Source: an uncultured Patescibacteria group bacterium (GTDB taxonomy: Bacteria; Patescibacteriota; Patescibacteriia; Veblenbacterales; UBA10138). From it: a DNA stretch of 64,000 nucleotides. The stretch covers positions 11,838 to 75,837 of the forward strand of contig CALFUV010000008.1 in NCBI GenBank assembly GCA_937929825.1, written 5' to 3'. This document shows, one piece after another, positions 1 to 64,000 of this stretch. The notes below the pieces were generated by a model. It was not told where the DNA came from. It was given only the letters and a program-made list of their open reading frames with translations, and did no database searches. Both the position numbers and the translations under genes were made by a program. The number at the start of each line of letters is the position of its first letter. The first letter of the stretch is position 1.

Positions 1-1345
1 ATGCTACCTTACCGGCTTCGCGTAATAGATAATGGTTGGCGTAAACTGGCAATAGATACTTTGGTTTAACTTGACGAATAAGCAATTTGATATCTTCAAT
101 TAGTGCATGTCCGCCACCGTGTACATCCATAATTTCTTTATGTACTACATGATCGCATTGGCGGTAAAGACTGTCTTTCAATCTTTGTATGGTTCGTTCG
201 TTGCCGGGAATCACAGAAGAGGAAAATATTATGGTATCGTTTTTTTTAATCTTAATATATTTATGTTCGCCGGTGGCAATTCGCATTAGCACTGCTCTGT
301 CTTCTCCTTGGGCGCCGGTACAAACAACCACCACTTTATTATCTGGATATTCATGGATTTTTTTAACATCAATAATGGTATTTTTTTGGAATTTTAAATA
401 ACCTATTTTTTTAGCTATTTCCACGTTCATTTTCATAGAGTAGCCATCAAGCGCTACTTTTTTGCCTAGTTGTTCAGAAATATTAATTAACCAACCTACC
501 CGTTCCACCATAGAGGCAAAAGTAGCAATAATCACCCGGCCGGGAGCTTTTTCCAATAAAGCTTTGATATTGCGAAAAATTTCTATCTCGGATATTTGAC
601 TACCTTCTTTGGTGGAACCTAAAGATTCCATCATAAGTACTGAAGGTGTTTGGCGTGTATTCCAACGAGCCAGATGCGAAAAATCAGTTGGCTTGCCGGT
701 TACGGGATTAAGATCATAACGCCAATCACCCGGATGAATAACATTAGCCGATGGTGTTTGAATAATAACTCCCAGCGCATCCATAATACTGTGAGTGACG
801 TCAAAGAATCCCACTTTTATTTTACCTAAAGTCAAAGTTTCATTGGTAGATTTTATTTCATAGGCTTTAAGATAGCGTTGTAGTTTTGATTCTTCTAAGC
901 GTCTTCTTACTAAAGCCAAAGTCATGCGTGAGGCGTAAACCGTAGGCCAACCTAAACGAGGTAAGAGATGAGGCGCTGCTCCAATATGGTCTAAGTGACC
1001 GTGTGATAAAATAACCCCGCGAATATTTCTTTCTTTACCTTTGAGGTAGCGAATGTCGGGAATTATATAATCCACCCCCGGCATATCTTCCTCGGGAAAT
1101 TGCAGGCCCATATCTAAAATCACAATATCATGACCATATTCAAAAATGGTCATATTACGCCCAACTTCTTCTTGGCCGCCTAAAGGAATTATCTTTAATT
1201 TGTTGTCAGTTTGCGGCCATGGCTGGTTAGAAATATTTTTTGATTTAGGTCCGGTTGTTGCCAGAGCTGGCCTTTGTCCGATAAAACGAGTTTCGTCACG
1301 TCGCTGACGTGTGAAATATTTATTATTGAATTTTGTAGCTGTCAT
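1..1345 (-). CDS. rnj: Ribonuclease J (metallo-beta-lactamase/beta-CASP RNase), partial; 3' end runs off window start
   Basis: ORF not in the track because it has no stop in the window. Minus-strand ATG at 1343-1345 gives MTATKFNNKYFTRQRRDETRFIGQRPALATT...IPLGGQEEVGRNMTIFEYGHDIVILDMG...ILSHGHLDHIGAAPHL, the HxHxDH metallo-beta-lactamase signature typical of RNase J. Confidence 0.75.
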   Translation of the reverse strand, partial: MTATKFNNKYFTRQRRDETRFIGQRPALATTGPKSKNISNQPWPQTDNKLKIIPLGGQEEVGRNMTIFEYGHDIVILDMGLQFPEEDMPGVDYIIPDIRYLKGKERNIRGVILSHGHLDHIGAAPHLLPRLGWPTVYASRMTLALVRRRLEESKLQRYLKAYEIKSTNETLTLGKIKVGFFDVTHSIMDALGVIIQTPSANVIHPGDWRYDLNPVTGKPTDFSHLARWNTRQTPSVLMMESLGSTKEGSQISEIEIFRNIKALLEKAPGRVIIATFASMVERVGWLINISEQLGKKVALDGYSMKMNVEIAKKIGYLKFQKNTIIDVKKIHEYPDNKVVVVCTGAQGEDRAVLMRIATGEHKYIKIKKNDTIIFSSSVIPGNERTIQRLKDSLYRQCDHVVHKEIMDVHGGGHALIEDIKLLIRQVKPKYLLPVYANHYLLREAGKVA

Positions 1346-1401
1346 AAATTATTTAATAATTAGTGTTTTAAATGTATATTTATATTTCAGTTATTAGCAT
1401 T

Positions 1402-1488
1402 TGGTGGGCAAGGAGGGATTTGAACCCTCACGACCTTGCGGTCACACGGCCCTGAACCGTGCGCGTATGCCAGTTCCGCCACTTGCCC
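1402..1488 (-). tRNA. tRNA-Leu (anticodon CAG), 87 nt, long variable arm, encoded CCA
   Basis: Reverse complement folds as a cloverleaf: acceptor GGGCAAG/CTTGCCC, anticodon stem CACGG/CCGTG with loop TTCAGGG (anticodon CAG), long variable arm, T-loop GGGTTCAAATCCC, 3' ACCA. Confidence 0.85.
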
Positions 1489-1527
1489 TCCAAATGCTAA
1501 TACTTAATTCTTTTTTTAAAAATATTT

Positions 1528-3285
1528 TTAATCAATTAAAGTTCTAACGGTTTTTTTATACCATTTGGGCGTATCCCAAAATCTTTCTGCTGGTTGCCCC
1601 ATTATTAATCTGGCAAAACCTTTAATGGAATTATTTTGAACATAACTGTAATTTAGACTGTAAAGAAAAGTAGCTGGACTTTCTTGTCGTAATATGTTTA
1701 AGAATTTGATATATTTTTCTTGACGCGCTTCCATTTCAGAAATTTGTCTGGCCTCAACTAATAACTGATCTGCTTCTCTATTTTGAAATTGAGCTAAATT
1801 TAATCCCGGTGAAGCAATTTGTGATGAGTGCCAGAATGGGTACGGATCTGGATCAAGTCCCATAACTTGAGTAATAAGAATCGCTTCATAATTACGAGGA
1901 TTGATGACATCATTCATTAAAAATAACGGCGCCACTGGTTTTATTTCTGTTTGTACACCTACTTCTGCCCATTGTCTTTTGATTTCATTGGCCACTTGTA
2001 TTTGTTCGTCATAATCAATTACGGTTAAAGAAATTTTTAATTCCTCGCCATCTTTCATTAGATAATTATTTTGTCCCGAGCGAGTATAACCTGCTTTTTC
2101 AAATAGTTGAAGGCTTTTTGTTTGATCGTAAGTAATAGCACCAGCACTGGTGCGATTTTTTAATTCACCAAACACAAAAGGGCCGATAGCTGGTTGGGCT
2201 TTACCAGATAAGGCTCGTTGAATAAGGGCTGGGCGATTAATTGCGTAGCTGAGCGCTTGTCTGATAGAAGGATCTCGAAGAGCGTTGTTAGTGTTAGGGT
2301 TGTAAAAAATAGCAGTGTATTGAGGAAGCGTGATATCGTAAATAATAAAACGACGTGGGTTTAGACTGGCTTTTTCGCGAATAGAAAGATCTCCTAGGGC
2401 ATCAATTGAGCCTTGTCGCAGAGCTTCAAGTGCATTGGTCATATTTGGAAAAAATTTCAAGTTTAATTTTTTGAAATACGTTTTTTCGTTGACGGAATAA
2501 GGGTTTTGTTCTAATGAATAACTTCGCAGGTTGCCTTGTCCATCGCGAGTTAGGGAACTAATACGCCAAGGACCAGCACCGATTGGTTTAAGATTTGTTT
2601 CCGTTTGTTGCCATTTTTCATAAGGTATATTTTGCCAAATATGACGAGGAATCAAACCAATTGTTAAAGCGTGCAAGAATGGGGAATAAGGTTCTTTTAA
2701 ATTAAAACTAATAGTTTCTCCATCATCTAAGAGGGAGATATTTATATTACGAAAACTGCCTGCTAAAGGACTAGCCAATTTGGTTTGTTTAGCGCTTTCA
2801 AAAGTAAAAACAGCATCGGCGGCTGTAAGTGGTTGCCCATCAGACCATAGTAATCCGGATTTAATTTTTACAAAGTACGTTTTTTTATCTTGGCTTAATG
2901 ACCACTCTTCAGCTAAATCTTTAATTATTTGACCATTTTCATCAGTACGGAAAAGCCCGCGGTGAGTTAAGAAAACTAGATCAAGATCAGCATCACTGGT
3001 AGCCAGCAGGGGGTTGGCTGTTTTTGGATTTCCTATTACCCCCTCGTTGAATTCTCCGCCTTCTTGAGGAGCTAAAATTGTTTTGTTTTCGTAAATTCTA
3101 TAACCTAAGGCTAGACTGCTGATTAAAATTAATAATGTTAAGTAGAGAGCTATTCTTTTTTCAGTCTGGGAAAGTATTTTTGGTAAAAGTCGGAATTGAT
3201 TTAGTGATGGTAAAATAGGCCCAAAAGCGGGCAGTAAAGAATTTTCAGCTCGATTATAATGGCTGCTGCTAAAACTTTGCCGCAC
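1528..3285 (-). CDS. ABC transporter substrate-binding protein, family 5 (oligopeptide/dipeptide-binding, OppA/DppA-like), N-terminal membrane anchor
   Basis: 585-aa ORF. Hydrophobic anchor LYLTLLILISSLALG, then a large soluble domain with the size and composition of family-5 solute-binding proteins. Assigned by recognition only. Confidence 0.55.
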   Translation of the reverse strand: MRQSFSSSHYNRAENSLLPAFGPILPSLNQFRLLPKILSQTEKRIALYLTLLILISSLALGYRIYENKTILAPQEGGEFNEGVIGNPKTANPLLATSDADLDLVFLTHRGLFRTDENGQIIKDLAEEWSLSQDKKTYFVKIKSGLLWSDGQPLTAADAVFTFESAKQTKLASPLAGSFRNINISLLDDGETISFNLKEPYSPFLHALTIGLIPRHIWQNIPYEKWQQTETNLKPIGAGPWRISSLTRDGQGNLRSYSLEQNPYSVNEKTYFKKLNLKFFPNMTNALEALRQGSIDALGDLSIREKASLNPRRFIIYDITLPQYTAIFYNPNTNNALRDPSIRQALSYAINRPALIQRALSGKAQPAIGPFVFGELKNRTSAGAITYDQTKSLQLFEKAGYTRSGQNNYLMKDGEELKISLTVIDYDEQIQVANEIKRQWAEVGVQTEIKPVAPLFLMNDVINPRNYEAILITQVMGLDPDPYPFWHSSQIASPGLNLAQFQNREADQLLVEARQISEMEARQEKYIKFLNILRQESPATFLYSLNYSYVQNNSIKGFARLIMGQPAERFWDTPKWYKKTVRTLID

Positions 3286-3356
3286 CCGGTTAAACGCTCG
3301 GTTTATTATAGTTGTAAGCGCGTTCCATCCTTGGCGCAGCGATTTAATAAATCGCT

Positions 3357-3581
3357 TTAGATTAGTATATTCCAGATGACAAGTCCAAAAAAGATGACAG
3401 TAAAAATAATTGTGCTTATAAAAAGACCTTTTTCCACACCGCGTTTGGTTCGGTAAACATTACCTTCGCCGCCAAAAATACCCCCCAGCCCTGCACCGCG
3501 GTTTTGCAGTAAAATAGATATAATCAAGAGGACCGAAACGGTTACTTGAGCAATTTGCAGATAACGTTCAATATCCATCAC
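3357..3581 (-). CDS. secG: Preprotein translocase subunit SecG
   Basis: 74 aa with two TM helices and the SecG-like pattern LLQNRGAGLGGIFGG...RTKRGVEKGLFISTIIFTVIFF. Confidence 0.6.
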   Translation of the reverse strand: MMDIERYLQIAQVTVSVLLIISILLQNRGAGLGGIFGGEGNVYRTKRGVEKGLFISTIIFTVIFFGLVIWNILI

Positions 3582-3686
3582 AATATGATAATCTTATCAG
3601 GTACGAGTATAAATACTTAAGTAACATAACATATCTATATTATTCTGTCAATGCTTTATAATTTAAAAAATTAAATTGGTTATTAA

Positions 3687-5705
3687 ATGGCAAAAGACTT
3701 TAATTTATTAAATGGTCTTAATAAACCACAACAACAGGCAGTTACTATGATAAATGGTCCTGTATTGGTGCTGGCCGGGGCAGGTAGTGGTAAAACAAAA
3801 ACTCTTGTTCATCGTTTGGCATATTTAATTGCCAATGCAGGAGTCTCTCCGGAGAGAATATTGGCCGTTACTTTTACTAATCAGGCAGCCAAAGAGATGC
3901 GACAGCGAGTCCAGGATCTTTTGCCGGGGGAGGTTTCCCGTCAGCCGTTATTGGGGACTTTTCATTCCCTTAGTGCCCGTTGGTTGCGCCAAGAATCTTG
4001 GCGTGTTAATTACCCCATGAATTTTTCAATTTATGATTCTGATGATCAGCTGAGTTTAATAAAGGAGGCTTTAAAAGAGCAAGGAATTGGCTTGAAAGCT
4101 GTTAGTCCCAAAGCTGTTTTGACGGTTATTTCAAGAGCTAAATCAGAATTGGTTACACCGGAAGGTTTTAAAGATTGGACAGAAGACTCCCCATTTTCTA
4201 ATTTAGTTGCTGATATTTACCCTCGTTATCAAAAATTATTAGCACGCGACCGCGCTTTTGATTTTGATGATTTACTTATGAAGATGGTAGAAGTTTGGCA
4301 AACAGATCCCCAGTTGTTAAAAGTTTATCAGGAACGGTATCATTATTTATTAATTGACGAATATCAGGATGTAAATCATGCTCAATATGTTTGGACCAAG
4401 TTGCTTGCTAGCGCTCGGCAAAATTTATGTGTAGTAGGAGATGACTGGCAATCAATTTATTCTTGGCGTGGAGCTGATTTTGGCAATATTTTAAGATTTC
4501 ATGAAGATTATCCTAAAGCCCATGTTATCAAATTGGAGCAGAATTATCGTTCCACTAAAGTGATAATTAAGGCCTCCAATGCTATTATGGCTCAAGCACA
4601 AATGAAGGTGGAAAAAAAATTATGGACCAATAATCCTTTGGGCCAACCATTAAGGATAGTGGCATTAGAGGACGAGGTGGCTGAAGCAAATTTTGTGGTT
4701 GAGGAAATTTTAAAATTTACAAATTCCCCGAAAGAACTTTCTTATGAACCGATTGATGATGTTTTATTGCCATCTATTGGTCATATGCGTCGCTATCATG
4801 GGACAGGAGAAGATTTAAAAGGTTACGCCGTGCTTTATCGTACCAATGCACAAAGCCGTGCCTTAGAAGAAGCTTGTTTGAAAGTAGGCTTGCCTTATCA
4901 GTTGATTGGCGGAATTAGATTTTATGAGCGTAAGGAAATAAAAGACGTTTTGGCTTTTTTGCGCCTGATAATTAACCCTTTTGATGGGCTTAGTTTTCGA
5001 CGAGCCTTGCTTGCCACTGCCAATGGTTTGGGTTTGGTAACCGTTGAAGCTATGCTCATACAGGCTGATAATAAAAAAATATCCCCCTTACAAGTCTGCC
5101 AAGAAAATAGCATTAAAGGAGAACGTGGACGGTTTTTGCGTGAATTTGCTGATTTAATAAATAAATTTTGTCAGGCTGCCCCAAAAGCCAGAGTTTCGGA
5201 AATGATTGATTTAGTGTTGGATAAAAGCGGGCTGGGTAAAGAACTTTTAGAGCAAAGAATTGACGGTGAGACAAGATATGAGAATATTTTGGAATTAAAA
5301 ACTGTAGCTGAAGAAAGAGCATCAGGTATAGGCATAGAATCATTAGCCAATTTTTTGGCAGAAATTGCCTTATGGCAGGATCAGGATGGTTATAAGAATA
5401 ATAAGTGCGGGATTACTTTAATGACATTTCATGCGGCCAAGGGACTGGAATTTGATACTGTATTTATGGTTGGTATGGAAGAAGGTTTGTTTCCACATGC
5501 CTCATCTTTTGCCGATCCAGCTGAACTGGACGAGGAAAGGCGTTTGGCTTATGTTGGTTTAACCCGTGCCCGCCGGCAAGTTTATTGTTTGTATGTTTTT
5601 AACCGTCGTTTATTTGGCTCTCTTAGTCCTAGTTTGCCATCACGCTTTATTACTGAATTGCCGCCAGATTGTGTGGAGTCAGTTATAGCTTCCAGATTTA
5701 TATAA
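3687..5705 (+). CDS. pcrA: ATP-dependent DNA helicase PcrA/UvrD (superfamily 1)
   Basis: Walker A AGAGSGKTKTLVHRLAYLI, helicase motif II LLIDEYQDVNHAQY, motif VGDDWQSIYSWRGA, C-terminal VGLTRARR. Confidence 0.9.
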   Translation: MAKDFNLLNGLNKPQQQAVTMINGPVLVLAGAGSGKTKTLVHRLAYLIANAGVSPERILAVTFTNQAAKEMRQRVQDLLPGEVSRQPLLGTFHSLSARWLRQESWRVNYPMNFSIYDSDDQLSLIKEALKEQGIGLKAVSPKAVLTVISRAKSELVTPEGFKDWTEDSPFSNLVADIYPRYQKLLARDRAFDFDDLLMKMVEVWQTDPQLLKVYQERYHYLLIDEYQDVNHAQYVWTKLLASARQNLCVVGDDWQSIYSWRGADFGNILRFHEDYPKAHVIKLEQNYRSTKVIIKASNAIMAQAQMKVEKKLWTNNPLGQPLRIVALEDEVAEANFVVEEILKFTNSPKELSYEPIDDVLLPSIGHMRRYHGTGEDLKGYAVLYRTNAQSRALEEACLKVGLPYQLIGGIRFYERKEIKDVLAFLRLIINPFDGLSFRRALLATANGLGLVTVEAMLIQADNKKISPLQVCQENSIKGERGRFLREFADLINKFCQAAPKARVSEMIDLVLDKSGLGKELLEQRIDGETRYENILELKTVAEERASGIGIESLANFLAEIALWQDQDGYKNNKCGITLMTFHAAKGLEFDTVFMVGMEEGLFPHASSFADPAELDEERRLAYVGLTRARRQVYCLYVFNRRLFGSLSPSLPSRFITELPPDCVESVIASRFI

Positions 5706-5710
5706 AAATT

Positions 5711-5742
5711 AAAGCCTCTGTTTATTTAGCGACAGAGGCTTT
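5711..5742. terminator. Bidirectional intrinsic terminator hairpin between convergent pcrA and a small minus-strand ORF/uvrC
   Basis: AAAGCCTCTGT-ttatttagcg-ACAGAGGCTTT, with A/T runs on both sides. Confidence 0.5.
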
Positions 5743-5751
5743 GAAAAATTT

Positions 5752-5892
5752 TTAGGCGCCCACTCCTAGAGTTTCTTCATCAGTAAATATATCATCAATG
5801 TCTATGTGTGGTTTGCGCTGTCTAGGTTTAAACCCCCAGATTAGTAGGTAACTTAATGTTACCAAGCCAAAACTGAAAAGTAACTTTTTCAT
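5752..5892 (-). CDS. Small ORF (46 aa) with signal-peptide-like N-terminus, missing from the ORF track
   Basis: Minus-strand ATG at 5890-5892 preceded by AAGGAG (TTAAAAGGAGAACTATG). Product MKKLLFSFGLVTLSYLLIWGFKPRQRKPHIDIDDIFTDEETLGVGA, stop at 5752. Confidence 0.35.
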   Translation of the reverse strand: MKKLLFSFGLVTLSYLLIWGFKPRQRKPHIDIDDIFTDEETLGVGA

Positions 5893-5979
5893 AGTTCTCC
5901 TTTTAATTTGATGGTTTTTATTTTTTAGGAAAGCTAATTAGTATAAAGTTTCTAATGTAATTTGTCAAGTATTTCCCCA

Positions 5980-7731
5980 TTAACCTAAGTGTTTTTTAAT
6001 AGCAGAGGCGCGGATAGGGCCGAGTATCTTAGCCAAATCTTGTTCACTAGCTTGGCGCAGGATTTTTACACTACCGAAAGCGGCTTTTAATTTTTTCTTA
6101 AATTTAGGTCCAATACCCGGCAGTTCGTCCCAGGCTGATTTTACTGTTTTTTTACGATGAAGTGAACGATAATAATTTATACCAAAACGATGAGCTTCAT
6201 CGCGCAAAGATTCAAGCAATAAAAGTCCGGGCGCATCAGACTCTAATTTAGTTGGCTTTTTTTTATTTGGCAGGTAAAGTAGTTCTTCCTGTTTAGCCAA
6301 GGCTACTAATGGCACATCAATTTTATAAGCTTTGAATATACGCATAACCGTGGATAATTGGCCCCTGCCGCCATCCAGCATTACCAGATCAGGCCGGGGC
6401 CAGTCTTTGTTAGTAAATCGTCTAGCTAATACCTCAGCCATCATTTTAACATCATTAGGTTTGGCTGGTGCCTGAACTTTAAATTTGCGGTATTGTTTTG
6501 TATCAGGCAGGCCATTAGTCAGCACCACCATAGAGCCAACCGCTTCTTTGCCTTGGATATTGGAAATATCATAGCCCTCAATTCTTTTTGGTATGTGAGT
6601 CAAGCCCAACACTTCTTTTAATTGTTTTAATCCTTGCTGAGCGCGCATTTTTTGCCTTTGCCAACTGGCGACGCTTTGCCGCAGATGATTTTGTGCTGTT
6701 TGATTTGCCAGGTTCAATAATTGTTTTTTAAATCCTCGCTCAGGCAGGTTGAAAGATAATTTTTTAATTGATACCCTCTTTAGTTTAATAGGTAAGTATA
6801 TTTTTTTAATCAAATCAGGGGCGGCTATGGAATATTGCTCTAAAAATTCAGTTAAGATTTCAGCTTCAGCTAATCCTTTAGTTTTATCAAGCAGGAATCT
6901 GTCAGCTTCCAACAAGACACCTTTTCTTATTGGCAATCTGGTAACCGATGCCATATCACCACTACGAGCTAGTCCGTAAATATCAAAAGATTCCCGTGAT
7001 GAACTAACCACACTTTGTTTTATCTTTAATCTTTCCAGAGCTCGAAGCTGATCGCGTAATCGGGCGGCATGTTCATAATCCTTATTTTGGGAAGCTTGTT
7101 TCATCTTTGAATTTAATAATTTGGCAACTTGTATAATCTCACCGCGGAGCAGCTGTTCAAAATATTTTAATTGTTGTAAATAATGTTGTCGGCTGTTTCT
7201 ATTAATATCATGACCTAAACAACGTCCAAGTTCAGCCTGAAAGCAGGGTTTATCAGCAGGCAGAGAGCAGGTTTTAAGGCCAAGGGTTTTTTTGAAAAAA
7301 GGAAATAGTTTACGAATTGAACTAGCTGTCACATAAGGTCCGAATAGTTTAATGTGTTTGGTGAGCGTAGGCCGGCGAACGAACTCTACTGGCGGATATT
7401 TCTCCCTATAATCAATGGTAATATACAGCCAGCTTTTATCATCTTTAAGGTCAATATTAAAGGGTGGTTGGTGTTGCTTGATTAAAGTTCTTTCCAAAAG
7501 CAAAGCTTCCGTTTCATTAGAAACTTCAGTAGTTTGCAAATGGTGAATTTGCTTTACCATCAGTTGTTTAGCAGGAGAGAGCTCGGCACCTTTGTGAAAG
7601 TAATAAAGCACCCGGGAGCGCAAAAATTTGGCCTTGCCCACATAGAGAAGCTTGTTTTTTGCGTCAAAAAACTCATAAACACCCGGCTTTTGCGGCAAGT
7701 TTTTTAGCTGTTGTTGTAAAACGGTTGACAT
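5980..7731 (-). CDS. uvrC: Excinuclease ABC subunit C (UvrC)
   Basis: N-terminal GIY-YIG motif PGVYEFFDAKNKLLYVGKAKFLRSRV, UVR motif region, C-terminal helix-hairpin-helix pair (ELPGIGPKFKKKLKAAFGSV); 583 aa. Confidence 0.9.
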   Translation of the reverse strand: MSTVLQQQLKNLPQKPGVYEFFDAKNKLLYVGKAKFLRSRVLYYFHKGAELSPAKQLMVKQIHHLQTTEVSNETEALLLERTLIKQHQPPFNIDLKDDKSWLYITIDYREKYPPVEFVRRPTLTKHIKLFGPYVTASSIRKLFPFFKKTLGLKTCSLPADKPCFQAELGRCLGHDINRNSRQHYLQQLKYFEQLLRGEIIQVAKLLNSKMKQASQNKDYEHAARLRDQLRALERLKIKQSVVSSSRESFDIYGLARSGDMASVTRLPIRKGVLLEADRFLLDKTKGLAEAEILTEFLEQYSIAAPDLIKKIYLPIKLKRVSIKKLSFNLPERGFKKQLLNLANQTAQNHLRQSVASWQRQKMRAQQGLKQLKEVLGLTHIPKRIEGYDISNIQGKEAVGSMVVLTNGLPDTKQYRKFKVQAPAKPNDVKMMAEVLARRFTNKDWPRPDLVMLDGGRGQLSTVMRIFKAYKIDVPLVALAKQEELLYLPNKKKPTKLESDAPGLLLLESLRDEAHRFGINYYRSLHRKKTVKSAWDELPGIGPKFKKKLKAAFGSVKILRQASEQDLAKILGPIRASAIKKHLG

Positions 7732-7846
7732 AGATTAATTTAAGTATAGCTTAAACTGCTTATTGACATCTTTATTTTAAAAGCGTATTCTAGTTTACTA
7801 CATAAAAATAAATAAATTAATTAAAAATAAATAAAAGGAGCTTAAC

Positions 7847-8341
7847 ATGAAGGACATAATAGAATTCAGTATGACACCAATGCCTAAATTGGTGTATTTG
7901 TGGAAGCTTGTCTCAGGCTTTATTTGGGTAATTTTGTTGATTTTATTCAATAACACCAATCAAGATTTTAGCCCTATAATCGCGACATTGGTGGTTATGG
8001 CAGTAAGTAATTTTATGATGATTTTAGTTTTACTGGCGACTACTAGTTTATTAAAAAACATTAAATATTTTATAGAAAAACTGATGGAGATAGGAAATAT
8101 GTCGCTACTATCTTTATCGGTAGGTAGCTTAGTGTTTATAGCCATTAATTCTATAGCACCGTTAAAAGTTAGTCTTATGGTAGCCTCCATGATTACCAGT
8201 ATTGTATTTTCTAGTGTAGTAGTTTACATGAGCACTAAGCTTCTCAATGGTAATTATATAAAGGTGGGTGCAGTTAATATGTGGTCAGTAATACTTCAAG
8301 CAGCCATAATGTACGGTACTATATTTCTTTTGGGATTTTAA
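7847..8341 (+). CDS. Hypothetical polytopic membrane protein
   Basis: 164 aa, about four hydrophobic helices, A/G-rich sequence 8 nt upstream. Confidence 0.4.
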   Translation: MKDIIEFSMTPMPKLVYLWKLVSGFIWVILLILFNNTNQDFSPIIATLVVMAVSNFMMILVLLATTSLLKNIKYFIEKLMEIGNMSLLSLSVGSLVFIAINSIAPLKVSLMVASMITSIVFSSVVVYMSTKLLNGNYIKVGAVNMWSVILQAAIMYGTIFLLGF

Positions 8342-8374
8342 ACAAAATTATTAACCAATTAAACAGGAGTTAAG

Positions 8375-8620
8375 ATGAGTTCAGCAAGTTTAACAGAGGA
8401 AATGATTGACCCTCAAGCCTGGAAAGGCAAGCTTCTTTATCAATTGATGGAAGATTGCCAGGCCACAGGTGTGTGGGACGGTATTATAAGGGTTGGCTCG
8501 CCGGCAACTCATGAAGAAAAAGAACGGATGGCCAAATTTTCACCCATGCCAGAAGTTCAGGAGCAATTAGTGCTTCAACAAAAAGCCGGCGTCCCTGTTG
8601 GTGTTTTAGAAGCCCTTTAA
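8375..8620 (+). CDS. Hypothetical small soluble protein (81 aa)
   Basis: ORF preceded by GGAG; no recognisable family. Confidence 0.3.
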   Translation: MSSASLTEEMIDPQAWKGKLLYQLMEDCQATGVWDGIIRVGSPATHEEKERMAKFSPMPEVQEQLVLQQKAGVPVGVLEAL

Positions 8621-8642
8621 AAAGGGGCGAATAAGTTTATTT

Positions 8643-8670
8643 AAGGGTAGCAAAAGCTGCCCTTTTATTA
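8643..8670 (+). terminator. Intrinsic terminator-like hairpin downstream of the 81-aa ORF
   Basis: AAGGGTAGC-aaaa-GCTGCCCTT followed by TTATTATTT; a second short hairpin GCCCTTTAAAAAGGGGC lies just upstream. Confidence 0.4.
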
Positions 8671-8745
8671 TTTCTTTCCTAACTTTAGCTTTAGCTCTTG
8701 ACCTCTCTTGACAGCGGGTGTAAAATTAATCAGCTTTACGTGCGT

Positions 8746-11673
8746 ATGCCAACAAAATCACTCAAAAATAATAATAACAGTCGTTCTACTAAATCTAAAA
8801 TAGGCAACGGTAGCAATGCCATTCCAACTGATAGTATAAGAATCCGCGGTGCGCGGGTGCATAATTTAAAGAACATTTCTTTGAATATTCCCCGGAATAA
8901 ACTGGTAGTTATTACCGGACTTTCCGGTTCAGGGAAATCTTCTTTAGCTTTTGACACCATATATGCTGAAGGACAAAGGCGTTATATAGAGTCACTCTCG
9001 GCTTACGCCAGGCAGTTTTTGGGTATGATGGATAAACCAGATGTGGATCAAATAGATGGACTTTCGCCGGCTATTTCTATTGATCAGAAGTCTACTTCAC
9101 ATAATCCACGTTCCACCGTAGGCACAGTTACGGAAATTTATGATTATTTAAGATTGCTCTACGCCCGCATTGGTATTCCTCATTGCCCTAATTGTGGCCG
9201 TGAAGTAAGCAAGCAGTCAATTGATCAGATAGTTAGTCGATTGTTGGAATTGCCTCAAGGTACAGAAATTTCTTTGCTTTCACCGGTAGTTAGAGATCAA
9301 AAAGGTGAGCATAAGAATACGGTAGCTGAACTTAAAAAGGCTGGTTATGTACGATTGCGTTTTGATGGTAAGCAAATTTCTATTGAAGAAGCCGAAGATT
9401 TGAAGGTGGATAAGCAAAAAAAACACACTGTGGAGGTAGTAGTAGATAGGTTAAAAATTAGTCACGAGTCTGACGATATAACACGTTTACATGATTCTTT
9501 GGAAACAGCCCTTGATTGGGGAGATGGTTTAGTAACAGTTTCTCGCCAAGATACCAGTGAAGATATGCTTTTTAGTCAGCATTTTTCTTGTCCGCACTGT
9601 CAGATTGATTTGCCAAATATTGAGCCGCGTAGCTTTTCTTTTAATTCTCCTCATGGCGCTTGCCCGACTTGTACTGGTTTGGGTACTAGGTTGGAAATTG
9701 ATCCGGATTTGGTAATTCCCAATAAAAAACTATCTTTAGCCGAAGGAGCTATTCGCCCCTGGAGTCGCACCAGTGCCAATCAAACTTGGTATTACCGTAT
9801 TTTAGAAGCAGTAGCGCGTGAATATGGTTTTGGTTTGAATCAGCCTGTATCAAAATTAACCCCGGCGCAATTAAAATTAGTGCTCTATGGTACAGGCAGT
9901 AAAAATTATAATGTAAATGCCGGTGCTGGCGAGGGAGGTAAGGTAAGAGCTTTTTATACAACTTATGAAGGAGTCATACCTAATTTGGAACGACGTTACC
10001 GAGAAACAGAATCAGATTATATGCGATCTGAAATTGAGCGCTATATGAGAGTTTGGCCTTGTTCGGCTTGCCAAGGCAAAAGATTAAAACCAGAAATTTT
10101 AGCTGTTACTGTAGTTGATAAAAGCATTGCTGAGGTGGTAAACATGTCTGTTACCGAAGCTGGTGAATTTTTTTACGAACTTGTAGCTCAGCACAAATTA
10201 AATGAGCGAGATATGAAAATCGCTCACACTATAATAAAAGAAATCAGGGAAAGACTTTCTTTTCTAAGTAATGTTGGTTTGGATTATTTAACATTAGATA
10301 GAGCCGCGGCCACTCTTTCCGGCGGTGAAGCTCAGCGTATTAGATTAGCTACACAAATTGGCTCATCTTTAGTAGGTGTTATTTATATTTTAGATGAACC
10401 TTCTATTGGTTTGCATCAACGCGATAACGATAAATTGATTACTACTCTTAAAAGTTTACGCGATCTGGGTAATACTGTAATAGTGGTGGAGCATGATAGA
10501 GAAACTATGCTGGCGGCAGATGAGCTAATTGATATTGGTCCCGGCGCCGGGAAACATGGGGGTGAAGTTATAGCACAAGGGTCGCCAAGTCAAGTAGCTC
10601 AAAATAACAAGTCGTTAACCGGAAAATATCTTAGCGGTCAGTTGGCAATTCCTGTGCCAGTAAAATCAAGAAAAGGTAATGGTAAGGTAATTACTATACA
10701 AGGTGCCCAAGAATTTAATTTAAAAAATATTACAGTGGATATTCCATTAGGTAAGTTTGTTTGTATCACCGGTGTTTCCGGCTCAGGTAAATCTACTCTA
10801 ATGACTGATATATTATCTCGTGCTCTAGCTCAGCATTTTTATAATGCCAAAGATCTGCCGGGTAAACACAAAGCCATTCGTGGGTTGGAACACATTGATA
10901 AAGTAATTACTATTGACCAATCACCAATCGGCCGTACGCCGCGGAGTAACCCCGCCACTTATACCGGAGTATTTACTCCTATTCGCGATCTTTTTTCACA
11001 ATTACCGGAAGCTAAAATTCGCGGTTATGATCCGGGCAGGTTTTCTTTCAATGTCAAAGGCGGACGCTGTGAGGCTTGTGAAGGTGATGGTTTAGTGCGG
11101 ATTGAAATGCATTTTTTACCCGATGTTTATGTGGAATGCGAAGAATGTCATGGCCGGCGCTACAATAGCCAAGCCTTGGAAATTCACTATAAAGGCAAAA
11201 ATATTGCCGATGTTTTACAAATGACCGCGGAAGAGGCTTTTGTTTTTTTTGAAAATGTGCCGGCAATTCAGCAAAAATTGAAAGTATTATGTGATGTGGG
11301 GTTGGGGTATATTCATTTGGGGCAAAGCGCTACCACACTTTCCGGCGGCGAGGCGCAAAGAATTAAGCTGGCTACGGAACTTTCTAGGCGTTCTACTGGA
11401 CGTACTCTTTATATTTTAGACGAACCAACTACCGGATTGCATTTTGAGGATATTAAAAGATTATTAGCCGTTTTGGCTGAATTGGTAGATAGAGGCAATA
11501 CTGTGTTGGTAATTGAACATAATTTGGATGTTATAAAGTGTGCTGATTGGATAATTGATTTGGGGCCGGAAGGCGGCAATAAAGGGGGTGAAGTGGTAGC
11601 ACTGGGCACGCCGCGAGATATAGCTAAATGCAAAAATAGTTACACCGGTCAGTGGCTGAAAAAGGTTTTGTAG
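8746..11673 (+). CDS. uvrA: Excinuclease ABC subunit A (UvrA)
   Basis: Two ABC ATPase modules ([12 protein letters not shown] and [11 protein letters not shown]), two LSGGEAQR signature motifs, zinc-finger cysteines ([28 protein letters not shown]). The track starts at TTG 8698; ATG 8746 (MPTKSLK...) is taken here, and either is possible. Confidence 0.9.
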
Positions 11674-11792
11674 TGCAATTATTTATATTTAAGATATTAA
11701 ATAAATTAATAATATAGCTATTAATAGGTTAATGTTGGATACTTGTTGGTTTTATTATTGTCAACAAGTGATTTACGGATGATAATAAAGCT

Positions 11793-13094
11793 ATGAAATG
11801 GCCGGTTAAAAAAATACAACTCAGCTTGTTCTATTTGTTGGTATTTTTTTTACCCTGGCAAACTCGGTATATTTTTTATGAACCTTTGTTAAATGGCGGG
11901 GTTTGGGAGTACGGCAAACTCAGCCTGTACAGTTGGGATATAATTTTATTCATACTTATAGTTTGGTTATGGCCCCACATTAGACAGGAATTAATAGTGT
12001 TGTTTAAACAAAGCCGCGCTTGGTCTTTTTTTATAATGCTTGCTAGCTTAGCTTTTTTAATAGGGGGCTGGGCATATGATCCAATTTTATCTTTATATTG
12101 GGGAATACGTTTATTATGCGGTGGAGCATTGTGGTTAATATTGAGAATACTTAAACCAAAGATATCATTAATATTTCTCAGTTTAGCTCTAGCTGGTACT
12201 TTTCAGGCTATTTGGGGATTAGGACAGTTTGTTGTTCAGGATATACCAGCTAATAAATGGCTAGGTGTGGCCGCTCATCCTATAACTCAAGCAGGGACTT
12301 CTGTTTTATTAAATGAAGGCGGGCGCTGGTTGCGTGCTTATGGCGGGCAGGCACACCCTAATATTTTAGGAGGATTATTGGTGATTACATCCTTAGCCAC
12401 TGTTTGGTTAATAGTAAATTTAAAAATAAAAAATTGGCATTTTATTATTAGTCAGAAAATATTAAAAAGAGGATTATGGTTTATTTATATTCTTCAGCTT
12501 GTTGGTTTGTTTTTGGCCTTTTCTCGAGCGGCCTGGCTGGCTTTTTTTATATCACTTAGTTTATTTGTTGGAAGATTTTGGAATAGTAAAATAAAAAATA
12601 ATTTATCTCAATTTATGCCCTTAGTAGCAGCAGTAATTATTTTTATAATTATGGGAACTGTTTTGTGGCAGCCAACTCGCGCCAGATTAATTGGTGACAG
12701 CGTCAGCCGGTTAGAAAAACAAGCTATTGAAGAAAGAATTAGGGGTATGACTGAAAGTAAAAGTTTATTGGGTGCTAATTGGTGGCGCGGTGTTGGTTTG
12801 GGAAATTATACCAAAGCTTTAGCAATATATTCGCCCGGTTATCAATCTTATGTTTATCAGCCAGTACATAATATTTTTTTATTGATTTTAACGGAACTTG
12901 GTTTAGTTGGCCTAGTTTTGTGGATTTTATTTATTTGGCATATATTTAAAATTTACAAGCCGGCATTAATAATATTTTTAGTGCCGATTGGAATTACTGT
13001 TTTTTTTGACCATTATTGGTGGACTTCAGCTTCTATGTGGTTATTATTTTGGCTAGTAATAGCCCTGCCAGAGGGTGAATTAGATAGCTCTTGA
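11793..13094 (+). CDS. O-antigen ligase (WaaL/Wzy_C)-like polytopic membrane protein
   Basis: 433 aa, about 10-12 TM helices, periplasmic-loop motif RAAWLAFFISLSL, and the H-N...E.G..G motif (QPVHNIFLLILTELGLVGL) characteristic of O-antigen ligase-type polymerases. Confidence 0.55.
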   Translation: MKWPVKKIQLSLFYLLVFFLPWQTRYIFYEPLLNGGVWEYGKLSLYSWDIILFILIVWLWPHIRQELIVLFKQSRAWSFFIMLASLAFLIGGWAYDPILSLYWGIRLLCGGALWLILRILKPKISLIFLSLALAGTFQAIWGLGQFVVQDIPANKWLGVAAHPITQAGTSVLLNEGGRWLRAYGGQAHPNILGGLLVITSLATVWLIVNLKIKNWHFIISQKILKRGLWFIYILQLVGLFLAFSRAAWLAFFISLSLFVGRFWNSKIKNNLSQFMPLVAAVIIFIIMGTVLWQPTRARLIGDSVSRLEKQAIEERIRGMTESKSLLGANWWRGVGLGNYTKALAIYSPGYQSYVYQPVHNIFLLILTELGLVGLVLWILFIWHIFKIYKPALIIFLVPIGITVFFDHYWWTSASMWLLFWLVIALPEGELDSS

Positions 13095-13162
13095 CAGCTT
13101 TTTAGACCTTATTTAAAATAAGGATTGGCTGTTAATTAGCACTCTCATATAAAGAGTGCTAA
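13091..13162 (+). promoter_or_regulatory. Sigma-70-type promoter (TTGACA...TATTTAAAAT) followed by a perfect CIRCE inverted repeat (HrcA operator) upstream of groES
   Basis: TTGACA at 13091-13096; CIRCE TTAGCACTC-tcatataaa-GAGTGCTAA at 13136-13162 matches the canonical TTAGCACTC-N9-GAGTGCTAA. Confidence 0.8.
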
Positions 13163-13199
13163 TTACCTCAAATTTCTAATAATTAATTATATTTAACCT

Positions 13200-13496
13200 A
13201 TGAATTTAAAACTTAAACCCTTAGGTGATCATATTGTGGTTAAAGTGGTAAAGGAGGATAAAACCACTAAGTCAGGTATTGTCTTGCCTGATACAGTAGA
13301 TAAGGAAAAGCAGGAAACCGGCGAAGTTATAGCTGTGGGGCCGGGTAAATTACTTGATAATGGCAACCGTGCTCCTATGGAAGTTAAACCGGGCGATAAG
13401 GTGCTATTTAAGAAATACTCTTTAGATGAATTTAAAATTGACGAGGAAGAGTTTGGTACTCTCCAACTTTCTGACGTCATTGCAATTATTGAATAA
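13200..13496 (+). CDS. groES: Co-chaperonin GroES
   Basis: 98 aa, LKPLGDHIVVKVVKEDKTTKSGIVLPD...GEVIAVGPG. Confidence 0.95.
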   Translation: MNLKLKPLGDHIVVKVVKEDKTTKSGIVLPDTVDKEKQETGEVIAVGPGKLLDNGNRAPMEVKPGDKVLFKKYSLDEFKIDEEEFGTLQLSDVIAIIE

Positions 13497-13507
13497 TTAA
13501 TTTTTAA

Positions 13508-15145
<1,638 letters not shown>

Positions 15146-15170
15146 ATCTGGCATACTAGAACTAGTATTT

Positions 15171-15212
15171 AAATCCCTGCACTAAAAATGCAGGGATTTT
15201 TGTTTATTTTTT
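15171..15212 (+). terminator. Intrinsic terminator after groEL
   Basis: AAATCCCTGCA-ctaaaaa-TGCAGGGATTT followed by TTGTTTATTTTTTT. Confidence 0.7.
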
Positions 15213-15239
15213 TATAAAAAAAAATTATAATTACAATAT

Positions 15240-15692
15240 ATGACAAATGATAGTAATATAGGTTTATTTGGCCAGCCGATGCGCTGGTATGTGGACAGGG
15301 TTGAGTGGCCTTTTGTGGGATTAAGTTTGTTTTTTATTTTTGGTTTTTTAGTAAGTTATTGGATTGAGTTTCCATATCTTGAGGTGGTAGCTCCATTAGT
15401 GTTGATAGCTCAATTAGTAGGAGCTATTTTTACAGCTTATTTTGCGGGAATTCGTTCTGGAGCTACAGTTGCCCAAATTATAGTCACTTGCTTTTTGGTA
15501 GGTTTTGTCAGCGGAGTAATTAACGCTTTTCTTTCTCTTATTCGTTTTGTTTTTATTTATCCTTGGCTTTTGCTAAACTTAATTACAGAGCCGGTATGGA
15601 GTGGTTTGCTGGCTGGGGTTATGGGTTTAATAACCATTGGTTTTTTCCGTTTACCTAAGATTATGAATTCGGTAAAAAATAATCACTTATAA
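15240..15692 (+). CDS. Hypothetical membrane protein (4 TM)
   Basis: 150 aa, strongly hydrophobic. Confidence 0.4.
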   Translation: MTNDSNIGLFGQPMRWYVDRVEWPFVGLSLFFIFGFLVSYWIEFPYLEVVAPLVLIAQLVGAIFTAYFAGIRSGATVAQIIVTCFLVGFVSGVINAFLSLIRFVFIYPWLLLNLITEPVWSGLLAGVMGLITIGFFRLPKIMNSVKNNHL

Positions 15693-15792
15693 TACAGAGT
15701 TAAAATATTAGTTTTTTGTAAATTTTTGTGATATGAGAAGAGGTGAATTATATATAAATTTATTAATTTAATTCTTAACTAATCTATAACTT

Positions 15793-16119
15793 ATGCCAAA
15801 TGAACAAGCCAATCCATCAGTCGGAAATTCCGTTTCTGACGATAAGGTTTTTGCCGTTATGAGCTATCTTTGGGTACTATGTCTTATTCCGCTGCTCATG
15901 AAGCGGGGTAATGCTTTTATTCAAAGCCATGCCAAGCAGGGTTTTTTGCTTTTCTTATTTGAAGTAGTTATTTGGGTGCTAATGTTTATTCCTCCTTTAT
16001 ATTTTATTGGCGTATTAGTAGCATTTGTTTTTTCTATTATGGGAATTTTAAACGCTCTTCAGGGTAAAGAATGGGAAATGCCGGTTTTGGGCGTTTATGC
16101 TAAAAAACTGAATTTTTAA
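15793..16119 (+). CDS. Small membrane protein, DUF4870-like
   Basis: 108 aa; YLWVLCLIPLLMKRGNAFIQSHAKQGFLLF resembles the conserved H-A-K-Q core of DUF4870-type two-TM proteins. Recognised by pattern only. Confidence 0.35.
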   Translation: MPNEQANPSVGNSVSDDKVFAVMSYLWVLCLIPLLMKRGNAFIQSHAKQGFLLFLFEVVIWVLMFIPPLYFIGVLVAFVFSIMGILNALQGKEWEMPVLGVYAKKLNF

Positions 16120-16148
16120 ATTACGATTTGTAGTTATATATGGTATAA

Positions 16149-16181
16149 TTTTGGAGCCTATTAAAGGCTCCAAAATTTTTT
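16149..16181 (+). terminator. Intrinsic terminator between the DUF4870-like gene and ppsA
   Basis: TTTTGGAGCC-tattaaa-GGCTCCAAAA followed by TTTTTT. Confidence 0.55.
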
Positions 16182-16205
16182 AATTCATAATCTATTTAAG
16201 TTTCT

Positions 16206-18626
16206 ATGCCCAATTCCCGTGCCAAGCAATTTGTTTTGCCCTTTAATCAAATAACCATTAAAGATATTCCACTAGTTGGCGGTAAAGGAGCCTCTTTGGG
16301 TGAAATGTATCAACGTCTTACTCCTAAGGGGGTAAAAATCCCTCCGGGATTTGCAGTGACAGCTTATGCTTATCGTTATTTTTTGAAAAAAGCTAAGATA
16401 GAGCAAAAAATCAAGGAAATTTTAAAAGATTTGGACACCCACAATTTAAAGGATTTAGCTGAACGCGGTCGGGCAGTACGGCAGGCGATAATGGAGGCTG
16501 AATTTCCTCCTGAAATTAAAAAGGTTATTTTAACCGAGTATCATAAACTTTCCAAAAAGTATGGTGTTAAGAATGTAGATGTGGCTGTGCGCTCTTCAGC
16601 TACAGCGGAAGATTTGCCTGATGCTTCTTTTGCCGGTCAACAGGAAAGCTATTTAAATATTGTGGGGGGGGAAGCTTTGCTTAAAGCCTGTCGTGAGTGC
16701 ATGGCCTCTCTTTTTACCGATAGGGCAATTTCTTACCGTGTGGATAAGCATTTTGATCATTTTAAAATTGGTCTTTCTATTGTTGTACAAAAGATGGTGC
16801 GATCTGATAAGGCTTGCTCTGGGGTAATGTTTACTATTGATACCGAAAGTGGTTTTCGCGATGTGATTCTTATAAACAGTTCTTGGGGGTTGGGTGAATA
16901 CATTGTTAAGGGTATGGTAACGCCTGATGAATTTTTGGTTTTCAAACCCACTCTTCGTCAAGGCTTCTCGTCTATTATTAATCAGCAATTGGGTAGTAAA
17001 GAGAAAAAATTGGTTTATGCTTCAAGTGGCGCTAAACCAACCAAAGAGTTGATTGTTAAACAACGCGATCGCAATCGTTTTTCATTAAAGCAGGCGGAAG
17101 TAATGCAGTTGGCGCGTTGGGGGATGATTATTGAAGAGCATTATAAAAGACCTATGGATACTGAATGGGCTAAGGATGGTAAAACCGGTGAGCTTTATAT
17201 AGTCCAGGCGCGGCCTGAAACAGTAGAAGCCATAAAGTCACGTAATATAATTGAGAATTATAAACTTAAGAAATCAGGCAAAGTTTTAATAGAAGGCATT
17301 GCTGTGGGTGCCAAAATAGGACAAGGACCAGTACAGCTGATTAAATCTGTCAAAGAAATAAGTAAGTTTAAAAAAGGATCGGTGTTGGTAACAGAGATGA
17401 CCGACCCGGATTGGGAGCCTGTAATGAAACAAGCTACAGCCATAGTAACAGATTCTGGTGGGCGGACCTGTCACGCCGCTATTGTCAGTCGCGAATTAGG
17501 AATTCCATGTATTGTAGGCACAGGCAAGGCTACACATATTTTAAAAACGAATCAGACTGTTACTGTTTCTTGTGCTGAGGGTGAACAAGGTAAAGTTTAT
17601 GAAGGCATATTGCCATACGAAGTAGAGCGCACCAATATAAGAAATATTGGTCGCCCTAAAACAAAAATTATGATGAATGTAGGTGAACCGCATCAGGCAT
17701 TTAGTTTTTCTTTTTTACCCAATGACGGTGTAGGGTTGGCCCGTGAGGAATTTATTATCAACAATGCTATTAAAATTCATCCCTTAGCTTTAATCAATTA
17801 TGATAAGTTAAAGGATAAAAAAGCCAAGGCGCAAATAGCTAAGCTTACGGTAGGTTATCTTGCCAAGCCTCGTTATTTTATAGATAAACTAGCTCAAGGC
17901 GTGGGGCAAATAGCTGCGGCTTTTTATCCCAAAGACGTTATTATTAGGTTGTCTGATTTTAAAACCAATGAATACGCCGGATTAATTGGCGGCCGAGAAT
18001 TTGAGCCCAAAGAGGAAAACCCCATGATTGGCTGGCGCGGTGCTTCACGTTATTATTCCCCTGCTTATGAGCCTGCTTTCCGTTTGGAGTGTAAAGCCTT
18101 AAGAAAAGTTCGTGAGGAGTTTGGCTTGAAGAACTTAAAAATAATGATACCGTTTTGCCGCACAGTGGAAGAGGGTGAGCAGGTTTTGAAAATAATGGCT
18201 GCGGAAGGCCTGAAGCAGGGCAAAGATGGTTTGCAAGTGTATGTAATGTGCGAGATTCCTTCCAATGTCATATTGGCACGAGATTTTGCTCGCATTTTTG
18301 ATGGCTTTTCCATCGGTTCCAATGATCTCACCCAATTAACCTTGGGTATTGATAGGGATTCCGGGATATTAAAAGTAGCAGGTGTATCCAACGAAAAGAA
18401 TGAAGCAGTTAAAACTCTTATTAGACAGGTTATTAAAGAAGCCAAATTACAGGGCAAAAAAATAGGTATTTGCGGACAAGGTCCTTCTGATTTCCCTGAT
18501 TTTGCTGAATTTTTGGTGCGTGAAGGAATAGATTCGCTATCTTTAAACCCTGATTCAGTTTTAAATACTACCTTAAATATTGTTAAGTTAGAAAAAAGCT
18601 TGGAACTCAAGCGTGGTAAAAAGTAA
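16206..18626 (+). CDS. ppsA: Phosphoenolpyruvate synthase (pyruvate, water dikinase)
   Basis: 806 aa; ATP-grasp N-domain, phospho-histidine domain GGRTCHAAIVSRELGIPCIVG, C-terminal PEP-utilising TIM barrel (MCEIPS, GSNDLTQ). Confidence 0.9.
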   Translation: MPNSRAKQFVLPFNQITIKDIPLVGGKGASLGEMYQRLTPKGVKIPPGFAVTAYAYRYFLKKAKIEQKIKEILKDLDTHNLKDLAERGRAVRQAIMEAEFPPEIKKVILTEYHKLSKKYGVKNVDVAVRSSATAEDLPDASFAGQQESYLNIVGGEALLKACRECMASLFTDRAISYRVDKHFDHFKIGLSIVVQKMVRSDKACSGVMFTIDTESGFRDVILINSSWGLGEYIVKGMVTPDEFLVFKPTLRQGFSSIINQQLGSKEKKLVYASSGAKPTKELIVKQRDRNRFSLKQAEVMQLARWGMIIEEHYKRPMDTEWAKDGKTGELYIVQARPETVEAIKSRNIIENYKLKKSGKVLIEGIAVGAKIGQGPVQLIKSVKEISKFKKGSVLVTEMTDPDWEPVMKQATAIVTDSGGRTCHAAIVSRELGIPCIVGTGKATHILKTNQTVTVSCAEGEQGKVYEGILPYEVERTNIRNIGRPKTKIMMNVGEPHQAFSFSFLPNDGVGLAREEFIINNAIKIHPLALINYDKLKDKKAKAQIAKLTVGYLAKPRYFIDKLAQGVGQIAAAFYPKDVIIRLSDFKTNEYAGLIGGREFEPKEENPMIGWRGASRYYSPAYEPAFRLECKALRKVREEFGLKNLKIMIPFCRTVEEGEQVLKIMAAEGLKQGKDGLQVYVMCEIPSNVILARDFARIFDGFSIGSNDLTQLTLGIDRDSGILKVAGVSNEKNEAVKTLIRQVIKEAKLQGKKIGICGQGPSDFPDFAEFLVREGIDSLSLNPDSVLNTTLNIVKLEKSLELKRGKK

Positions 18627-18641
18627 TAATTGGCATATAAC

Positions 18642-18669
18642 AAAAAAGCGTGACCTTGACGCTTTTTTG
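18642..18669 (+). terminator. Intrinsic terminator after ppsA
   Basis: AAAAAGCGT-gaccttg-ACGCTTTTTT. Confidence 0.55.
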
Positions 18670-18751
18670 TTATTTTGCTAGGTTAATTTTTGCCCTTTAA
18701 AATAGTTCTTATTAAATAAAATAAATTTCAAAAATATTAAGGAGATTTATA

Positions 18752-19054
18752 ATGGGAATTTTGCGTAATCAAGGTATTGATCTTACCTACTTAAATAAAC
18801 AAATCAGCCAAATTATTGGTGATAATAAAATTAATGGTGGAGTTGTAAAACAAGGAAAGTTTTTGATGGTATCTATTCCTAAGGGGACGTTACCTAAATT
18901 ACATAACCCGATTGAATTGTCGGGCAATGATATCAGAAGTAAATATGCAAAGCGTGTTTGTCATCGTAGGTACAATGAAAAAACAAATAAGTTTGTAATA
19001 AAATCAAAACATGCCGCCAGCCTTATTGCCTGTATAAAAGACTGTGTTAATTGA
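18752..19054 (+). CDS. Hypothetical protein (100 aa, basic)
   Basis: ORF with AAGGAG 7 nt upstream; no recognisable family. Confidence 0.35.
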   Translation: MGILRNQGIDLTYLNKQISQIIGDNKINGGVVKQGKFLMVSIPKGTLPKLHNPIELSGNDIRSKYAKRVCHRRYNEKTNKFVIKSKHAASLIACIKDCVN

Positions 19055-19059
19055 TTTTT

Positions 19060-19097
19060 GCCTTGGATTAATAATTAATCCAAGGCCTTTATTTTTA
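19060..19097 (+). terminator. Intrinsic terminator (13-bp perfect stem) after the 100-aa ORF
   Basis: GCCTTGGATTAAT-aa-ATTAATCCAAGGC followed by CTTTATTTTT. Confidence 0.6.
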
Positions 19098-19148
19098 CTT
19101 TGATTTGTGGTATTTTAAAATTCGCTCTGTTATTGTATTTATATGTAT

Positions 19149-19236
<88 letters not shown>

Positions 19237-19365
19237 ATTTACAATTTCAGCATTTTTGATGGTTGTTGCCTCGCGCTCGTTCCTCTCGGTCTTGGTTTCC
19301 GTTGTGATTTTGAAGATGATTAAAAAAGTTTATATCATGTTAGAGAAATTATTAAGCAATTATAT

Positions 19366-20061
19366 ATGCTAAAAGAATCGCAGATGATTCAAGGTTCGGA
19401 TAATTTAGATAATGATAGAGAAAAATTAGAAAAAGAAATTAGAGAAAAGTTGCATCTTTATCATCAAACCTCAAAAGAAAAGTGGCAGCAAATACAAAAA
19501 ATAGGCGCTATTCTTAGTGAAAGAGAATTATTAAATAGAGGATTAATCACAAAGGAACAACTTAATGATTTTGAAACAACCAGCACCGGAGAATTAGATA
19601 GAGAAGCGGGACGTGATAATTATGTTTTTGCTAGCCATAAACCGGCTGGTTATGGAGAAGTAACTTTAGAAATTGATTTATCAGTTCTTGATCTTCCGGA
19701 AACAAAAGTATCTACAGCAGGTGAATATTTGATGCACGCGGTTGATGAGGATGATCAGAATTATTATCAGAATTCATTAATATCCGGCACAGAGTTTATA
19801 AAGTATTTAATTAATTTTTTGCCAACTTTGCCCAATAAAGAATGGTTTTGGAATAATTGTCAAGAAGATTTAGAATTGGCAAAGTTTATAGGAGAGGCTC
19901 ATTTAGATAAATATCAAAAAGGAGATAAGATTAAATTTAGACAATATTGGAAACTCTTTCCAGAAATAATGTTTGCCCAAGAGCTACCATTAAAATATAT
20001 AAAAAGAGTAATTATTGATGGAGTAGAACAGCCGATTAAAAATTACAACGCTGATAATTAA
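19366..20061 (+). CDS. Hypothetical protein (231 aa)
   Basis: Acidic soluble protein; no family recognised by eye. Confidence 0.4.
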   Translation: MLKESQMIQGSDNLDNDREKLEKEIREKLHLYHQTSKEKWQQIQKIGAILSERELLNRGLITKEQLNDFETTSTGELDREAGRDNYVFASHKPAGYGEVTLEIDLSVLDLPETKVSTAGEYLMHAVDEDDQNYYQNSLISGTEFIKYLINFLPTLPNKEWFWNNCQEDLELAKFIGEAHLDKYQKGDKIKFRQYWKLFPEIMFAQELPLKYIKRVIIDGVEQPIKNYNADN

Positions 20062-20063
20062 TT

Positions 20064-21824
20064 ATGTCTAACGAAGTTGAACTAATAAAATCACGTCTGG
20101 ACATAGTGGATGTGATAGGCGAGTATGTGCGCCTTAAGCAGGCCGGCGCTAACTGGAAAGGTTTGTGCCCATTTCACAGTGAAAAGACTCCCAGCTTTAT
20201 GGTACACAAAGAAAAGCAGATTTGGCATTGTTTTGGTTGTGGAATAGGCGGAGATATTTTTGAATTCATACAAAAAATTGAAAATGTGGAATTTCCCGAA
20301 GCTTTGGAAATTTTAGCGCGTAAAGCCGGGGTAGAGCTTAGTCGCCAAAGTAGGGGAATGCCAGCTAATAAACGCACTAGATTATTTCATTTATTGGCAG
20401 AGGCGGCTGTTTATTATCAAGAACAACTTAAAACTAACTCTATTGCCCGACAATATCTGGCTAAAAGAGGGGTATCTGAAGATATAATTAAAGAATTTGG
20501 CTTAGGATATGCGCCAGCCGAGTGGGATAAGCTTAGCAACTATTTACGTAATAAAGGTTTTATTTTAGAGGAATTGTTTAATGCCGGAGTGTCTTTAAAA
20601 AGTGATCGTGGCCCAGGTCTATATGATCGTTTTCGTGATCGTTTGATGTTTCCTATTTGTGATATTCAGGAACGAGTAGTTGGTTTTGGCGGACGCATTT
20701 TGGATTCAGTGGCTCGAGAAGCTAAATATATTAATTCTCCTCAAGGGCCTATTTATAATAAAAGTTTGATTCTTTATAATCTAAATAAAGCCAAAGACTA
20801 TATTCGCTCTGTTGGCTATGCTTTGCTGGTCGAGGGATATATGGATGTCATTGGTGTTTGGCAAGCCGGCATTAAAAATGTGGTGTCTACCTCTGGCACA
20901 TCCTTAACTTCTGAACAAGTTAAATTATTAAAAAGATATACTAATGAAATAAGGTTATGTTTTGATGCAGATTTAGCCGGCGAAACAGCCACCGGGCGAG
21001 GTATTGATTTAGCTTTATCTGCGGAAATGGAAGTAAAAATAATAACTTTGTCTCAGGGGAAAGATCCAGATGAAGCAGTGCGTTTTAATTTATCTAGTTT
21101 TAAACAAGATATTGAGCGAGCCTTGCCCATAGGCGATTATGCTTTTGCAGCAGTTATGAAAAAAGTAGATGTAAAAACTCGCGAAGGTAAAAAGCAAGCA
21201 GCTAAATTATTATTGCAGGCCATAGCTAAATTACCCGATCCGGTGGAAAGAGATTTTTATCTCAAACGTTTAGCTAGGGAGCTGGAAGTTGATGAAAAAA
21301 GTTTACGGGAAAGCCTTCCTGTAAATAAAGGAATTGTAATTACTCAATTACCAGCACCGCTTCCGTCCGAACGTCCCAGTCGAGAGCAGATGCTTGCTGA
21401 AAGATTTATTGTTTTACTTATTAAATTTGGCCATCAGCTTTGGTCACTGGCAAAAGAGTTAGAGCCCGCTATGTTAACTTCTCCCTTAGCTGAACTTTAC
21501 AGACAAGCACTTTTGCAGTATACTGAGAACCAACGTTTCGATTTTAATGAGCTCAAAAACGAGTTTAATAACGAACCAACGTTTAATCGACTTATAGATG
21601 TGCTTTGTATAAGAGCCGAGCATGAATTTTCAGATTTTTCTTTACCGGAGGCCGAGAAAGAATTGGCCCGCGTGATTCACGAAATTAAACTCGGTTATTT
21701 AAAGCGTCAGCTTAAATTATTGAGCGAGGCTATTACTGCGGCTGAACAAGCGGGTCGCACTACAGAACTGGAGAATCTTACTTTGCGTTATCGTGAACTA
21801 ACGCAACAGATTGCCCAATTATAA
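20064..21824 (+). CDS. dnaG: DNA primase DnaG
   Basis: CHC2 zinc finger ([13 protein letters not shown]...WHCFGCG), TOPRIM region ([15 protein letters not shown]). Confidence 0.9.
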
Positions 21825-21838
21825 GTTTATTTATTGTT

Positions 21839-23077
21839 ATGCCAATCAAAATACGTAAACATAAATTAGGTAAAGTTAAAAAGCTAGTTAGAAAATCGGC
21901 GGTTAAAAAAAAGTCCAGTCTTCGGAAACTAAAACCGAAAGCACGACTTAAGGCTAAAGCCAAGTTGGTTAAAAAGACTAAAATTGTTATTAGACCCAAT
22001 GAAATTGAGGCTCAGAATCTTATTAAAAAAGGACGCCAACGCGGTTTTGTTACTGAAGATGAGGTTTTAGCTGTTTTTTCGGAAGCCGAAGAGTATTTGG
22101 GTTTATATGATGAATTCTTGGATGATTTGGAAAAAAATGGCATTCAGCTGATTGAAACTGAGGGTAGTATTTTGGATATGACTGCCAAAAAAGATGAATT
22201 ATTGCAAAAAGCTAATTTACCCACTGATCGTAAACCTTTTGATCTTACAGAAATTTCAGCCGATTCGATTCAAATGTATTTGCGGGAAATAGGCAAGGTG
22301 CCGCTCTTAAAACCTGAAGAGGAAATAGCCTTAGCTAAACGCAAAGAAAAAGGTGATGTGGAAGCTAAACGCCGTTTGATTGAAGCTAATCTTCGTTTAG
22401 TGGTTTCTATTGCTAAAAAATTTACTGGTAAATCATTATCTTTGCTTGACCTTATTCAAGAAGGTAACATCGGTATGTTCCGGGCTGTAGAAAAATTTGA
22501 TTACCGAAAAGGTTATAAATTTTCTACCTATGCTACTTGGTGGATTCGACAAGCTATTACCCGGGCTTTAGCTGACCAATCACGTACCATTCGTATTCCA
22601 GTACATATGGTGGAAACAATAAATCGATTTCAGCAAGTTGAGCGACAGCTTATTCAGGATTTAGGTCGAGAGCCATTACCCGAAGAAATTGCAGCTGAAA
22701 TGGGTGAGCCGGTGGAAAAGATTCATCATATTATAAAAATCTCCCAAGAAACCATTTCTTTGGAAACCAGTGTAGGTGAAGATGAGGAAGATAGCACTTT
22801 AGGTGATTTTATTGAAGATATTAAAACAGTTAGTCCGGATAGAGTCGCGGCCATGCAGCTGTTGCGTGATCATGTGCGTGATATTGTGAGTGAATTAACG
22901 CCACGCGAACAAAAGATTTTGGAAATGCGTTTTGGTTTACAAGATGGCGTTTCACATACTTTAGAAGAAGTGGGGCAGGAATTCGGTGTTACCCGTGAAC
23001 GTATTCGTCAAATTGAGGCTAAAGCCTTAGAAAAAATTCAAAATCATTTAAATATGCGAAAACTTAAGGATTATTAA
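21839..23077 (+). CDS. rpoD: RNA polymerase sigma factor RpoD (sigma-70), with a Lys/Arg-rich N-terminal tail
   Basis: Region 2 [40 protein letters not shown], region 3 and region 4 ([14 protein letters not shown]...[20 protein letters not shown]). Sits directly downstream of dnaG, the classic arrangement. Confidence 0.92.
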
Positions 23078-23151
23078 ACTTGATTTACTTTTATATTTTA
23101 GTTATCATGATTTAGCCATTATTTATTCTATATTATTAAAATAATTAAATA

Positions 23152-23226
23152 TTCCGGGGTAGCTCAGCGGTAGAGCAGGTGCCTGTTAAGCACTTGGCCG
23201 TGGGTTCGATCCCCACCCCCGGAGCC
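23152..23226 (+). tRNA. tRNA-Asn (anticodon GUU), 75 nt, encoded CCA
   Basis: Acceptor TCCGGGG/CCCCGGA, D-arm GCTCAGCGGTAGAGC, anticodon loop CTGTTAA (GTT), T-loop GGGTTCGATCCCC, GCCA end. Confidence 0.85.
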
Positions 23227-23230
23227 ATAA

Positions 23231-23266
23231 TAAAAATCATCAACAATCGCGTTGATGATTTTTATT
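23231..23266 (+). terminator. Intrinsic terminator directly after tRNA-Asn
   Basis: AAAAATCATCAAC-aatcgc-GTTGATGATTTTT, a 13-bp stem, followed by ATTAT. Confidence 0.6.
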
Positions 23267-23495
23267 ATCACATCATGAGATTTGATGGAGGTCGAAGGCA
23301 ACTCGACTAATTGTCTGTGGCAGTCACAGGGTGAGTACAGGTGAAGATTATTTTTATTTCCGGAGATATGAAAAAATATTTTGACCTTTTATAAAAAATT
23401 TTAAGTATAAATTTTGTATTTTTATTGTATAAGTATATTATATACTTATACTTAATAAGTAGAGTTTGACTTGTTATTTTAAATGAAGCTTTTGT

Positions 23496-24263
23496 TTGTA
23501 TATTATGTATTCTCCCAAAATTGTAGTAGTATTGCCTGCTTATAACGCAGCTAAAACCTTACAGAAAACATTAGATGATATACCACGTGATTTGGTGAAT
23601 GATATAATTTTGGTTGATGACGCCTCAACCGATGGTACAGCTGAACTAGCTCGTTCTTTAGGTTTAAAAACATTTGTTCATAAGAAAAATAAGGGTTATG
23701 GAGCAAATCAGAAAACCTGTTACCGGGAAGCATTAGCTATAGGGGCTGATATAATTATTATGGTTCATCCAGATCATCAATATGACCCTCGTTACATACC
23801 CCAGATAGTAGAACCCATCTTAAGAGGTGAAGCTGAAGCAGTTTTTGGTTCTCGTATGATGGTAGCTGGGTGGGCACTACAGGGCGGTATGCCTTATTGG
23901 AAGTATATTGCTAATAAAGTATTAACGATTTTTGAGAATATGATTTTAGGGACAAAATTAACTGAATTTCATTCTGGATTTAGAGCCTACAGTAGTCGTG
24001 CTTTAACTGCCATTCCTTTAGAATGTAATTCAGACAGTTTTGTTTTTGATACGGAAATCATAGTTCAATTAGTTTTGGGTGGTTATACTCTAAAAGAGGT
24101 GCCTATTGCCACTCGTTATTTTAAAGATGCCTCCAGTATTAGTTTTTTGGCCAGTGTGTGTTATGGTTTAGATATAATTGTTGTTATGTGTCGTTATATA
24201 ATTCATCGTTGGGGTATAAGACGATTTCCACAATTTTCTCTTTATGATAACTACAAGCGGTAA
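23496..24263 (+). CDS. Family 2 glycosyltransferase (dolichyl/polyprenyl-phosphate sugar synthase-like)
   Basis: VVLPAYNAAKTL...ILVDDASTDGT...YGANQKT, a GT-A fold with DxD-type motifs. Confidence 0.75.
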   Translation: MYIMYSPKIVVVLPAYNAAKTLQKTLDDIPRDLVNDIILVDDASTDGTAELARSLGLKTFVHKKNKGYGANQKTCYREALAIGADIIIMVHPDHQYDPRYIPQIVEPILRGEAEAVFGSRMMVAGWALQGGMPYWKYIANKVLTIFENMILGTKLTEFHSGFRAYSSRALTAIPLECNSDSFVFDTEIIVQLVLGGYTLKEVPIATRYFKDASSISFLASVCYGLDIIVVMCRYIIHRWGIRRFPQFSLYDNYKR

Positions 24264-25554
24264 AATATCATTTGATACAGTTTTATTATTTACCTTATCT
24301 TTTTATTGGCTTTTAACCCCGCCAATTAATAGTAGACAGCCGTTATTATTAATAGTGAGTTTTGTTCTTTTTTGTTTTTTATTTGCTTATTTAGCAGTTG
24401 ATTTATCTTCTAAGTTAGTTGAAAAGGATTATAATCATTTTCTGAAGATTGGTATAATTTTTGCAATTTTAACCACACTGGTACTAAATTTATTTTTTTC
24501 TACCATTTATGTGCGTTATAAAACAGGATCTGTTGATTATGTACACGATAATCCGATTCAAATAGAAGAGGCAGTTAAATTTTTATTACAAGGAAAAAAT
24601 CCTTATCGGGAAAATTATTTTTCTACACCTCTTAAGGATTGGCATTATGATATAGGTATAGAGGATTATAATATTAATCCGGCTTTGTATCATGTAATAG
24701 CTCTGCCAGCGCATCTTGTACTATCAATTCCTTTTTATGTGGCTAGTTATAGCCTGATTGGTTGGTATGATCAACGTTTTATGTATTTACTAGCTTGGTT
24801 GATTCTTTTAGTTTTGGTTTATCTAATTCCTCGTGATCTGCAAATCAAGTTAGTAGGTGTGATATTATTGGCTTTTAATCCAATTGCCACAATATTTTTT
24901 ATAAATGGCCGTAACGATGTTTTAGTTTTGGCTATGCTGACAGCTGTATTTTTTTTGGCTAATAAGGGCAGGTGGATCTGGTCGGCAATTATTATGGGTG
25001 TGGCAGTAGCTACCAAACACACATCTTGGTTTGTATTGCCTTTTCTTTTTCTCTACCATTATTACTCATTAACATCTTCTTCAGCTATTGAGAAGCTTAA
25101 ACAAACCAGCAAAATAGTTTTTATTACTGGTATGGTAGCGGCTATATTTATTTTACCTTTTTTGTTTTGGGACAGCTCAGCTTTTATTGATGATGTTTAT
25201 TATTATCCAGCCGGTAACCTTGTTACCAGTTATCCTATTTATGGTTACGGTTTTTCGCCGTTTATTTATTATTCAGGTATTGTTGATTCGCGGCTTGATT
25301 ATTTCCCTTTTTGGATACCACAAATTTTGATTAGCTTGCCCTTATTATGGTTTTTGGTGCGGCGGCAAAAAAAATATAATACTTTAGCCAATACTTTATT
25401 ACATTACGCAGTTTTTTTGTTAGTATTTTTATATTTCTCCAGATTTTTTATGGATAATTATATTGTTTATTTGACCCAAGTATTGTTACTAGCCTATTTA
25501 TTTGCTTTGAATAATAAACCAAATGAATATGGCAGAGAGGATAATAAATTATGA
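24244..25554 (+). CDS. Large polytopic membrane protein, probably a GT-C-type glycosyltransferase or polymerase (inference from context)
   Basis: 436 aa, at least 10 TM helices, overlaps the GT2 gene by 20 nt (operon). Confidence 0.35.
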   Translation: MITTSGKISFDTVLLFTLSFYWLLTPPINSRQPLLLIVSFVLFCFLFAYLAVDLSSKLVEKDYNHFLKIGIIFAILTTLVLNLFFSTIYVRYKTGSVDYVHDNPIQIEEAVKFLLQGKNPYRENYFSTPLKDWHYDIGIEDYNINPALYHVIALPAHLVLSIPFYVASYSLIGWYDQRFMYLLAWLILLVLVYLIPRDLQIKLVGVILLAFNPIATIFFINGRNDVLVLAMLTAVFFLANKGRWIWSAIIMGVAVATKHTSWFVLPFLFLYHYYSLTSSSAIEKLKQTSKIVFITGMVAAIFILPFLFWDSSAFIDDVYYYPAGNLVTSYPIYGYGFSPFIYYSGIVDSRLDYFPFWIPQILISLPLLWFLVRRQKKYNTLANTLLHYAVFLLVFLYFSRFFMDNYIVYLTQVLLLAYLFALNNKPNEYGREDNKL

Positions 25555-26444
25555 CAATGCCTTGTACTTATTGTGGCCATATTTCCCGATTACGTTATGA
25601 AGGAAATGTTACTAGTCAAGAATTTTTTCTCAAATCAGGTCAGTATGCCATTACTGATACCACTGGCTTTAAAAAATTAGATGTTTACGAATGTGATTAT
25701 TGTCAGTTAGCGTTTTCTCCTATTAGTATAAAACAAAGTGATTTAGATATTTTTTATAAAGCACAAAAGAGAGATGATTTATATTTATTAGAAAAAGTTG
25801 GTCGGTTGAAAACAGCACGTCGTTTATTAATAAAGGCGGGTAGATTAGCCATTAGATCAAATGGTAAATTGTATGATTATGGTTCTGGCCCCGGGTTTTT
25901 ATTGGCAGAAGCAAAAAAGATGGGATGGAAAGTAGCTGGAGCAGAAATTTCACCTTGGGCTAAAGATTATGCCAAGCTGGAGTTTGGTTTAGAATTAGAT
26001 GAACCAGAATCTTTAGAATTATTACCCGACGAGTCATTAGATTTTATAACTCTTTGTGATGTTTTAGAACATTTATTAGATCCGGTATCATTATTAAAAA
26101 TAGTAAAAAATAAAATTAAACAAGATGGCTTAGTAATAATAACAGTCCCTAGATATGACTCTTGGCTTCGTAAGTTGTTGGGAAAAAATTGGCATGCTAT
26201 GTTTCCAGCACATTTAACTTATTTTACTTATGAAGGATTAAAGAAAATGTTAGATCAGAAAGGATTGGAAATTATTTATAAAAGAAGCCATTTGGTTTAT
26301 TTTTCACTAAGTTATTTATGGTGTCGCATTGTTTGTATATTTGGTGGCAAACCGGTTTATAAACAAGGCTTGTTATCAAGGTTATTAATTCCTATTAATT
26401 TAGGTGATGAATTAGAAATTTATGCTCGCCGAAAGGTAAATTGA
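25551..26444 (+). CDS. Class I SAM-dependent methyltransferase
   Basis: Glycine-rich SAM motif LYDYGSGPGFLL and acidic motif ITLCDVLEHL, N-terminal Cys pairs (CTYCGH...CDYC); 4-nt overlap with the upstream gene. Confidence 0.65.
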   Translation: MTMPCTYCGHISRLRYEGNVTSQEFFLKSGQYAITDTTGFKKLDVYECDYCQLAFSPISIKQSDLDIFYKAQKRDDLYLLEKVGRLKTARRLLIKAGRLAIRSNGKLYDYGSGPGFLLAEAKKMGWKVAGAEISPWAKDYAKLEFGLELDEPESLELLPDESLDFITLCDVLEHLLDPVSLLKIVKNKIKQDGLVIITVPRYDSWLRKLLGKNWHAMFPAHLTYFTYEGLKKMLDQKGLEIIYKRSHLVYFSLSYLWCRIVCIFGGKPVYKQGLLSRLLIPINLGDELEIYARRKVN

Positions 26445-26613
26445 GTTTATATTTCTTCAAATTATTAATATTGAAATATAAATTTTAAGATTTATTATTT
26501 CATCAAGATTTGTGAATAATAAAATTACCCTAAGAAGTTGTTTATTGTATTATCAGTTATATAATTGAAATATTGTTGTAATTTTAATAAAAAGATAAAA
26601 TGATTGTATAAAG

Positions 26614-27615
26614 ATGAAAAATCATAATCCTAATCAATACCCACACGAATCTGCTGGCCGGATTTTGACAATTAAAGTACCCGCTGTAAACGAATTGGCT
26701 AAAGTAGGTGATATAGAATCAATGTTGACAAAAAATAGCAGCGATTTTGATAGTATTGATTATGTTTATGTTTTAGGCAACCACGGGGAGTTAAAAGGAG
26801 TAGTTTCGGTACGAGAAGTATTTCAGCAAGAGTCAGATGTTTTGGTTAGTAAAGTAATGTCACCGGCTTCAGTAACAGTTAGGCCATATACAGATCAAGA
26901 GCGGGTGGCCTTATTAGCTTTAAGGCATTCTTTAAAAGCTGTACCAGTAGTAGATAAAGACAATTTTTTTATAGGTATTGTGCCCCATAACGCTATTTTG
27001 AAGATATTAGATCAGGAAGCAGTGGAGGATATCTTACGTTTAGGCGGCGTCTATCAAGGTAAAGCTGAATTAACTAGTTACGATAGGGTTTTAGAGTTAC
27101 CCATAACCAAATCATTAAAACATCGCTTACCCTGGTTGATTTTAGGATTGATTGGTGGATTTGTAGCCGCGGCTATAATTGGCGTATTTGAACATACTTT
27201 ATCTCAAAACTTGACTCTAGCCGCCTTTATTCCCTTAGTGGTTTATATGGCGAATGCTGTTGGTATACAAACTGAAGCTTTTATCATACGTGAATTGGCA
27301 GTTAATCCGACTTTAGTTTTTAAAAAATATTTTCAAAGACAGTTTGTTGTAGTGGCATTAATCGGGTTTACTATGAGCTTTTTGCTTTATTTTGTAAGTT
27401 TATTTATTTATCATCAAACACAGTTAAGTTTTGTTTTGGGAACATCACTTTTTATAGCCACACTCACCTCAATTATTACTGGTTTAATAATTCCTTATAC
27501 TTTTAGTCGTTTAAAACAAGATCCGGCTAATGCCAGTGGCCCTATAGCTACAATTTTGCAGGATATTATTAGTGTAATAGTGTATTTCGGCGTAGCAAAG
27601 TTACTTTTATCTTGA
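26614..27615 (+). CDS. mgtE: Magnesium transporter MgtE (CBS pair plus MgtE membrane domain)
   Basis: N-terminal CBS-like region (VMSPASVTVRPYTDQERV...AVPVVDKDNFFIGIV), then five TM helices with the D-rich motif typical of MgtE. Confidence 0.65.
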   Translation: MKNHNPNQYPHESAGRILTIKVPAVNELAKVGDIESMLTKNSSDFDSIDYVYVLGNHGELKGVVSVREVFQQESDVLVSKVMSPASVTVRPYTDQERVALLALRHSLKAVPVVDKDNFFIGIVPHNAILKILDQEAVEDILRLGGVYQGKAELTSYDRVLELPITKSLKHRLPWLILGLIGGFVAAAIIGVFEHTLSQNLTLAAFIPLVVYMANAVGIQTEAFIIRELAVNPTLVFKKYFQRQFVVVALIGFTMSFLLYFVSLFIYHQTQLSFVLGTSLFIATLTSIITGLIIPYTFSRLKQDPANASGPIATILQDIISVIVYFGVAKLLLS

Positions 27616-27634
27616 GTACTTAATCTTTAGGCTC

Positions 27635-28003
27635 TTGACATGTTTTTGGATTTTGCTATCATATGAATATATGTTCATATATAAACGTTGCCATTGTTCG
27701 CTTAAGCCACCAAAACAACGGATTAGTCTAGCCAAACTACAGGAGCACAGTAAGCTTTTAAAGATTATTACCGTGCCTAGGCGTATGCAACTATTGTTGC
27801 TCTTGGCACAAAAAGCCCACTGCGTTTGCGATTTGATGGAGCATACTGGCATGTCGCAAACATTGGTTTCTCATCATGTAACAGATATGGCTAAAGCTGG
27901 TTTACTTGTGGGACAGCGTAATAGTAAATATGTTGATTATCATCTTACTCCTAAAGGTAAAATAATAATTAGACATTTAATTAATTGTTTAAAAAAAATA
28001 TGA
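27635..28003 (+). CDS. ArsR/SmtB-family transcriptional regulator
   Basis: HTH LLKIITVPRRMQLLLLLAQKAHCVCDLMEHTGMSQTLVSHHVTDMAKAGLL with paired Cys (CVCD) before the recognition helix, as in metal-sensing ArsR/SmtB. Confidence 0.6.
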   Translation: MTCFWILLSYEYMFIYKRCHCSLKPPKQRISLAKLQEHSKLLKIITVPRRMQLLLLLAQKAHCVCDLMEHTGMSQTLVSHHVTDMAKAGLLVGQRNSKYVDYHLTPKGKIIIRHLINCLKKI

Positions 28004-28236
28004 AAATAACTATATTTGGCACCGGATGCCCTAAATGTATAATGTTGGAAAATTTAGCTAAACAAGCTGTAGCTGAGCTTAATTTAGCCGAAGCTACGGT
28101 TGAGCATGAATATGATATTGAACGGATTATAGAGGAAGGAATTATGAGTACGCCAGCACTCAAAATTGATGGCAGTATTATGTGCGCTGGTAGGCTGCCT
28201 AGTTTAGATGAACTTAAAAGTTGGTTAAAAAATTAA
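28000..28236 (+). CDS. Small thioredoxin-fold protein with CPKC (redox-active disulfide protein 2 / glutaredoxin-like)
   Basis: MKITIFGTGCPKC... is 78 aa. Its start overlaps the ArsR stop (ATGA). The track's earlier start at 27985 is less likely. Confidence 0.6.
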   Translation: MKITIFGTGCPKCIMLENLAKQAVAELNLAEATVEHEYDIERIIEEGIMSTPALKIDGSIMCAGRLPSLDELKSWLKN

Positions 28237-28240
28237 GAAT

Positions 28241-29359
28241 ATGACCGAACGAACTAAATTCAGCCTTATTATTGGCGTTTTTCTAGTATTGTATTTTATC
28301 CCCGTAGATTTAACGGCTTTAGGTCAGGGTTTTATTTCTGGGGTGACCTTATTGCAAGAATATGCGCGTCAACACGTGCTCACTTGTTTGGTGCCGGCCT
28401 TCTTCATTGCTGGAGCGATAGCTGTTTTTGTAAAACAGGATTGGGTATTAAAATATTTGAGCGGTAAGGATAAGCCTTGGCGAGCTTATACTTTAGCCTC
28501 TGTTTCAGGCGCTCTTTTGGCTGTATGTTCTTGCACTATTCTGCCATTGTTTGCCGGTATATGGAAACGTGGGGCCGGATTAGGGCCAGCTGTCACTTTT
28601 TTATTTTCCGGGCCGGCTATTAATGTAGGAGCTATATTTTTAACTGCTTCTGTGTTGGGTTTTCCTCTTGGCTTAGCGCGTGGTCTAGCCGCCATAGCAC
28701 TTTCAATTTTAATTGGATTTATTATGCATTGGTTTTTTAAAGGAGTTAATAGTATTAATTCTCAGCAGACGTCAGTGATAACAGGAAGTGAATTGGTGGT
28801 AGTAAAAAAATCAGCACTTATTTTATTTTTTGGATCGCTAGTAGGTATATTGGTAGTTAATGGAATATCTTTTTTGCCGGTAGCAAAATACAGCCTGATT
28901 GGTTTTTTAGTAGCTGTGGTGATATGGGTAGCAATGTTTTCTTTTTCCCGAAACATTAGGCAGCAGTGGCTGCAAGAAACTTGGAGTTTAACTAAACTTT
29001 TAGCGCCAGTATTGTTTATAGGAGTATTTATTGTGGGATTTATCATGCCATTTTTGCCCGAAAGTTTAATATCTGATTTGGTAGGTAATAGTACACTAAG
29101 CGCCAATTTTATTGCCGGAGCCTTTGGTGTTTTAATGTATTTTTCTACCTTAACTGAGGTGCCAATCGTTCAGGCTCTAATGGCTAAGGGCATGGTTGCT
29201 GGCCCGGCCCTAACCTTGCTTTTGGCTGGACCAGCGTTAAGTTTACCCAGTATGTTAGTGATAAGAAAAGTTTTAGGGAATACCAAAACAGCGGTTTATG
29301 TAGGCCTAGCTCTATTCTTTTCATCTTTTGCCGGTTTTATTTATGGATTATTAGTTTAA
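28241..29359 (+). CDS. Permease, DUF318-like (often found next to ArsR and thioredoxin-like genes)
   Basis: 372 aa, about 8-10 TM helices, two internally repeated halves with Cys (CSCTILPLFAG); recognition plus context. Confidence 0.5.
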   Translation: MTERTKFSLIIGVFLVLYFIPVDLTALGQGFISGVTLLQEYARQHVLTCLVPAFFIAGAIAVFVKQDWVLKYLSGKDKPWRAYTLASVSGALLAVCSCTILPLFAGIWKRGAGLGPAVTFLFSGPAINVGAIFLTASVLGFPLGLARGLAAIALSILIGFIMHWFFKGVNSINSQQTSVITGSELVVVKKSALILFFGSLVGILVVNGISFLPVAKYSLIGFLVAVVIWVAMFSFSRNIRQQWLQETWSLTKLLAPVLFIGVFIVGFIMPFLPESLISDLVGNSTLSANFIAGAFGVLMYFSTLTEVPIVQALMAKGMVAGPALTLLLAGPALSLPSMLVIRKVLGNTKTAVYVGLALFFSSFAGFIYGLLV

Positions 29360-29364
29360 AAAAT

Positions 29365-30690
29365 ATGCTCAAAAAAATAATATCAATAATATTTATTGCC
29401 ATTATTTTTTTTTCTCCCACCATAAACTCAGCTCAAAGTAGTGTGCCGGTCTATTTTTTTTGGGGAGATGGTTGTCCGCATTGTGTGGCGGCTAAACCTT
29501 TTTTACAGGAGTTGGAACGACAAAACCCCAGTGTTAAAGTATATTCTTTTGAAGTTTGGTACAGTACTGCTAATCGGAAATTATTAACAGATACAGCTAA
29601 AGAATTGAAAATAGATGTCAAGGGTGTGCCTTTTATTGTAGTGGGACAGGAATATGTAACTGGTTTTTATAATGCTGAAACCACAGGCAGACAAATACAA
29701 ACCTATGTGGAAAGATGTATGGCGGCTGGTTGTGTAGATATTGTTGGTCCACTGGCAGGACTTACGTCAGTCAAACCATTAGCACCAGAACCACCTATTG
29801 GTTCGGCTGATACTAAACCACAACCGGTAGAGCCGGTAGACACATTTATAGAAATAAATCCGCAGCCAGAGGAATCGGAATTATCAATTAAGACAGAGGA
29901 TCAGAGTAATATCGCAATAGAAGAAGATCTAAGTCCGATTCCGGAAAGTTTACGTTTACCTTTAGTGGGTGAGATTAAAACAAAACACTTATCATTGCCA
30001 TTACTAACCATTATTATTGCCGCGCTTGATGGTTTTAATCCATGTGCCATGTGGGTTTTGGTTTTTTTAATTGGTTTATTGTTGGGTGTAACTGATGTTA
30101 AACGGCGTTGGTTATTAGGCAGTACTTTCATAGTAGCCTCAGCCGCGGTCTATTTTGTTTTCCTGGCTGCCTGGCTTAACCTGATTCTTTTTATTGGCGC
30201 TATTTTAATAATAAGAATCATAATTGGTTTGGTAGCCATTGGTGGTGGAGCTTATAGTTTGCGGGAATATTTCCTAAAGCGGGATGAAACTTGCAAAGTA
30301 ACCGCGCCAGATAAGCGCCGGCGGGTTTTTGATCGCCTAAAGGCCATCAGCCAAGAAAAAAGATTATGGTTAGCTCTAGGTGGTATTATTCTCTTAGCTT
30401 TTGCCGTTAATTTGGTAGAGCTTATTTGTTCGGCTGGATTGCCGGCGGTTTATACACAGATATTAGCTTTGTCGCCCATGCCTCATTGGCAATATTATCT
30501 TTATCTTCTTCTCTACATATTTATTTTTATGCTGGATGATATGATAGTGTTTGCTGTGGCTATGGTCACTCTACAAATTACCGGTTTGACTACTAAATAT
30601 ACCCGTTGGGCTCATCTAATTGGTGGTATACTCATGGTTATAGTTGGCCTGCTACTCATATTTAAGCCTCAATGGTTGATGTTTGGTTAG
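29365..30690 (+). CDS. Thioredoxin/DsbA-like domain (CPHC) fused to a DsbD/CcdA-like two-cysteine membrane domain (ScsB/DsbD-like)
   Basis: Signal/anchor, then FFWGDGCPHCVAAKPF (Trx fold), a linker, and TM helices carrying GFNPCAMWV and ICSAGLP, which correspond to the CcdA cysteines. Confidence 0.5.
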   Translation: MLKKIISIIFIAIIFFSPTINSAQSSVPVYFFWGDGCPHCVAAKPFLQELERQNPSVKVYSFEVWYSTANRKLLTDTAKELKIDVKGVPFIVVGQEYVTGFYNAETTGRQIQTYVERCMAAGCVDIVGPLAGLTSVKPLAPEPPIGSADTKPQPVEPVDTFIEINPQPEESELSIKTEDQSNIAIEEDLSPIPESLRLPLVGEIKTKHLSLPLLTIIIAALDGFNPCAMWVLVFLIGLLLGVTDVKRRWLLGSTFIVASAAVYFVFLAAWLNLILFIGAILIIRIIIGLVAIGGGAYSLREYFLKRDETCKVTAPDKRRRVFDRLKAISQEKRLWLALGGIILLAFAVNLVELICSAGLPAVYTQILALSPMPHWQYYLYLLLYIFIFMLDDMIVFAVAMVTLQITGLTTKYTRWAHLIGGILMVIVGLLLIFKPQWLMFG

Positions 30691-30706
30691 CTGATTACTT
30701 AATAAA

Positions 30707-31165
30707 ATGTCAATAAATTTTATAAGACACAATAAATTAATATTATTATTTTTAGCATTATTTTTATTAACAGGCTGTAGTCAAGTTCCTGTTGAAAACA
30801 GGGAAAATTTTTCAAGAGCAAACCAGCCACCTGATAAAATTGTGGTAGTACATTTTCATGGCACCCAGCAATGCTGGTCGTGTATTACCGTCGGCAAGTA
30901 CGCTCTTAAAACAATTAAAGAAAAATTTTCCGAAGAATACTCTAATGGTTTAATAGAGTTTAAGGATATAAATGGTGAATTACCAGCTAATAGGGATATA
31001 GTCATTAAATATCAAGCCCGTGGTTCTTCTTTATATGTGAACACAATAATCGCTGGCCAAGATAATATAAAAGAAGATGTTACTGTTTGGCGGCTAGTAA
31101 ATAATGAAAACCAATTTATTAGTTATTTTGAAGGTGTGCTGAAAAATTTATTAGCTAAAAAATAA
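30707..31165 (+). CDS. Lipoprotein with CxxC motif (putative extracytoplasmic thiol-disulfide oxidoreductase, TlpA/ScsD-like)
   Basis: Lipobox LLTGC, then VVHFHGTQQCWSCITVG. Confidence 0.45.
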   Translation: MSINFIRHNKLILLFLALFLLTGCSQVPVENRENFSRANQPPDKIVVVHFHGTQQCWSCITVGKYALKTIKEKFSEEYSNGLIEFKDINGELPANRDIVIKYQARGSSLYVNTIIAGQDNIKEDVTVWRLVNNENQFISYFEGVLKNLLAKK

Positions 31166-31902
31166 TGTTTGATTATATTAATTATTTTATAGACAATTAC
31201 AACATTCCGGTACTAACCGCATTTTTATTGGGAATTTTAACTTCTATTGGTCCGTGTCCACTGGCAACGAATATTACAGCGATCGCTTATATTTCTAGAG
31301 ATATTAAGTCACCCAAATACATAATTATATCTGGTCTTTTTTATATTTTAGGCAGAGGCATAAGCTATGCTTTATTAGCTGCTCTTATTTACTTCGGACT
31401 TTCGTCATTTCAAATTTCAAGAATTTTTCAAGGCTGGGGTGATAAAGTTTTGGGCCCAGTACTGATTTTAATTGGTCTTATGATGTTTGGTGTTATCAAA
31501 ATCAATTTAAAAAATAACAGCCAAACAATTGAAAAAATAAAATTGTGGCTGTCGGACAAAGGATATTTAGGTTCGTTATCTTTGGGTATGCTATTTGCTC
31601 TCGCTTTCTGCCCATACAGTGGTGTATTGTTTTTTGGTGCATTTATGCCTTTGGTTTTAATTACTGCTGGGGGTCCAGCCCTTTCGTTATTTTTTGCTTT
31701 AGGTACCGGCCTGCCAGTTATAATTTTTTCTTTTTTATTAGCTTTTTCTTTGCACAAAGTTAGTAAAATATTTAAAGCTGTTCAAAAAATAGAAAAGATT
31801 ATGCGTTATACTGTAGCGACAGTTTTTGTTGGTGTAGGTTTTTATTATTTAGGCTATTTTATTAGCTATTTATTAAACCGATTTATCGGGCAAGATTATT
31901 AA
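31165..31902 (+). CDS. CcdA/DsbD-family transmembrane disulfide-electron-transfer protein (paralog 1)
   Basis: Six TM helices with GILTSIGPCPLATN (TM1) and ALAFCPYSG (TM4). Start overlaps the upstream stop (ATGT). Confidence 0.55.
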   Translation: MFDYINYFIDNYNIPVLTAFLLGILTSIGPCPLATNITAIAYISRDIKSPKYIIISGLFYILGRGISYALLAALIYFGLSSFQISRIFQGWGDKVLGPVLILIGLMMFGVIKINLKNNSQTIEKIKLWLSDKGYLGSLSLGMLFALAFCPYSGVLFFGAFMPLVLITAGGPALSLFFALGTGLPVIIFSFLLAFSLHKVSKIFKAVQKIEKIMRYTVATVFVGVGFYYLGYFISYLLNRFIGQDY

Positions 31903-32106
31903 AATAAGCCAATCCGTGTTTAATCAGATTTTATTAATCATGAAGATAGTCTTTTTAATTGGTCGGCCGACTGGCGTTTTTATTTTTCATAATAACTTCT
32001 TATTTTTATTTATGTTATTTTAGTTTTTTTATTCTAAGACATTTACTAGTTATACCAAGATTATTTAAACATTATCAATAAATTAATTTGCTATAATAAA
32101 AAGGCT

Positions 32107-33450
32107 ATGAAAAAGCAGAGTTATTTGGCTATTTTTATTATTTTGCTGGTGATTTTGGTTTGGCAAAAATCATCATTTTTAGCTAAGGCACAAACTACCA
32201 GCGAAGAAAAAGCCTCTACCCGACAGGTTTTGGAGCAAGAATTGCGAGATATAGAAGAACAGATCAAAATCTACGAAAAGCAATTAATTACCATTAAAGG
32301 GGAAAAAAATACTTTGCAGAATAAGATAAATCAGTTGCGTAATCGGCAGGCTGCTTTGAATTTGGAAATTAAAGCCACCAATCTCAAGATCTCTGATTTG
32401 GAAAGAAAAATAAATGTTACTTTGGCTGATATTTCTCAGCATGAATTGTTAATAAATTCATTACGTCAACAGTTAGCTGATTATATTCGTCTTATGTATC
32501 AGCGTGATGGTTTTCCTGTTTATTACACTTTTTTATTAGGCGGCCGGCTTTCTGACATGATGACAGATTTAGAATCCTATGTGCAGATTAGTGAAGGTTT
32601 ACAGTTGTTGGTTAAGGAGCTTAAAGTAACTAAACAACAATTAGAAAGTCAGGCAGCAGTTTTGGCTGAACAAAAAGATGATAATAAGAATCTGCTTTCC
32701 TTAAGTATTTTACAACAGCAGTCTTTAGCTAGTTTGGTTACAGAACAAAATACTTTGTTGCGGCAAACACAGGGTCGGGAAAGTGAATATCAAAAAGAGT
32801 TGACCAATACTCGTAAGCGGGCCGCTGAAATACGTAGCCGTATTTACGAACTTTTAGGTGTTAGCAAGAATATTACTTTTGGACAAGCAGTAGAAATTGC
32901 CAGTTGGGTATCTAAATTAACCGGTGTGCGCACAGCTTTTTTGCTGGCAGTATTAACCCAAGAATCTAATTTAGGCAAGAATGTGGGGACTTGTAATCGA
33001 CCGGGAGATCCTCCAGAAAAAAGTTGGCGGGTAATTATGAAGCCGGATAGGGATCAAGAACCGTTTTTAGCTATTACTAAAGAATTGGGCATGAATCCAG
33101 ATGAAACACCGGTTTCTTGTCCTATGAGAAATAAAGACGGTTCTCAATTAGGTTGGGGCGGGGCTATGGGGCCGGCGCAGTTTATTCCTTCCACTTGGCA
33201 GGGGTATAAAGCGCGCGTCAGCGCTATTACCGGTAATAGTCCGGCAAATCCTTGGGATATTCGGGACGCTTTCGTGGCGGCGGCTATTCTACTTAAGAGT
33301 AACGGCGCTGATGGTACTCGCGATGGCGATTGGCGTGCGGCTATGCGTTATTTTTCCGGCGGTACCAATCCGGCTTATAGTTTTTATGGCAATAGCGTTT
33401 TGGAACTCACAGCTAAATATGAGGCTGATATAGCTACTTTAGGACAGTAA
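32107..33450 (+). CDS. Secreted coiled-coil protein with a C-terminal lytic-transglycosylase/lysozyme-like domain
   Basis: Signal peptide, about 250 aa of heptad-rich coiled coil, then TAFLLAVLTQESNLG (catalytic-Glu context) and GGAMGPAQFIPSTWQGY, which resemble the E-S and G-x-MQ motifs of family-1 lytic transglycosylases. Confidence 0.45.
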   Translation: MKKQSYLAIFIILLVILVWQKSSFLAKAQTTSEEKASTRQVLEQELRDIEEQIKIYEKQLITIKGEKNTLQNKINQLRNRQAALNLEIKATNLKISDLERKINVTLADISQHELLINSLRQQLADYIRLMYQRDGFPVYYTFLLGGRLSDMMTDLESYVQISEGLQLLVKELKVTKQQLESQAAVLAEQKDDNKNLLSLSILQQQSLASLVTEQNTLLRQTQGRESEYQKELTNTRKRAAEIRSRIYELLGVSKNITFGQAVEIASWVSKLTGVRTAFLLAVLTQESNLGKNVGTCNRPGDPPEKSWRVIMKPDRDQEPFLAITKELGMNPDETPVSCPMRNKDGSQLGWGGAMGPAQFIPSTWQGYKARVSAITGNSPANPWDIRDAFVAAAILLKSNGADGTRDGDWRAAMRYFSGGTNPAYSFYGNSVLELTAKYEADIATLGQ

Positions 33451-33924
33451 ATTATTTATAATAATTTTTACATTTAGCATATTTTCTAAATTACTGCCCA
33501 ATTCTGATCTAAAAAATTATTACTGCTGAATATAAAGTATTAGATATTTTAGATTTTAAATTACCCACTTTCCCCAATTCATAAAAAATAAGTGAATTAA
33601 TTGTGTGATAAATTTAATTAGGTAGGCTAGGCCAATTAATCTATTTTCATTGTTAGATCGGCCATATTATTTTAGTTCCTTCCTTTTTTATTAGCATTTT
33701 AGGTTTTTATTAGAGCATAAGTAAAGTTGATTGTTACTTAATAGTTAACCGGTCGTAATAAAAATAGCAGGCCCAAGGATCCATATGCCGCTTAATAATT
33801 AATAATTTAAGTTTATGTGTCGGCTGGTTACTGTTTCTATGAATTATTTGATTATTATTAAATAAAGATTTGCTCTTTTATAGTTGGCAGTTTTGGGCTA
33901 GAATAAGGTAACTAAGATTACTTT

Positions 33925-34485
33925 ATGGACCAAACTGAATTAAAAGCCATTGTTGCTTGTCAGGCTGGAAGGTTAGATCAGTTTACAGCCCTTTACGAGC
34001 TTTATGCAGAGCGTATTTATCGTTTTGTGTATTATAAAACTTGGCATCGTGAAGTAGCTGAAGATTTAACCTCCTTAACTTTTTTAAAAGCTCTTGAACA
34101 TATAACTGATTATGATATTGGGCGTGGCAATTTTTCCTCTTGGCTTTATCGTATAGCTCATAATAATGTGGTAGATTATTATCGCACCGCTAAATTGGCA
34201 GTTGATATTGATGATATTTTTAATCTGGCCGCCAAGCAGGATTTATTCACGAAAACAGAAGTTAATTTAGCACTTGAAGAAGTAAAAAAATACCTTGGTT
34301 CTTTATCTTCAGAAACTCGTGATCTTTTGTTTATGAGATTATGGCAAGGGTTATCATATCAGGAAATAGCCGAAATTACCGGCAAGAGTGAAGGAGCTTT
34401 AAAAATGTCTGCCTCCCGTGCTCTGAGGCAATTACGAGACGGGTTTTCAGCTGTAGTTTTCTTACTTATTGCCAACTTAATTTAA
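33925..34485 (+). CDS. ECF (sigma-70 family group 4) sigma factor
   Basis: Region 2 ERIYRFVYYKTWHREVAEDLTSLTFLKA...IAHNNVVDYYR, region 4 LSYQEIAEITGKSEGALKMSASRALRQLR. Confidence 0.8.
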   Translation: MDQTELKAIVACQAGRLDQFTALYELYAERIYRFVYYKTWHREVAEDLTSLTFLKALEHITDYDIGRGNFSSWLYRIAHNNVVDYYRTAKLAVDIDDIFNLAAKQDLFTKTEVNLALEEVKKYLGSLSSETRDLLFMRLWQGLSYQEIAEITGKSEGALKMSASRALRQLRDGFSAVVFLLIANLI

Positions 34486-34487
34486 AT

Positions 34488-36107
34488 ATGCCCCAAACCA
34501 TTCGCACAATTTTGGAAGAACTTTATCAGCTTGATCCGGAACTTCGTGCCCGGGAGGCTGAATTGGCACCGTTAATACTGCGCTTGGTTCAGGCTAAACC
34601 AAATATTAAACCATCACCTAAATTTTTCGTTGATTTAAAGGTAAAACTTATGAATAAAGAAAAAGAATTAATGTCAGTTAATAAAGAGTTAGTACAGGAG
34701 ACCAAATTAAATCCGTGGTTTAATTTAGCTTCTTTTATGCGCCAGCCTTATTTACTTACAATGGTGGCTTTAGTGGCTTTTATGCTCATTTTAATTTCCA
34801 GCTTACCCGGTACTATACGCCGGTTTAATCGGATTAATCAGTTTGAGCCGGGTATTACTCGTTTACCAAATGGCGCCTTTGGTAATTTATTAGCTGTATC
34901 TGATGGTACGCCGATTGGTTGGGGTGGAGCTGGTAAGACGACTAGGCCTTCTACAAGTGATATTCGTACAGTTACAAATCAATTTTCTCCGACGCCGGCT
35001 GGTTTGGGCGGGGAAGCTGGTATGAATCAGGCTATGATTTATCCTTATCCGGAGTACTCTTATAAATTTATAGGCGCAAAAATGGAAGATTTACCAGCAC
35101 AGGTTGATGTCTTGCGGAGAATTAAAAATGTTGGTTTATCCGTGAACAACAGCTTTCTAAGAAGTTTTGACGTGGGTAGTTTTAAATTGGATAGTTTCTC
35201 CGGTGCCAGTTTATCCCAAATTACTCTTACTGAAGATAAAGAATACGGTTATATTATAAGCATTGATTTTTTGGAAGGAATGGTGAATGTTTACGAAAAT
35301 TGGCGTCGTTGGCCACAGCCGTTTAATGATTGTCACGACGAAGATTGTTATCACCGCTTGCAAATTAGACCGGAGCAGGTGCCGGTTGATGAAAGTTTAA
35401 TTGCCATTGCCAACGCTTGGCTGCGCGAACATGGCATTAATACTTCTGCCTATGGTACGCCTTTTATACAAGATGATTGGCGCTTGTATTACGATCAAGC
35501 TGAAGATAAATCTACGGTTTATGTGCCAGATATTATCACGGTTATTTATCCAATTAAGATTAATAATTTCTCAGTATACGAATATAGCGGTAATCAAATA
35601 GGTTTGGGCGTGAATATCAATATTCGTTACAATCGCGTTTCCGGTATGTGGAATATGTCTAGTCTGCGTTTTGAAGCTTCATCTTATGAAGCGGAAACTG
35701 ATTGGGATACTTTGCTAAAATACGCTACGTCCGGCGGGCAGGGTTATCCTACGCCTTTGATTTACCCGACAAACGACTTTGATCAAAATAAAAAAGTTGA
35801 ATTTAATTTAGAAACCCCCACCATTGGTTATTTGAGATACTGGCATTATCAAAATGGCGATAATCAGGAGTTATTATTACCGGCCCTTGTTTTTCCGGTG
35901 AAACCGGCAAAGCAGAACTATGTTTTTATGCCCCAAAATGTTGTAGTCCCATTGGTCAAAGAATTTTTACAATCAAGTTATATTGATGGACCGGTTAAAA
36001 TAATGCCGGCTGTAGGTGTGCCTGATGTGCCGGTATCTTCAGATGGCAGTGGCGGTGTGACTGAACAGTCTGTTAACCCAAGTATTGAGTCAATGTTAAT
36101 TCGTTAA
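34488..36107 (+). CDS. Putative anti-sigma factor: single-pass membrane protein co-transcribed with the ECF sigma factor
   Basis: Starts 3 nt after the sigma-factor stop. Roughly 85-aa cytoplasmic N-terminus, one TM (YLLTMVALVAFMLILISSL), about 430-aa extracytoplasmic domain. The architecture is typical of ECF anti-sigma factors; this is inferred, not shown. Confidence 0.35.
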   Translation: MPQTIRTILEELYQLDPELRAREAELAPLILRLVQAKPNIKPSPKFFVDLKVKLMNKEKELMSVNKELVQETKLNPWFNLASFMRQPYLLTMVALVAFMLILISSLPGTIRRFNRINQFEPGITRLPNGAFGNLLAVSDGTPIGWGGAGKTTRPSTSDIRTVTNQFSPTPAGLGGEAGMNQAMIYPYPEYSYKFIGAKMEDLPAQVDVLRRIKNVGLSVNNSFLRSFDVGSFKLDSFSGASLSQITLTEDKEYGYIISIDFLEGMVNVYENWRRWPQPFNDCHDEDCYHRLQIRPEQVPVDESLIAIANAWLREHGINTSAYGTPFIQDDWRLYYDQAEDKSTVYVPDIITVIYPIKINNFSVYEYSGNQIGLGVNINIRYNRVSGMWNMSSLRFEASSYEAETDWDTLLKYATSGGQGYPTPLIYPTNDFDQNKKVEFNLETPTIGYLRYWHYQNGDNQELLLPALVFPVKPAKQNYVFMPQNVVVPLVKEFLQSSYIDGPVKIMPAVGVPDVPVSSDGSGGVTEQSVNPSIESMLIR

Positions 36108-36125
36108 AATTTTCAGGCCCGTGGT

Positions 36126-36698
36126 ATGTTAACAGCTAAGGCGCGTAATTTAATATTAGGTTTTATAATCCTAGTCAGTTTTGGTTTTTTCTTAAGCCGT
36201 TTAGTTATTAAACCAATGCCGGAAGAAAAAATACCACCAACCATGCGCTTAGAAGTTTTTTATTCAAATACCGAACTTGATCCACCTGATATTTATGATT
36301 GCACACTAGTTTATCCGGTGGAAAGAGTGGTGCCGCGCCAAGCAGATATTATTCGTGTTGCTTTACAGGAATTATTAAAAGGTCCAACTGATGAGGAAAA
36401 AGACCAAGGCTATACATCTCCTTTTTCTGCCGCTACGGCCGATATTTTAGTTTCCGTACGCACTAGTGGCGGCACAGCTTATGTTGATTTTAAAGATTTT
36501 CGAGAGTTGTTACCCGAAGTTTCCGCATCTTGTGGTTCCCAACAATTCAGGCATCAGGTGGAGCAGACTTTAAAGCAATTTCCCGGTGTGGGCCGTGTTA
36601 TTTACGCTATAGAAAAAATCCCCCAAACTTTTTATGATTTTGTGGGCGTAGGTTGTGATTGGCCTGGTACTACTTGTGACGCTTCCCAGTTTCCTTAA
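36126..36698 (+). CDS. GerMN-domain protein (secreted or anchored)
   Basis: N-terminal anchor, IIRVALQELLKGPTDEEKDQGYTSPF and later TAYVDFKDF, the GerMN LL.GPT motif. Confidence 0.5.
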   Translation: MLTAKARNLILGFIILVSFGFFLSRLVIKPMPEEKIPPTMRLEVFYSNTELDPPDIYDCTLVYPVERVVPRQADIIRVALQELLKGPTDEEKDQGYTSPFSAATADILVSVRTSGGTAYVDFKDFRELLPEVSASCGSQQFRHQVEQTLKQFPGVGRVIYAIEKIPQTFYDFVGVGCDWPGTTCDASQFP

Positions 36699-36754
36699 AG
36701 TTTCCTTAAAGTAAAATTTTTAAATCGCCACTTCTTTAAATAAGTGGCGCAAGA

Positions 36755-36898
36755 ATCGCCGCCTCGGTCTTCGTGTCATGCAGTGCTCGCCGCACTCACT
36801 AACGAGCCCTATGCATAAAGGTCGTAACACGAGCTCGTTGGCCATTCGCGCGTCTTCCACTCTGCTACTAACACTACGACAGGGCGGCAGAAGATAGT
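36755..36898. ncRNA. Candidate structured RNA element, copy A (GC-rich, about 144 nt; homologous to 55509..55651); strand unknown
   Basis: About 58% GC in an AT-rich intergenic region. About 70% identical to copy B over the same length; central hairpin ACGAGC/GCTCGT (36802-36807 / 36833-36838) corresponds to a covarying stem in B. Confidence 0.4.
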
Positions 36899-36955
36899 TT
36901 CTACTGGAGCCTTTATTAGACACTAGTGTGTTATGTGTTCCATGTTATGTGATAT

Positions 36956-37738
36956 GTGTATAATAAAGTCATGGATTTTGGTTTGAACGTTTCCACTTTA
37001 ATTTTACCAGCATTTTTTGCCGGTATTCTAACTTTTTTGGCACCCTGTACTCTGCCTCTTATCCCCGGTTATTTGGCTTTTATCAGCGGGGTGTCTTTGC
37101 GCGAGTTACAGCAAAAAAATTCAGTTAGTTTACGTCGAAAGGTTTTTTTTAATGGATTATGGTACGTAGTTGGATTTAGTTTAGTTTTCGTTATTTTGGG
37201 TGGAGTTTTTGGTTCTCTTGGTTTGTTATTGGCGCCGTATCGATTACTCTTGGGCAGGTTAGGAGGTATAATAGTGATTTTTTTTGGTCTTTATTTAATT
37301 GGCGTGATTCGTTTGCCTGTACTTTTAGGTGAACATAAATTGCACTTAGAGCGTTTTTTACGTCCGGGCTATAAAACTTCTTCATTTCTGTTCGGCGCCA
37401 CTTTTGCTTTTGGTTGGACGCCTTGCATTGGGCCAATTTTAGCCTCCATTTTGTTATTAGCTTCTTATTCTGCTACTGCCGCCAAAGGTGCTTTTTTGTT
37501 GTTGGTTTTTGCCGCTGGATTAGCCGTGCCGTTTTTATTGTTGGCTTGGGGCGTAGGTGCGGTGTCGCGTTATCTTGTTAAGCTTGGGCCTTATTTAAAA
37601 TTATTATCTGTTATTGGCGGCATTTTACTGGTTTTAATAGGTTTTCTTTTACTGAGTAATAAGTTTGGTTGGTGGTTGCAATGGGCTTATAAAATTTTTG
37701 GTTTTTTAAATTACCAAGTTTTGTTAAAGTATTTATAA
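36956..37738 (+). CDS. ccdA: Cytochrome c-type biogenesis protein CcdA / DsbD transmembrane domain (paralog 2)
   Basis: FFAGILTFLAPCTLPLIPGY (TM1) and GWTPCIGPIL (TM4), the canonical CcdA motifs. Confidence 0.8.
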   Translation: MYNKVMDFGLNVSTLILPAFFAGILTFLAPCTLPLIPGYLAFISGVSLRELQQKNSVSLRRKVFFNGLWYVVGFSLVFVILGGVFGSLGLLLAPYRLLLGRLGGIIVIFFGLYLIGVIRLPVLLGEHKLHLERFLRPGYKTSSFLFGATFAFGWTPCIGPILASILLLASYSATAAKGAFLLLVFAAGLAVPFLLLAWGVGAVSRYLVKLGPYLKLLSVIGGILLVLIGFLLLSNKFGWWLQWAYKIFGFLNYQVLLKYL

Positions 37739-37742
37739 AATA

Positions 37743-37769
37743 AAGCCGCTTTTAGAAAAGCGGCTTTTT
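37743..37769. terminator. Bidirectional intrinsic terminator between convergent ccdA (+) and pgpA (-)
   Basis: AAAGCCGCTTTT-ag-AAAAGCGGCTTTTT. Confidence 0.65.
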
Positions 37770-37770
37770 A

Positions 37771-38331
37771 TTAAACGTTAAAGATTTTTATGGTGCTGTA
37801 TAAAAATATAGCGCTATATATACCAGCTACCACGTCGTCCATCATTATGCCAAAGGACTCCTGCATTCGGCTAAAGATTCGTGCTGGCCAAAATTTTACG
37901 ATATCAAAGAATCGGAAGTAGATAAGAGCCAGTATAAATACCAGCCACCAGTTTTCAATCTGCAACCAAGTTAGCGGCAGACAGGTGATTAACATTCCCA
38001 CTACTTCATCAATAACAATTTGATTTTGATCATGAATCTTAGTTTGGCCATAACAATCTGTTCTAGGCCCCAAAGCTCTTTCAGCAGCTTCTATTACGGC
38101 CTGTCCTAACAAGAATATTATTGCTACCCATATCACATATATTAGCCAGTGGCCGTCAGTTTTATACATGGTCTGCTCATTAATATCACGCGCTAAGTAA
38201 ACCAGTAAGGCGCAAAGAGGTAGGGCTGATATAGATCCGTAAGTTCCAGCCATGTCTTTGAGTAATTTGGGCGAAGGAATTAATCCACTACCAAACCAGG
38301 TAGCTATAGTGAGAACAAATAGTTTTTTCAT
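37771..38331 (-). CDS. pgpA: Phosphatidylglycerophosphatase A
   Basis: LTIATWFGSGLIPSPKLLKDMAGTYGSISALPL matches the PgpA FGSG...APGT.GS core; 186 aa. Confidence 0.65.
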   Translation of the reverse strand: MKKLFVLTIATWFGSGLIPSPKLLKDMAGTYGSISALPLCALLVYLARDINEQTMYKTDGHWLIYVIWVAIIFLLGQAVIEAAERALGPRTDCYGQTKIHDQNQIVIDEVVGMLITCLPLTWLQIENWWLVFILALIYFRFFDIVKFWPARIFSRMQESFGIMMDDVVAGIYSAIFLYSTIKIFNV

Positions 38332-38437
38332 CTTTTACTCCTTTATTGTTAATGAATAATTTTTGTTTTTGTGCCGCTATCTTAGATTAGTTCATAAATT
38401 TCGTCAATTAACCGAGCATAGGTTACAATTAGTTGGT

Positions 38438-39211
38438 ATGGAATTTATTTATGCCATTATTTTAGGCACAGTGGAAGGTATTACCGAATTTTTGCCCATT
38501 TCTTCAACTGGACATTTAATACTGGTGGAAAAGTTATTGAATATTTACCCCACTGATTTTTGGAAGAGTTTTATTGTAATCATTCAGTTGGGAGCTATTT
38601 TAGCAGTCTTAATTCTTTATTGGCGTAAACTTTTACTTAATGGTGAGATTTTTAAAAAAGTTGCCTTGGCCTTTTTACCCACGGCCATTGTTGGTTTAGT
38701 TTTATACCCCATAATCAAGCAATACTTGTTAGGTTCGGTTGCCGTAGTTTTATGTGTTTTGGCTTTGGGCGGCGCGGCTATAATTTTATTTGAACGTTGG
38801 TATAAAGAATTACCTGAGGCAGTGGGTAATCTTGATCTTATTACTTACCGACAAGCTTTTATAATTGGCTTGGCTCAATCAGTGGCGGTAGTTCCGGGTG
38901 TGTCGCGGGCCGCGGCCACTATTATGGGTGGTTTATTTTTAGGTTTATCACGGCACACAATCGTGGAGTTTTCTTTTTTACTGGCTGTGCCCACTATGGC
39001 GGCCGCTACCGGTTTTGATCTTTTTAAAATAGGTTTTCAATTTAGCAGTTCAGAATGGCTCGTTTTATTTATAGGTTTTGTTTTTTCTTTTTTGTCTGCC
39101 ATGTTTGCCGTACGTTGGCTTCTGCGTTATGTGTCACATCACGATTTAACGGCTTTTGGTTGGTACAGAATTATTTTAGCTGTCCTTTTGGCAATTGTGT
39201 TTTATATATAA
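38438..39211 (+). CDS. uppP: Undecaprenyl-diphosphatase (UppP/BacA)
   Basis: MEFIYAIILGTVEGITEFLPISSTGHLIL... The start is taken at ATG 38438 rather than the track's 38363, by alignment to typical UppP N-termini. Confidence 0.85.
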   Translation: MEFIYAIILGTVEGITEFLPISSTGHLILVEKLLNIYPTDFWKSFIVIIQLGAILAVLILYWRKLLLNGEIFKKVALAFLPTAIVGLVLYPIIKQYLLGSVAVVLCVLALGGAAIILFERWYKELPEAVGNLDLITYRQAFIIGLAQSVAVVPGVSRAAATIMGGLFLGLSRHTIVEFSFLLAVPTMAAATGFDLFKIGFQFSSSEWLVLFIGFVFSFLSAMFAVRWLLRYVSHHDLTAFGWYRIILAVLLAIVFYI

Positions 39212-39301
39212 AAACAAGCTCTAGCCTAATTAAGCTAAGAGCTTGGGTTATTTATAAATTATTTGTCCAGCAAGATTCCACTTTTTTAACCAATGCGCTG
39301 G

Positions 39302-39562
39302 TTAGTGTTTTATTTCACCAATATGAATCTTCATTTTTTGAAGGGTTTGTAAAATACTTAGATCATTTTTTTCTGCACAATTAAACTCACAAGAATACAC
39401 CGGGAAATAATTATTATTCATTCCCAATTTTTTAAGTTTAGGATGAAAACCTGTAATGTTTTTTAAGATAGTGTATAATGATTCTTCATTATGAGAAAAG
39501 TAAACAGTGATAGTAACAGTCATGAGATTTCTCCTCATTTTTGTTTTTTGGTAAAGAGACAA
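39302..39562 (-). CDS. Hypothetical small protein (86 aa, possibly ~71 aa from the internal Met)
   Basis: ORF only, with an alpha/beta-like composition. A hairpin at 39215-39245 (CAAGCTCT...AGAGCTTG) lies between it and uppP. Confidence 0.3.
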   Translation of the reverse strand: MSLYQKTKMRRNLMTVTITVYFSHNEESLYTILKNITGFHPKLKKLGMNNNYFPVYSCEFNCAEKNDLSILQTLQKMKIHIGEIKH

Positions 39563-40102
39563 TTTTTCCTTCAGCTTAGATGATTGAATAGCCTAAAGTC
39601 AAATACTGGCGTGTTAGTCTTTAAAAAGCTATTATTAAAGTGATATTATAATTCTTAATTAATTAAAATTTATGTATAATCCTTCCGAACCCCTACCGCC
39701 GATTGTCCTATTATTTGGGCTTTATTTATTATTTGGCGCCAGTTTTATGTTGGGCATGATGTCGGCCACTTCTTTATATTTTTTGGCTAATTTATAATTT
39801 CCTGTTTATAAACAGCTATATAAAATGGCCAAATTTTCAATTTCTTATATATTTTAAAGATAAAGCAGATATAATTAATTTATATTTATAATCTAGAAAG
39901 TGTTTTTACTGGTAGGAGTTGTTTGACCTTAAGTTTTTACTTTCTAATGTCTTGGGTTTTAATTTATTAAAATAATCAAATTAAGTTACAATAACTTACT
40001 TTGAAACTTATTAATCTGGAGCATAATATAAGTAATATTAAGACCATTAGAATTTCAGTCTTTTGTATTGATGAATTTACCTGGCCAACTATGCCGTGGC
40101 TA

Positions 40103-40125
40103 CATTCGTACGAATAGTAGAATGA
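40103..40125 (+). promoter_or_regulatory. Operator/promoter motif copy 1: palindrome TTCGTACGAA plus TAGAAT -10-like box, 20 nt upstream of the ArsR-like gene
   Basis: CATTCGTACGAATAGTAGAATGA; nearly identical to copies at 40447 and 40856. Confidence 0.45.
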
Positions 40126-40144
40126 TAATAGTTTAAGTATTTAA

Positions 40145-40420
40145 GTGAACTTATATTTTATGTCCGGACCAGAGTACACTTTCAAGGCCTTTGCCAATAA
40201 GCGCCGCTTAGCTATTTTAAGATATTTAATGACACACCCCGAGGCATCAGTAGGCGGGCTGGCTGATGCTATCAAATTATCTTTCCGTTCAACTTCTAAA
40301 CATTTGGCGATCTTGGTTGTAGCTGGTGTGGTGGAGTATGAGCAAAGAGGCAAGCAGATTTTTTACAAACTCGTTTCTTCTCCTCCTGCCCTGATTCGTA
40401 AACTTCTTACCCTTATCTAA
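40145..40420 (+). CDS. ArsR/SmtB-family winged-helix transcriptional regulator (small, 86-91 aa)
   Basis: FKAFANKRRLAILRYLMTHPEASVGGLADAIKLSFRSTSKHLAILVVAGVVEYEQRGKQIFYKL, the ArsR HTH pattern (RL.IL..L...V..L......S...S.HL..L...G.V...R.G....Y.L). Confidence 0.6.
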   Translation: MNLYFMSGPEYTFKAFANKRRLAILRYLMTHPEASVGGLADAIKLSFRSTSKHLAILVVAGVVEYEQRGKQIFYKLVSSPPALIRKLLTLI

Positions 40421-40446
40421 TTCGTTGCATTTTTTTATTTAGGTAA

Positions 40447-40469
40447 CATTCGTACGAATGGTAGAATAA
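40447..40469 (+). promoter_or_regulatory. Operator/promoter motif copy 2 (TTCGTACGAA-TGG-TAGAAT), downstream of the ArsR-like gene and about 25 nt before a terminator
   Basis: CATTCGTACGAATGGTAGAATAA; an extended -10-like TGgTAGAAT. Confidence 0.45.
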
Positions 40470-40487
40470 TAACCTTTGGTTTGGGAA

Positions 40488-40524
40488 ATAAAAAAGGATG
40501 GCGTTACCATCCTTTAATTTTTTT
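40488..40524. terminator. Bidirectional intrinsic terminator (also ends the minus-strand gene 40533..40832)
   Basis: aataaaaaa-GGATGG-cgtta-CCATCC-tttaattttttt. Confidence 0.65.
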
Positions 40525-40532
40525 CTAAACTT

Positions 40533-40832
40533 TTAGAATTTGTATAGCTTTTTATTTTCGTGGTAAAAGCGAATACTTATGCTTGCCACAATAAAGACAA
40601 GATCAATGATAGCTAATTCTATCAAGTGATTGTTTTTAGGCAGGGTTACTTTTTGGGTTTGGTTATGCGCGTATAGATACGTCTCAGTTGTGAGACAGGC
40701 GATAAATAAGAATATTATGAATCCTATCCATAAAAACAATTTGCTTAATATCTTCAAGGTGCATCCTTTCTTTTGGTTTTGTAATGTTTGTCTTGGAACG
40801 TAAATTATAACCGCCAATTTCTTTCTAGTCAA
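40533..40832 (-). CDS. Hypothetical small membrane protein; true start probably internal (TTG at 40755-40757, about 74 aa)
   Basis: Track ORF begins with TTG at 40830-40832, which is part of a strong minus-strand sigma-70 promoter (TTGACT-17-TATAAT at 40827-40832 / 40804-40809). An in-frame TTG preceded by AAAGGA lies downstream of it. Confidence 0.35.
   Translation of the reverse strand: MTRKKLAVIIYVPRQTLQNQKKGCTLKILSKLFLWIGFIIFLFIACLTTETYLYAHNQTQKVTLPKNNHLIELAIIDLVFIVASISIRFYHENKKLYKF
40804..40832 (-). promoter_or_regulatory. Sigma-70 consensus-like promoter on the minus strand (TTGACT-N17-TATAAT)
   Basis: Reverse complement of 40804-40832 is TTGACTAGAAAGAAATTGGCGGTTATAAT. Confidence 0.5.
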
Positions 40833-40855
40833 CCCCTCACCCTCCCCCTCGGTCT

Positions 40856-40878
40856 AATTCGCGCGAATGGTAGAATAA
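40856..40878 (+). promoter_or_regulatory. Operator/promoter motif copy 3 (TTCGCGCGAA-TGG-TAGAAT), about 110 nt upstream of the Q-rich secreted protein gene
   Basis: AATTCGCGCGAATGGTAGAATAA. The palindrome core has covaried (TA to CG) while keeping dyad symmetry. Confidence 0.45.
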
Positions 40879-40986
40879 GACATGGTGTCTAAACAGAGAG
40901 TTTAAGTGAAACAAGGGGGGCTGGATGGCGCGTTATATTAAGGTGTAGACTAAATAAGGAGGGTTTATTATTAACTCGCTTAATAT

Positions 40987-41745
40987 ATGTCAGAAGTTAG
41001 GAAGGATTTGTTTATTGGTGTCGGTTTTTTAATGGCCGCCATGGTTTTAGTATCTTTTGCTATTGCCGTTCAGGTGCAGGCAAGAGAAGGTGAGGATGAT
41101 TCAATTTCATCCGATACTTCTTTTGGTTTGAAAGTAAGGGGGGATGGCACGGTTGACGATTCGCAGCCAGGAATTGGCGCTGCTGTGCAAGCACAAGCAC
41201 AAGTTCAAAACAGGGGCGAAGAAACTCAGGTTCAGGCACAAGTTCAAGCTCAGGAGCAAACCAATATGCCAGATTCTGCTCCTGGCCAAGTTAATAAAGA
41301 GAATAAAAAAATAGGTCAGGACAAGGCGGCTGAGCATCGCAGCGCAGTGGCAAATTTTGTACAAAGCTTGCTTCAAGTAGCTGATAGCAAGCCTGGGGGT
41401 ATTGGTGAGCAAGTTCGTAATATAGCCCAGCAGCAAAATCAATCAGCTGAAGTTATGATTCAAGCTATGGAAAAAGTACAAACCAGAAGCAAGATAAGAA
41501 CATTTTTATTTGGTTCAGATTATAAAAATTTAGGCACTTTGAGAAGTGAAATGGTCAAAACCAGAAATAGATTGGAGCAGTTGAATAGATTGATAGTTAA
41601 TATAGATAATGAAGCTGATAAAATTGAGTTGCAGAATCAGATCCAAAATCTTATTCAGGAGCAGGAAAGTATTGATAATTTTATAAAAGTTCAGGAAATT
41701 AAGATTAGTTTATTTGGTTGGATAAAGAAACTTTTCAGTAATTAG
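40987..41745 (+). CDS. Secreted or anchored protein with Q/A/V-rich low-complexity repeats (QAQAQVQ) and a C-terminal coiled coil
   Basis: N-terminal TM/signal (LFIGVGFLMAAMVLVSFAIAV), repeats AAVQAQAQVQNRGEETQVQAQVQAQEQ. Confidence 0.4.
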   Translation: MSEVRKDLFIGVGFLMAAMVLVSFAIAVQVQAREGEDDSISSDTSFGLKVRGDGTVDDSQPGIGAAVQAQAQVQNRGEETQVQAQVQAQEQTNMPDSAPGQVNKENKKIGQDKAAEHRSAVANFVQSLLQVADSKPGGIGEQVRNIAQQQNQSAEVMIQAMEKVQTRSKIRTFLFGSDYKNLGTLRSEMVKTRNRLEQLNRLIVNIDNEADKIELQNQIQNLIQEQESIDNFIKVQEIKISLFGWIKKLFSN

Positions 41746-41934
41746 TTGTTGTGGATATTAAGTTTCCTTTATTTTGTATTTATTAAGGAAAGTTTGATTA
41801 TTAGTAAAGTTTATTATACTAATAATTATATAAGATTATATAAGTAATTTTGCTATAAATCCGGCCTAAATTATTAAAGCCGAGTGTAGCCACTCTAAAA
41901 TTTAGGTGCGTTAATTTAACTAATATATACACAT

Positions 41935-42429
41935 ATGCAAAAAAAATATTTTATCTTTGTATTTTTGATTGTAGTGGTGATTATTGGGGTAATTTTTATT
42001 TTCAATAAACCCGCACTAGAGCCGGCGACAGTTTCAACGACAGTTATACCAACTGGCAGTAGCCAAGATGAAGTGCCAACCAGCACCATGCCCACATTAG
42101 AGGAGAATGAAACTCCAGAAATGCTAGTGGGTGAAGTGAAAGAATTCACCATGACCTCTTATTATTCACCAGAGACTAAGCGACCATATTTTAGTTTGAA
42201 TGAGATGGTGGTAAATCAGGGAGACACGGTACGCATCAGGGTTACCAATACCTTTGGTAATCATGATATTAAAATAGACGAGTATAATGTGTTTGCCGAA
42301 ACGCCCTTAAACCAGGAAGTGGTGGTGGAATTTGTGGCGGATAAGGTTGGCGATTTTGTTTATTACTGTTCTAAACCCGGGCATCGTGCGGCCGGGCAGT
42401 GGGGAACTCTACGTGTATTGAAACAATAA
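41935..42429 (+). CDS. Membrane-anchored cupredoxin-domain protein (type-1 blue-copper-like; ligands His...Cys-X4-His-X4-Gln)
   Basis: N-terminal TM anchor and Thr/Ser/Pro-rich linker, then a beta-rich domain with GNHDIKID (upstream His) and YYCSKPGHRAAGQWG (Cys, His, Gln in the axial-ligand position, stellacyanin-like). Confidence 0.5.
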   Translation: MQKKYFIFVFLIVVVIIGVIFIFNKPALEPATVSTTVIPTGSSQDEVPTSTMPTLEENETPEMLVGEVKEFTMTSYYSPETKRPYFSLNEMVVNQGDTVRIRVTNTFGNHDIKIDEYNVFAETPLNQEVVVEFVADKVGDFVYYCSKPGHRAAGQWGTLRVLKQ

Positions 42430-42705
42430 TTATTAATTATTGTTTAATTAATAATAAAAATGCCTTTTAGAGGGTAGATTTTTATTACACAATTTATACA
42501 TAATTAACTAACATACAGTTGATTGATTATGTTCCTAAATAAAATTAGGATTAAATAGTCTTTTATATTTTAAATTTAGACTTGACATAATTCTTAATTT
42601 ATTGTAAGAACAAGGCAAATAAGTTAGTTATATTTTTAAATATTAATTTGGTATCATATACCCTTTTTTTATAAAAAAGCCGTTTATATTTAATTCACCA
42701 CTTTA

Positions 42706-44451
42706 ATGTTGGGTTTATTAACATCCACTAGTTCAGTTAAACTAGCCAAATTTTTGGAACAGGAAGGTTGTTTCACACGCGAACAGTTTAAAAAAATTGA
42801 ACAGCAGGCTGAGCGTGAGGGGCGTCCGGTAGTAGCAGAACTTTTAGATCAAGCCAACGGTAATACTGAGCGTATTTTGGAAGTTTTAGCAGGTTATTAT
42901 CAGCTAGAGTCTGTAGTTTTACGTGGTCGTATGATTTCTCCTTATGTATTGGGACTTATACCTAAAGATTTAGCAGAAGCTCATAATTTGGTGACATTTA
43001 AAAAAGCTGGAGAATGTGTTCATGTAGCTACCACTAATCCGGAAGATGTTGAAATAATAAATTTTATCCGGCGTAAAACCGGTTTGCAGGCACAAGTATA
43101 TATAACCACACCAGCAGATATCGCTTATGCTTTACAGCGCTATGAAAGCAAGTTGGCTGAAGAGTTTGGCAAAATAATTGAAGAGAGTCTAAAAGAAACG
43201 CTCGCCAGTCATGAGACTGAAGAAAAATTAGCTCAGTTTGTACCGGTGGTAAAGATGGTTAACAGTATAATTGATCGGGCTTTGGCCAGTAGAGCTTCTG
43301 ATATTCATATTGAACCCGGCAGTGAACAAATTGTCATCCGCTTTCGTATTGATGGTTTACTGAAAAAAGTAGTGGAATTGCCACGTGAGGTATTACCGCC
43401 AATATTGGCCCGTATTAAGCTTATGGCTAATTTAAAAATAGATGAGCATCGTTTACCCCAAGACGGCCGTTTCCGTTATACTTTTCATGATCATGAAGTG
43501 GCTTTGAGAGTTTCTATAGTACCCAATCTTCATGGCAGTAAAATAGTGTTGCGTTTATTAGATACCAGGCAAAAAAAATTCAATTTTCGGACCTTAGGTT
43601 TAAATAAACGTGATTTAGCCATTATTAAGCGTGAATCTTTAAAACCCCATGGTATGTTGTTGGTGACAGGGCCTACCGGTTCCGGCAAAACCACTACTTT
43701 GTATGCCTTATTAAGCCTGTTAAATCGTGAACGAGTTAATATTTGTACAGTTGAAGATCCCATAGAGTATGGTTTGGAGGGGATTAATCAAATGCAAGTT
43801 AATCCTGGTGCTGGGCTTACTTTTGCTAATGGGTTACGTAGTTTATTGCGTCAGGACCCTGATATTATAATGGTGGGCGAAATTAGAGATTCGGAAACAG
43901 CAGAAATAGCTATTAATTCAGCTATGACCGGCCACTTGGTATTGTCTTCTTTACATACCAATAATGCTTTTTTGGCGCCACAACGTTTAGTGGAAATGGG
44001 TTTGAAGCCTTTTATGGTGGCTTCTGTAGTTAATTTAATAATAGGCCAAAGGCTGGTGCGTACTATTTGTAAACACTGTACTTCGCCCTTATCTAATTTA
44101 AGCAAGCACTTAGAAAGATACGGAGAATCTTTGTCTTTAGAATCAGCGGTTGTAAATTTACAAAAAAGCGGTTTACTGCCAGCGGATTTTTCATGGAGTA
44201 GGGTAGTTTTATATCATGGTCGTGGTTGTGATCGTTGCAGTGAAACTGGATATCAAGGACGTTTAGGTATTTATGAATTTATGGAAGTTGATGAAGTTGT
44301 TAGTCAGGCAATTTTAAAATCTAATACCACTGAAGGTGTTAAGCAGGCCGCTCGTCAGCAGGGCGTTTTGACTATGATTGAAGATGGGATTTTAAAGATT
44401 ATTAACGGACAAACTACATTTGAAGAAGTTACGCGAGTTACAAAGGAATAA
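42706..44451 (+). CDS. pilB: Type IV pilus assembly ATPase PilB (GspE family)
   Basis: N-terminal GSPII domain; Walker A LVTGPTGSGKTTTLYA; Asp box; Walker B IIMVGEIRD; tetracysteine motif CKHC...CDRC. Confidence 0.9.
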   Translation: MLGLLTSTSSVKLAKFLEQEGCFTREQFKKIEQQAEREGRPVVAELLDQANGNTERILEVLAGYYQLESVVLRGRMISPYVLGLIPKDLAEAHNLVTFKKAGECVHVATTNPEDVEIINFIRRKTGLQAQVYITTPADIAYALQRYESKLAEEFGKIIEESLKETLASHETEEKLAQFVPVVKMVNSIIDRALASRASDIHIEPGSEQIVIRFRIDGLLKKVVELPREVLPPILARIKLMANLKIDEHRLPQDGRFRYTFHDHEVALRVSIVPNLHGSKIVLRLLDTRQKKFNFRTLGLNKRDLAIIKRESLKPHGMLLVTGPTGSGKTTTLYALLSLLNRERVNICTVEDPIEYGLEGINQMQVNPGAGLTFANGLRSLLRQDPDIIMVGEIRDSETAEIAINSAMTGHLVLSSLHTNNAFLAPQRLVEMGLKPFMVASVVNLIIGQRLVRTICKHCTSPLSNLSKHLERYGESLSLESAVVNLQKSGLLPADFSWSRVVLYHGRGCDRCSETGYQGRLGIYEFMEVDEVVSQAILKSNTTEGVKQAARQQGVLTMIEDGILKIINGQTTFEEVTRVTKE

Positions 44452-44472
44452 ATTTACGATTTTATTTTTACT

Positions 44473-45681
44473 ATGCCTTCCTTTATTTACAGCGCCTTAA
44501 ATTCGGTGGATTCATATGTTAAGGGTAAAGTAGAAGCTTCGTCTTTAAAAAAAGCCCAAGCCAAGCTGGAGTCGGAAGGCTTGATGGTGGTTACTTTAAA
44601 ACCCGAAAAAATTGCTAAACAATTCCATATTAATCAATTACTTGGTAGGGTTAGTCGTTTGGACAGGATTTTTTTTACCAGCCATCTTTATACTTTATTG
44701 GAAGCCGGCGTGTCTATGGATCAGGCTATTAAAGTAACAGCCGAACAGGCAGATAGTCAAATATTTCGTGATGTACTTTTAAATATCCATTCTCGGGTGC
44801 GTCAAGGCGAGGCTCTGTGGAGTGTTTTGTCACAGTATCCTAAACATTTTCCTGAATTTTTTACTAATTTAATTCGTGTTGGTGAAGCTAGCGGGCGTTT
44901 GGTGGATGTTTTGCATTATTTGCTGGAACAGCAGGAAAGGGATTATGAACTTATAACCCGGTCACGGGGGGCTATGGTGTATCCGACGATTATTATTTTG
45001 GCCATGATATCCATTGTGACTTTAATGATGGTTTTTGTCATTCCCCAAATCACCTCGCTTTTAACTGAATACTCGGTAGATTTGCCCTTAGTAACCCGGT
45101 GGTTGATATTCATCAGTAATCTACTTATTAATTGGGGAGTTATTATATTTCCCATTTTATTTTTTTTAATAGTATTGCTGGTTAAATTGGCGCGTACTCC
45201 CCGAGGTCAACTTTATTGGGATAGGTTTTTGCTCTCGTTTCCTAAATTAAAATCAATAGTGCGTGAATTTAATCTGGCGCGCTTAAGCCGTTCTTTAAGC
45301 GCGCTCCTTAAAAGCGGTGTAACTATTGATAAAGCTCTAGCTTTGTCAGCCACTGTTTGTCGTAATAGCCAATATCGTTCTGTTTTGACTGGGGGAGTCG
45401 CGTTTATTCAAAAAGGCATTCCTTTAGCTGAAGTTTTACAAGGCCAGCCAAAGCTTTTTCCACCTATTACTACTCGTATGGTGGAGGTGGGGGAGCGTAC
45501 AGGTAAACTGGACCACATGCTTACGAGATTAGCCGCTTTTTATGAAAAATCAGTTATGAATACCTTGTCTAACCTTTCTTCTATTATTGAGCCGGTGCTT
45601 TTATTGCTTATTGGTTTTGGTGTTGGTTTTGTAGCCATTGCAATTTTGACACCTATATGGAAATTTGCCGAGTCAATTTAA
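44473..45681 (+). CDS. pilC: Type IV pilus platform protein PilC (GspF family)
   Basis: 402 aa with two GspF repeats and three TM segments. Confidence 0.88.
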   Translation: MPSFIYSALNSVDSYVKGKVEASSLKKAQAKLESEGLMVVTLKPEKIAKQFHINQLLGRVSRLDRIFFTSHLYTLLEAGVSMDQAIKVTAEQADSQIFRDVLLNIHSRVRQGEALWSVLSQYPKHFPEFFTNLIRVGEASGRLVDVLHYLLEQQERDYELITRSRGAMVYPTIIILAMISIVTLMMVFVIPQITSLLTEYSVDLPLVTRWLIFISNLLINWGVIIFPILFFLIVLLVKLARTPRGQLYWDRFLLSFPKLKSIVREFNLARLSRSLSALLKSGVTIDKALALSATVCRNSQYRSVLTGGVAFIQKGIPLAEVLQGQPKLFPPITTRMVEVGERTGKLDHMLTRLAAFYEKSVMNTLSNLSSIIEPVLLLLIGFGVGFVAIAILTPIWKFAESI

Positions 45682-46112
45682 AAAAATCCTTACCACATGG
45701 TGTAACTATGGTGGAGTTGGCTATAGCTTTGGGTATTTTGACTTTACTGCTTTTTTTAGCTGTACCTAGTTTTACCATTTTAAGACGCAACGTAGCTTTA
45801 TCAAACAGCAGCCGTGAACTGCAAAGTGCCTTACGCCTGGTCCAAACACGTGCTCTTGCGGCTCAGGGCGGAGTAGCCGCCTATCATGGTATTCAACTGC
45901 AAACCGACCGCTATGTAATACTGAATAACGGTTTGCAACAAGAAATATTTTTACCCAAAGGCATTACAATTTCTGGAGCGGCGGTAGGGCAAACCATCAT
46001 TTTTACCCGTTTAAGCGGTTTGCCCAGCTCGCCGCAGGAGATTGTTTTATCAGCTGGCGGGAGCCAGCTGATAGTACAAGTTGAGGCCGGCGGGTTAATT
46101 AACCTACCTTAA
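45657..46112 (+). CDS. Type IV pilin/pseudopilin (prepilin-type N-terminal cleavage/methylation domain)
   Basis: Leader ...LPHG|VTMVELAIALGILTLLLFLAV with Glu at +5; overlaps the pilC end. Confidence 0.6.
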   Translation: MEICRVNLKKSLPHGVTMVELAIALGILTLLLFLAVPSFTILRRNVALSNSSRELQSALRLVQTRALAAQGGVAAYHGIQLQTDRYVILNNGLQQEIFLPKGITISGAAVGQTIIFTRLSGLPSSPQEIVLSAGGSQLIVQVEAGGLINLP

Positions 46113-46118
46113 TTATAT

Positions 46119-46649
46119 ATGAGTAAACATCCTCAAGGATCAGCAGTTATAGAAGTGCTTATTAGTCTAAGTTTAGCGGCTTTTTTAATAGCATCGTTAG
46201 GTAATTTAATAACTTCTACACGACGCTTGGAAACAGCTAATAATTATCGGCAGCGTGCTTTAGCTTATGCCCGGGAGAGTTTGGAAATGATGGCTAGTCT
46301 GCCGAATAATCTTTTTGCCTGTGTTGGTTCTTGTTCTTGTACACCTCTCCCCGGTTATAACAGTTGTTGGGTAGATTTAGAATCTACCGGACCATATCAT
46401 TTGCAGGAAACAGCCGGTAGTTGGCAGTTAGTATTAGGCAACGAAGCGGTGCCGGGTGATTCTTTTTTTATTCGAGGCATCACTATTAATAATATGCAAC
46501 GCGATGCTAATGGTATTTTAACTTCTTCTGGCATAACTGATACTAACACTAAAAAAATCACAGTTCGTTTATCTTGGCAGGAGCGGGGTGAGCCTAAAAG
46601 TTTGGAATTAGCCACTATACTTACTGCTTGGGCTAATATCACGCCATAA
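46119..46649 (+). CDS. Type IV pilin-like protein
   Basis: MSKHPQG|SAVIEVLISLSLAAFLI (Glu +5). Confidence 0.55.
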   Translation: MSKHPQGSAVIEVLISLSLAAFLIASLGNLITSTRRLETANNYRQRALAYARESLEMMASLPNNLFACVGSCSCTPLPGYNSCWVDLESTGPYHLQETAGSWQLVLGNEAVPGDSFFIRGITINNMQRDANGILTSSGITDTNTKKITVRLSWQERGEPKSLELATILTAWANITP

Positions 46650-46650
46650 T

Positions 46651-47160
46651 ATGAGAAAAAAAAATATACAACCGTCAGGTTTTTCAATTATGGAAGTAAT
46701 TATTTATGTGGCGGTAATAACAGCGGCTATGATTATACTTTCTGATTTTGTGGTTGATATTACCAAGAATGCTGCCCGTAGTATGGTAATAAAAGAAGTG
46801 GAGTTGAATGCCCAACTTACTTTAAATAGGATTGCCATGGAAGTCAGGCATGCTCAATCAATAGCGGTAGATAGTTTAGGTACACAACTTACTTTAACCG
46901 GCGCTCAGGGTATAGTGGTGTTGCAGTACAATAATGTCGCTAAAACCGTGGAGAGGATAACCGCCGGCAACACCGAAAGTATAACCACACCCGAGGTGCA
47001 CATTTTAAGTTTAATTTTTACTCCTATTCCGCTCCTAGGAACAACCAAGGGTGTAGCGGTAGAAATAGCAGTCGCTCAAGGATCTATAAATGTGCCGGTG
47101 GTTTATAAATATCAAACAGAATTATCTACCAGAGTTTTTGCCCGGCAGTTAATGTATTAA
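46651..47160 (+). CDS. Type IV pilin-like protein
   Basis: MRKKNIQPSG|FSIMEVIIYVAVITA (Glu +5). Confidence 0.6.
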   Translation: MRKKNIQPSGFSIMEVIIYVAVITAAMIILSDFVVDITKNAARSMVIKEVELNAQLTLNRIAMEVRHAQSIAVDSLGTQLTLTGAQGIVVLQYNNVAKTVERITAGNTESITTPEVHILSLIFTPIPLLGTTKGVAVEIAVAQGSINVPVVYKYQTELSTRVFARQLMY

Positions 47161-47166
47161 TATTAT

Positions 47167-49098
47167 ATGTTTAAGATTAATAAATTAGGTAAGCCTAGCG
47201 ATCAGCATCCTCACGGAGCTATTGCTTTGTTGATGTTGATGGGTGTGGCAGTATTTAGTTTAATGGTATTGGTTAGCGTTAGCACTTTAACTAGTCATAT
47301 TTTTTCCATTACTTTGGATCAGGTAGCTACCGAGAAAACTTTTTACGCGGCTGAGGCTGGCTTAAATGAAGGTTTATACAGGCTTATACGCAATCCTTGG
47401 CCACAAACTTTTAGTTTTAATTTTAATAATGTAGCTGTGGATGTGAGCATAAGCACCAGTTTCGGTAATCCTTATCAGCGGCTAGTAACTTCCCGAGCGC
47501 AAGATTCTACCGGCAAGGTGCGCGAGTTGGAAATAGTTGCCAATACTTCTTCTTTTGCCGGTGGTTTTATTGGGGCCGTGCACGCTGGCTCGGGTGGTGT
47601 TTATATAAACAATAATGCTATGGTTATTGGCGATCTTTATTCTAACGGCAATGTGACCGGTGGCGCCAATGGTGTGGTGCAGGGCAATATTTCATCTGTA
47701 GCTTCAGCTATTCAAAATCAGGCTCATAATAATCATGATAGTGAATTTATTTTTGGACAATCAGCAACTTATAGTGATGTGGCCCAAAGTTTTACACCAA
47801 ACGTTTCAGGACAAATTAATCAGGTGCGCTTAAAAATAAGAGCTATTGGCAATCCTAATTTAAGTAATACCTGGTGGCGTATTACTGCTGATAATGGTGG
47901 CAAGCCAGCCACCTCCGCCTTGGCCACTGGTTCTTTTAACAACGCCAGCGTTGGTCAGACTAGTAGCACGCTTGATTGGTTAATTATAAATATTCCATCT
48001 CCGGTGAGCGTAACCGCTGGAACCAAGTATTGGTTATTGATTGACTCAGTAAACAACGTTAATAATCACTGGGCTTGGGCTAAGGATAGTACAGATGCTT
48101 ATGCCGGCGGCAGTGCTTTTTATACTAATAACTGGACTAGTTCAGGGGCTGTTTGGGCTCCACTTGAATCAGATGGCGCTGATTTGGCGTTTCAGGTTTG
48201 GTATGGTGATCCTTATGTAATGTTGGAAAATATTGTTGTAAGAGGCGAAGCCAGAGCTAATAGAATTACCGGCACTGGCGGTAGCAGTTATGCCAAGGTT
48301 TGCGGCAATGCTTATTATGATTCTATCCTGCAGTCTTCATATGATTTTCTTATGTCAACCTCAAATCAATACAATAATTTAAGAAATTCAAATTGTGGTT
48401 CATCTGCCACTATAAATAATTATAATTTAGCCGACAATGATCGTAGGATTTACCCAATGCCTATAACCGATCAACATATTCAAACTTGGCAGAATGAAAT
48501 TACATCAGGTGGCCAGCCAGAACTTTATCCCAATCCAAGTGATTGTCCGCAAAGTTATTCCAGCGGAACATATTGCGTAACTAGTAATACAACTCTGGGT
48601 CATCAAAAAATAAACGGAAATTTATATGTGGGTATTAAAACTACCGGTGGAGCTGAGCCAACACTAACTTTAACCGGTAATGTTTGGGTGACGGGAAACA
48701 TAATTTTGAATAATAACGGAGTTATTCGATTGGATCCCAGTCTGGAGGCGGCTAGTAGTGTATTGATTGCTGACGGTATTGTTGTTTTGGAAAATAATTA
48801 TCAGATTAATGGTTCTGGCAACCCAAAGAGTTTTTTACTTTTAGTAACACGTAATAATAGCCTTGGCAGTACGCCAGCTGTTTCTACCAGAAACAATTCT
48901 GCCTCTTTGGTTGTAGCCGCGCCTAATGGTGAGATTTTAGTAAAACAGGGAGGTATTGCTAAAGCCACTGCTGCCTATAAACTTACTTTAGAGAATGGCA
49001 GTCAGGTGATTTTTGATAATAATTTGTTGGAATTATTAGTGCCGTCGGCTAATCAGTCAGCATTGTGGGTAGAGTTTAATTCGTGGAGGGAAAAGTAA
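47167..49098 (+). CDS. Large (643 aa) N-terminally anchored pilus-associated protein (possible tip adhesin / PilY1-like role, inferred from context only)
   Basis: Hydrophobic N-terminus HPHGAIALLMLMGVAVFSLMVLV without Glu +5; G/N/S/T-rich beta-type sequence; sits inside the pilin gene run. Confidence 0.35.
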   Translation: MFKINKLGKPSDQHPHGAIALLMLMGVAVFSLMVLVSVSTLTSHIFSITLDQVATEKTFYAAEAGLNEGLYRLIRNPWPQTFSFNFNNVAVDVSISTSFGNPYQRLVTSRAQDSTGKVRELEIVANTSSFAGGFIGAVHAGSGGVYINNNAMVIGDLYSNGNVTGGANGVVQGNISSVASAIQNQAHNNHDSEFIFGQSATYSDVAQSFTPNVSGQINQVRLKIRAIGNPNLSNTWWRITADNGGKPATSALATGSFNNASVGQTSSTLDWLIINIPSPVSVTAGTKYWLLIDSVNNVNNHWAWAKDSTDAYAGGSAFYTNNWTSSGAVWAPLESDGADLAFQVWYGDPYVMLENIVVRGEARANRITGTGGSSYAKVCGNAYYDSILQSSYDFLMSTSNQYNNLRNSNCGSSATINNYNLADNDRRIYPMPITDQHIQTWQNEITSGGQPELYPNPSDCPQSYSSGTYCVTSNTTLGHQKINGNLYVGIKTTGGAEPTLTLTGNVWVTGNIILNNNGVIRLDPSLEAASSVLIADGIVVLENNYQINGSGNPKSFLLLVTRNNSLGSTPAVSTRNNSASLVVAAPNGEILVKQGGIAKATAAYKLTLENGSQVIFDNNLLELLVPSANQSALWVEFNSWREK

Positions 49099-49259
49099 AA
49101 AAATTTACTATTATTATTTTTTATAATCTTACTAATATTAGTAAATAAATATATTTTTTGTTTATTTATTAATTTGTTGAAAATTATATTTTAATCTATA
49201 ATTATAATATATTATTCTCTTTTAGGACTTTTAAGAATACAAAGTTTATTTTATAAAAA

Positions 49260-51071
49260 ATGAATTTTAAAATAAATGAAAATCGACAAAATAATTTTCC
49301 TTTTGGATCTTCTCTTATAGAATCTTTGATAGGATCAGCGGTTTTTATAATAATTGCCATCGCAGTTTATCAGGGTTTTGTTTCTATTACTGAAGCGGTA
49401 AGAATTTCACGTCTTAAAGTTATAGTAGCAGAGATAGCTAATGAGCAGTTTGAAATAATTCGTAATTTACCCTATTCCGATGTTGGTATAGTAAACGGTT
49501 TGCCGTCTGGTAAGTTGTTAAGAAATCAGATTATAAATAGGAACGGGTTGGAATTTTTGATTGTTATCACGATACGTAATATTGATGATCCATTTGATGG
49601 TACTATTGGCGGTTCTCCTAATGATCTTTCTCCTGCTGATTACAAATTAGTTGCTTTGGATATCAGCTGTAATAATTGTCGTGGTCTGACACCTCTGTCT
49701 TTTACCACTTATATTGCCCCTCTTGCATTGGAAACCTCTTCTAATAATGGCGCTTTATTTATTCAGGTTTTTGACGCAAATGGTCAGCCCATTCAGGGTG
49801 CTAATATTCATATTGAGAATAATCAACAGATTCCACCTATAGTAATTGATGACATTACTAATAATTCTGGTTATTTACAAATTGTAGATGCACCACCTGG
49901 TGTAGAGGCTTATGAGATTTATGTTACCAAAGCCGGCTATTCATCAGCAAAAACTTATACATCCGGTCTAACTGATAATCCTAATCCCTCTAGACCACAT
50001 GCCACTGTTTTAATTCAGCAGGTTACTCAAATTAGTTTTTCTATAGATAAATTAAGTCAGGTTAATTTTTCTACAATTACTAAAACTTGTTCATCTTTGG
50101 GCGGTATTAATTTTGATTTACAAGGATCAAAAATTATCGGCACTAATCCAGAAATTTTGAAGTATAAAAAATCTTTTGTTTCTAGTAGCGACGGATTAGC
50201 AATCATTTCGGACCTAGAATGGGATACTTATAATTTAGAGATAATTGACCGATTTTATGATTTGGTCGGTACTATTCCGCCTTTGCCTATTTTAATTATT
50301 CCAGATTCAATCCAAGATGTTAAATTAGTAATAGGCTCTAAAAATCCAAATAGCTTACTAGTCAGCGTGTTAGATGGCTCTACCCAATTACCATTATCTA
50401 ATGCCAGTGTAACTCTTAGTGCTGGTGCTTATAGTAAGACATTAATTACTGGTCAAGGTTTTTTACGACAAACCGATTGGTCAGGTGGTGATGGTCAGGT
50501 TGATTTTATAGATGAAAGAAGATATTTATCCTCCGATGGTAATATCTCTACAGAAGATCCTGCTGGTGAACTTCGCTTATATCATAATGGGGTTGAATAT
50601 ATGACCAGCGGTTATTTAGAATCATCCACTTTTGATACTGGCTCCCTAAGTAATTTCCATCAGCTTATTTGGCAGCCACAAAATCAACCTCTCGAAGCTG
50701 GGTTTGATAGTGTTAAATTTCAAATTGCTAGTAATAAAGATAATACAACTTGGAATTTTTTGGGTCCTGATGGTACATCTTCTACCTATTATACTCTAAC
50801 TAATTCGAATATAAACCCTTTGCATAATAGTGATAGATATTTTCGTTATAAATTATTTCTTAGCACTATTGATTCTAAAGTTACTCCTATTGTAAGTGAC
50901 ATATCATTTACTTTCACTTCATTATGTGTGCCTCCTGGACAAGTGCTTTTCTCTGGTTTATCTGCTGGCATTTATGATCTGATTGTGACTAAAATAGGAT
51001 ATCAAACAATAAATGATACTGTAGAAATAAGTAATGATTGGCAACAGAAGAATATTTTATTGTTTCCATAG
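49260..51071 (+). CDS. Giant pilin-like protein (603 aa) with prepilin-type N-terminus
   Basis: NNFPFG|SSLIESLIGSAVFIIIAIAV (Glu +5), then a large beta-rich domain. Confidence 0.5.
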   Translation: MNFKINENRQNNFPFGSSLIESLIGSAVFIIIAIAVYQGFVSITEAVRISRLKVIVAEIANEQFEIIRNLPYSDVGIVNGLPSGKLLRNQIINRNGLEFLIVITIRNIDDPFDGTIGGSPNDLSPADYKLVALDISCNNCRGLTPLSFTTYIAPLALETSSNNGALFIQVFDANGQPIQGANIHIENNQQIPPIVIDDITNNSGYLQIVDAPPGVEAYEIYVTKAGYSSAKTYTSGLTDNPNPSRPHATVLIQQVTQISFSIDKLSQVNFSTITKTCSSLGGINFDLQGSKIIGTNPEILKYKKSFVSSSDGLAIISDLEWDTYNLEIIDRFYDLVGTIPPLPILIIPDSIQDVKLVIGSKNPNSLLVSVLDGSTQLPLSNASVTLSAGAYSKTLITGQGFLRQTDWSGGDGQVDFIDERRYLSSDGNISTEDPAGELRLYHNGVEYMTSGYLESSTFDTGSLSNFHQLIWQPQNQPLEAGFDSVKFQIASNKDNTTWNFLGPDGTSSTYYTLTNSNINPLHNSDRYFRYKLFLSTIDSKVTPIVSDISFTFTSLCVPPGQVLFSGLSAGIYDLIVTKIGYQTINDTVEISNDWQQKNILLFP

Positions 51072-51074
51072 TAT

Positions 51075-51704
51075 ATGTTCAATTTTGAGAGAAATATCAT
51101 TTGGCAATTAAGATCCGGTTTTACTTTGATAGAGGTTATAGTAGCACTATGTATTTTTTTATTAATTGGTTTGACTATTTTATCTTTTCAAAAAGATATC
51201 TTTGTTATAAATATGACCTTATCCGATAGTATAGCCACACAAACAGAGATAAGAAAGTTGTTTAAGTCTATAAGCTCTGAGATACGATCAGCTTCTATTT
51301 CTAGTACTGGAGGATATCCTATAGCTTATGCTAATGCTACCAACTTCACCTTTTATAGCGACATTGATAATGACGGATTTAAAGAGCGGGTACGGTATTT
51401 TGTGGATAATGATGTTTTAAAAAAGGGCATCATTAAACCTTCAGGTAATCCCTTAAGTTATAATTCAGCTAACGAGGTGATTAGTATTGTAATAAATAAT
51501 TTAATCAACGACTCTCAGCCAGTATTTGAATATTATGATTCTTCATATGACGGAAGTAGTTTATCTTTATCTGAACCAATAGATTTATTAGCAATACGTT
51601 TAGTTAAAATTACTGTTAAGGTGGATAAAAATCCATCCCGTCCCCCGGGAGATATTACTATGATTACACATATTTCAATTAGAAATTTAAAAAATAATTT
51701 CTAG
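51075..51704 (+). CDS. Type IV pilin/pseudopilin
   Basis: Canonical QLRSG|FTLIEVIVALCIFLLIGL. Confidence 0.7.
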   Translation: MFNFERNIIWQLRSGFTLIEVIVALCIFLLIGLTILSFQKDIFVINMTLSDSIATQTEIRKLFKSISSEIRSASISSTGGYPIAYANATNFTFYSDIDNDGFKERVRYFVDNDVLKKGIIKPSGNPLSYNSANEVISIVINNLINDSQPVFEYYDSSYDGSSLSLSEPIDLLAIRLVKITVKVDKNPSRPPGDITMITHISIRNLKNNF

Positions 51705-51721
51705 ATAGTTAAGTAGTATTT

Positions 51722-53191
51722 ATGGAGCTTATAAAGAAAAACCAAATATCAAAATTTCCTCAAGGACATGTTCTTATTTTAGTGTTGGTTTTTTCTTCAA
51801 TGGCTGGTTTTATACTTATCAGTTTAGCTAATTTAGCCTTACTTAATATTAAGGCTGGGCAACAGACTATTAAAAGAGAGCAGGCTTTTCATTTAGCTGA
51901 GGCTGGTGTGGAATATTATCGTTGGCATTTGGCTCATGCACCACACGATTATCAGGATGGTACTGGAAATCCGGGGCCATATATTCATGATTTTTTTGAT
52001 AAGAATGGAAATAAGATAGGAATTTTCACTTTAGAAATAAATCCCCCTCCAATTGGCTCTACACTTGTTACTATTACATCAACAGGTAAAATAATTTCAG
52101 GTTTAGGTATCTCACAGAGAAAAATTACCACCAGTTTAGCTAAGCCATCTATTGTTAGGTTTGCGGTGGTGGCTAATGATAATATTCGTTTTGGGGAAGG
52201 CACCCAGATCTTTGGTCCCATTCATTCAAATAATGGTATTAGGTTTGATGGTTTAGCCCATAATATCGTTTCTAGTTCGGTGGCAAGTTATGATGATCCA
52301 GATCATTCAGGAGATAATGAGTTTGGTGTGCATACGCATGTTTTTCCAATAGATCCCTTACCACCATCACCCGTGCCCAATAGGCCAGATGTGTTTATTT
52401 CTGGACGTCAGTTCCCAGTTCCAGCAGTTGATTTTTATGGTATTACTGCTGATCTTTCTCAGATTAAGACCAAAGCTCAAGCTGATGGATTTTATCGTCC
52501 TTCTTCTGGTGCGTTAGGTTATCATATAGTTTTAAAAACTAATGATACTTTTGATCTTTATCGTGTAACTAATTTTATTAATCCTCCTTCAGGTTGTGAT
52601 AATATTCAAAATCAGAACGGATGGGGAACTTGGAGTATTAATAATCAACATTTAATAGGTAATTTTCGATTTCCCAATAATGGTTTGATATTTTTGGAAG
52701 ATGATATTTTTGTCAATGGGCAGATAAATAATGCTCGTCTTACTATTGTAGCCGCTTTTTTTCCAGATAATCCTCCTTTACGGAAAAATATCATAATTAA
52801 TAATGATTTGTTTTACACTAACTATGACGGCCGAGATGCTTTAGGGTTAATATCTCAGGGTAACATTCATATAGGATTAGTTAGTGATAATGATTTACGG
52901 ATTGATGCCGCCCTTATTGCTCAGAATGGGCGAGTGGGTAGGTTTTATTACCGTCCCCCAAGTGGTGGTTTAAATAGGTGTTCACCATACCATAATCGTC
53001 AAGCAGTTACTCTTTGGGGCATGATTGCTACTAATAAACGTTATGGTTTTGCTTATACAGATGGCACTGGTTATCAAAATAGATTCATAAATTATGATGC
53101 TAATTTACTTTATTCCCCCCCACCTTATTTTCCAACAACCTCAGATCAATATACCCAAGTTTCTTGGGAAGAAGTTTCTTGGGAAGAATAG
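51722..53191 (+). CDS. Large minor-pilin-like protein (489 aa; PilX-like hydrophobic N-terminus without Glu +5)
   Basis: KFPQG|HVLILVLVFSSMAGFILISLA. The C-terminus carries a 15-bp perfect tandem duplication (VSWEEVSWEE). Confidence 0.4.
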   Translation: MELIKKNQISKFPQGHVLILVLVFSSMAGFILISLANLALLNIKAGQQTIKREQAFHLAEAGVEYYRWHLAHAPHDYQDGTGNPGPYIHDFFDKNGNKIGIFTLEINPPPIGSTLVTITSTGKIISGLGISQRKITTSLAKPSIVRFAVVANDNIRFGEGTQIFGPIHSNNGIRFDGLAHNIVSSSVASYDDPDHSGDNEFGVHTHVFPIDPLPPSPVPNRPDVFISGRQFPVPAVDFYGITADLSQIKTKAQADGFYRPSSGALGYHIVLKTNDTFDLYRVTNFINPPSGCDNIQNQNGWGTWSINNQHLIGNFRFPNNGLIFLEDDIFVNGQINNARLTIVAAFFPDNPPLRKNIIINNDLFYTNYDGRDALGLISQGNIHIGLVSDNDLRIDAALIAQNGRVGRFYYRPPSGGLNRCSPYHNRQAVTLWGMIATNKRYGFAYTDGTGYQNRFINYDANLLYSPPPYFPTTSDQYTQVSWEEVSWEE

Positions 53192-53330
53192 GTATTAAGT
53201 ATATAAATATATCCTAAATCTGAGTTATATTATTAACTGATATGCTTTACCCTTTTGGTTAGCTCCATTCTTTGATCGCTTCCGCTCTCGTAAGTTATTG
53301 AATAAGTAAAAAGCAATAGTTAAAAGTTTT

Positions 53331-53364
53331 AAAAGAACCCCCTTTTTTGCGGGGTTCTTTTTTT
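53331..53364 (+). terminator. Intrinsic terminator about 140 nt after the last pilin gene
   Basis: AAAAGAACCCC-cttttttgc-GGGGTTCTTTTTTT. Confidence 0.65.
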
Positions 53365-53483
53365 AAATATTCCATAGATATATTAAATAAATTATTTAAC
53401 TAGCACCTGCTTGCCAGAAATATAATTAAGATATAAGATAGGGCCACTAATAAAATATACAAAAATAAATAAAAAGGATAAAA

Positions 53484-54083
53484 ATGAACTTAGTCATTCT
53501 TATAATTCTCACTTACCTTTTAGGTTCCTTACCTTTTGGTTATTGGATAGCCAAATTAAAAGGTATTGATATAACTACTGTGGGAAGCGGTAATATAGGC
53601 ACTACTAATGTTTGGCGTATCTTAGGTGCTAAATGGGGAGTAGTAACTTTTCTGGGTGATACCATCAAAGGATTTTTAGCCGTTACTTTGGTTAATATAT
53701 TTTTTTTAGATCCTTTGATAGGTTACTATATTTTAGCAGGCAGTTTGGCAATAATAGGACATTATAAATCCATTTTCTTGAAGTTTAAGGGGGGTAAGGC
53801 AGTGGCAACTTCTCTTGGTGTAATATTTGGTCTATTGCCTTTTTGGTTTGCTTTTATTCTTCTTGGAGTTTTTGGTTTTATTTTGTTGGTATCAAAACAA
53901 GTATCTTTAGGCTCCATTGCCGCAGCTGTAGCAGCTGTTATTGCTAAAATATTGTTTTTAGGCGGGTTTAATGAACAGCAGTACGGTACCACTTTATTTA
54001 TTATTTGTGTGGCAGCATTGATAATAATAGCCCACAAGGAAAATATCACCAGGATATTAAAAGGAACTGAGAGAAGAATATAA
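53484..54083 (+). CDS. plsY: Glycerol-3-phosphate acyltransferase PlsY
   Basis: LGSLPFGYWIAKL...GSGNIGTTNVWR...HYKSIFLKFKGGKAVATSLG, the PlsY signatures. Confidence 0.85.
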   Translation: MNLVILIILTYLLGSLPFGYWIAKLKGIDITTVGSGNIGTTNVWRILGAKWGVVTFLGDTIKGFLAVTLVNIFFLDPLIGYYILAGSLAIIGHYKSIFLKFKGGKAVATSLGVIFGLLPFWFAFILLGVFGFILLVSKQVSLGSIAAAVAAVIAKILFLGGFNEQQYGTTLFIICVAALIIIAHKENITRILKGTERRI

Positions 54084-54163
54084 TTTCAGCCCTTTGCCAT
54101 CATATGGCTAAGGGCTTATTTTAAATTTAACTATTTATTTGGGAGGGTCTATAATTTATTAGT

Positions 54164-55471
54164 ATGCAGCCATTAAAAATTTTAGCAGATAATTTTGTTA
54201 ACCCTCATAGTAATAACCATAAAACAGCTTGGTATGCTTGGAGTGGCGCGGCTTTAGCTTTGCTAGCATTAGCTAGTGGACTTTATTTTTTTTATTCTTT
54301 AACAGAACAGAAATCAGAGTCAAAAAAAATTTATTATAACCCCAATTTAAGAATTATCTTGGCCTATCCAACTACTTGGCTACCGGTGCCAATACTACAG
54401 GATAATGATGGTTTACCCCGTCGTTTTGAGGGTAAGAGCGGCTGGTTTGAGGTAAGCGCTACTTCAGGCGAGGGGGTTATTTTAACAGAAATAGCTTCCA
54501 GTCTTAATCAAGTTTATGATTTGCCTTTTGGTGCTAATCCACAAATAAATACTGTTAAAATAGCCGGTCAGCCCGGTGCAATGATTGTACCTACTGAAGA
54601 TGGCATAAACCAAGCGGCGGCCGTGATTACCTACCCTGAGCCGGTATTAGTAGGTTTAACAAGTTATCGTTTTTTTATAATAAGATTTGATAAAAATCAT
54701 GCTGTTAATATTTTGAATTCATTGAAATTTATAAGTGATGATGCGATAGAAACAGAAAATTTACCTAATATAATGGTTTATAGTCCGCCACGATTGGCTA
54801 TAATTAATAGTCCTTTTGAGGTAGCTGGCGTTGCCCGCACTACTGATAATGTGCTTAGTCTTAGGATTTTAAATAGTAAAAAACAAGTTATTTGGACAGG
54901 GTCAACAGCAGTTAGTTCTGCAAAAAATGGAAGTTGGGGAGCTTTTAATGCACTGGTTAATTTAAGCGGAGCAGAAATAATCTCCGGTGAAATTATTGAA
55001 CTTCAGGTTTATTACAATCCAGCTTCTGAAACAAGAGAAATGGATAAAGTGGTTATACCCTTGCAGTTAAGGGAAATAAAAGCTATGCAGGTAGTTGAGG
55101 TTTATTTTGGTTCTGTAAAAGCGCCATCTGGTGAAGAGTGTAATTCTGTTTATGCGATTGAGCGTTATGTATCGGAAACAGAATCTTTAGCCCAAGCGGC
55201 AATAATTGAATTACTAAAAGGGCCTAACTTACAAGAAAGGCAAAATGGTTATTTTACCAGCTTGCCACCGGGTGTGGTATTAAATAAGCTGGTAATTGAA
55301 AACGGTTTAGCTAGTATTGATTTTAATGAAAATTTGGAAAGAGGAGTGGGCGGATCATGCCGTGTGCTGTCTATACGTAAGCAAATAGAAAAAACCTTAC
55401 AACAGTTTCCTTCAGTGAAGGATGTGAAAATTTCTATTAATGGTCGAACGGAAGATATTTTGCAACCATAA
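54164..55471 (+). CDS. Anchored protein with an immunoglobulin-like (Gmad2-type) domain and a C-terminal GerMN domain
   Basis: TM anchor; IMVYSPPRLAIINSPFEVAGVARTTDNVLSLRILNSKKQVIWTG (Gmad2-like beta domain); C-terminal AIIELLKGPNLQERQNGYFTSLPPG...ASIDFNENL (GerMN). Confidence 0.5.
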   Translation: MQPLKILADNFVNPHSNNHKTAWYAWSGAALALLALASGLYFFYSLTEQKSESKKIYYNPNLRIILAYPTTWLPVPILQDNDGLPRRFEGKSGWFEVSATSGEGVILTEIASSLNQVYDLPFGANPQINTVKIAGQPGAMIVPTEDGINQAAAVITYPEPVLVGLTSYRFFIIRFDKNHAVNILNSLKFISDDAIETENLPNIMVYSPPRLAIINSPFEVAGVARTTDNVLSLRILNSKKQVIWTGSTAVSSAKNGSWGAFNALVNLSGAEIISGEIIELQVYYNPASETREMDKVVIPLQLREIKAMQVVEVYFGSVKAPSGEECNSVYAIERYVSETESLAQAAIIELLKGPNLQERQNGYFTSLPPGVVLNKLVIENGLASIDFNENLERGVGGSCRVLSIRKQIEKTLQQFPSVKDVKISINGRTEDILQP

Positions 55472-55508
55472 AACTTAATGTTACTTTTCTAGGAAAAGTA
55501 ACACAAAA

Positions 55509-55651
55509 GTCGCCGCACAGGTCTGCGGCTCTACAGTACTTGCCAGTTTCATTGTCTGGCGCTATGCACAGTCGGCCATAAACACGCGCCAGACGGCTGT
55601 TCGCCTGGTTTGCGTTCTGTAACAAGCCTCCGACATGGCGGCAAAATAATG
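55509..55651. ncRNA. Candidate structured RNA element, copy B (GC-rich, about 143 nt; homologous to 36755..36898); strand unknown
   Basis: About 55% GC. 9-bp stem GTCTGGCGC/GCGCCAGAC (55554-55562 / 55586-55594) enclosing a loop that is conserved with copy A; the 5' and 3' termini are also conserved with copy A. Confidence 0.4.
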
Positions 55652-55665
55652 CTAGAAAATATTTT

Positions 55666-56610
55666 TCACTGCCACTTATACATCTCATCAGCCCAGAGAC
55701 GGAGAGCATTCATGGCATGTTCTGATTCGGCCCGGGTAGGGGATGTAAGTACAGCGGCACAAAGACGACGACCAGAAGGTGTAATTATACCAGCTGCCAA
55801 ATGATATTTGGTTTCGTGTAAATAGCCTGTTTTGGCGCCAAAATAACGATTTGGATTATTTCTGACATCATAAACCGTGTGTAATACTGTTTTTCTTACC
55901 CCACCTTTGGTGGTGAAACTAACAGAAGGCGAGGATCCGTAAAATGAAGAAATAAAATTATGATAATACAAAGCACAGGCAGCATGAGCCATATCAGCGG
56001 CAGAGGAGGTATTGGCTAATGATAAGCCGGAAGGTTCATCTATCTTGGTTCGTGTTAAGCCCCAATCGGCTGCGGTAGTGCGCATAGCTTCAATAAATTC
56101 TGTACGCTCTAAACCAACACCTCTGCCTATACTTACAGCGGCATTATTTGCTGAACCTATGAGCATACTGGCAAAAGCTTGTTCAAGAGTTATCTGGTCT
56201 CCATTCTCAAGTTTTAATAGGGAAAAACTATCTTTGGGGCCAACGTAAGGGCGTAATAAATTTTCATTGTCATTAAGGGTAAAATTTAAGGGTGTATACC
56301 AATTTGGTTCATACTTAAGCAGAGTGCCGGCTGTTATCATTTTTATCAAACTGGCAGTAGGCATAACCGTATTTTCTTGATGGAAATAAAGTGGATAGCC
56401 AGTTGAGGCATCAAATAGGGCAGCAGCACGATAAGGTAAGGTTTTTAAATTATATTTTTTTAAATACCACCGGGTAAAATCTTCATAGTTAGCAACAGCT
56501 TGCGGATAAATTATTTCAGCTTGTGTTGCTGGAGTAATAATTACCAAAGTAAAACTTATAGTAGTGACAAATAAGACTATTATTAATATTAAATAATTAT
56601 TTTTACGCAT
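55666..56610 (-). CDS. dacA: D-alanyl-D-alanine carboxypeptidase (serine-type, peptidase S11 / PBP5-like)
   Basis: Signal/anchor, then SxxK (ASLIKM), SxN (GSANNA) and KTG (GAKTGYL) motifs in the correct order. Confidence 0.7.
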   Translation of the reverse strand: MRKNNYLILIIVLFVTTISFTLVIITPATQAEIIYPQAVANYEDFTRWYLKKYNLKTLPYRAAALFDASTGYPLYFHQENTVMPTASLIKMITAGTLLKYEPNWYTPLNFTLNDNENLLRPYVGPKDSFSLLKLENGDQITLEQAFASMLIGSANNAAVSIGRGVGLERTEFIEAMRTTAADWGLTRTKIDEPSGLSLANTSSAADMAHAACALYYHNFISSFYGSSPSVSFTTKGGVRKTVLHTVYDVRNNPNRYFGAKTGYLHETKYHLAAGIITPSGRRLCAAVLTSPTRAESEHAMNALRLWADEMYKWQ

Positions 56611-56749
56611 ACATTTTATTATAGCATAGCTTTTTTGAATTTAAGCAAAAAATTGGCAAAAACATCTAAATAAGGTATAATATATAAGTAATTTTACAAT
56701 TAGTAGAGATTATTTTAGATAAATAATCTCAAAACGTTAAAATAAGACT

Positions 56750-57151
56750 ATGAGTCTAAAAATTCCATTTTATCAGGATGCCGGTTTATTAATGATAAGA
56801 CTTGGTTTGGGAATAGTTTTTATAGCTCATGGTTGGAGTAAGTGGCAGTCTTTAGTAGAAACAAACCTATTTTTTTCTAATCTTGCTTTGCCAGTTTGGA
56901 CTGTATATTTAGTTATATTTTTTGAATTAATTGGTGGGTTGGCAGTAGTGTTTGGTTGGTTAGCCAGATTTTTTAGTTTTGGTTTGGTAATCATAATGAT
57001 AGTTGCCATAGCTAAAGTAAAATTGACAAGCGGATTTATTGGTGGTTATGAATTTGATTTTGTTTTAATGCTTATGGCTCTAAGTATTGTTTTAGCTGGC
57101 TCTGGTAGGTATAAAATGCGGCTGGCGAATTGGGGAAATAATTCTTATTAG
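56750..57151 (+). CDS. DoxX-family membrane protein
   Basis: LMIRLGLGIVFIAHGWSKW...; four TM helices, 133 aa. Confidence 0.65.
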   Translation: MSLKIPFYQDAGLLMIRLGLGIVFIAHGWSKWQSLVETNLFFSNLALPVWTVYLVIFFELIGGLAVVFGWLARFFSFGLVIIMIVAIAKVKLTSGFIGGYEFDFVLMLMALSIVLAGSGRYKMRLANWGNNSY

Positions 57152-57152
57152 A

Positions 57153-58151
57153 ATGTCTGAGCACAAAACCAATATACAGAATATTTTTGATACTATTATA
57201 ATTGGCGGCGGAGCTGCTGGTTTGTCAGCCGCCATTTATGCTGAAAGATATTTAATGAAGACTTTAGTACTGGAAGGCAGGGAGCCGGGCGGAGAAACCG
57301 CTACTGCTTGGATAATTGAAAATTACCCCGGCATCCCCAGTATTGATGGTTATGATTTAATTAAAGCTATGAAAGCTCAAGCTGAAGGTCCGTTAACTAC
57401 TTTTGTGTCTGATTATGCTAGTGAAGTATTATTGCAGGATCATTGTTTTACAGTTAAATCGGAATCCGGTCAAGATTTTTGGGGTAAAACTATAATATTT
57501 GCTCATGGTTCTCGTCGTCGGCGTCTAGGATTGCCTAATGAAAAAAGATTATTAGGTCATGGGGTTTCTTATTGCATAACCTGTGATGCGCCTCTTTATA
57601 AAGATAAGGTTGTAGCTATTGTGGGCGGAGGAGATGCTTCGGTTAAAGGAGCTTGTTTAGCCTCTCAATATTCTGCCAAAATATATTTCATTACCAGAGA
57701 AAAAAATATTAAGGCTGAGCCAGCTAATATGGAAATATTTAATAAAAAGAATAATATTGAAATTATTTATGAAACAGAAGTTAAAGAATTATTAGGCAAA
57801 GAATATTTAAGCGGCATTGTTTTAAATCGTTCTTATAAGGGTAGCGAAAAACTAGAAGTACAGGGTATTTTTATTGAAATTGGATCTGAACCTAATTCCT
57901 CTTTACCTAAAAGTTTGGGAGTAAAAGTTGATGAAAGTGGTTATATAGAAGTTGATGCCATGATGCGAACCAGTGTTCATGGTGTTTATGCCGCCGGCGA
58001 CATTACCAATGCTACAGGAAGTTTTAAGCAGGATATCGTGGCTGCAGCCCAAGGCGCTATTGCGGCCACTTCAGCTTATCGGGATTTAGGTTTACACGGC
58101 AATCAGGCTTGTTTACATCATGCCATTATACCTAAATATTTTAAGTCATGA
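57153..58151 (+). CDS. trxB: Thioredoxin-disulfide reductase-like FAD/NAD(P)-dependent oxidoreductase (TrxB family)
   Basis: FAD motif DTIIIGGGAAGLSAAIYA; redox-active CxxC in SYCITCDA; NAD(P) motif VAIVGGGDA; C-terminal GVYAAGD. Confidence 0.65.
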   Translation: MSEHKTNIQNIFDTIIIGGGAAGLSAAIYAERYLMKTLVLEGREPGGETATAWIIENYPGIPSIDGYDLIKAMKAQAEGPLTTFVSDYASEVLLQDHCFTVKSESGQDFWGKTIIFAHGSRRRRLGLPNEKRLLGHGVSYCITCDAPLYKDKVVAIVGGGDASVKGACLASQYSAKIYFITREKNIKAEPANMEIFNKKNNIEIIYETEVKELLGKEYLSGIVLNRSYKGSEKLEVQGIFIEIGSEPNSSLPKSLGVKVDESGYIEVDAMMRTSVHGVYAAGDITNATGSFKQDIVAAAQGAIAATSAYRDLGLHGNQACLHHAIIPKYFKS

Positions 58152-59617
58152 GTAATTTAAATATTATTCATATTGCCAGCGAAGTATATCCTTATAGTAA
58201 ATCGGGTGGTTTAGCTGATGTAGCCAGATCACTGCCGCGGGCATTAGCCGGTTTTGGTCATCAAGTAGCAGTTATTACTCCTTATTACAGTTCGTTGGAT
58301 AATTCCGGTAAAGATTTGGAACTTTTAGATAAAAAACTAAACATAATTTTGCCCGATAGTAGTCAAGTAGGAGCTCGTTTATGGCGCGGATGGTTGCGGC
58401 ATGATTTACCAGTTTATCTTATTGAGCAAGCCGAATATTTTGGCGCTCATCGTCCAATGTATGGTGATCCTAATGATAACCGGCGTTTTTTTGTTTTTAA
58501 TTTAGCCGCACTGGAAGCTATAAAGTTACTAGGGTACAAACCAGATATAATCCATTGTCATGATTGGCAAACAGGATTAATTCCTCATTTATTGCACATT
58601 GAGCAGAATAAGCAAACAGAAACCTTTAAAAAAGCGCATACTGTTTTTACTATCCATAATTTAACTTTTCAGTTTGGCCATAATTGGTGGGAGGTACCTG
58701 ATGATTTAAGGGATAGTGGTCGTAATAGTTTACCGGAGTGGTGGGATGAGGAGGCCTGGGAAAGAGTTAATTTTGCCAAACGCGCCATTATGCAATCTGA
58801 TTTTATAACCACCGTTTCTGAGCAATATGCCGAGGAAATAATGACTAAAGATTTTGGCCAGGATTTAAACAGAATTTTATTTAAACGTAAAAATAAGTTA
58901 GCCGGTGTGATAAATGGTCTTGATTATCGCGATTATAACCCGGCAACTGATCCGGGATTATACGTGAACTACGATTTAACATCTTTAGACCGGAAGTATG
59001 AAAATAAAAAATATTTACAAAGATCATTTGGTTTACCAGAACGCGCTCGCGTGCCGGTAATAGGAATGGTTTCCCGACTTACAGAGCAGAAAGGCTTTGA
59101 TCTTTTACTGGAAATAATAGAGCCGTTATTAAGACTGGATTTGCAGCTTATTATTATGGGCGGAGGTGATAGTTATTATGCTAAGATTTTGAATAGGATT
59201 GCTCATAAGTATAAGTCCAAAATGGCTGTTCATTTGGAATTTGATGCAGAAAGAGCTACCCAGGTTTATGCCGGCAGTGATATGTTCTTAATGCCTTCTC
59301 GTTTTGAACCTTGTGGTTTAGGGCAGATGATAAGTTTAAGATATGGATCTATTCCCATAGTTCATGCTACAGGTGGATTGGCTGATACCATTCAGGATTA
59401 TAATCCACGTTCGCATAAAGGCAATGGTTTTGTTTTTCGTACCTATGATTCACGTGATTTACTGGTAGCCATTACACGTGCAGTGGTAAGTTTTCGTTAT
59501 GAAAAAGATTGGCGCAAATTAGTGGAACAGGGTATGCACCAGTCTTTTTCTTGGCAGGTGCCGGCTAGTAAATACTTATTAATTTATCGCAAAATTATTC
59601 GTTCAACTGTATCTTAA
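58148..59617 (+). CDS. glgA: Glycogen (starch) synthase, GT5 (paralog 1)
   Basis: N-terminal IIHIASEVYPYSKSGGLADVARSLPRAL (K-x-GGL motif); C-terminal GT-B region with PSRFEPCGL. Confidence 0.8.
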   Translation: MSNLNIIHIASEVYPYSKSGGLADVARSLPRALAGFGHQVAVITPYYSSLDNSGKDLELLDKKLNIILPDSSQVGARLWRGWLRHDLPVYLIEQAEYFGAHRPMYGDPNDNRRFFVFNLAALEAIKLLGYKPDIIHCHDWQTGLIPHLLHIEQNKQTETFKKAHTVFTIHNLTFQFGHNWWEVPDDLRDSGRNSLPEWWDEEAWERVNFAKRAIMQSDFITTVSEQYAEEIMTKDFGQDLNRILFKRKNKLAGVINGLDYRDYNPATDPGLYVNYDLTSLDRKYENKKYLQRSFGLPERARVPVIGMVSRLTEQKGFDLLLEIIEPLLRLDLQLIIMGGGDSYYAKILNRIAHKYKSKMAVHLEFDAERATQVYAGSDMFLMPSRFEPCGLGQMISLRYGSIPIVHATGGLADTIQDYNPRSHKGNGFVFRTYDSRDLLVAITRAVVSFRYEKDWRKLVEQGMHQSFSWQVPASKYLLIYRKIIRSTVS

Positions 59618-59626
59618 ATAAATATT

Positions 59627-61039
59627 ATGACCAAATTAATTTGGGCTAATTTTCTGCATATTTATCAACCACCAACCCAAAAACCATATTGGATTAAGCG
59701 GGTGGCAGAAGAATCCTATCGTAAGATAACTAAAGGTTTATTAATGGCTCCTCAAGCCCAAATAACCATGAATATCAACGGGGTATTATTGGAACTTTTA
59801 GAATCTCATGGCTATGTTGATATTATTCATGATTTGCGGGAGTTACTAATACGTGGGCAACTGGAGCTTACTGGTTCTGCCAAATATCACGCACTTTTGC
59901 CCTTTTTACCACCCTCAGAAGTAGAAAGACAAATTAGGTTAAACGAAGAAACTTTGCAAAGATTTTTTGGCAACGATTGGGTTAAGAAAGGTTTTTTCCC
60001 CCCGGAAATGGCTTTTTCATCTGAATTAGCCAGTATAATTGCCGGGCTTGGTTATAAATGGGTGATAGTTGATGAATTATCTTTTCCAAAAGATCGGGGC
60101 AGGGTTGATTATTCTCAAGTGTACGATGTTGCTGGGTTGTCTGATTTTTCTATTTTCTTTCGTGAACGCCGTATGAGTTGGGTAATACTTTCCGGGCAGA
60201 TTGGCACCGGCAAGTTGCTTATTAAAAGTTTAGGTGACAGGCTTTATCATAAGGAATATTTATTAACCGCCATGGATGGTGAAACTTTTGGTCATCATCG
60301 TCCTGGTTTGGAACAATTATTATTTGAAATTTATAATGAGTCTGAGTTACCAACCGCTAAAGTATCTGAATTGTTATTGATTTTTCCACATCAGCAAGTA
60401 AACCCCCGCTCTTCAACTTGGGCTTTGATGGAAAAAGATTTAGAACAAAAGAAACCTTTTTCTCGTTGGTATGATGAGGATAACGATATTCATAAAATGC
60501 AGTGGCAATTAACTAATTTAGCTTTGTCGACTGTAGCCGGCGCACCGGCTGATGACCCCGGTTATACCCGAGCTCGTGAATCATTGGATAGGGCGCTGCA
60601 TTCTGATCAGTACTGGTGGGCATCTGCTAGGCCGTGGTGGAGTATAGAAATGATTGAACGTGGTGCCAAAGAATTATATGATACCGTGTTAGCCACGCCG
60701 GGAGTTAGTGAAAAGACAAAAGAAGATGCTAAGCATTTGTATCATACTATTGTTTTTACAGCTTTTGACTGGCAACGTTCGGGTTTGGTAGATGAGTTAT
60801 CGCGGCGTGAAGACGAGGATATCAGACAGCGGGTAGATGTTGGTTTGCCGCAGTTACCACGTTCAGAGGTTGATAAGATGGTTAAACGTTTAAGTCAGGA
60901 AATGAAAATGATGTCTGCACAGCAGGAGTATGAGCGAGCTGCACAAATTAGAGATCGTATTGCTGAACTACAAAGGTACGCGGCTGATGTTAGCGTACCA
61001 CAAGCCTCACCGGAAGGGGATTCAGAGTGGAATCAATAA
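59627..61039 (+). CDS. Glycoside hydrolase family 57 enzyme (alpha-glucan branching/amylase type) with a C-terminal UVR-like motif
   Basis: ANFLHIYQPPTQ (GH57 HxHQP-type N-terminal motif), TAMDGETFGHH, and C-terminal QEYERAAQIRDRIAELQ (a UVR motif). Confidence 0.55.
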   Translation: MTKLIWANFLHIYQPPTQKPYWIKRVAEESYRKITKGLLMAPQAQITMNINGVLLELLESHGYVDIIHDLRELLIRGQLELTGSAKYHALLPFLPPSEVERQIRLNEETLQRFFGNDWVKKGFFPPEMAFSSELASIIAGLGYKWVIVDELSFPKDRGRVDYSQVYDVAGLSDFSIFFRERRMSWVILSGQIGTGKLLIKSLGDRLYHKEYLLTAMDGETFGHHRPGLEQLLFEIYNESELPTAKVSELLLIFPHQQVNPRSSTWALMEKDLEQKKPFSRWYDEDNDIHKMQWQLTNLALSTVAGAPADDPGYTRARESLDRALHSDQYWWASARPWWSIEMIERGAKELYDTVLATPGVSEKTKEDAKHLYHTIVFTAFDWQRSGLVDELSRREDEDIRQRVDVGLPQLPRSEVDKMVKRLSQEMKMMSAQQEYERAAQIRDRIAELQRYAADVSVPQASPEGDSEWNQ

Positions 61040-61046
61040 AAATACT

Positions 61047-62456
61047 ATGCAAATATTTTTTGTAGCTTCAGAAGTAACTCCCATTGCCAAAGTAGGCGGT
61101 TTAGGTGATGTAATTGGTGCTCTACCCAAAGCTCTTTATAAATTAGGTGTTAAAGTTTCCATTATTACCGGTTATTATGGAACACACGACGAAAATAAAT
61201 ATCCTACTAAAATTTTATTTAAATCTAAGTTATTTTGGGGTGTTAATGATATTATTTATACAGTCAGGCAGGGGGTTTTGCCCGGCAGTCGGGTAAAAGT
61301 TTATTTTATCGATCAGCCGGAAATAATTGGTTCTGGAAGTGTATATGATAGCCGTACAGCTTTAGCTAACAATCAATCAGAAATAGAGAGATTTTTATTT
61401 TTATGCAAGGCAGCTGTTTTTTTGCCGGGATTTATTGGTATAAAAAATGATATTTGGCATTTACATGATTGGCACGCCGCTGCTTTAGTAGAATTTTTAT
61501 CTCCTGATTCAGCGCCAACATTACTAACAATACATAATTTAGCTAATCAAGGTTGGGCTACTCAGGATACTTTAGCTAAAGCTGGTATATTAACACAAAA
61601 ACAAGAGATAAATATATTTCGTCTTGGTTTGGAAAAAGCTACTTGGCTTTCCACGGTTAGCCCCACTTATGCGCAGGAAATTCAGAAGAGTCCGGAAGGT
61701 GAGGGTTTGGAAGAAGTTATTAAAGCTCGTAGACATGAATTAACAGGTATAGTAAATGGTGTGGATATTGATTTTTTTAATCCAGTAACAGATAAATTTT
61801 TAGCTGACAAATTAAAAAGTAATTTAGATGATTTTAAGAATAGCAATAAACAGGCTTTATTTAAATTTATAAATTTACCCCAGTCATCAGTTCCTTTGTT
61901 TGGCATTGTTTCTCGTTTAACTAGCCAAAAAGGCATAGATCTTATAGTAAACGGCTTGGAACCATATTTACAGCAAGGTAGTTTGCGGTTTGTTTTTTTG
62001 GGAATGGGTGACCCGGCTTTAGAAAAGGCCCTCAAAAATTTGGCTGTTTCTTATCCTAGGGCAGTAGCTGGCAAAATAGGTTTTGATGAAAAATTAGCAC
62101 ATTTAATATACGCAGCGTCTGATTTTTTCCTTATGCCCTCGCGTTTTGAGCCCTGCGGTTTGGGGCAATTAATAGCCATGCGTTATGGTTCAGTGCCCAT
62201 TGTACGGTCAACTGGCGGCCTGAAGGATACAGTTATTGATATTGAATTTAATAAAGGTAATGGATTGGTATTTTTTGATTATAAACCAGAAGCTTTGGGG
62301 CAGGCTATTATCAGAGCATTAGATTTGTATAATAATCGTGGTAAACTTGAAATAGTTAGACAAAGCGCCCGCCAAAGAGATTCTTCTTGGTTAACTTCAG
62401 CTAAGGAATATTATAATTTGTATAAATCATTATGCATCCTAAAAAATCAGAATTAA
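61047..62456 (+). CDS. Glycogen (starch) synthase, GT5 (paralog 2)
   Basis: MQIFFVASEVTPIAKVGGLGDVIGALPKAL and PSRFEPCGLGQL. The start is placed at ATG 61047, not the track's 60930, which would overlap GH57 by 110 nt. Confidence 0.75.
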   Translation: MQIFFVASEVTPIAKVGGLGDVIGALPKALYKLGVKVSIITGYYGTHDENKYPTKILFKSKLFWGVNDIIYTVRQGVLPGSRVKVYFIDQPEIIGSGSVYDSRTALANNQSEIERFLFLCKAAVFLPGFIGIKNDIWHLHDWHAAALVEFLSPDSAPTLLTIHNLANQGWATQDTLAKAGILTQKQEINIFRLGLEKATWLSTVSPTYAQEIQKSPEGEGLEEVIKARRHELTGIVNGVDIDFFNPVTDKFLADKLKSNLDDFKNSNKQALFKFINLPQSSVPLFGIVSRLTSQKGIDLIVNGLEPYLQQGSLRFVFLGMGDPALEKALKNLAVSYPRAVAGKIGFDEKLAHLIYAASDFFLMPSRFEPCGLGQLIAMRYGSVPIVRSTGGLKDTVIDIEFNKGNGLVFFDYKPEALGQAIIRALDLYNNRGKLEIVRQSARQRDSSWLTSAKEYYNLYKSLCILKNQN

Positions 62457-63382
62457 GAAAAGATTATATACAAGACAAATACGTTATTATTGCGCCACGT
62501 CGTTTAAGTCGACCGCACGGACGGGATGTAAATTTTGACTTAGCCTCCTTAGCAAAATCATCCGTTAAGAAGGAGAATTGCGTTTTTTGTCCTCCTAATT
62601 TGAAAATTAATGGCGCTTTATTAATTGTTGGCGGTAAAAAAGATTGGCAGATAGTAGTTTTAAAAAATAAATATCCAGCAGTATCGTTAGATAACCCCAA
62701 AGCTTATGGTTCTCAGGAAGTAGTGGTGGAAACACCAGATCATAAATTACAAATGGAGCAATTCACCACCAAACAGATAGCGCAAATATTAGATGTTTAT
62801 GCCATGAGGACTAAATCATTAATGGATAATCCAAAATTGGAATATATACTTATTTTTAAGAATAATGGTGGCCGGGCCGGTGCTTCTTTACAACATGCTC
62901 ATTCACAGATATTTGCCACCGGTTTTTTGCCACCGCATTTGCTTGATAAATCACAAAGGGTGCAGGCTTATAAATTACAAACCGGAAGGTGTGTTTATTG
63001 TGATGTGATTGCCCAGGAAAGCAAGAGCCCGCGTCTCATTTATCAGGATGATTATATGATAGCTTTTGCGCCCTATGCCTCTCTTTATAATTATGAGGTT
63101 TGGTTAATGCCTAAAAGGCATTTGGATAACGTTACAAATCTGTCGGCGCAGGAAATAGCTTCAACTGCCCGTATGTTACAAAAGATAATCCGTAAAGTTG
63201 TTTATGATCTTAAACTACCTTACAATTATTATTTTCATCAGGTAGTGCATGATGAAGATCAGCATTTATATATCAAAATAACTCCGCGTGGCAGTGCCTG
63301 GGCAGGTGTGGAAATAGGATCTGGTGTGGTAGTCAATCCGGTAGCCCCTGAAGAAGCAGCTAGATTTTACCGGGGAAAATAA
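62432..63382 (+). CDS. GalT-family (HIT-like) nucleotidyltransferase: galactose-1-phosphate uridylyltransferase or ADP-glucose phosphorylase-like
   Basis: Zinc-site CVFCPPN and active-site QHAHSQI (H-x-H-x-Q), the two hallmark GalT motifs. Confidence 0.6.
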   Translation: MHPKKSELRKDYIQDKYVIIAPRRLSRPHGRDVNFDLASLAKSSVKKENCVFCPPNLKINGALLIVGGKKDWQIVVLKNKYPAVSLDNPKAYGSQEVVVETPDHKLQMEQFTTKQIAQILDVYAMRTKSLMDNPKLEYILIFKNNGGRAGASLQHAHSQIFATGFLPPHLLDKSQRVQAYKLQTGRCVYCDVIAQESKSPRLIYQDDYMIAFAPYASLYNYEVWLMPKRHLDNVTNLSAQEIASTARMLQKIIRKVVYDLKLPYNYYFHQVVHDEDQHLYIKITPRGSAWAGVEIGSGVVVNPVAPEEAARFYRGK

Positions 63383-63390
63383 AAAGAATA

Positions 63391-63996
63391 ATGTTCGGTT
63401 TAACTTCTGCTGAACTTAAATTATTAACCAAACCTCGTACACCCGCGGCTATTCAGGATTTTTTGGAAAAAATTCCTATTAATTTTGAGAAAAAAGGCGA
63501 AACCGTACTTTCTCCCCGCCGGGTAATAAAAGAATGGCGCTGTCATTGCGCCGAAGGAGCTTTTTTAGCCGCCCTAATGTTGCGTTTGCAGGGGTATAAA
63601 CCATTGGTGGTAGATTTAAAATCTGTTTGGCATGATGATGATCATGTAATCGCAGTTTGGCGACAACACGGATATTGGGGAGCTATCAGTAAAACTAATC
63701 ACGCTGTTTTGCGTTATCGTGAACCAATTTACCGCGACATTAGGGAATTAGTTTTATCTTATTTTCATGAATATTTTACTAATAATGGCGTAAAAACCTT
63801 ACGCAGTTATTCTAAGCCGGTTAATTTAGCAAGATTTGACAAACGAAGTTGGGTAATTTCAGAGCAGGATTTATGGTATATTGTGCGTTATTTGGATAAA
63901 GTGCCACATTATCCAGTAATTAACAGAAGTCAAATTAGTAATCTGCGTTTAGCTGATAAAATAGAACGCCAAGCTGGCAAATTGACAGCTTGGTAA
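63391..63996 (+). CDS. Hypothetical protein with a Cys...His...Asp arrangement reminiscent of papain/transglutaminase-like folds
   Basis: EWRCHCAEGAFLAALMLRLQGY ... DDDHVIAVW; ORF only. Confidence 0.3.
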   Translation: MFGLTSAELKLLTKPRTPAAIQDFLEKIPINFEKKGETVLSPRRVIKEWRCHCAEGAFLAALMLRLQGYKPLVVDLKSVWHDDDHVIAVWRQHGYWGAISKTNHAVLRYREPIYRDIRELVLSYFHEYFTNNGVKTLRSYSKPVNLARFDKRSWVISEQDLWYIVRYLDKVPHYPVINRSQISNLRLADKIERQAGKLTAW

Positions 63997-64000
63997 AAAA

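Follow-up and report, generated by a model that had tools for sequence, protein, structure and literature searches.

The six co-directional genes that end at position 31902 of the analyzed DNA (a stretch of 64,000 nucleotides, hereafter the window) are confirmed as an operon of a Patescibacteria-type genome. Five of them constitute a widespread, already annotated arsenic-associated cassette, in the middle of which a gene for a 441-aa thioredoxin–membrane fusion (X441), itself uncharacterized, is inserted. We consider it moderately likely that the whole is an ArsR-repressed, metal(loid)-induced operon combining a CxC-bearing efflux permease of the ArsP family with two DsbD-like thiol relays.

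In the ORF reading of the sequence all six genes were present on the + strand, from 27635 or 27671 (according to the start of the first gene) to 31902. Their junctions were tight: arsR and the thioredoxin gene overlap in ATGA, the arsF stop and arsG start codons overlap in TAATG, and gaps of 4, 5 and 16 nt separate the thioredoxin gene from the permease gene, the permease gene from the X441 gene, and the latter from arsF, respectively, which bears out the operon originally proposed. The run is flanked by a promoter-like site on its 5' side and a terminator-like hairpin on its 3' side. The former (27635-27662, + strand) starts 20 nt past the stop codon of an mgtE-like gene upstream and comprises a -35 box TTGACA (27635-27640), a 16-nt spacer and a TG-extended -10 box TATCAT (27657-27662); it obtained the top score in a scan of positions 26400-32300 (11/12, a consensus match only). 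The hairpin with its T-run (31962-31985, + strand; GTCGGCCGACTGGC then TTTTTATTTTT), a pattern match only, begins 60 nt past the arsG stop codon, within a 204-nt AT-rich spacer. An inverted repeat of 10 + 10 perfectly abutting nucleotides (27661-27680, unstranded; ATATGAATAT/ATGTTCATAT, 90% complementary, core TGAA-N6-TTCA) overlaps both the -10 box and the ATG at 27671, and represents a candidate ArsR operator. Its core was found 5' of the ArsR homologue in only two of 25 related loci (background 0.011 per 170 nt), which counts against the operator; one of these two (L109) has the same gene order as the window operon.

The first gene encodes an ArsR/SmtB-family metalloregulator (27671-28003, + strand, 110 aa), as had been predicted, with scores above the cut-offs of PF01022 HTH_5 (48.2 vs. 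22 bits) and NF033788 (60.3 vs. 55). Both the 110-aa product and a 122-aa product starting at TTG 27635 are on record as called products; ATG 27671 is more likely the start, because the TTG, which the original prediction had chosen, coincides with the -35 hexamer and because 110 aa fits homologues of 100-110 aa. In the 110-aa form, Cys7 and Cys9 lie in RCHCS (residues 6-10), and Cys51 and Cys53, the CVC pair noticed originally, in HCVCDL (residues 50-55, α3 region); an N-terminal Cys pair and the CVC are also kept in the ArsR homologues of three related loci (L005, L009 and L024). The thiolate site expected in α3 is present, the sensed ion not being readable from the sequence.

Three of the following genes encode the parts of a putative split relay. 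The second (28000-28236, + strand; start at ATG 28000, correcting the TTG 27985 of the ORF list) encodes a 78-aa thioredoxin-like protein of the MTH895/ArsE family (Thioredoxin_3) with CPKC at residues 10-13 (MKITIFGTGCPKC), matching TIGR00412 (89.8 vs. a cut-off of 62) and PF13192 (80 bits). Its CxxC follows β1 and it has no signal peptide, so that it is predicted to be cytoplasmic; the Trx_3 proteins likewise begin directly at β1 with no signal. The fifth gene (30707-31165, + strand) encodes a 152-aa lipoprotein of the ArsF family (NF040494, 84.3 vs. a cut-off of 60), predicted to be exported, with a lipobox (LLTG-C24) and the motif C56-W-S-C59 (QQCWSC), neither cysteine of which varied among 120 close homologues or in the ArsF-ArsG fusions. 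An N-terminal hydrophobic anchor, signal peptide or lipobox was found in 117 of the 120 homologues, and likewise in the Fulvitalea and Prevotella copies; its profile also weakly resembled that of the thioredoxin domain at the DsbD C-terminus (6dnl, E 0.22). The last gene (31165-31902, + strand) encodes a 245-aa CcdA-like membrane protein of six helices, assigned to the ArsG family (NF040495, an equivalog model, 274.3 vs. a cut-off of 200) and to DsbD_2 (PF13386, 66.2 bits), with one conserved Cys in helix 1 (C31, GPCPLATN) and one in helix 4 (C149, FCPYSG), in agreement with its earlier assignment to CcdA. Among 104 representatives at ≤50% identity C31 and C149 were 99% conserved, and only these two, P150 and F157 were invariant or nearly so, the cysteines lying in the Cys-Pro motifs of the CcdA signature; the profile also matched the CcdA sequence 5vkv (E 0.012). 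All nine long ArsG-family representatives tested were TM-anchor–ArsF–ArsG fusions, an architecture of the DsbD/ScsB type. Pfam and NCBIfam profile scores thus confirmed the domain calls made for the five cassette genes; what had been overlooked was their Ars family identity, as three of them match the curated ArsE, ArsF and ArsG models.

Read literally, these names would describe the detoxification of aromatic organoarsenicals: ArsE and ArsF would form a nitroreductase turning trivalent roxarsone or nitarsone into amino-arsenicals, ArsG would expel the product and ArsP would export methylarsenite. We hold this to be very unlikely, despite the scores of the three models, the use of the same names by PGAP for the Fulvitalea and Prevotella homologues, and their reported origin in genetic and biochemical work on Shewanella putrefaciens 200. 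To our knowledge, the sole experimental study of ArsEFG is that of Chen, Zhang and Rosen from 2019, cited in PMC9144182, which is said to ascribe nitro-group reduction to ArsE and ArsF, and efflux, not electron transfer, to ArsG. However, the predicted compartments of the ArsE-like protein and ArsF differ, so that the two could not form one soluble enzyme, and neither flavin nor any other nitroreductase cofactor domain appeared in the profile searches. In ArsG, in turn, nothing but the Cys-Pro signature of CcdA is conserved, and the fusions place it after ArsF in a DsbD-like manner. Moreover, nitro-aromatic arsenicals are twentieth-century synthetic compounds and the cassette occurs widely among Patescibacteria, DPANN archaea and sediment metagenomes, hence nitroreduction cannot be its ancestral role. 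With ArsF exported and the thioredoxin cytoplasmic, a split relay of the DsbD type is a better fit than the database label "nitroreductase plus efflux permease".

The linkage of these genes was high across genomes. An exported CxxC (ArsF-like) ORF lay directly upstream of arsG in all 67 evaluable related loci (47 detected by tblastn and 20 more by ORF features), and, among 34 well-flanked loci, ArsG homologues had a Trx_3 thioredoxin gene nearby in 33 and an ArsP_1 permease gene in 30. The arrangement is not due to chance, because the same genes recur together and co-directionally in dozens of unrelated contigs. Fulvitalea carries the same cassette as the window operon, and in Prevotella the cassette is joined to arsC-acr3. 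[quoted passage not shown] Since arsC, acr3 and arsM, as well as arsH, are absent from the window, its link to arsenic rests on analogy to other genomes.

The third gene (28241-29359, + strand, 372 aa) was originally called a DUF318-type permease, and this held: it belongs to the ArsP_1 family, as DUF318 is now named (PF03773, 247.3 bits, residues 35-369). A vicinal Cys pair, C96-S-C98 (AVCSCTILP), lies inside a hydrophobic segment, and the CxC motif was present in all 47 permeases adjoining ArsG homologues. The same Cys pair is needed for MAs(III) transport by the ArsP of Campylobacter jejuni. That protein and the SO_0444/Shew_3410 Cu/Zn branch share PF03773 and the CSC motif with the window permease, yet the latter is of a longer (~370 aa) "AVCSCT" type as compared with the ~300-aa "TPFCSCS" type, and it stayed below the equivalog cut-offs for SO_0444 Cu/Zn efflux (118.4 vs. 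300) and SaoE (104.8 vs. 325). Trivalent organoarsenicals are exported by C. jejuni ArsP (PMC6205960), and a relative of ArsP confers zinc resistance (bioRxiv 10.1101/072470); the window protein is an ArsP-family permease with a putative role in efflux. The original prediction had also placed a redox-active Cys pair in every member of the operon; such activity for every pair is an assumption, and the CVC of ArsR and the CxC of the permease are more likely metal(loid) ligands.

The fourth gene (29365-30690, + strand) encodes X441, which consists of a signal peptide (aa 1-23), an exported thioredoxin fold (aa 27-121) with C37-P-H-C40, a low-complexity linker (aa ~130-195) and a membrane domain (aa ~205-441) of six predicted helices, with nothing past the last one. 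The best long structural match of the membrane domain was CcdA (predicted model of moderate confidence, pLDDT 67), and the exported thioredoxin joined to a membrane domain that was proposed originally was retained, with a CcdA fold as the candidate for the latter; the description "DsbA-like" did not hold beyond the CPHC motif. A DsbA identity was rejected for this domain, a βαβαββα thioredoxin/glutaredoxin fold of ~95 residues without the DsbA helical insertion, and PF01323 scored 17.5 (cut-off 25.6) in a match covering 23 residues. At the sequence level, no DsbD_TM or DsbD_2 homology was found in the membrane half, which had no Pfam or NCBIfam match even at E 10; the PRK00293 DsbD model did not match X441 either, and hhalign against 104 ArsG-family sequences gave a probability of 3-9%, with the NPC and SPC motifs of helix 1 being aligned. 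One Cys lies in each of two broken helices (C227 in DGFNPCAMW, helix 1; C355 in NLVELICSAGLP, helix 4), and a third, C310 (CKVT), in a cytoplasmic loop rich in K and R. D222, N349, E352, D391 and D392 are invariant; the four acidic residues and the third Cys are features foreign to CcdA, and look more like an ion-binding site. Homologues of X441 adjoin ZIP, CDF, YibE/F and Cu-ATPase genes. A link to metal(loid)s is supported by these neighbors, by the CVC and N-terminal Cys pair of ArsR, and by the junction with arsC-acr3 in Prevotella.

Such features raise the question of whether the Cys pairs pass on the metal(loid) itself instead of electrons. In the MerP–MerT mercury relay an exported protein with CxxC, two cysteines within the membrane and one at the cytoplasmic face act in series; the resemblance of this relay to the window operon is a mechanistic analogy only, no relationship in sequence or fold being expected. 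By such ligand exchange, a toxic ion or R-As(III) would be passed by the cytoplasmic CxxC protein to the membrane cysteines of either ArsG or X441, and from these to the exported CxxC (in the reverse direction, uptake), and the CcdA-like proteins would be true transporters of thiol-bound species. The position of C310 and the acidic membrane residues are as expected for an ion path, the metal-transport genes beside X441 homologues and the universal CxC of the neighboring ArsP permeases are consistent with it, and the reported efflux function of ArsG would be reconciled with its conserved Cys pair. Furthermore, the DsbD fold superfamily includes metal exporters, and one ArsF-ArsG fusion had a weak nickel/cobalt-efflux match and another a very weak Cad match. 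Nevertheless, ligand exchange is considered unlikely: the CcdA-type proteins studied move electrons (PMC3322552, PMC3914529), the operon already has a dedicated permease, and metal binding by the Cys pairs is assumed.

The surroundings of the operon bear on a further alternative, namely a housekeeping reductive pathway of the envelope (for disulfide isomerization, repair of sulfenic acids or methionine sulfoxide, or cytochrome c maturation) that merely neighbors a permease and does not respond to metal(loid)s. Its CcdA–thioredoxin-lipoprotein layout equals that of oxidative-stress pathways (PMC3914529, PMC3322552), and, of 80 homologues of X441 in species genomes, about 70 lack an ArsR, ArsP or ArsG gene next to them. 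We judge it highly improbable even so, as the operon opens with a CVC-bearing regulator and a palindrome overlapping its promoter, and the permease gene almost always accompanies the relay genes across phyla, the two being joined to arsC-acr3 in Prevotella. In addition, neither cytochrome c CxxCH nor heme-lyase WWD motifs were found in the window, and the operon contains neither msr nor a peroxiredoxin gene. A separate canonical CcdA (36956-37738, + strand; DsbD_TM, PF02683, 57.8 bits; C31 and C157), 24% identical to the ArsG-family protein, exists for housekeeping needs outside the operon, downstream of an ECF sigma factor gene. Its earlier identification, the lack of cytochrome c maturation genes in the window and the general conclusion in favor of envelope redox or metal(loid) homeostasis over cytochrome biogenesis were all sustained.

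The analysis established gene order, family membership, conserved cysteines, a predicted topology, linkage across genomes and the ArsF-ArsG fusions; from these we infer substrates, inducer, chemistry and the way in which electrons would flow in the preferred thiol-relay model, as follows. A thiophilic metal(loid) would induce the operon, with arsenicals as the leading candidate and soft metals of the Zn/Cd/Cu type also possible. In the first, split relay, the CPKC of the cytoplasmic thioredoxin would hand reducing equivalents to C31/C149 of ArsG, which would reduce the CWSC of the exported lipoprotein ArsF. In the second, fused relay, C227/C355 of the CcdA-like domain of X441 would serve its own tethered CPHC thioredoxin domain, with C310 as a third Cys on the cytoplasmic side. 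The exported CxxC domains, the targets of which are candidates only, may keep thiols of the surface or the permease reduced or clear of metal(loid) adducts, and meanwhile the ArsP-type permease would expel the toxic species.

Among known systems, the closest is the ars-associated thioredoxin/CcdA cassette (PMC2963123; later ArsE-ArsF-ArsG) with ArsP, and not Scs, because the ArsE, ArsF and ArsG NCBIfam models are matched and the permease is of the ArsP type. Both unite the same five families in a single cluster of uniform direction (ArsR, the TIGR00412 thioredoxin, the PF03773 permease, NF040494 and NF040495, each scoring above its curated cut-off); the window differs in the absence of arsC, acr3, arsM and arsH, in the addition of X441 between permease and ArsF, and in its Patescibacteria-type host. 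In contrast to the published roles of ArsEFG, a thiol relay is favored by the ArsF-ArsG fusions and by the topology predicted here. The Scs system ties a DsbD-like relay to copper stress (PMC3322552; PMC2631958), yet the parallel drawn originally was not sustained: no ScsA, ScsB, ScsC or ScsD family appeared among the Pfam and NCBIfam matches of the six genes, and ScsC structures were only generic thioredoxin-fold matches. The CcdA1/2–Etrx1/2–MsrAB2 pathway of Streptococcus pneumoniae (PMC3914529) is a precedent for electron transfer from CcdA to a thioredoxin-like lipoprotein at a single-membrane cell surface, and it likewise places a six-helix CcdA-type protein beside a CxxC lipoprotein on the outer face; in contrast, the window operon has no MsrAB, is under ArsR regulation and coupled to an ArsP-type permease, and its ArsF is not a recognizable Pfam thioredoxin or redoxin domain. 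Finally, X441 and the ArsF-ArsG fusions share with DsbD and ScsB (PMC3322552; PMC2631958) an N-terminal exported Cys-pair domain followed by a membrane domain in which two pseudo-symmetric helices carry one Cys each. X441 differs from DsbD and ScsB in having six predicted helices instead of eight, in lacking both a C-terminal thioredoxin domain and any sequence-detectable homology to DsbD_TM or DsbD_2, and in possessing one more invariant Cys on the cytoplasmic side as well as acidic residues that are invariant within the membrane.

Profile searches against Pfam and NCBIfam bore out the domain calls made in the original prediction for a very tightly spaced, co-directional run of six ORFs on the plus strand, whose overlaps were also seen in the sequence and which ends at position 31902 of the window. 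The first gene encodes an ArsR/SmtB regulator (NF033788, 60.3 vs. a cut-off of 55) carrying HCVCDL and an N-terminal RCHCS; an α5-type site (DxHx10H) considered in this protein was dropped, as it is not conserved in homologues. It is followed by a 78-aa Thioredoxin_3 protein with CPKC and no signal peptide (TIGR00412, "MTH895/ArsE family", 89.8 vs. 62), a PF03773 ArsP_1 permease with the Cys pair AVC96SC98 (247 bits), a 441-aa thioredoxin–membrane protein (29365-30690, hereafter X441), a lipoprotein assigned to NF040494 "ArsF" (84.3 vs. 60; QQC56WSC59), and a membrane protein assigned to NF040495 "ArsG" (274 vs. 200; Pfam DsbD_2, 66 bits). The regulator stop and the second start overlap in ATGA, the gaps after gene 2 are of 4, 5 and 16 nt, respectively, and genes 5 and 6 share one base (TAATG); downstream of the last gene, an AT-rich spacer of 204 nt contains a hairpin and a T-run. 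The GC content was even over the whole neighbourhood, an Rfam search of the region returned no RNA element, and no recognisable Shine-Dalgarno sequence was present at any of the six genes.

The start of the first gene, placed at TTG 27635 both in the original prediction and in the NCBI annotation, is probably set wrongly. The best sigma-70-like consensus match in 26400-32300 (TTGACA-16-TATCAT with an upstream TG; 27635-27662, plus strand) covers this TTG with its first hexamer, so that the supposed start codon would belong to a −35 element; from ATG 27671 the regulator is 110 aa long, similar to its homologues, and this product is also on record. As the −10 ends at 27662, the ATG would lie at, or within a couple of bases of, the transcription start, suggesting a leaderless or near-leaderless mRNA. 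Two abutting 10-nt arms form a palindrome (27661-27680) spanning the −10 and the ATG; its TGAA-N6-TTCA candidate operator core was found in only 2 of 25 related loci, weak support for conservation. Upstream, an MgtE-like gene (26614-27615, 333 aa) scored just below the TIGR00400 cut-off (225.6 vs. 232.75) and matched only positions 127-447 of 450, hence its product does not have the usual N-terminal domain. Outside the operon, the canonical CcdA predicted at 36956 (36956-37738) was confirmed by a DsbD_TM match, with only 24% identity to the gene 6 product. Upstream of it lie genes for an ECF-type sigma factor (33925-34485), a protein of 539 aa without any domain match on record and a Germane-domain protein, and the stretch 33925-37738 may be a separate envelope-stress unit.

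The likeness to Scs loci that had been proposed did not hold: none of the six genes matched an Scs family, ruling out membership, and the operon without X441 corresponds instead to an ArsR/ArsE/ArsP/ArsF/ArsG cassette that had been overlooked. In order to evaluate its distribution, 80 metagenome loci were fetched around ArsG homologues. Among the 34 with at least 2 kb on either side, a co-directional Trx_3 gene was present in 33 and a co-directional ArsP_1 permease in 30. ArsF was detected by tblastn in 47 ArsG loci; in the 20 others that extended far enough upstream, ArsG was always directly preceded by an ORF of 128-170 aa whose product has a hydrophobic segment at its N-terminus and a CxxC around residue 43-74, giving an ArsF-ArsG pair in 67 of 67 evaluable cases. 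A CxC motif was found in 47 of 47 adjoining permeases (TPFCSCS in 35, AVCSCT in 12). In cultured bacteria, the same genes occur in PGAP annotations of Fulvitalea axinellae plasmid pFA1 (ArsR–thioredoxin–ArsF–ArsG–permease) and of a mobile element in Prevotella nigrescens F0103 (wHTH–ArsF–ArsG–thioredoxin–permease–ArsC–ACR3). Moreover, Castillo & Saier (PMC2963123) reported arsC in 7 of 8 cases of the CcdA/thioredoxin set in ars operons, and floated DsbD-like electron transfer as a possibility for that set. The cassette itself is thus already known, and its tie to arsenic resistance is genomic; in the window, X441 is inserted into it.

Several related loci carried further genes beside the cassette. 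In locus L087 (8271-11022) a second ArsP_1 permease is split into two ORFs (160 and 177 aa) and followed by a ferredoxin, a CDF transporter, a small thioredoxin and an X441 homologue; split ArsP_1 genes downstream of ArsG were also seen in many metagenome loci. Between the ArsG and X441 homologues of L085 there is a 211-aa ORF without a Pfam match (8198-8833), with a 199-aa counterpart in L086. A contig of a Candidatus Aenigmatarchaeota MAG, a DPANN archaeon (L015, 10001-14059), holds X441–Trx_3–ArsF–ArsG–ArsP_1 in one direction, with identities of 49-54% to the window proteins except for ArsF (35%), which suggests either that Patescibacteria and DPANN have exchanged these genes or that the contig was mis-binned.

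X441 had been described as a DsbA-like thioredoxin domain joined to a CcdA/DsbD-like membrane domain; the fusion stood, whereas both likenesses proved overstated. Glutaredoxin and DsbA matches to its N-terminus were all sub-threshold, and the missing helical insertion ruled out a DsbA-like domain. The C-terminal 240 residues had no domain matches even at E = 10, and hhalign comparisons of the membrane half with CcdA/ArsG, run in local, global and low-mact modes on 24 sequences at first and on 199 later, gave probabilities of 3-9%, i.e. no significant homology. After a disordered, Pro/Glu-rich linker, the membrane half comprises six long predicted helices, of which helix 1 is broken at C227 (DGFNPCAMW) and helix 4 at C355 (NLVELICSAGLP); the loop that joins helix 3 to helix 4, with 10 Lys/Arg and predicted to be cytoplasmic, bears a third Cys, C310. 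These three Cys were invariant in 199 of 199 homologues, and D222, N349, E352, D391 and D392 were 99-100% conserved in the same set. We know of no such acidic intramembrane cluster in CcdA, and it hints at ion binding; together with the three Cys, it makes transfer of either electrons or thiol-bound metal conceivable. The thioredoxin domain ends with a second Cys pair, C118-x4-C123 (CMAAGC, 29716-29733), of which C123 was conserved in at least 90% of 24 homologues; the pair may form a structural disulfide. The family is very large: it comprises at least 7,477 cluster representatives, and members occur in at least 600 species genomes; Patescibacteria predominate, alongside some DPANN and other MAGs. 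Many "binchicken" co-assembly MAGs with homologues are titled Gammaproteobacteria, Bdellovibrionales and others, yet the gene content around X441 looks Patescibacteria-like, so their record taxonomy may be unreliable. Longer relatives (520-575 aa; P0003-P0005, P0008-P0012 and others) have an extra Redoxin/Thioredoxin domain (PF08534/PF00085), that is, two exported thioredoxin-like domains before the membrane domain.

Neighbours of X441 were surveyed in 80 species-genome loci, and any Ars-type gene was nearby in only about 10. A commoner context (about 24 of 80) was DUF5320–DUF134–(YibE/F or ZIP transporter)–89-aa thioredoxin–X441, and CDF and Cu-ATPase genes were also among the neighbours. This recurrent Patescibacteria operon (L016, L020, L023, L025, L029, L049, L066-L069 and others), in which DUF134 is sigma70_r4-like and the thioredoxin has WCxGC, suggests a DUF134-regulated unit joining metal transport and thiol chemistry. 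Where X441 and the cassette are joined, X441 can lie at either end (L085, L087, L114), and in L109 it occupies the exact position seen in the window, accompanied by its small thioredoxin; no counterpart of the 89-aa thioredoxin commonly seen before X441 homologues was found in the window. Based on these varied neighbourhoods and positions, X441 is a mobile module that associates with genes for metal transport.

The best-supported reading of the operon is an ArsR-controlled response to thiophilic metal(loid)s, combining an ArsP-type Cys-pair permease with two DsbD-like relays that would supply exported CxxC domains. The N-terminal Cys pair and CVC of the regulator would suit As(III)-type or Cd/Pb-type sites, such as those of CadC and Corynebacterium glutamicum ArsR. 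Arsenicals would be the favoured inducer or substrate, given the arsC/acr3 linkage in other genomes and the known ArsP substrates (PMC6205960); zinc resistance is also conferred by PF03773 relatives (bioRxiv 10.1101/072470). Cytochrome c maturation, the other role considered for the CcdA-like genes, is unlikely, since no WWD heme-handling motif occurs in the window and its only CxxCH is a CEECH within an ORF of 992 aa, which upholds the earlier preference for envelope redox or metal homeostasis.

The evidence for how the cassette might work comes mainly from the ArsG and ArsF families. Among 104 ArsG representatives (at most 50% identity), essentially only C31 and C149 with their flanking Pro were conserved (99%), a pattern that is the CcdA/DsbD signature. 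The ArsF CxxC is invariant, and an N-terminal anchor or lipobox was present in 117 of 120 close homologues, as well as in the ArsF of Fulvitalea and Prevotella; the Trx_3 proteins have none. All nine long ArsG-family representatives (380-425 aa; P0256, P0265, P0279, P0286, P0319, P0344, P0350, P0353, P0370) are natural fusions in which an N-terminal TM anchor is followed by the ArsF and ArsG domains; in P0319 the CxxC of ArsF is gone, but both ArsG Cys are retained. A profile of ArsF and the fusions gave weak matches to CcdA (E 0.012) and, in DsbD, to the C-terminal thioredoxin domain (E 0.22). The predicted topology, the Cys signature and the fusions fit a split relay in which a cytoplasmic thioredoxin would act through the CcdA-like ArsG on the exported CxxC protein ArsF. 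The same facts fit poorly with the labels carried in thousands of genomes, "nitrophenyl compound nitroreductase subunit ArsF" (acting with ArsE) and "aromatic aminobenzylarsenical efflux permease ArsG", which reportedly originate from a single Shewanella putrefaciens study, and suggest that the activities so named are, at most, secondary ones of a DsbD-like relay. Both could be reconciled if the Cys pairs relayed the thiol-bound arsenical itself, which is a possibility; the cassette, being compact and transplantable, lends itself to finding out whether ligands of the As(III) type, besides electrons, can be carried by the Cys pair of a CcdA fold.

Two points are of interest: the curated names disagree with the mechanism predicted here, and the X441 family is large and unmodelled. 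Patescibacteria have, to our knowledge, tiny genomes and no respiratory chain, and X441, with its many representatives, membrane half without a domain model and habitual metal-transporter neighbours, is a good candidate for their handling of surface thiols or soft metals. We propose only tentatively, and with considerable doubt, the combined view that ArsE-ArsF-ArsG with ArsP is a split DsbD-type relay which, together with a Cys-pair permease, counters thiophilic metal(loid)s, and that X441 represents a very large Patescibacteria-centred, thioredoxin-fused CcdA-fold family that could move electrons or thiol-bound metal. If true, this would add a new functional branch to the DsbD/LysE-type fold, and X441 could be the chief extracytoplasmic thiol system in organisms whose genomes are so reduced. 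As for the split relay, the ArsF-ArsG fusions have the same domain order as DsbD and ScsB (PMC3322552), and the CcdA–Etrx lipoprotein pathways of Streptococcus pneumoniae provide a precedent for it (PMC3914529).

Follow-up and report, generated by a model that had tools for sequence, protein, structure and literature searches.

A dispersed, covariation-backed two-hairpin repeat unit in the intergenic DNA of a Patescibacteria clade

The window analysed here, a continuous stretch of 64 kb, contains only two GerMN genes, both with a Pfam Germane domain, and each of them is followed in the same orientation by one copy (A or B) of a GC-rich, hairpin-forming element. The sequence and coordinates originally given for this element proved correct for both copies, and its contrast in composition is real (GC 0.55-0.58 versus 0.35-0.40 in the adjoining 150-nt windows). 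The short hairpin that had been set apart from the element, at 36726-36749 and 55480-55502, is an integral part of it and is here called HP1. Each unit comprises, in order, HP1 (20-23 nt, AT-rich), an A-rich spacer of 6-7 nt and a GC-rich rod of five helices and 134 nt; rod length ranges from 132 to 135 nt across the family, and the whole unit spans ~170 nt. The parts in the window, together with the reading frames that cross them, are as follows.

36726..36749, + strand: HP1 of copy A, CGCCACTTCTTTAAATAAGTGGCG, an AT-rich hairpin with an 8 bp stem
36750..36755, + strand: A-rich spacer of copy A, CAAGAA (family consensus RCAARAR)
36756..36889, + strand: rod of copy A, 134 nt, GC-rich, five helices, TCGCCGCC...GGGCGGCA
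36758-36764 paired with 36882-36888: helix P1 of the copy A rod
36802-36807 paired with 36833-36838: apical stem of the copy A rod, ACGAGC/GCTCGT, with the apical loop CCTATGCATAAAGGTCGTAACACGA
36904..36937: putative decayed remnant of "unit 2", CTGGAGCC...CACTAGTGTGTTATG, matched by eye
36720-36923, - strand: 67-aa open reading frame spanning copy A
55480..55502, + strand: HP1 of copy B, GTTACTTTTCTAGGAAAAGTAAC, of family-like position and type, flagged by a hairpin scan
55503..55509, + strand: A-rich spacer of copy B, ACAAAAG
55510..55643, + strand: rod of copy B, TCGCCGCACAGGTCT...CGACATGGCGGCA
55437-55709, - strand: 90-aa open reading frame spanning copy B

The rod of copy A starts with TCGCCGC and ends with GGCGGCA, and its HP1 folds at -11.4 kcal/mol (z = -3.5). 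Copies A and B align with ~75% column identity and indels of 1-2 nt, bearing out the resemblance first noticed between the two regions. An independent HMM, trained on 30 copies from other genomes only and run on the 64-kb window, matched exactly these two sites (A, E 5.8e-27; B, E 2.9e-21), with nothing further at E<=10. A covariance model (R1, filters off) assigned 123 bits to A (E 1e-25) and 110 bits to B (E 1e-22), the next match in the window reaching only E 0.67; searching the window with A by pairwise BLAST gave no significant match to B (a 19-nt piece, E 3.6). Downstream of the copy A rod, 36904..36937 is probably the decayed rest of a second structured unit, to judge from a weak by-eye match to the start of a ~175-nt conserved module (GGAGCC..GAGTGAGG.CCTCAGAACTTGCGTGTT..) that lies 3' of the rod in several related loci (L067, L073, L085/L107, L109/L120 and L114), where it is arranged tail-to-tail with the rod.

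Copies A and B had been taken for a two-member family; they are members of a dispersed, non-coding and polar repeat unit that belongs to a Patescibacteria clade related to Veblenbacteria and Kerfeldbacteria. A strict pattern for the unit's ends matched 30 times in four Patescibacteria-type MAGs; CAYGDX01 (~976 kb) accounted for 20 of these, and the covariance model added five copies there, giving at least 25 in this one ~1 Mb MAG. MAGs of Veblenbacteria and Kerfeldbacteria carry the unit as well, as do metagenome contigs, with ~22 further loci recovered from metagenomes, and the alignment holds 54 copies in all. In a second collection scan, ~39 of the 61 loci were actinobacterial coding sequence fitting the pattern by accident. 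The covariance model matched none of 25 GC-rich genome loci with chance pattern matches, nor any viral locus; BLAST found no copies in phage and plasmid collections, and IMG/VR held no true copies. Assemblies break at the unit, as in L009 and L124, whose contigs stop within the rod. As had been suspected by eye, the element matches no known RNA family: Rfam 15 returned only three tRNAs at the gathering threshold for the whole window, nothing at that level for six related loci, and only chance matches well under the family cut-offs at E<=10 (among them miRNA-precursor hairpins and IMES-4) for both copies and two relatives.

The fold of the unit is strongly conserved. Of the 1963 cells at the rod's 38 pairs, 94.2% are paired, versus 78.9% after shuffling and 31-40% with slid partners, and double changes occur at 30 of the 38 pairs. 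The covariation score is 0.463 versus 0.180, a value reached by none of 500 shuffles. Both helices named in the original prediction, the closing helix GCCGCC/GGCGGC and the central hairpin ACGAGC/GCTCGT, form part of this very strongly covarying rod, and the signature of conserved loops and covarying stems is thereby upheld. Sequence is conserved at the rod base, in one internal loop and in the apical loop (22-24 nt, CUAUGC..CC.ACA(A)ACACG), while the stems vary almost freely in sequence, with compensation; one variant has an additional hairpin in an internal loop together with a compensating change in P1. HP1 lies 5' of every complete rod at a constant distance, including rods found without HP1 in the search, and the RCAARAR spacer is invariably placed between the two. 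The HP1 stems covary as well (CCAC/GTGG, TTAC/GTAA, CTAC/GTAG, TCAC/GTGA). HP1 matches number 48 with a rod versus 11 loose matches without one, and 10 of these 11 are chance-like, the other (L083:6364, at a contig end) resembling the start of a further rod-like copy. The flanks outside HP1 and outside GGCGGCA are not conserved between copies. Of the termini once thought common to A and B, the rod ends are shared by the family, whereas the sequence after GGCGGCA (AGAAGATAG.. and AGAAAATAT..) is not a family feature. Substitutions track base pairing, not codons, and on the best reading selection acts on a single-stranded fold, as RNA or ssDNA. Other identities for HP1 were rejected: an intrinsic terminator (in most copies T-rich sequence precedes it and A-rich sequence follows, the wrong way on both strands), a promoter (by inspection, the hexamers at the -10 position, TAGAGA, TATAAA, TAAATA and TAGGAA, are without the invariant final T) and a pre-existing insertion target (no empty HP1 occurs in the sampled DNA).

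All copies are intergenic. The flanking reading frames run in the same direction as the unit in 18 cases (++) and opposite to it in 16 (--), converge in seven and diverge in two, placing the unit between unidirectional or convergent genes in 41 of 43 contexts. Behind a co-oriented upstream gene, HP1 starts at a median of ~20 nt after the stop codon, and copy B is flanked by two convergent stop codons. Neighbouring genes encode S1, GT2, MiaA, RecO, a PduO-type adenosyltransferase, EF-P, S7, ParA, RuvA and RF1; within ~8 kb around each copy there is neither a recurrent neighbour ORF family nor a transposase or other partner gene. The copies have no promoter-like hexamers in common on either flank. 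The copy A region has no hairpin-plus-U terminator, and in copy B a scan marked two terminator-like sites on the - strand; this genome does have canonical hairpin-plus-U terminators, such as the one behind the tRNA at 23153-23224. No direct repeat of the target-duplication kind flanks the unit in the 33 copies inspected. A phmmer search of 411 kb of related loci found no Y1 transposase, a weak search with E. coli YafM and IS200 TnpA queries.

The association with GerMN genes that had been implied holds for the window, where both copies follow Germane-domain genes, but not for other genomes: at other copies, none of the 10 upstream genes tested is related to GerMN, and the link is confined to this lineage. 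By a rough estimate that assumes ~55 gene 3' ends in the window, the two-of-two placement would be a 1-in-1000 coincidence if random. The suggested check of GerMN genes in relatives turned up orthologues at 56-74% identity without the element. At the GerMN-A locus the element is missing from L001, L002/3 and L004-7 and present in L008 and L009, and the spacer between Dac and GerMN-B in L129 and L125 measures 0 or 65 nt and holds no rod. An orthologue of copy B lies in L118/L104 between the same genes, Dac and a 435-aa GerMN protein, and six compensatory pair changes separate the L118 orthologue from copy B. L073 and L114 carry the rod at their sigma/anti-sigma/DsbD locus without a GerMN gene and in the orientation opposite to that of the window. 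These filled and empty sites come from species ~70-75% identical in flanking proteins, at which distance the exact ends of insertion are unreadable; the loci available include no clean filled-versus-empty pair among near-identical strains. Recent co-duplication of GerMN and element was rejected, since identity between the two GerMN proteins is just 31%. Between copy A and L008 the rod has diverged by 9% and the adjacent spacer by 8.6%, and the flanking genes are uneven (33% at four-fold sites of GerMN, <3% across the initial 115 nt of dsbD); this pair speaks neither for nor against in-place purifying selection.

The copies are also mosaic. L057 and L061 have identical rods joined to different HP1 types, and L047:1802 has a hybrid rod, showing that pieces have been exchanged between copies; the L009 rod looks hybrid too, but its contig ends within the rod, a possible assembly artefact. 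A smaller GC palindrome, CCTGCCTRCCGGYAGGCAGG, is nested in rods, is found elsewhere as well and is polymorphic for presence and absence. By inserting into loops and elsewhere, small GC palindromes show that hairpin DNA can move in these genomes. A second rod family has the same apical-loop motif.

Taken together, the unit is somewhat more probably than otherwise a REP/ERIC/MITE-like structured interspersed repeat that is not tied to the GerMN gene. The structured RNA of the original prediction survives as a conserved fold, for which an interspersed repeat of the REP/ERIC/MITE type is a better fit than a dedicated small-RNA gene. As a repeat, the unit would work like the REP/BIME, ERIC, BOX and Correia class. 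It would lack its own promoter and terminator and would travel passively on the transcripts of its neighbours or be exposed as ssDNA. The folded single strand, with its conserved base and loops, may be the form recognised by a putative trans-acting protein, for which a nuclease, a recombinase/transposase or an RNA-binding protein are candidates, and copies may spread and homogenise through putative transposition and/or gene conversion. Its most likely effect on the host would be that of a very stable intergenic or 3'-untranslated hairpin forming a barrier to processing or decay, and it would not be a regulator of GerMN. Several observations argue against the repeat reading. The unit is asymmetric and has none of the terminal inverted repeats and target duplications of a classical MITE, no transposase or partner gene lies near the copies, and a copy stands behind each GerMN gene of the window. 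Conserved asymmetric loops and the variant with an extra hairpin are expected of a functional RNA, and the six compensatory changes between copy B and L118 suggest selection on the fold in place.

Very strong covariation, sequence-conserved loops, the extra-hairpin variant with its compensating P1 change and the apical-loop motif common to the second rod family would also suit multi-copy, independently expressed small RNAs read from the opposite strand, with the rod as body, the U-rich spacer as tail and the loops binding protein or nucleic acid, an explanation that we consider unlikely. Part of the strand evidence agrees with it. With one invariant pair set aside, the family has 50 A.C versus 32 G.U pairs on the + strand; all five non-Watson-Crick pairs of copy A are A.C on the + strand and hence G.U on the - strand, and all six stem differences between A and L008 toggle between Watson-Crick and the A.C(+)/G.U(-) type. 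The - strand is G-rich (GC skew -0.13 on the + strand), GAUUUUGUGUU-like tracts follow the rod on that strand in many copies, and a sigma-70-like site lies on it upstream of copy A. However, the - strand would carry 32 plus 36 A.C mismatches, including a nearly invariant one at the base of P1, and whereas copy A and L008 favour the - strand, the invariant U.G at the base of P1 favours the opposite one, as does copy B; the G.U and A.C counts are ambiguous and single out neither strand. Moreover, there is no conserved promoter on either side, the flanks beyond GGCGGCA vary, and the sequence after HP1 on the - strand is A-rich, not U-rich, in most copies. The 18:16 orientation relative to neighbours means that half of the copies, if small RNAs, would be transcribed head-on, and ~25 copies of one small RNA in a 1 Mb genome would in our judgement be unusual. 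Set beside a small-RNA gene, the unit has the covarying structure but neither the conserved promoter and terminator nor one clearly transcribed strand.

Placement behind genes suggests instead a host-selected cis-acting RNA at the ends of transcription units (a terminator, an RNase III or RNase Y site, or a 3'-exonuclease barrier) that was copied because it is useful. The near-absence of divergent contexts, the short distance from the stop codon to HP1 and the position of copy B between convergent genes all fit such a role, as do the retention of the fold at orthologous sites and the ability of both strands of the unit to fold into a stable rod. On the other hand, neither the rod on the + strand nor HP1 on either strand is followed by a U-tract, in a genome that has canonical terminators, orthologous gene pairs exist without the unit, and an orientation-free function leaves the sequence-conserved asymmetric loops unexplained; we regard this role as doubtful. 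Equally doubtful, in our estimate, is that the unit is a new multi-copy functional two-hairpin RNA or ssDNA, not kin to REPs, MITEs or attC sites, whose conserved base and loops would dock a dedicated putative protein. Such a protein might, for example, be a recombinase or nuclease guided by structure, or an RNA-binding factor marking where transcription units begin and end.

The same fold could serve as ssDNA on which a structure-specific recombinase or an HUH transposase acts, as in REP/RAYT systems, PATEs and attC, with hairpin DNA cut at the rod base. Its pairing is kept while the stem sequence is free and the boundary helix conserved, neither wobble type is clearly preferred, as expected were DNA selected, target duplications are absent, and small GC palindromes insert into loops and elsewhere. 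This is nevertheless quite improbable: there is no bias of the IS200/IS605 type relative to replication and gene direction, the weak search of 411 kb gave no Y1 transposase, attC core sites, arrays and an integrase are lacking, and the two hairpins of the unit are dissimilar, unlike the LE and RE hairpins of IS200/IS605. A GerMN-specific cis-regulatory or 3'-UTR RNA would account for the co-oriented copies behind the window's only two GerMN genes and behind the GerMN-B orthologue, but is largely refuted and very improbable in view of the unrelated upstream genes elsewhere, the orthologues without the element, the GerMN-free rods of L073 and L114 and the low identity of the two proteins. A degraded or small coding sequence is refuted by frame analysis, and almost certainly wrong: the 67-aa and 90-aa products, from - strand frames that both span the element, are 34% identical over 47 aa, as expected from DNA similarity, but they have no Pfam matches, at most 23 of 33 copies keep any one frame open (13 of 33 for the relevant - frame) and the 133- and 134-nt length variants change frame, in accordance with the earlier view of the element as non-coding.

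Patescibacteria have very small, streamlined genomes, of which the unit, as an interspersed repeat, may occupy up to ~0.5% at a size of 1 Mb. Searches of the available literature by sequence string and by topic found no description of comparable interspersed repeats or structured non-coding elements from Patescibacteria, the sole relevant match being a survey of REPs (PMC3733652). The family represents a clean, covariation-backed structure missing from Rfam, and annotators and RNA-motif hunters would do well to mask or model it, as it is a source of assembly breaks and spurious ORFs. Its conserved loops and base point to a specific putative binding partner, which, if found, would disclose either a novel means of mobilisation or a further level of transcript handling in organisms not yet cultivable. 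Nested GC palindromes and a second rod family show that these reduced genomes harbour a small repertoire of distinct hairpin repeats.

Among known systems, REP, BIME and REPIN sequences are mobilised by RAYT transposases, for which the weak phmmer search of 411 kb of related loci gave no match. According to the REP survey, REPs measure 20-40 bp, bear a GTAG or CGTC tag and sit between unidirectional and convergent ORFs, downstream of genes; its abstract reports tagged REPs in 8 phyla and does not name Patescibacteria (PMC3733652). The unit is likewise multi-copy, intergenic and hairpin-forming and makes mosaics with other short repeats, and its 18 ++, 16 --, 7 convergent and 2 divergent contexts agree with that location, whereas its rod of 132-135 nt is far from the size of 20-40 bp (PMC3733652). 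Many copies have CTAC (GTAG on the other strand) before CGACA, but others have CTCC, TTTC, CTGC or CAAC, and the unit, unlike a REP, is polar and has a second, unrelated hairpin. The LE and RE hairpins of IS200/IS605 elements resemble each other, while the unit differs from a PATE of this type in its two unrelated hairpins, its 18:16 orientation and, in the weak search made, the lack of a TnpA match. With attC sites it shares a conserved fold of variable sequence, a hairpin of up to ~140 nt and placement after genes, but its ends are TCGCCGCC and GGCGGCA, there are no RYYYAAC/GTTRRRY cores, arrays or integrase, and it occurs in either orientation with respect to the gene before it, dispersed beside housekeeping genes.

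Like a MITE, the unit is short, non-coding and multi-copy, breaks assemblies and is patchy at orthologous sites (empty in L125, L129 and L001-L007, filled in the window, L118, L008 and L009). It departs from that class in that the rod ends pair together as P1 and HP1 stands on one side only, and no direct repeat flanks it in 33 copies. In the ~8 kb around each copy, no insertion sequence with the same ends came to light, nor any rod without HP1. ERIC/IRU, pneumococcal BOX and RUP, and neisserial Correia elements are structured intergenic repeats, imperfect long palindromes of 100-160 bp that form RNA stem-loops when co-transcribed; they occur in both orientations, in tens to hundreds of copies, and vary in presence between relatives. 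They are recognised by similarity of arm or TIR sequence, and Correia and RUP elements have TIRs and target duplications. The unit resembles them in size class and in these general properties, and differs in its conserved loops, its free but compensated stems and the absence of TIRs and target duplications. Yeast mitochondrial GC clusters and Rickettsia palindromic elements are GC-rich palindromic repeats in AT-rich reduced genomes, the latter frequently inserted in frame into genes. Both have other sequences and hosts, and the Rickettsia elements contrast with the unit in that it is always intergenic; the unit likewise presents itself as GC-rich hairpins scattered through a small AT-rich genome.

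Both copies in the window belong to a dispersed repeat of about 170 nt, composed of an AT-rich hairpin (HP1), an A-rich spacer and a GC-rich rod of 134 nt with five helices.

Repeat units in the window
36726-36749, + strand: HP1 hairpin of copy A, CGCCACTTCTTTAAATAAGTGGCG
between HP1 and rod: spacer of copy A, CAAGAA
36756-36889, + strand: rod of copy A
55480-55502, + strand: HP1 hairpin of copy B, GTTACTTTTCTAGGAAAAGTAAC
between HP1 and rod: spacer of copy B, ACAAAAG
55510-55643, + strand: rod of copy B

The sequences of the two copies were confirmed as originally described, together with their close resemblance (approximately 75% column identity in the alignment, indels of 1-2 nt), their high GC content (0.55-0.58 versus 0.35-0.40 in the surroundings) and the GerMN assignment, a Pfam Germane domain being present in the upstream gene of each. 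Neither copy matches a known RNA family in Rfam, whether gathering thresholds or a cut-off of E<=10 are applied. Folding predicts one long hairpin for each strand of both copies, with + strand z-scores of -0.8 and -3.5 and - strand z-scores of -2.6 and -3.1.

HP1 (20-23 nt) lies 5' of every complete rod, even those retrieved by patterns without HP1, across a spacer of 6-7 nt with the consensus RCAARAR, and HP1 virtually never occurs on its own; the short hairpin that the original prediction had set apart from the element is therefore an integral part of the unit. HP1 occurs as GTTACTTTTTATAAAGTAAC, CCACTTCTCTAGAGAAGTGG and variants, and its stem covaries (CCAC/GTGG, TTAC/GTAA, CTAC/GTAG, TCAC/GTGA). 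Within the rod, sequence is conserved at the base (UCGCCGCC..GGUCU with CGACA.GGCGGCA), in an internal loop (UGCUCG opposite CUUCCGCU), at CUGG facing CCGGAC, and in the apical loop (CUAUGC-N-CC-ACA(A)ACACG), while the stems between these parts are almost free in sequence. P1, the closing helix at the rod base, has a variant with a compensated C-G to G-C swap. The apex of L009, a locus from a relative, appears plain and tetraloop-like, in a contig that ends within the rod and a copy that looks chimeric. Conservation ends abruptly 3' of GGCGGCA and 5' of HP1; part of this end conservation was imposed by the search patterns, and a second scan with the 3' end left free still gave CGACAGGGCGGCA in most copies.

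The claim of covarying stems was borne out in 54 model-aligned copies, 52 of them distinct. Standard pairs filled 94.2% of paired cells, a percentage somewhat inflated by fitting the alignment to the model, versus 78.9% in column shuffles and 31-40% when partners were slid by 1-3 columns. Changes on both sides were seen in 30 of 38 pairs (column-shuffle mean 21.0), and the covariation score of 0.463 (control 0.180) was reached by none of 500 shuffles. RNAalifold, run on 33 copies aligned by MAFFT alone, recovered these helices and counted 25 compensated pairs, which shows that the signal is independent of model fitting. Across the family, no reading frame stays open, in line with the lack of a consistent ORF originally noted for the window copies.

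The main rival explanation is a genuine multi-copy small-RNA family. The covariance model of the rod, R1, has a marked polarity (about 150 bits in the forward direction versus 27-42 bits in reverse), and the unit thus has a defined sense. In typical RNA families, G.U pairs are far more numerous than A.C pairs. Here, the non-Watson-Crick pairs of the + strand comprise 68 G.U and 50 A.C, 36 of the 68 G.U stemming from one pair position at the base of P1; this near-parity is unlike typical RNA families and fits selection acting on single-stranded DNA or on the two strands alike, or the coexistence of functional and decaying copies. In favor of the - strand, copy A and L008, its counterpart after a 91%-identical GerMN orthologue, show exclusively the A.C type (G.U on the - strand), each of the six stem differences between the two switches with this type, the - strand is G-rich, and on this strand a U-rich tract often follows the rod; copy B and the invariant U.G pair at the base of P1 speak against it. 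No conserved promoter or canonical terminator was found with the unit; canonical promoters and hairpin-plus-U terminators exist in this genome, adjoining tRNAs.

Rather than the two-member family originally proposed, the repeat forms a large family. A scan with the shared ends of the copies, covering a single genome from each species, yielded 54 loci, of which 29 (30 matches) lie in four AT-rich metagenome-assembled genomes (MAGs).

End-pattern matches in the four MAGs
CAYGDX01 (about 976 kb, four contigs): 20
Patescibacteria H52-bin160_1: 6
Ca. Veblenbacteria C24: 3
Ca. Kerfeldbacteria: 1

The remaining 25 lie in GC-rich genomes, where the GC-rich pattern fits by chance, and none is recognized by the covariance model. 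In the same loci, R1 detects additional copies of greater divergence, which raises the CAYGDX01 total to at least 25; in the window it finds A and B and nothing further. Likewise, an HMM from which window and L008 sequences were excluded recovers A and B there and no other site (E 5.8e-27 and 2.9e-21). About 22 true members were added by a metagenome scan whose anchors were HP1 and the 5' strand of P1; the bulk of its matches (L068, L071, L074, L078-L082 and about 30 more loci) are unrelated conserved actinobacterial coding sequence (...NDELRELVERKFRKVAAQVS...). The phage, plasmid and IMG/VR collections gave zero copies. The window organism is close to Veblenbacteria, judging from the 74% identity of its D-Ala-D-Ala carboxypeptidase to a Veblenbacteria protein. 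CAYGDX01 (contigs CAYGDX010000001-4; L013, L019, L023 and other loci) is labeled 'uncultured Gammaproteobacteria'; it is AT-rich and about 1 Mb, it shows 67-69% coding-DNA identity to Ca. Veblenbacteria loci, and it has the repeat in common with Patescibacteria MAGs, so that on sequence grounds the label is probably wrong.

The second rival is a host-selected element of transcript ends. With ORFs of 110 aa or more standing in for genes and about 8 kb covered around each copy, 43 copies could be scored: both flanking genes lie on the unit's strand in 18 and on the opposite strand in 16, seven pairs are convergent and two divergent, and no copy falls within a long ORF. The ten upstream genes tested by Pfam encode S1, a GT2 glycosyltransferase, MiaA, RecO, cobalamin adenosyltransferase, EF-P, S7, ParA, RuvA and RF1, and all-against-all comparison of adjacent ORFs revealed no recurrent neighbor family; the link to GerMN is thus not a property of the family. 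Among orthologous GerMN loci reached via protein homologues, the association held in part, with a copy after the 91%-identical gene (L008), a partial one after a 73%-identical gene (L009), and none at 71%, 63% and 56%. Nevertheless, the only two Germane genes of the window (36126-36698 and 54164-55471) are each followed by a copy in the same orientation, an unexplained coincidence or lineage-specific preference; the two proteins are just 31% identical, so the pairs do not stem from recent duplication. At one locus (L107:9463-9729), an 88-aa ORF that by eye resembles an excisionase/MerR-type helix-turn-helix protein abuts the HP1 side of the repeat.

Comparison of related loci reveals gain, loss and exchange. 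An orthologue of copy B lies between the same flanking genes in L118/L104 and differs from B by six compensated pairs, whereas other relatives, with carboxypeptidases 74% identical to that of the window, have 0 or 65 nt between both stop codons and lack a rod throughout the locus. At the sigma/anti-sigma/DsbD locus, L073 and L114 carry the rod without a GerMN gene and in the orientation opposite to the window. In CAYGDX01, L057 and L061 have identical rods with different HP1 types, at least one rod (L047:1802) is a hybrid whose two halves fail to pair with each other, and helices reappear in varying combinations, as expected if contiguous central segments were exchanged by gene conversion. Nearly identical rods occur in the two best-sampled MAGs (e.g., L030, L039) with no other long alignment in the flanks among the loci sampled; the loci being non-orthologous, this shows only the sharing of rod variants between genomes. 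Between A and L008, rod divergence is 9%, equal to that of the adjacent spacer, the flanking genes being too heterogeneous for a neutral yardstick.

Near copy A, AGTTTCCTTAA at the GerMN stop codon (36699-36720) is directly duplicated in the window (GTTTCCTTAAAGTTTCCTTAAAG) and single in L008. Downstream, TGTGTATAAT (36945-36975, + strand) is an extended -10-like sequence just 5' of a dsbD/ccdA-like gene, which suggests a putative promoter of its own between the repeat and the ATG; similarity to L008 is 91-97% over this segment and the dsbD start (first 115 nt), versus 67% at GerMN four-fold sites.

Several short repeat families co-occur around the unit, in mosaics similar to BIMEs and neisserial NIMEs. 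A GC palindrome of 18-20 nt, CCTGCCTRCCGGYAGGCAGG, absent from the window, occupies three rod sites (3' internal loop, apical loop and P1 junction; L077:5388, L106:14481, L115:632, L065:270, L067:881, L033:5105 and 5220, L038:500, L056:2999) and also lies outside rods (L018:866 and 4443, L025:96, L045:1097, L063:1455, L085:3594, L106:2082). Its presence is polymorphic, since L104/L118 (without) and L077/L106/L115 (with) are the same locus, and it looks like a tiny mobile hairpin. A second conserved structured module of about 175 nt follows the rod directly, tail to tail (L073:5366-5560, L114, L085/L107, L109/L120, L067); its opposite strand contains the hairpin GAACUUGC[UAUGCGGAGCGACCUGAAACAC]GCAAGUUC, with the rod apical-loop motif as loop (fold z = -4.1), as well as a GC-rich hairpin, and it has no match in Rfam. 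Possibly only a decayed remnant of it follows copy A (36904-36937). Degenerate (C/A)GGATTT arrays follow many copies in CAYGDX01 and JBBTZY01 (L033, L038, L039, L043, L044, L045, L047, L052, L061, L062, L063), and GTCATTCCCGCG.AGGCGGGAATC or GTCATTGCGAGG...GGCAATC hairpins precede copies there (left flanks of L017, L033, L055, L056, L063).

Above both rivals, we class the unit with the interspersed structured repeats (REP/BIME, ERIC, BOX, Correia), as a new variant. Like them, it is multi-copy, strictly intergenic and orientation-free yet avoids divergent promoter regions; it has unrelated neighbors, is patchy at orthologous sites, recombines between copies, and forms mosaics, here with the GTCATTCCCGCG.AGGCGGGAATC hairpins, GGATTT arrays, small GC palindrome and second rod family. 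The distribution of REPs, as published (PMC3733652), is the same. By defining features, namely size, tags, TIRs and target duplications, the unit falls outside these families; a search for a partner transposase with E. coli YafM and IS200 TnpA as queries gave no hit in 411 kb of related loci. It also differs from them in that its loops are conserved and its stems free but compensated, implying that selection acts on a single strand in its folded form, with defined points of contact.

Follow-up and report, generated by a model that had tools for sequence, protein, structure and literature searches.

In the window, the whole 64,000-nt stretch of DNA that was analysed, which comes from an uncultured bacterium of the Patescibacteria (CPR), a short gene for an ArsR/SmtB-type regulator is bracketed by two copies of a palindromic motif, and a third copy lies before the gene of a Q-rich protein. 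The features are given by position, strand and nature, with the three copies named O1 to O3 and their candidate promoters P1 to P3.

40104–40115, plus strand: O1, operator ATTCGTACGAAT, 5' of the regulator gene (22.4 bits in the matrix scan described below); matches the upstream site present at 76/80 family loci
40118–40123, plus strand: TAGAAT, right outer arm of O1 and candidate −10 of P1
40160–40420, plus strand: regulator gene, 86 aa, winged helix-turn-helix of ArsR/SmtB fold (Pfam, NCBIfam, AlphaFold, Foldseek)
40448–40459, plus strand: O2, operator ATTCGTACGAAT, 27 nt past the regulator stop codon (24.5 bits)
40459–40467, plus strand: TGGTAGAAT, extended −10 of candidate P2, sharing the last base of O2
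40493–40515, bidirectional: intrinsic terminator with T-runs on both strands (fold −12.2 kcal/mol)
40533–40757, minus strand: gene for a small two-TM protein, 74 aa, probable TTG start after GAAAGGA
40804–40832, minus strand: sigma-70-like promoter TTGACT-17-TATAAT of the membrane-protein gene (11/12 consensus matches)
40857–40868, plus strand: O3, operator ATTCGCGCGAAT, left arm GGTCTA (38.6 bits)
40868–40876, plus strand: TGGTAGAAT, extended −10 of candidate P3; predicted leader to the Q-rich gene about 100 nt
40987–41745, plus strand: gene for a Q-rich coiled-coil protein with an N-terminal hydrophobic segment, likely regulated target

The 64-kb window was searched for TTCGYRCGAA-N3-TAGAAT with up to two mismatches, which gave exactly three matches (40105, 40449 and 40858), all on the plus strand; the expectation from shuffled sequence was 0.16, and three copies were reached in 0/100 shuffles. 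The three-copy motif of the first-pass annotation is thereby confirmed, with start coordinates that were each one base too low: ATTCG-YR-CGAAT followed by RG-TAGAAT begins at 40104, 40448 and 40857 (plus strand), with no further copy in the 64 kb. The palindrome, given before as 10 bp, is a perfect 12-mer in all three copies, and no further palindrome copy was found in the window even when one mismatch was allowed. TAGAAT begins 2 nt past the 12-mer (40118–23, 40462–67 and 40871–76). Copies 2 and 3 both read TGGTAGAAT, in keeping with the extended −10 noted for them earlier; the TAGAAT of O1/P1 is without the TG extension, and a second candidate −10, GATAAT, lies near O1 (40124–40129). A −35 was not recognisable at any of the three window sites. 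Extended −10 promoters can do without one. With a position weight matrix made from 170 family sites, the next best position in the window after the three operators scored 4.6 bits.

Among the window sites, O3 is the closest match to the family consensus; with CG at its centre and GGTCTA as its left arm, it departs from O1 and O2. Operators similar to O3 belong to a second paralogue in a relative (L095), so that O3 might be under the control of a paralogue encoded elsewhere than in the window; counter to this idea, centres also vary inside single loci elsewhere. The change of centre from TA to CG had been read as enforced preservation of the dyad; in 171 family sites (CG 86, TA 46, CA/TG 24, CT/AG 12, others 3) such preservation is a tendency and not a rule. 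The centre dinucleotide was rejected as a determinant of paralogue specificity, as centres differ among the sites of one locus. The right flank of O1 is homologous to the upstream-site flank of two related loci (L098 and L093). O2 is the counterpart of the family's downstream site, present at 65 loci, with a right flank similar to that of the downstream site in L093.

The regulator most likely starts at the ATG at 40160, as in most homologues, rather than at the GTG at 40145; a database record exists for the exact 86-aa product. With this start, about 34 nt lie between the end of copy 1 and the start codon, in place of the 20 nt first annotated, and the autoregulation suggested from this position is strengthened by an upstream copy that is near-universal in the family. 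The protein scored 31.6 bits against Pfam PF01022 HTH_5 (cut-off 22) and 67.2 bits against NCBIfam NF033788 (cut-off 55). The AlphaFold monomer model (pLDDT 91.4) has the fold α1-α2-α3-α4(recognition)-β1-β2-α5, with helices at residues 4–12, 14–25, 31–38, 42–54 and 77–85 and strands at 58–63 and 66–71, and Foldseek gave TM scores of 0.75–0.82 to CadC, SqrR, NolR, HlyU and CzrA (NolR 0.81). The best PDB matches were HlyU (3e-15), NolR, YgaV, CzrA, BigR and CadC, with an identity of only about 30–36% to the HlyU/NolR-type matches. On profile and on fold alike, the regulator can be assigned with confidence to the ArsR/SmtB family of winged-helix proteins.

In 24 homologues the invariant columns are E5, K9, A12, R15, R16, I19, V31, S41, T45, S46, H48, L49, L52 and Y69. 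The sole invariant His of the family sits in the recognition helix, LSFRSTSKHL, which is nearly invariant among homologues, like the palindrome core. The window regulator is free of Cys and of residues that sense metal or redox state, and the sensory ligand set (α3/α3N Cys, α5 Asp/His/Glu, reactive Cys pair) is missing from it; no Cys is conserved among the 24 homologues, and the family has no α3N or α5 ligand set. These residues do not support the metal or stress responsiveness proposed at first. The sensor equivalogs BigR, CmtR, TsoR and Rv2640c were matched at 25–38 bits against cut-offs of 115–155. A link to defence systems was rejected, PADLOC yielding merely generic HTH similarity to Csa3 and CasR.

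The terminator at 40493–40515 (z = −3.9; equally good shuffles 0/200) starts about 25 nt past copy 2 and also ends the convergent membrane-protein gene. Any P2 transcript would stop there after about 45–50 nt and, with the terminator and then the convergent small gene behind it, copy 2 drives no obvious gene here. The two-TM protein gene stands between O2 and O3, outside the switch; its region has 81% nucleotide identity to L093 (1635–1891), its product has no match in Pfam or NCBIfam, and its promoter is divergent from O3/P3 and kept in L093. In L093 the regulator and membrane-gene modules are arranged in another order than in the window. For the Q-rich protein, no Pfam family was above threshold; its homologue in L093 (50% amino acid identity) lies directly behind the downstream operator of that locus, and the leader of the Q-rich gene is 76% identical to L093 from 40906 on. 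The operator standing likewise directly before the L093 homologue favours copy 3 as the control element of the Q-rich gene, as had been proposed. Co-regulation of the cupredoxin gene, also proposed, found no support, as no site lies 5' of this gene and a 189-nt AT-rich spacer parts it from the Q-rich gene; the product of the cupredoxin gene gave weak cupredoxin and NosZ C-terminal matches. The stretch had been called gene-poor, which is roughly right: about 50% of 39.2–42.7 kb is coding (by arithmetic from ORF coordinates) versus about 83% of the whole window. An Rfam scan of 39.2–42.8 kb returned sub-threshold matches only, all from the terminator hairpin, and known RNA families do not explain the motif.

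For comparison, 80 GTDB Patescibacteria loci with regulator relatives (45–62% identity) were used. Exact cores within 150 bp of the regulator amounted to 76 sites upstream and 65 sites downstream, and both flanking cores were present in 63/80 loci, at a chance expectation of about 0.01 per locus (12 kb; 4^−10 per position). Operator and regulator were paired likewise in 8 metagenomic loci of other GC content and with other neighbours. The comparative search thus supports the earlier proposal that the motif is the operator of the adjacent ArsR-like regulator, and the pairing, which recurs beside relatives of the regulator in about 80 further genomes, is taken as a real but conventional gene switch. 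Regulator relatives gave 232 matches in species-representative genomes, and 511 clusters at 50% identity (E ≤ 1e-10). A phage origin was rejected, IMG/VR holding no regulator relatives. Literature searches on the motif strings and on ArsR regulators of CPR bacteria brought up nothing relevant, and the regulator subfamily is undescribed in the literature searched.

Dyad symmetry reaches about 9–13 nt on each side of the core (complementarity 0.6–0.85, offsets 3–7), and TAGAAT is at the same time the outer arm in an inverted repeat of greater length, 12-2-12-like, that recurs across the family, with the consensus TTCTCTAATTCG-CG-CGAATnnnnGAA in 12-2-12 layout. SmtB/ArsR proteins bind inverted repeats of 12-2-12 type (PMC8790569), with which this extended symmetry agrees, and the ArsR/SmtB arrangement of a dyad operator over the regulator's own promoter was seen at the level of sequence only. 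Perfect palindromes of 24–50 bp, with outer arms of varying sequence, make up about 30% of family sites, and 56–67% of sites have no extension past the 12-bp core. Palindromes of 24–50 bp exceed what two small dimers would obviously need. Often the downstream site touches or overlaps the stop codon of the regulator, with 22 loci at offset 3. A stop-codon relic was rejected as the origin of the conserved CTA on the left side of the core, orphan sites not being at ORF ends. DNA looping between the two flanking operators is not supported, their spacings of 286–490 bp, measured from centre to centre, being without helical phasing (Rayleigh p 0.11–0.98).

A site-first metagenome scan gave about 6 sites per regulator, before very diverse genes and sometimes arrayed, as in L151, where 11 co-oriented sites within 4 kb include tandem 70–80 bp units without genes. 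Sites are oriented towards gene starts (27 vs 8 of 72), and behind orphan sites there are housekeeping genes (ClpP, Mur ligases, GluRS, RF1, TopA). The genes flanking the regulator are varied, 81 downstream ORFs falling into 69 clusters with 63 singletons. A shared target function was rejected after all-against-all BLAST and Pfam searches of 81 and then 71 downstream ORFs, in which no common theme appeared. In one lineage (L014, L040, L060 and L072) two paralogues of 600 aa are kept, and a separate site precedes each of them. A sensor-less repressor with a genome-specific regulon that includes housekeeping genes is hard to rationalise physiologically.

Promoter signals are strongly skewed to the right of the sites. 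TGnTAnnnT stands at the TAGAAT position in 27/170 family sites and in the mirrored left arm in 0/170; a −10-like hexamer at this offset is present in 18% versus 0%, and GAAT at +17 (the NNGAAT position) in 67% versus 17% for mirrored ATTC. A good −10 lies within 40 nt to the right of 94 sites and to the mirrored left of 38, and the commonest right arm in the family is GGTAGAAT (23/170). At 27/71 loci exactly 6 nt separate the end of a −10-like hexamer from the regulator ATG, which is a leaderless geometry (the equivalent hexamer stops exactly 6 nt from the ATG in L005, L030, L031, L045 and L073); the operator centres, where the transcription start can be anchored in this way, therefore lie at −19.5 to −41.5 and in no case outside the core promoter. 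For L030, L031, L045 and L073 transcription is predicted to begin with the A of the ATG. The fusion of operator and −10 described in the first-pass annotation is borne out by the asymmetry of the right arm and by the leaderless relatives, and the TAGAAT box is a plausible (extended) −10. TGGTAnnnT also stands before other genes of the window. Some relatives have an operator centred near −40, which also fits class II activation.

The motif statistics, the fold and family of the protein, the family-wide co-occurrence and the promoter-like asymmetry and geometry were combined into one model, to which a probability of roughly 70% is given: a sensor-less ArsR/SmtB regulator would act on the palindrome and repress its own gene by promoter occlusion. 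From the sequence we infer physical binding, with repression as its sign, and the minimal 86-aa protein would bind ATTCG-YR-CGAAT and the flanking arms, most likely as one dimer and possibly as two. RG-TAGAAT on the right of each site would serve both as operator outer arm and as rightward (extended) −10; with the transcription starts predicted in the window near 40130, 40474 and 40883, bound protein would cover about −26 to −7 and would exclude RNA polymerase. O1/P1 would govern the regulator's own gene in negative autoregulation, and O3/P3 the gene of the Q-rich secreted or membrane protein. O2/P2 would be the family-typical downstream operator, severed from genes by the terminator and the convergent small gene, and is probably a remnant, or a mere roadblock or sink. 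No signal for the switch was apparent; it may be a ligand-free homeostat or may answer to a partner.

The same sites could be read with the opposite sign, the regulator being an activator or promoter-recruitment factor whose palindrome-bound form replaces the −35 and brings RNA polymerase to the −10. All three window sites are without a −35, leaderless relatives with a separate TATAAT have their centre at about −30 to −41, a class II activator position, the nearest solved relative, HlyU, was deposited as a 'transcription activator', and the housekeeping genes behind orphan sites are unlikely to be kept off. However, the window and the commonest family class have only 2 nt between the palindrome and the −10, the right arm being itself the −10; sigma should collide with, and not be recruited by, a protein whose centre is at about −20, extended −10 promoters do not need the −35 that the protein would replace, and the ArsR/SmtB members named in the 12-2-12 literature are repressors (PMC8790569). 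Activation is accordingly rated unlikely. By its NCBIfam name the regulator would be a 'metalloregulator ArsR/SmtB family transcription factor', and with a copper-protein-like gene 1 kb downstream a metal- or stress-sensing protein with a small metal regulon, including the cupredoxin gene, might be considered; the window protein without Cys, the family without a conserved Cys, Asp or Glu ligand set, the sensor equivalogs far under their cut-offs, the missing operator in front of the cupredoxin gene and the absence of a metal theme among family targets make this very improbable.

Two further explanations take the palindrome out of gene control, wholly or in the main. It is held to be quite improbable that the palindromes are mainly recombination or mobility sites, with site-regulator-site and site-gene-site units as moving cassettes and regulation secondary, although regulator neighbours nearly all differ by genome, synteny between L006 and L008 stops precisely at the upstream site's left edge, the window and L093 have the regulator and membrane-gene modules in different order, toxin-antitoxin genes often lie nearby, and both arrays such as that of L151 and long perfect palindromes with variable arms occur. 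Neither a recombinase nor a transposase is a consistent neighbour, viral contigs are without regulator relatives, the sites face gene starts and bear promoter signals, orphan sites are not on ORF 3' ends, and a conserved centre with variable ends is the opposite of an integron attC; homologous recombination between repeated operators can account passively for the reshuffling. A nucleic-acid hairpin in place of a protein site (an RNA terminator, attenuator or processing signal, or a DNA cruciform) would suit the roughly 30% of family sites that extend to long perfect palindromes with co-varying arms, and the downstream copy at the regulator stop, where a terminator is expected. The window sites, however, fold at −4.8 to −7.9 kcal/mol with z = −0.6 to −0.8, against −3.9 for the true terminator, and have no T-run behind them; in the family there is no G:U bias except at the position explained by the TGG −10 extension, the majority of sites end with the core, and the invariant part would be the loop and loop-proximal stem, which is ill-suited to a simple stability element. 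The RNA hairpin or terminator was rejected for the window by the folding z and for the family by the G:U check, and a hairpin of any of these kinds is scarcely credible.

Autorepression by promoter occlusion is kept as the preferred reading, and it reveals no new kind of mechanism. A wider interpretation is possible, if on present terms doubtful: the operator/−10 element of about 30 bp and its sensor-less regulator may form a portable, self-contained and Patescibacteria-specific promoter module that is copied or recombined before arbitrary genes, both housekeeping and accessory, and so gives rise to site-gene-site arrays, with a regulon that turns over between genomes and operators that act as breakpoints for the reshuffling of gene order. 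If true, this would be a lineage-wide global circuit where characterised regulators are almost absent, and not an ordinary local repressor. Transcription control in Patescibacteria (CPR) is almost wholly uncharacterised, because the organisms are uncultured and have few recognisable regulators. The regulator-operator pair has an unusually clean computational signature, with an invariant 12-bp core and a nearly invariant recognition helix; it is testable with synthetic protein and DNA and usable to read regulons from metagenome-assembled genomes. The many leaderless loci anchor transcription starts and so inform on the promoter architecture of the lineage, an extended −10 TGGTAnnnT without −35.

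Among known systems, SmtB, CzrA and CadC have the same fold and belong to the same Pfam/NCBIfam family as the window regulator. They are, as in the model proposed here, autoregulated small dimeric winged-helix repressors, and like the present family they have an inverted repeat of about 26 bp over the promoter in 12-2-12 layout (PMC8790569). They differ in their α3N/α5 metal ligands, which the window regulator lacks, in an operator of the TGAACA/TGTTCA type, to which the family operator is unrelated, and in having one operon under one operator, whereas the window regulator is bracketed by two operator-promoters; targets here are not metal-related, unlike theirs.

The window sites also lack the GC-rich hairpin with T-run of an intrinsic terminator. 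Integron attC sites were taken as imperfect palindromes of 57–141 bp with conserved ends R''/R', at an ORF 3' end and with an integron integrase adjacent; the family palindromes measure 12 bp to about 50 bp, and in them it is the centre that is conserved and the ends that vary; orphan sites show no overlap with the stop codons upstream of them, and the Pfam scan of the loci, which was not exhaustive, showed no integrase. R-M controller (C) proteins are small HTH proteins that act on palindromic C-boxes over their own, often leaderless, promoter and gate a downstream gene. The likeness to the present family, leaderless at 27/71 loci, is in mechanism only, and the regulator and its sites do not qualify as a controller with C-boxes: C proteins have an Xre-type HTH fold and the window regulator an ArsR-type winged helix, no R-M families occur among the neighbouring genes (top 25 families by member count, two neighbour sets), and the activate-then-repress switch of C proteins left no sign here. 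AspA, the ArsR-like centromere-binding protein of the archaeal plasmid pNOB8, was a distant match (5e-5), far weaker than HlyU/NolR. It is a small ArsR-fold protein on a palindrome 5' of its own gene; here, no parB/parA partners were seen, and the sites are chromosomal and multiple, each facing a gene start.

HlyU, NolR, PagR and YgaV are the best sequence and structure matches, being small and without classical metal sites. HlyU and BigR have a redox-active Cys pair, which is missing in the window regulator, and the present subfamily is restricted to Patescibacteria and has another operator than HlyU, NolR, PagR and YgaV. NolR and HlyU act on several unlinked promoters, and the multi-site regulon proposed here would resemble their mode of action.

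The window was searched on both strands with TTCGYRCGAA-N3-TAGAAT, allowing up to two mismatches, and matched only at 40105, 40449 and 40858, each time exactly and on the + strand. A mean of 0.16 matches was expected, and three were reached in 0 of 100 dinucleotide-preserving shuffles. The three copies claimed in the first-pass annotation are therefore real, with two corrections: each start had been placed one base too low, and the palindrome, given as 10 bp, is 12 bp long (ATTCG-NN-CGAAT). No further copy of it occurs in the 64-kb window with up to one mismatch. The gap between palindrome and TAGAAT is 2 nt in all three copies, of which the second and third read TGGTAGAAT. A position weight matrix built from 170 family sites, collected at loci of regulator relatives in other Patescibacteria, gave 38.6, 24.5 and 22.4 bits for the predicted operators O3, O2 and O1, with the runner-up position in the window at 4.6 bits; for each of the three, the + orientation outscored the opposite one.

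Operators and gene order in the window
40104-40115, + strand: O1, 12-bp palindrome ATTCG-NN-CGAAT
40448-40459, + strand: O2, 12-bp palindrome ATTCG-NN-CGAAT
40857-40868, + strand: O3, 12-bp palindrome ATTCG-NN-CGAAT
40104-40990: order O1, regulator, O2, terminator, membrane gene, O3, Q-rich gene

The regulator ORF between O1 and O2 was listed from GTG 40145; nearly all homologues have 86-88 aa and align from ATG 40160, which on this alignment is most likely the true start. The exact 86-aa product is present in a database record. Its ArsR-like identity was upheld by matches to Pfam HTH_5 (31.6 bits, cut-off 22) and NCBIfam NF033788 ('metalloregulator ArsR/SmtB family'; 67.2 bits, cut-off 55) and by an AlphaFold model (pLDDT 91.4) with the ArsR topology a1-a2-a3-a4-b1-b2-a5, whose Foldseek neighbours were CadC, SqrR, NolR and HlyU (TM 0.75-0.82). 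Solved structures found with a profile of 24 homologues were HlyU (3e-15), Lmo1102, NolR, YgaV, CzrA and BigR. Cysteine is absent from the window regulator and conserved nowhere in the family alignment, whose sole invariant His (H48) lies within the recognition helix LSFRSTSKHL, and scores against the equivalog models BigR, CmtR, TsoR and Rv2640c were far under the cut-offs. Judged from these sequence features, the regulator is an ArsR-fold protein without any known sensory site of the ArsR family. A metal sensor was rejected, the ligands being absent, and the proposed metal or stress responsiveness lost its support for the same reasons.

The comparative search recovered the same core at regulator relatives: every retrieved contig with a homologue (48-79% identity) carries it on the upstream side of the regulator gene and again shortly after the gene, across differing GC content and differing neighbours. 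Scanning GTDB under guidance of a profile, with each species represented by one genome, yielded 232 relatives, the closest at 62% identity, so that the source genome itself must lie outside this set. Among the matches listed, all were Patescibacteria (Kerfeld-, Lipton-, Doudna-, Nomura-, Giovannoni-bacteria and others, plus MAGs labelled Saccharibacteria). Sites were counted as exact cores on the best 80 of the 232 loci: 76 cores fall in the 150 bp upstream of the regulator, 65 in the 150 bp downstream and 29 farther off, and 63 loci carry an upstream and a downstream site together. By our arithmetic (4^-10 per position), about 0.01 exact ATTCGNNCGAAT would be expected by chance per 12-kb locus. 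In 22 loci the downstream core begins inside the regulator's stop codon, with the final A of TAA as its first base. Since the core co-occurs with the regulator, and recognition helix and core are both near-invariant, the palindrome is predicted to be the operator of this regulator, with a probability of roughly 90%.

When 1.84 billion representative proteins were searched exhaustively with the profile, 511 clusters were obtained at E<=1e-10, nearly all of 85-95 aa; no relatives were found in viral contigs. One representative protein of 179 aa (P0025) matches the 86-aa profile over two stretches and so looks like two regulator domains fused in tandem. Two paralogous regulators lie within 1-2 kb of each other in L095, L021, L023 and L055, loci from other genomes or metagenomes.

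The family logo comprises a left flank TTCTCTA, the core ATTCG-YR-CGAAT and a right flank RR-KM-GAAT-A. The flanks show a complementarity of 0.6-0.85 over offsets 3-7, counted from the core, and of about 0.6 at offset 9, with background reached by about offset 14; the full element is therefore a 12-2-12-like inverted repeat, and the TAGAAT of the window sites forms the outer part of its right arm. The arms are unequal: GAAT at +17 is present in 67% of sites and the mirrored ATTC at -8 in 17%; TGnTAnnnT occupies the TAGAAT position in 27/170 sites and the mirrored left arm in none; a hexamer at least 5/6 like TATAAT stands at the TAGAAT offset in 18% and at its left mirror in 0%; and a good -10 lies within 40 nt to the right of 94 sites, against 38 for the mirrored left. 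The right arm, most commonly GGTAGAAT (23 sites, and also the window's arm), therefore carries a second, directional, -10-like signal. Extension of the palindrome is bimodal (0-3 nt or 6-19 nt per side), with about 30% of sites extended by 6-19 nt with variable arms. In L017, L033, L035, L042, L053, L065 and L087 the conserved core forms the centre of perfect palindromes of 30-44 bp, with outer arms that vary between sites, even inside L053; locus-specific arm recognition, gene conversion and template-switch 'palindrome correction' are possible explanations of the long palindromes. A hairpin or terminator was rejected, as the window sites fold no better than shuffles and G:U bias is absent.

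The proposed fusion of operator and -10 held up in relatives, through this directional arm and through leaderless geometry. In five loci (L005, L030, L031, L045, L073) exactly 6 nt separate the regulator ATG from the end of the hexamer that takes the place of TAGAAT (TACTAT, TAGAAT itself or TACAAT), a spacing that would admit only a leaderless transcript starting at the A of ATG. A -10-like hexamer ends at this distance in 27 of 71 loci, a sharp peak against a background of about 4-5; in loci whose leaderless -10 is a TATAAT of its own, a distance of 11-22 nt separates this box from the operator upstream. With start sites anchored by this geometry, operator centres fall at -19.5 to -41.5, always within the core promoter. 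In the window, a leader of about 30 nt precedes the regulator and is conserved in L098, L093 and L095; the regulator's start site there is therefore inferred rather than anchored. TGGTAnnnT also precedes other window genes (13514, 16206, 28241, 42706), which supports TGGTAGAAT as a native extended -10 and suggests that -10 promoters with a TGG extension and no clear -35 are common in this organism; it stands 53-65 nt upstream of several genes, including the pilB-like gene at 42706. In the 39670-39800 region, a further extended -10, TGTATAAT (39672-39679), overlaps the ATG of a hydrophobic ORF of 41 aa (39672-39797) and heads an AT-rich, otherwise ORF-poor stretch of about 400 nt before O1. A -10 function of the fused hexamer is likely, and the regulator probably acts by repression: activation is possible where the operator centre lies near -40, as some do, but improbable at sites like those of the window, where the -10 adjoins the operator core and forms part of the operator. 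A DNA loop between flanking operators was not supported, since these showed no helical phasing.

Neighbourhood of O2 and O3
40493-40515, both strands: strong bidirectional terminator, about 25 nt after O2 (fold z = -3.9)
40757-40533, - strand: gene of a 74-aa two-TM protein (TTG 40757 preceded by GAAAGGA), convergent to O2
within 40533-40832, - strand: near-consensus promoter TTGACT-17-TATAAT of the two-TM gene
1440-2550 of L093: order membrane gene, operator, regulator, operator, Q-rich gene

O1 with its candidate promoter P1 precedes the regulator and would confer autoregulation, in agreement with a core near the upstream side of the regulator in relatives. O3/P3 precedes the Q-rich gene (40987-41745), its putative target; the Q-rich leader (76% nt) and gene (50% aa) are conserved directly after the downstream operator of L093, so the target, as first proposed, is a conserved one. 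A strong SD-like AAGGAGG (40957-40963) precedes the Q-rich ATG by 23 nt, more than the usual SD spacing, with a conserved counterpart in L093, AAGGATGG. The flanks of O2 correspond to the downstream operator of L093. Given the terminator and convergent gene after it, O2 with its candidate promoter P2 is probably a stranded operator-promoter, which would at most yield a 45-50-nt transcript or serve as a roadblock. The two-TM gene, without family assignment, has 81% nt identity in L093 and shares the bidirectional terminator with the regulator side. The differing module order is consistent with tandem duplication followed by deletion between repeated operators. Co-regulation of the cupredoxin-like gene was not supported, as palindrome search and weight matrix found no operator before it in the window; its product (41935-42429; 164 aa, membrane-anchored, containing YYCSKPGH) matches plastocyanin-type and NosZ C-terminal copper domains weakly, always under curated cut-offs.

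O3 has a CG centre with GGTCTA to its left, whereas O1, O2 and all sites beside the closest relatives (L093, L098, second regulator of L095) have a TA centre and ..AC directly to the left. O3 may thus be controlled by a paralogue outside the window, as an O3-type site in L095 flanks a second paralogue (54% identical). Centre dinucleotides, however, vary between sites of one locus in many genomes, and one regulator therefore probably tolerates both centres.

A site-first scan of JGI metagenomes with CTAATTCGYRCGAATNNNNGAAT gave at least 120 loci with at least 176 cores. Among the matches listed, at least 48 cores lie within 200 bp of a regulator homologue, at least 89 are clearly orphan and at least 39 sit at contig ends, where proximity is undecidable; by these counts the regulon would comprise roughly six sites per regulator. 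Extended arms are common to orphan sites too, and in this set none was found on an upstream stop codon. A gene starts on the right-arm side of 27/72 orphan sites and on the left of 8/72. The genes that follow the sites vary widely in function. Orphan sites precede Mur ligases, ClpP, GluRS, topoisomerase I, RF1, TGT and transketolase; genes beside regulators encode ArgRS, LCAT-type lipases, NUDIX, SecA, TatD and many proteins without family, 81 ORFs forming 69 clusters with 63 singletons. Some loci are arrays: L151 carries 11 co-oriented operator-like sites in 4 kb (1990-5830) in a site-gene-site arrangement, three of them in tandem at intervals of 70-80 bp, their spacers repeated as well; a SAM riboswitch (2209-2330, 48.4 bits) follows one site after about 55 nt, and an opposite-strand tRNA lies between two sites. 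Toxin-antitoxin genes are frequent neighbours of regulator loci; YafQ, ParE/RHH and MazE stand directly beside the cassettes in L095, L098 and L006. Synteny breaks at the upstream-site edge in two comparisons (L006 vs L008, window vs L093). This fluidity, the least ordinary aspect, motivates a speculative and rather improbable reading in which operator, built-in -10 and sensor-less regulator are a self-contained, portable regulated-promoter module copied before arbitrary genes. No recombinase was associated with the sites, and the fluidity can be accounted for by passive recombination among the repeated operators.

The core interpretation is probably right: palindromic operators that incorporate a -10, an ArsR-like repressor controlling its own gene, and the Q-rich gene as target. 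Nothing was found in the literature on this regulator subfamily, and regulator and operators apparently represent an undescribed, Patescibacteria-wide subfamily of a well-known switch type: SmtB/ArsR proteins reportedly bind 12-2-12 inverted repeats, often near or overlapping the start site, and the family element has this layout in common with their operators (PMC8790569).
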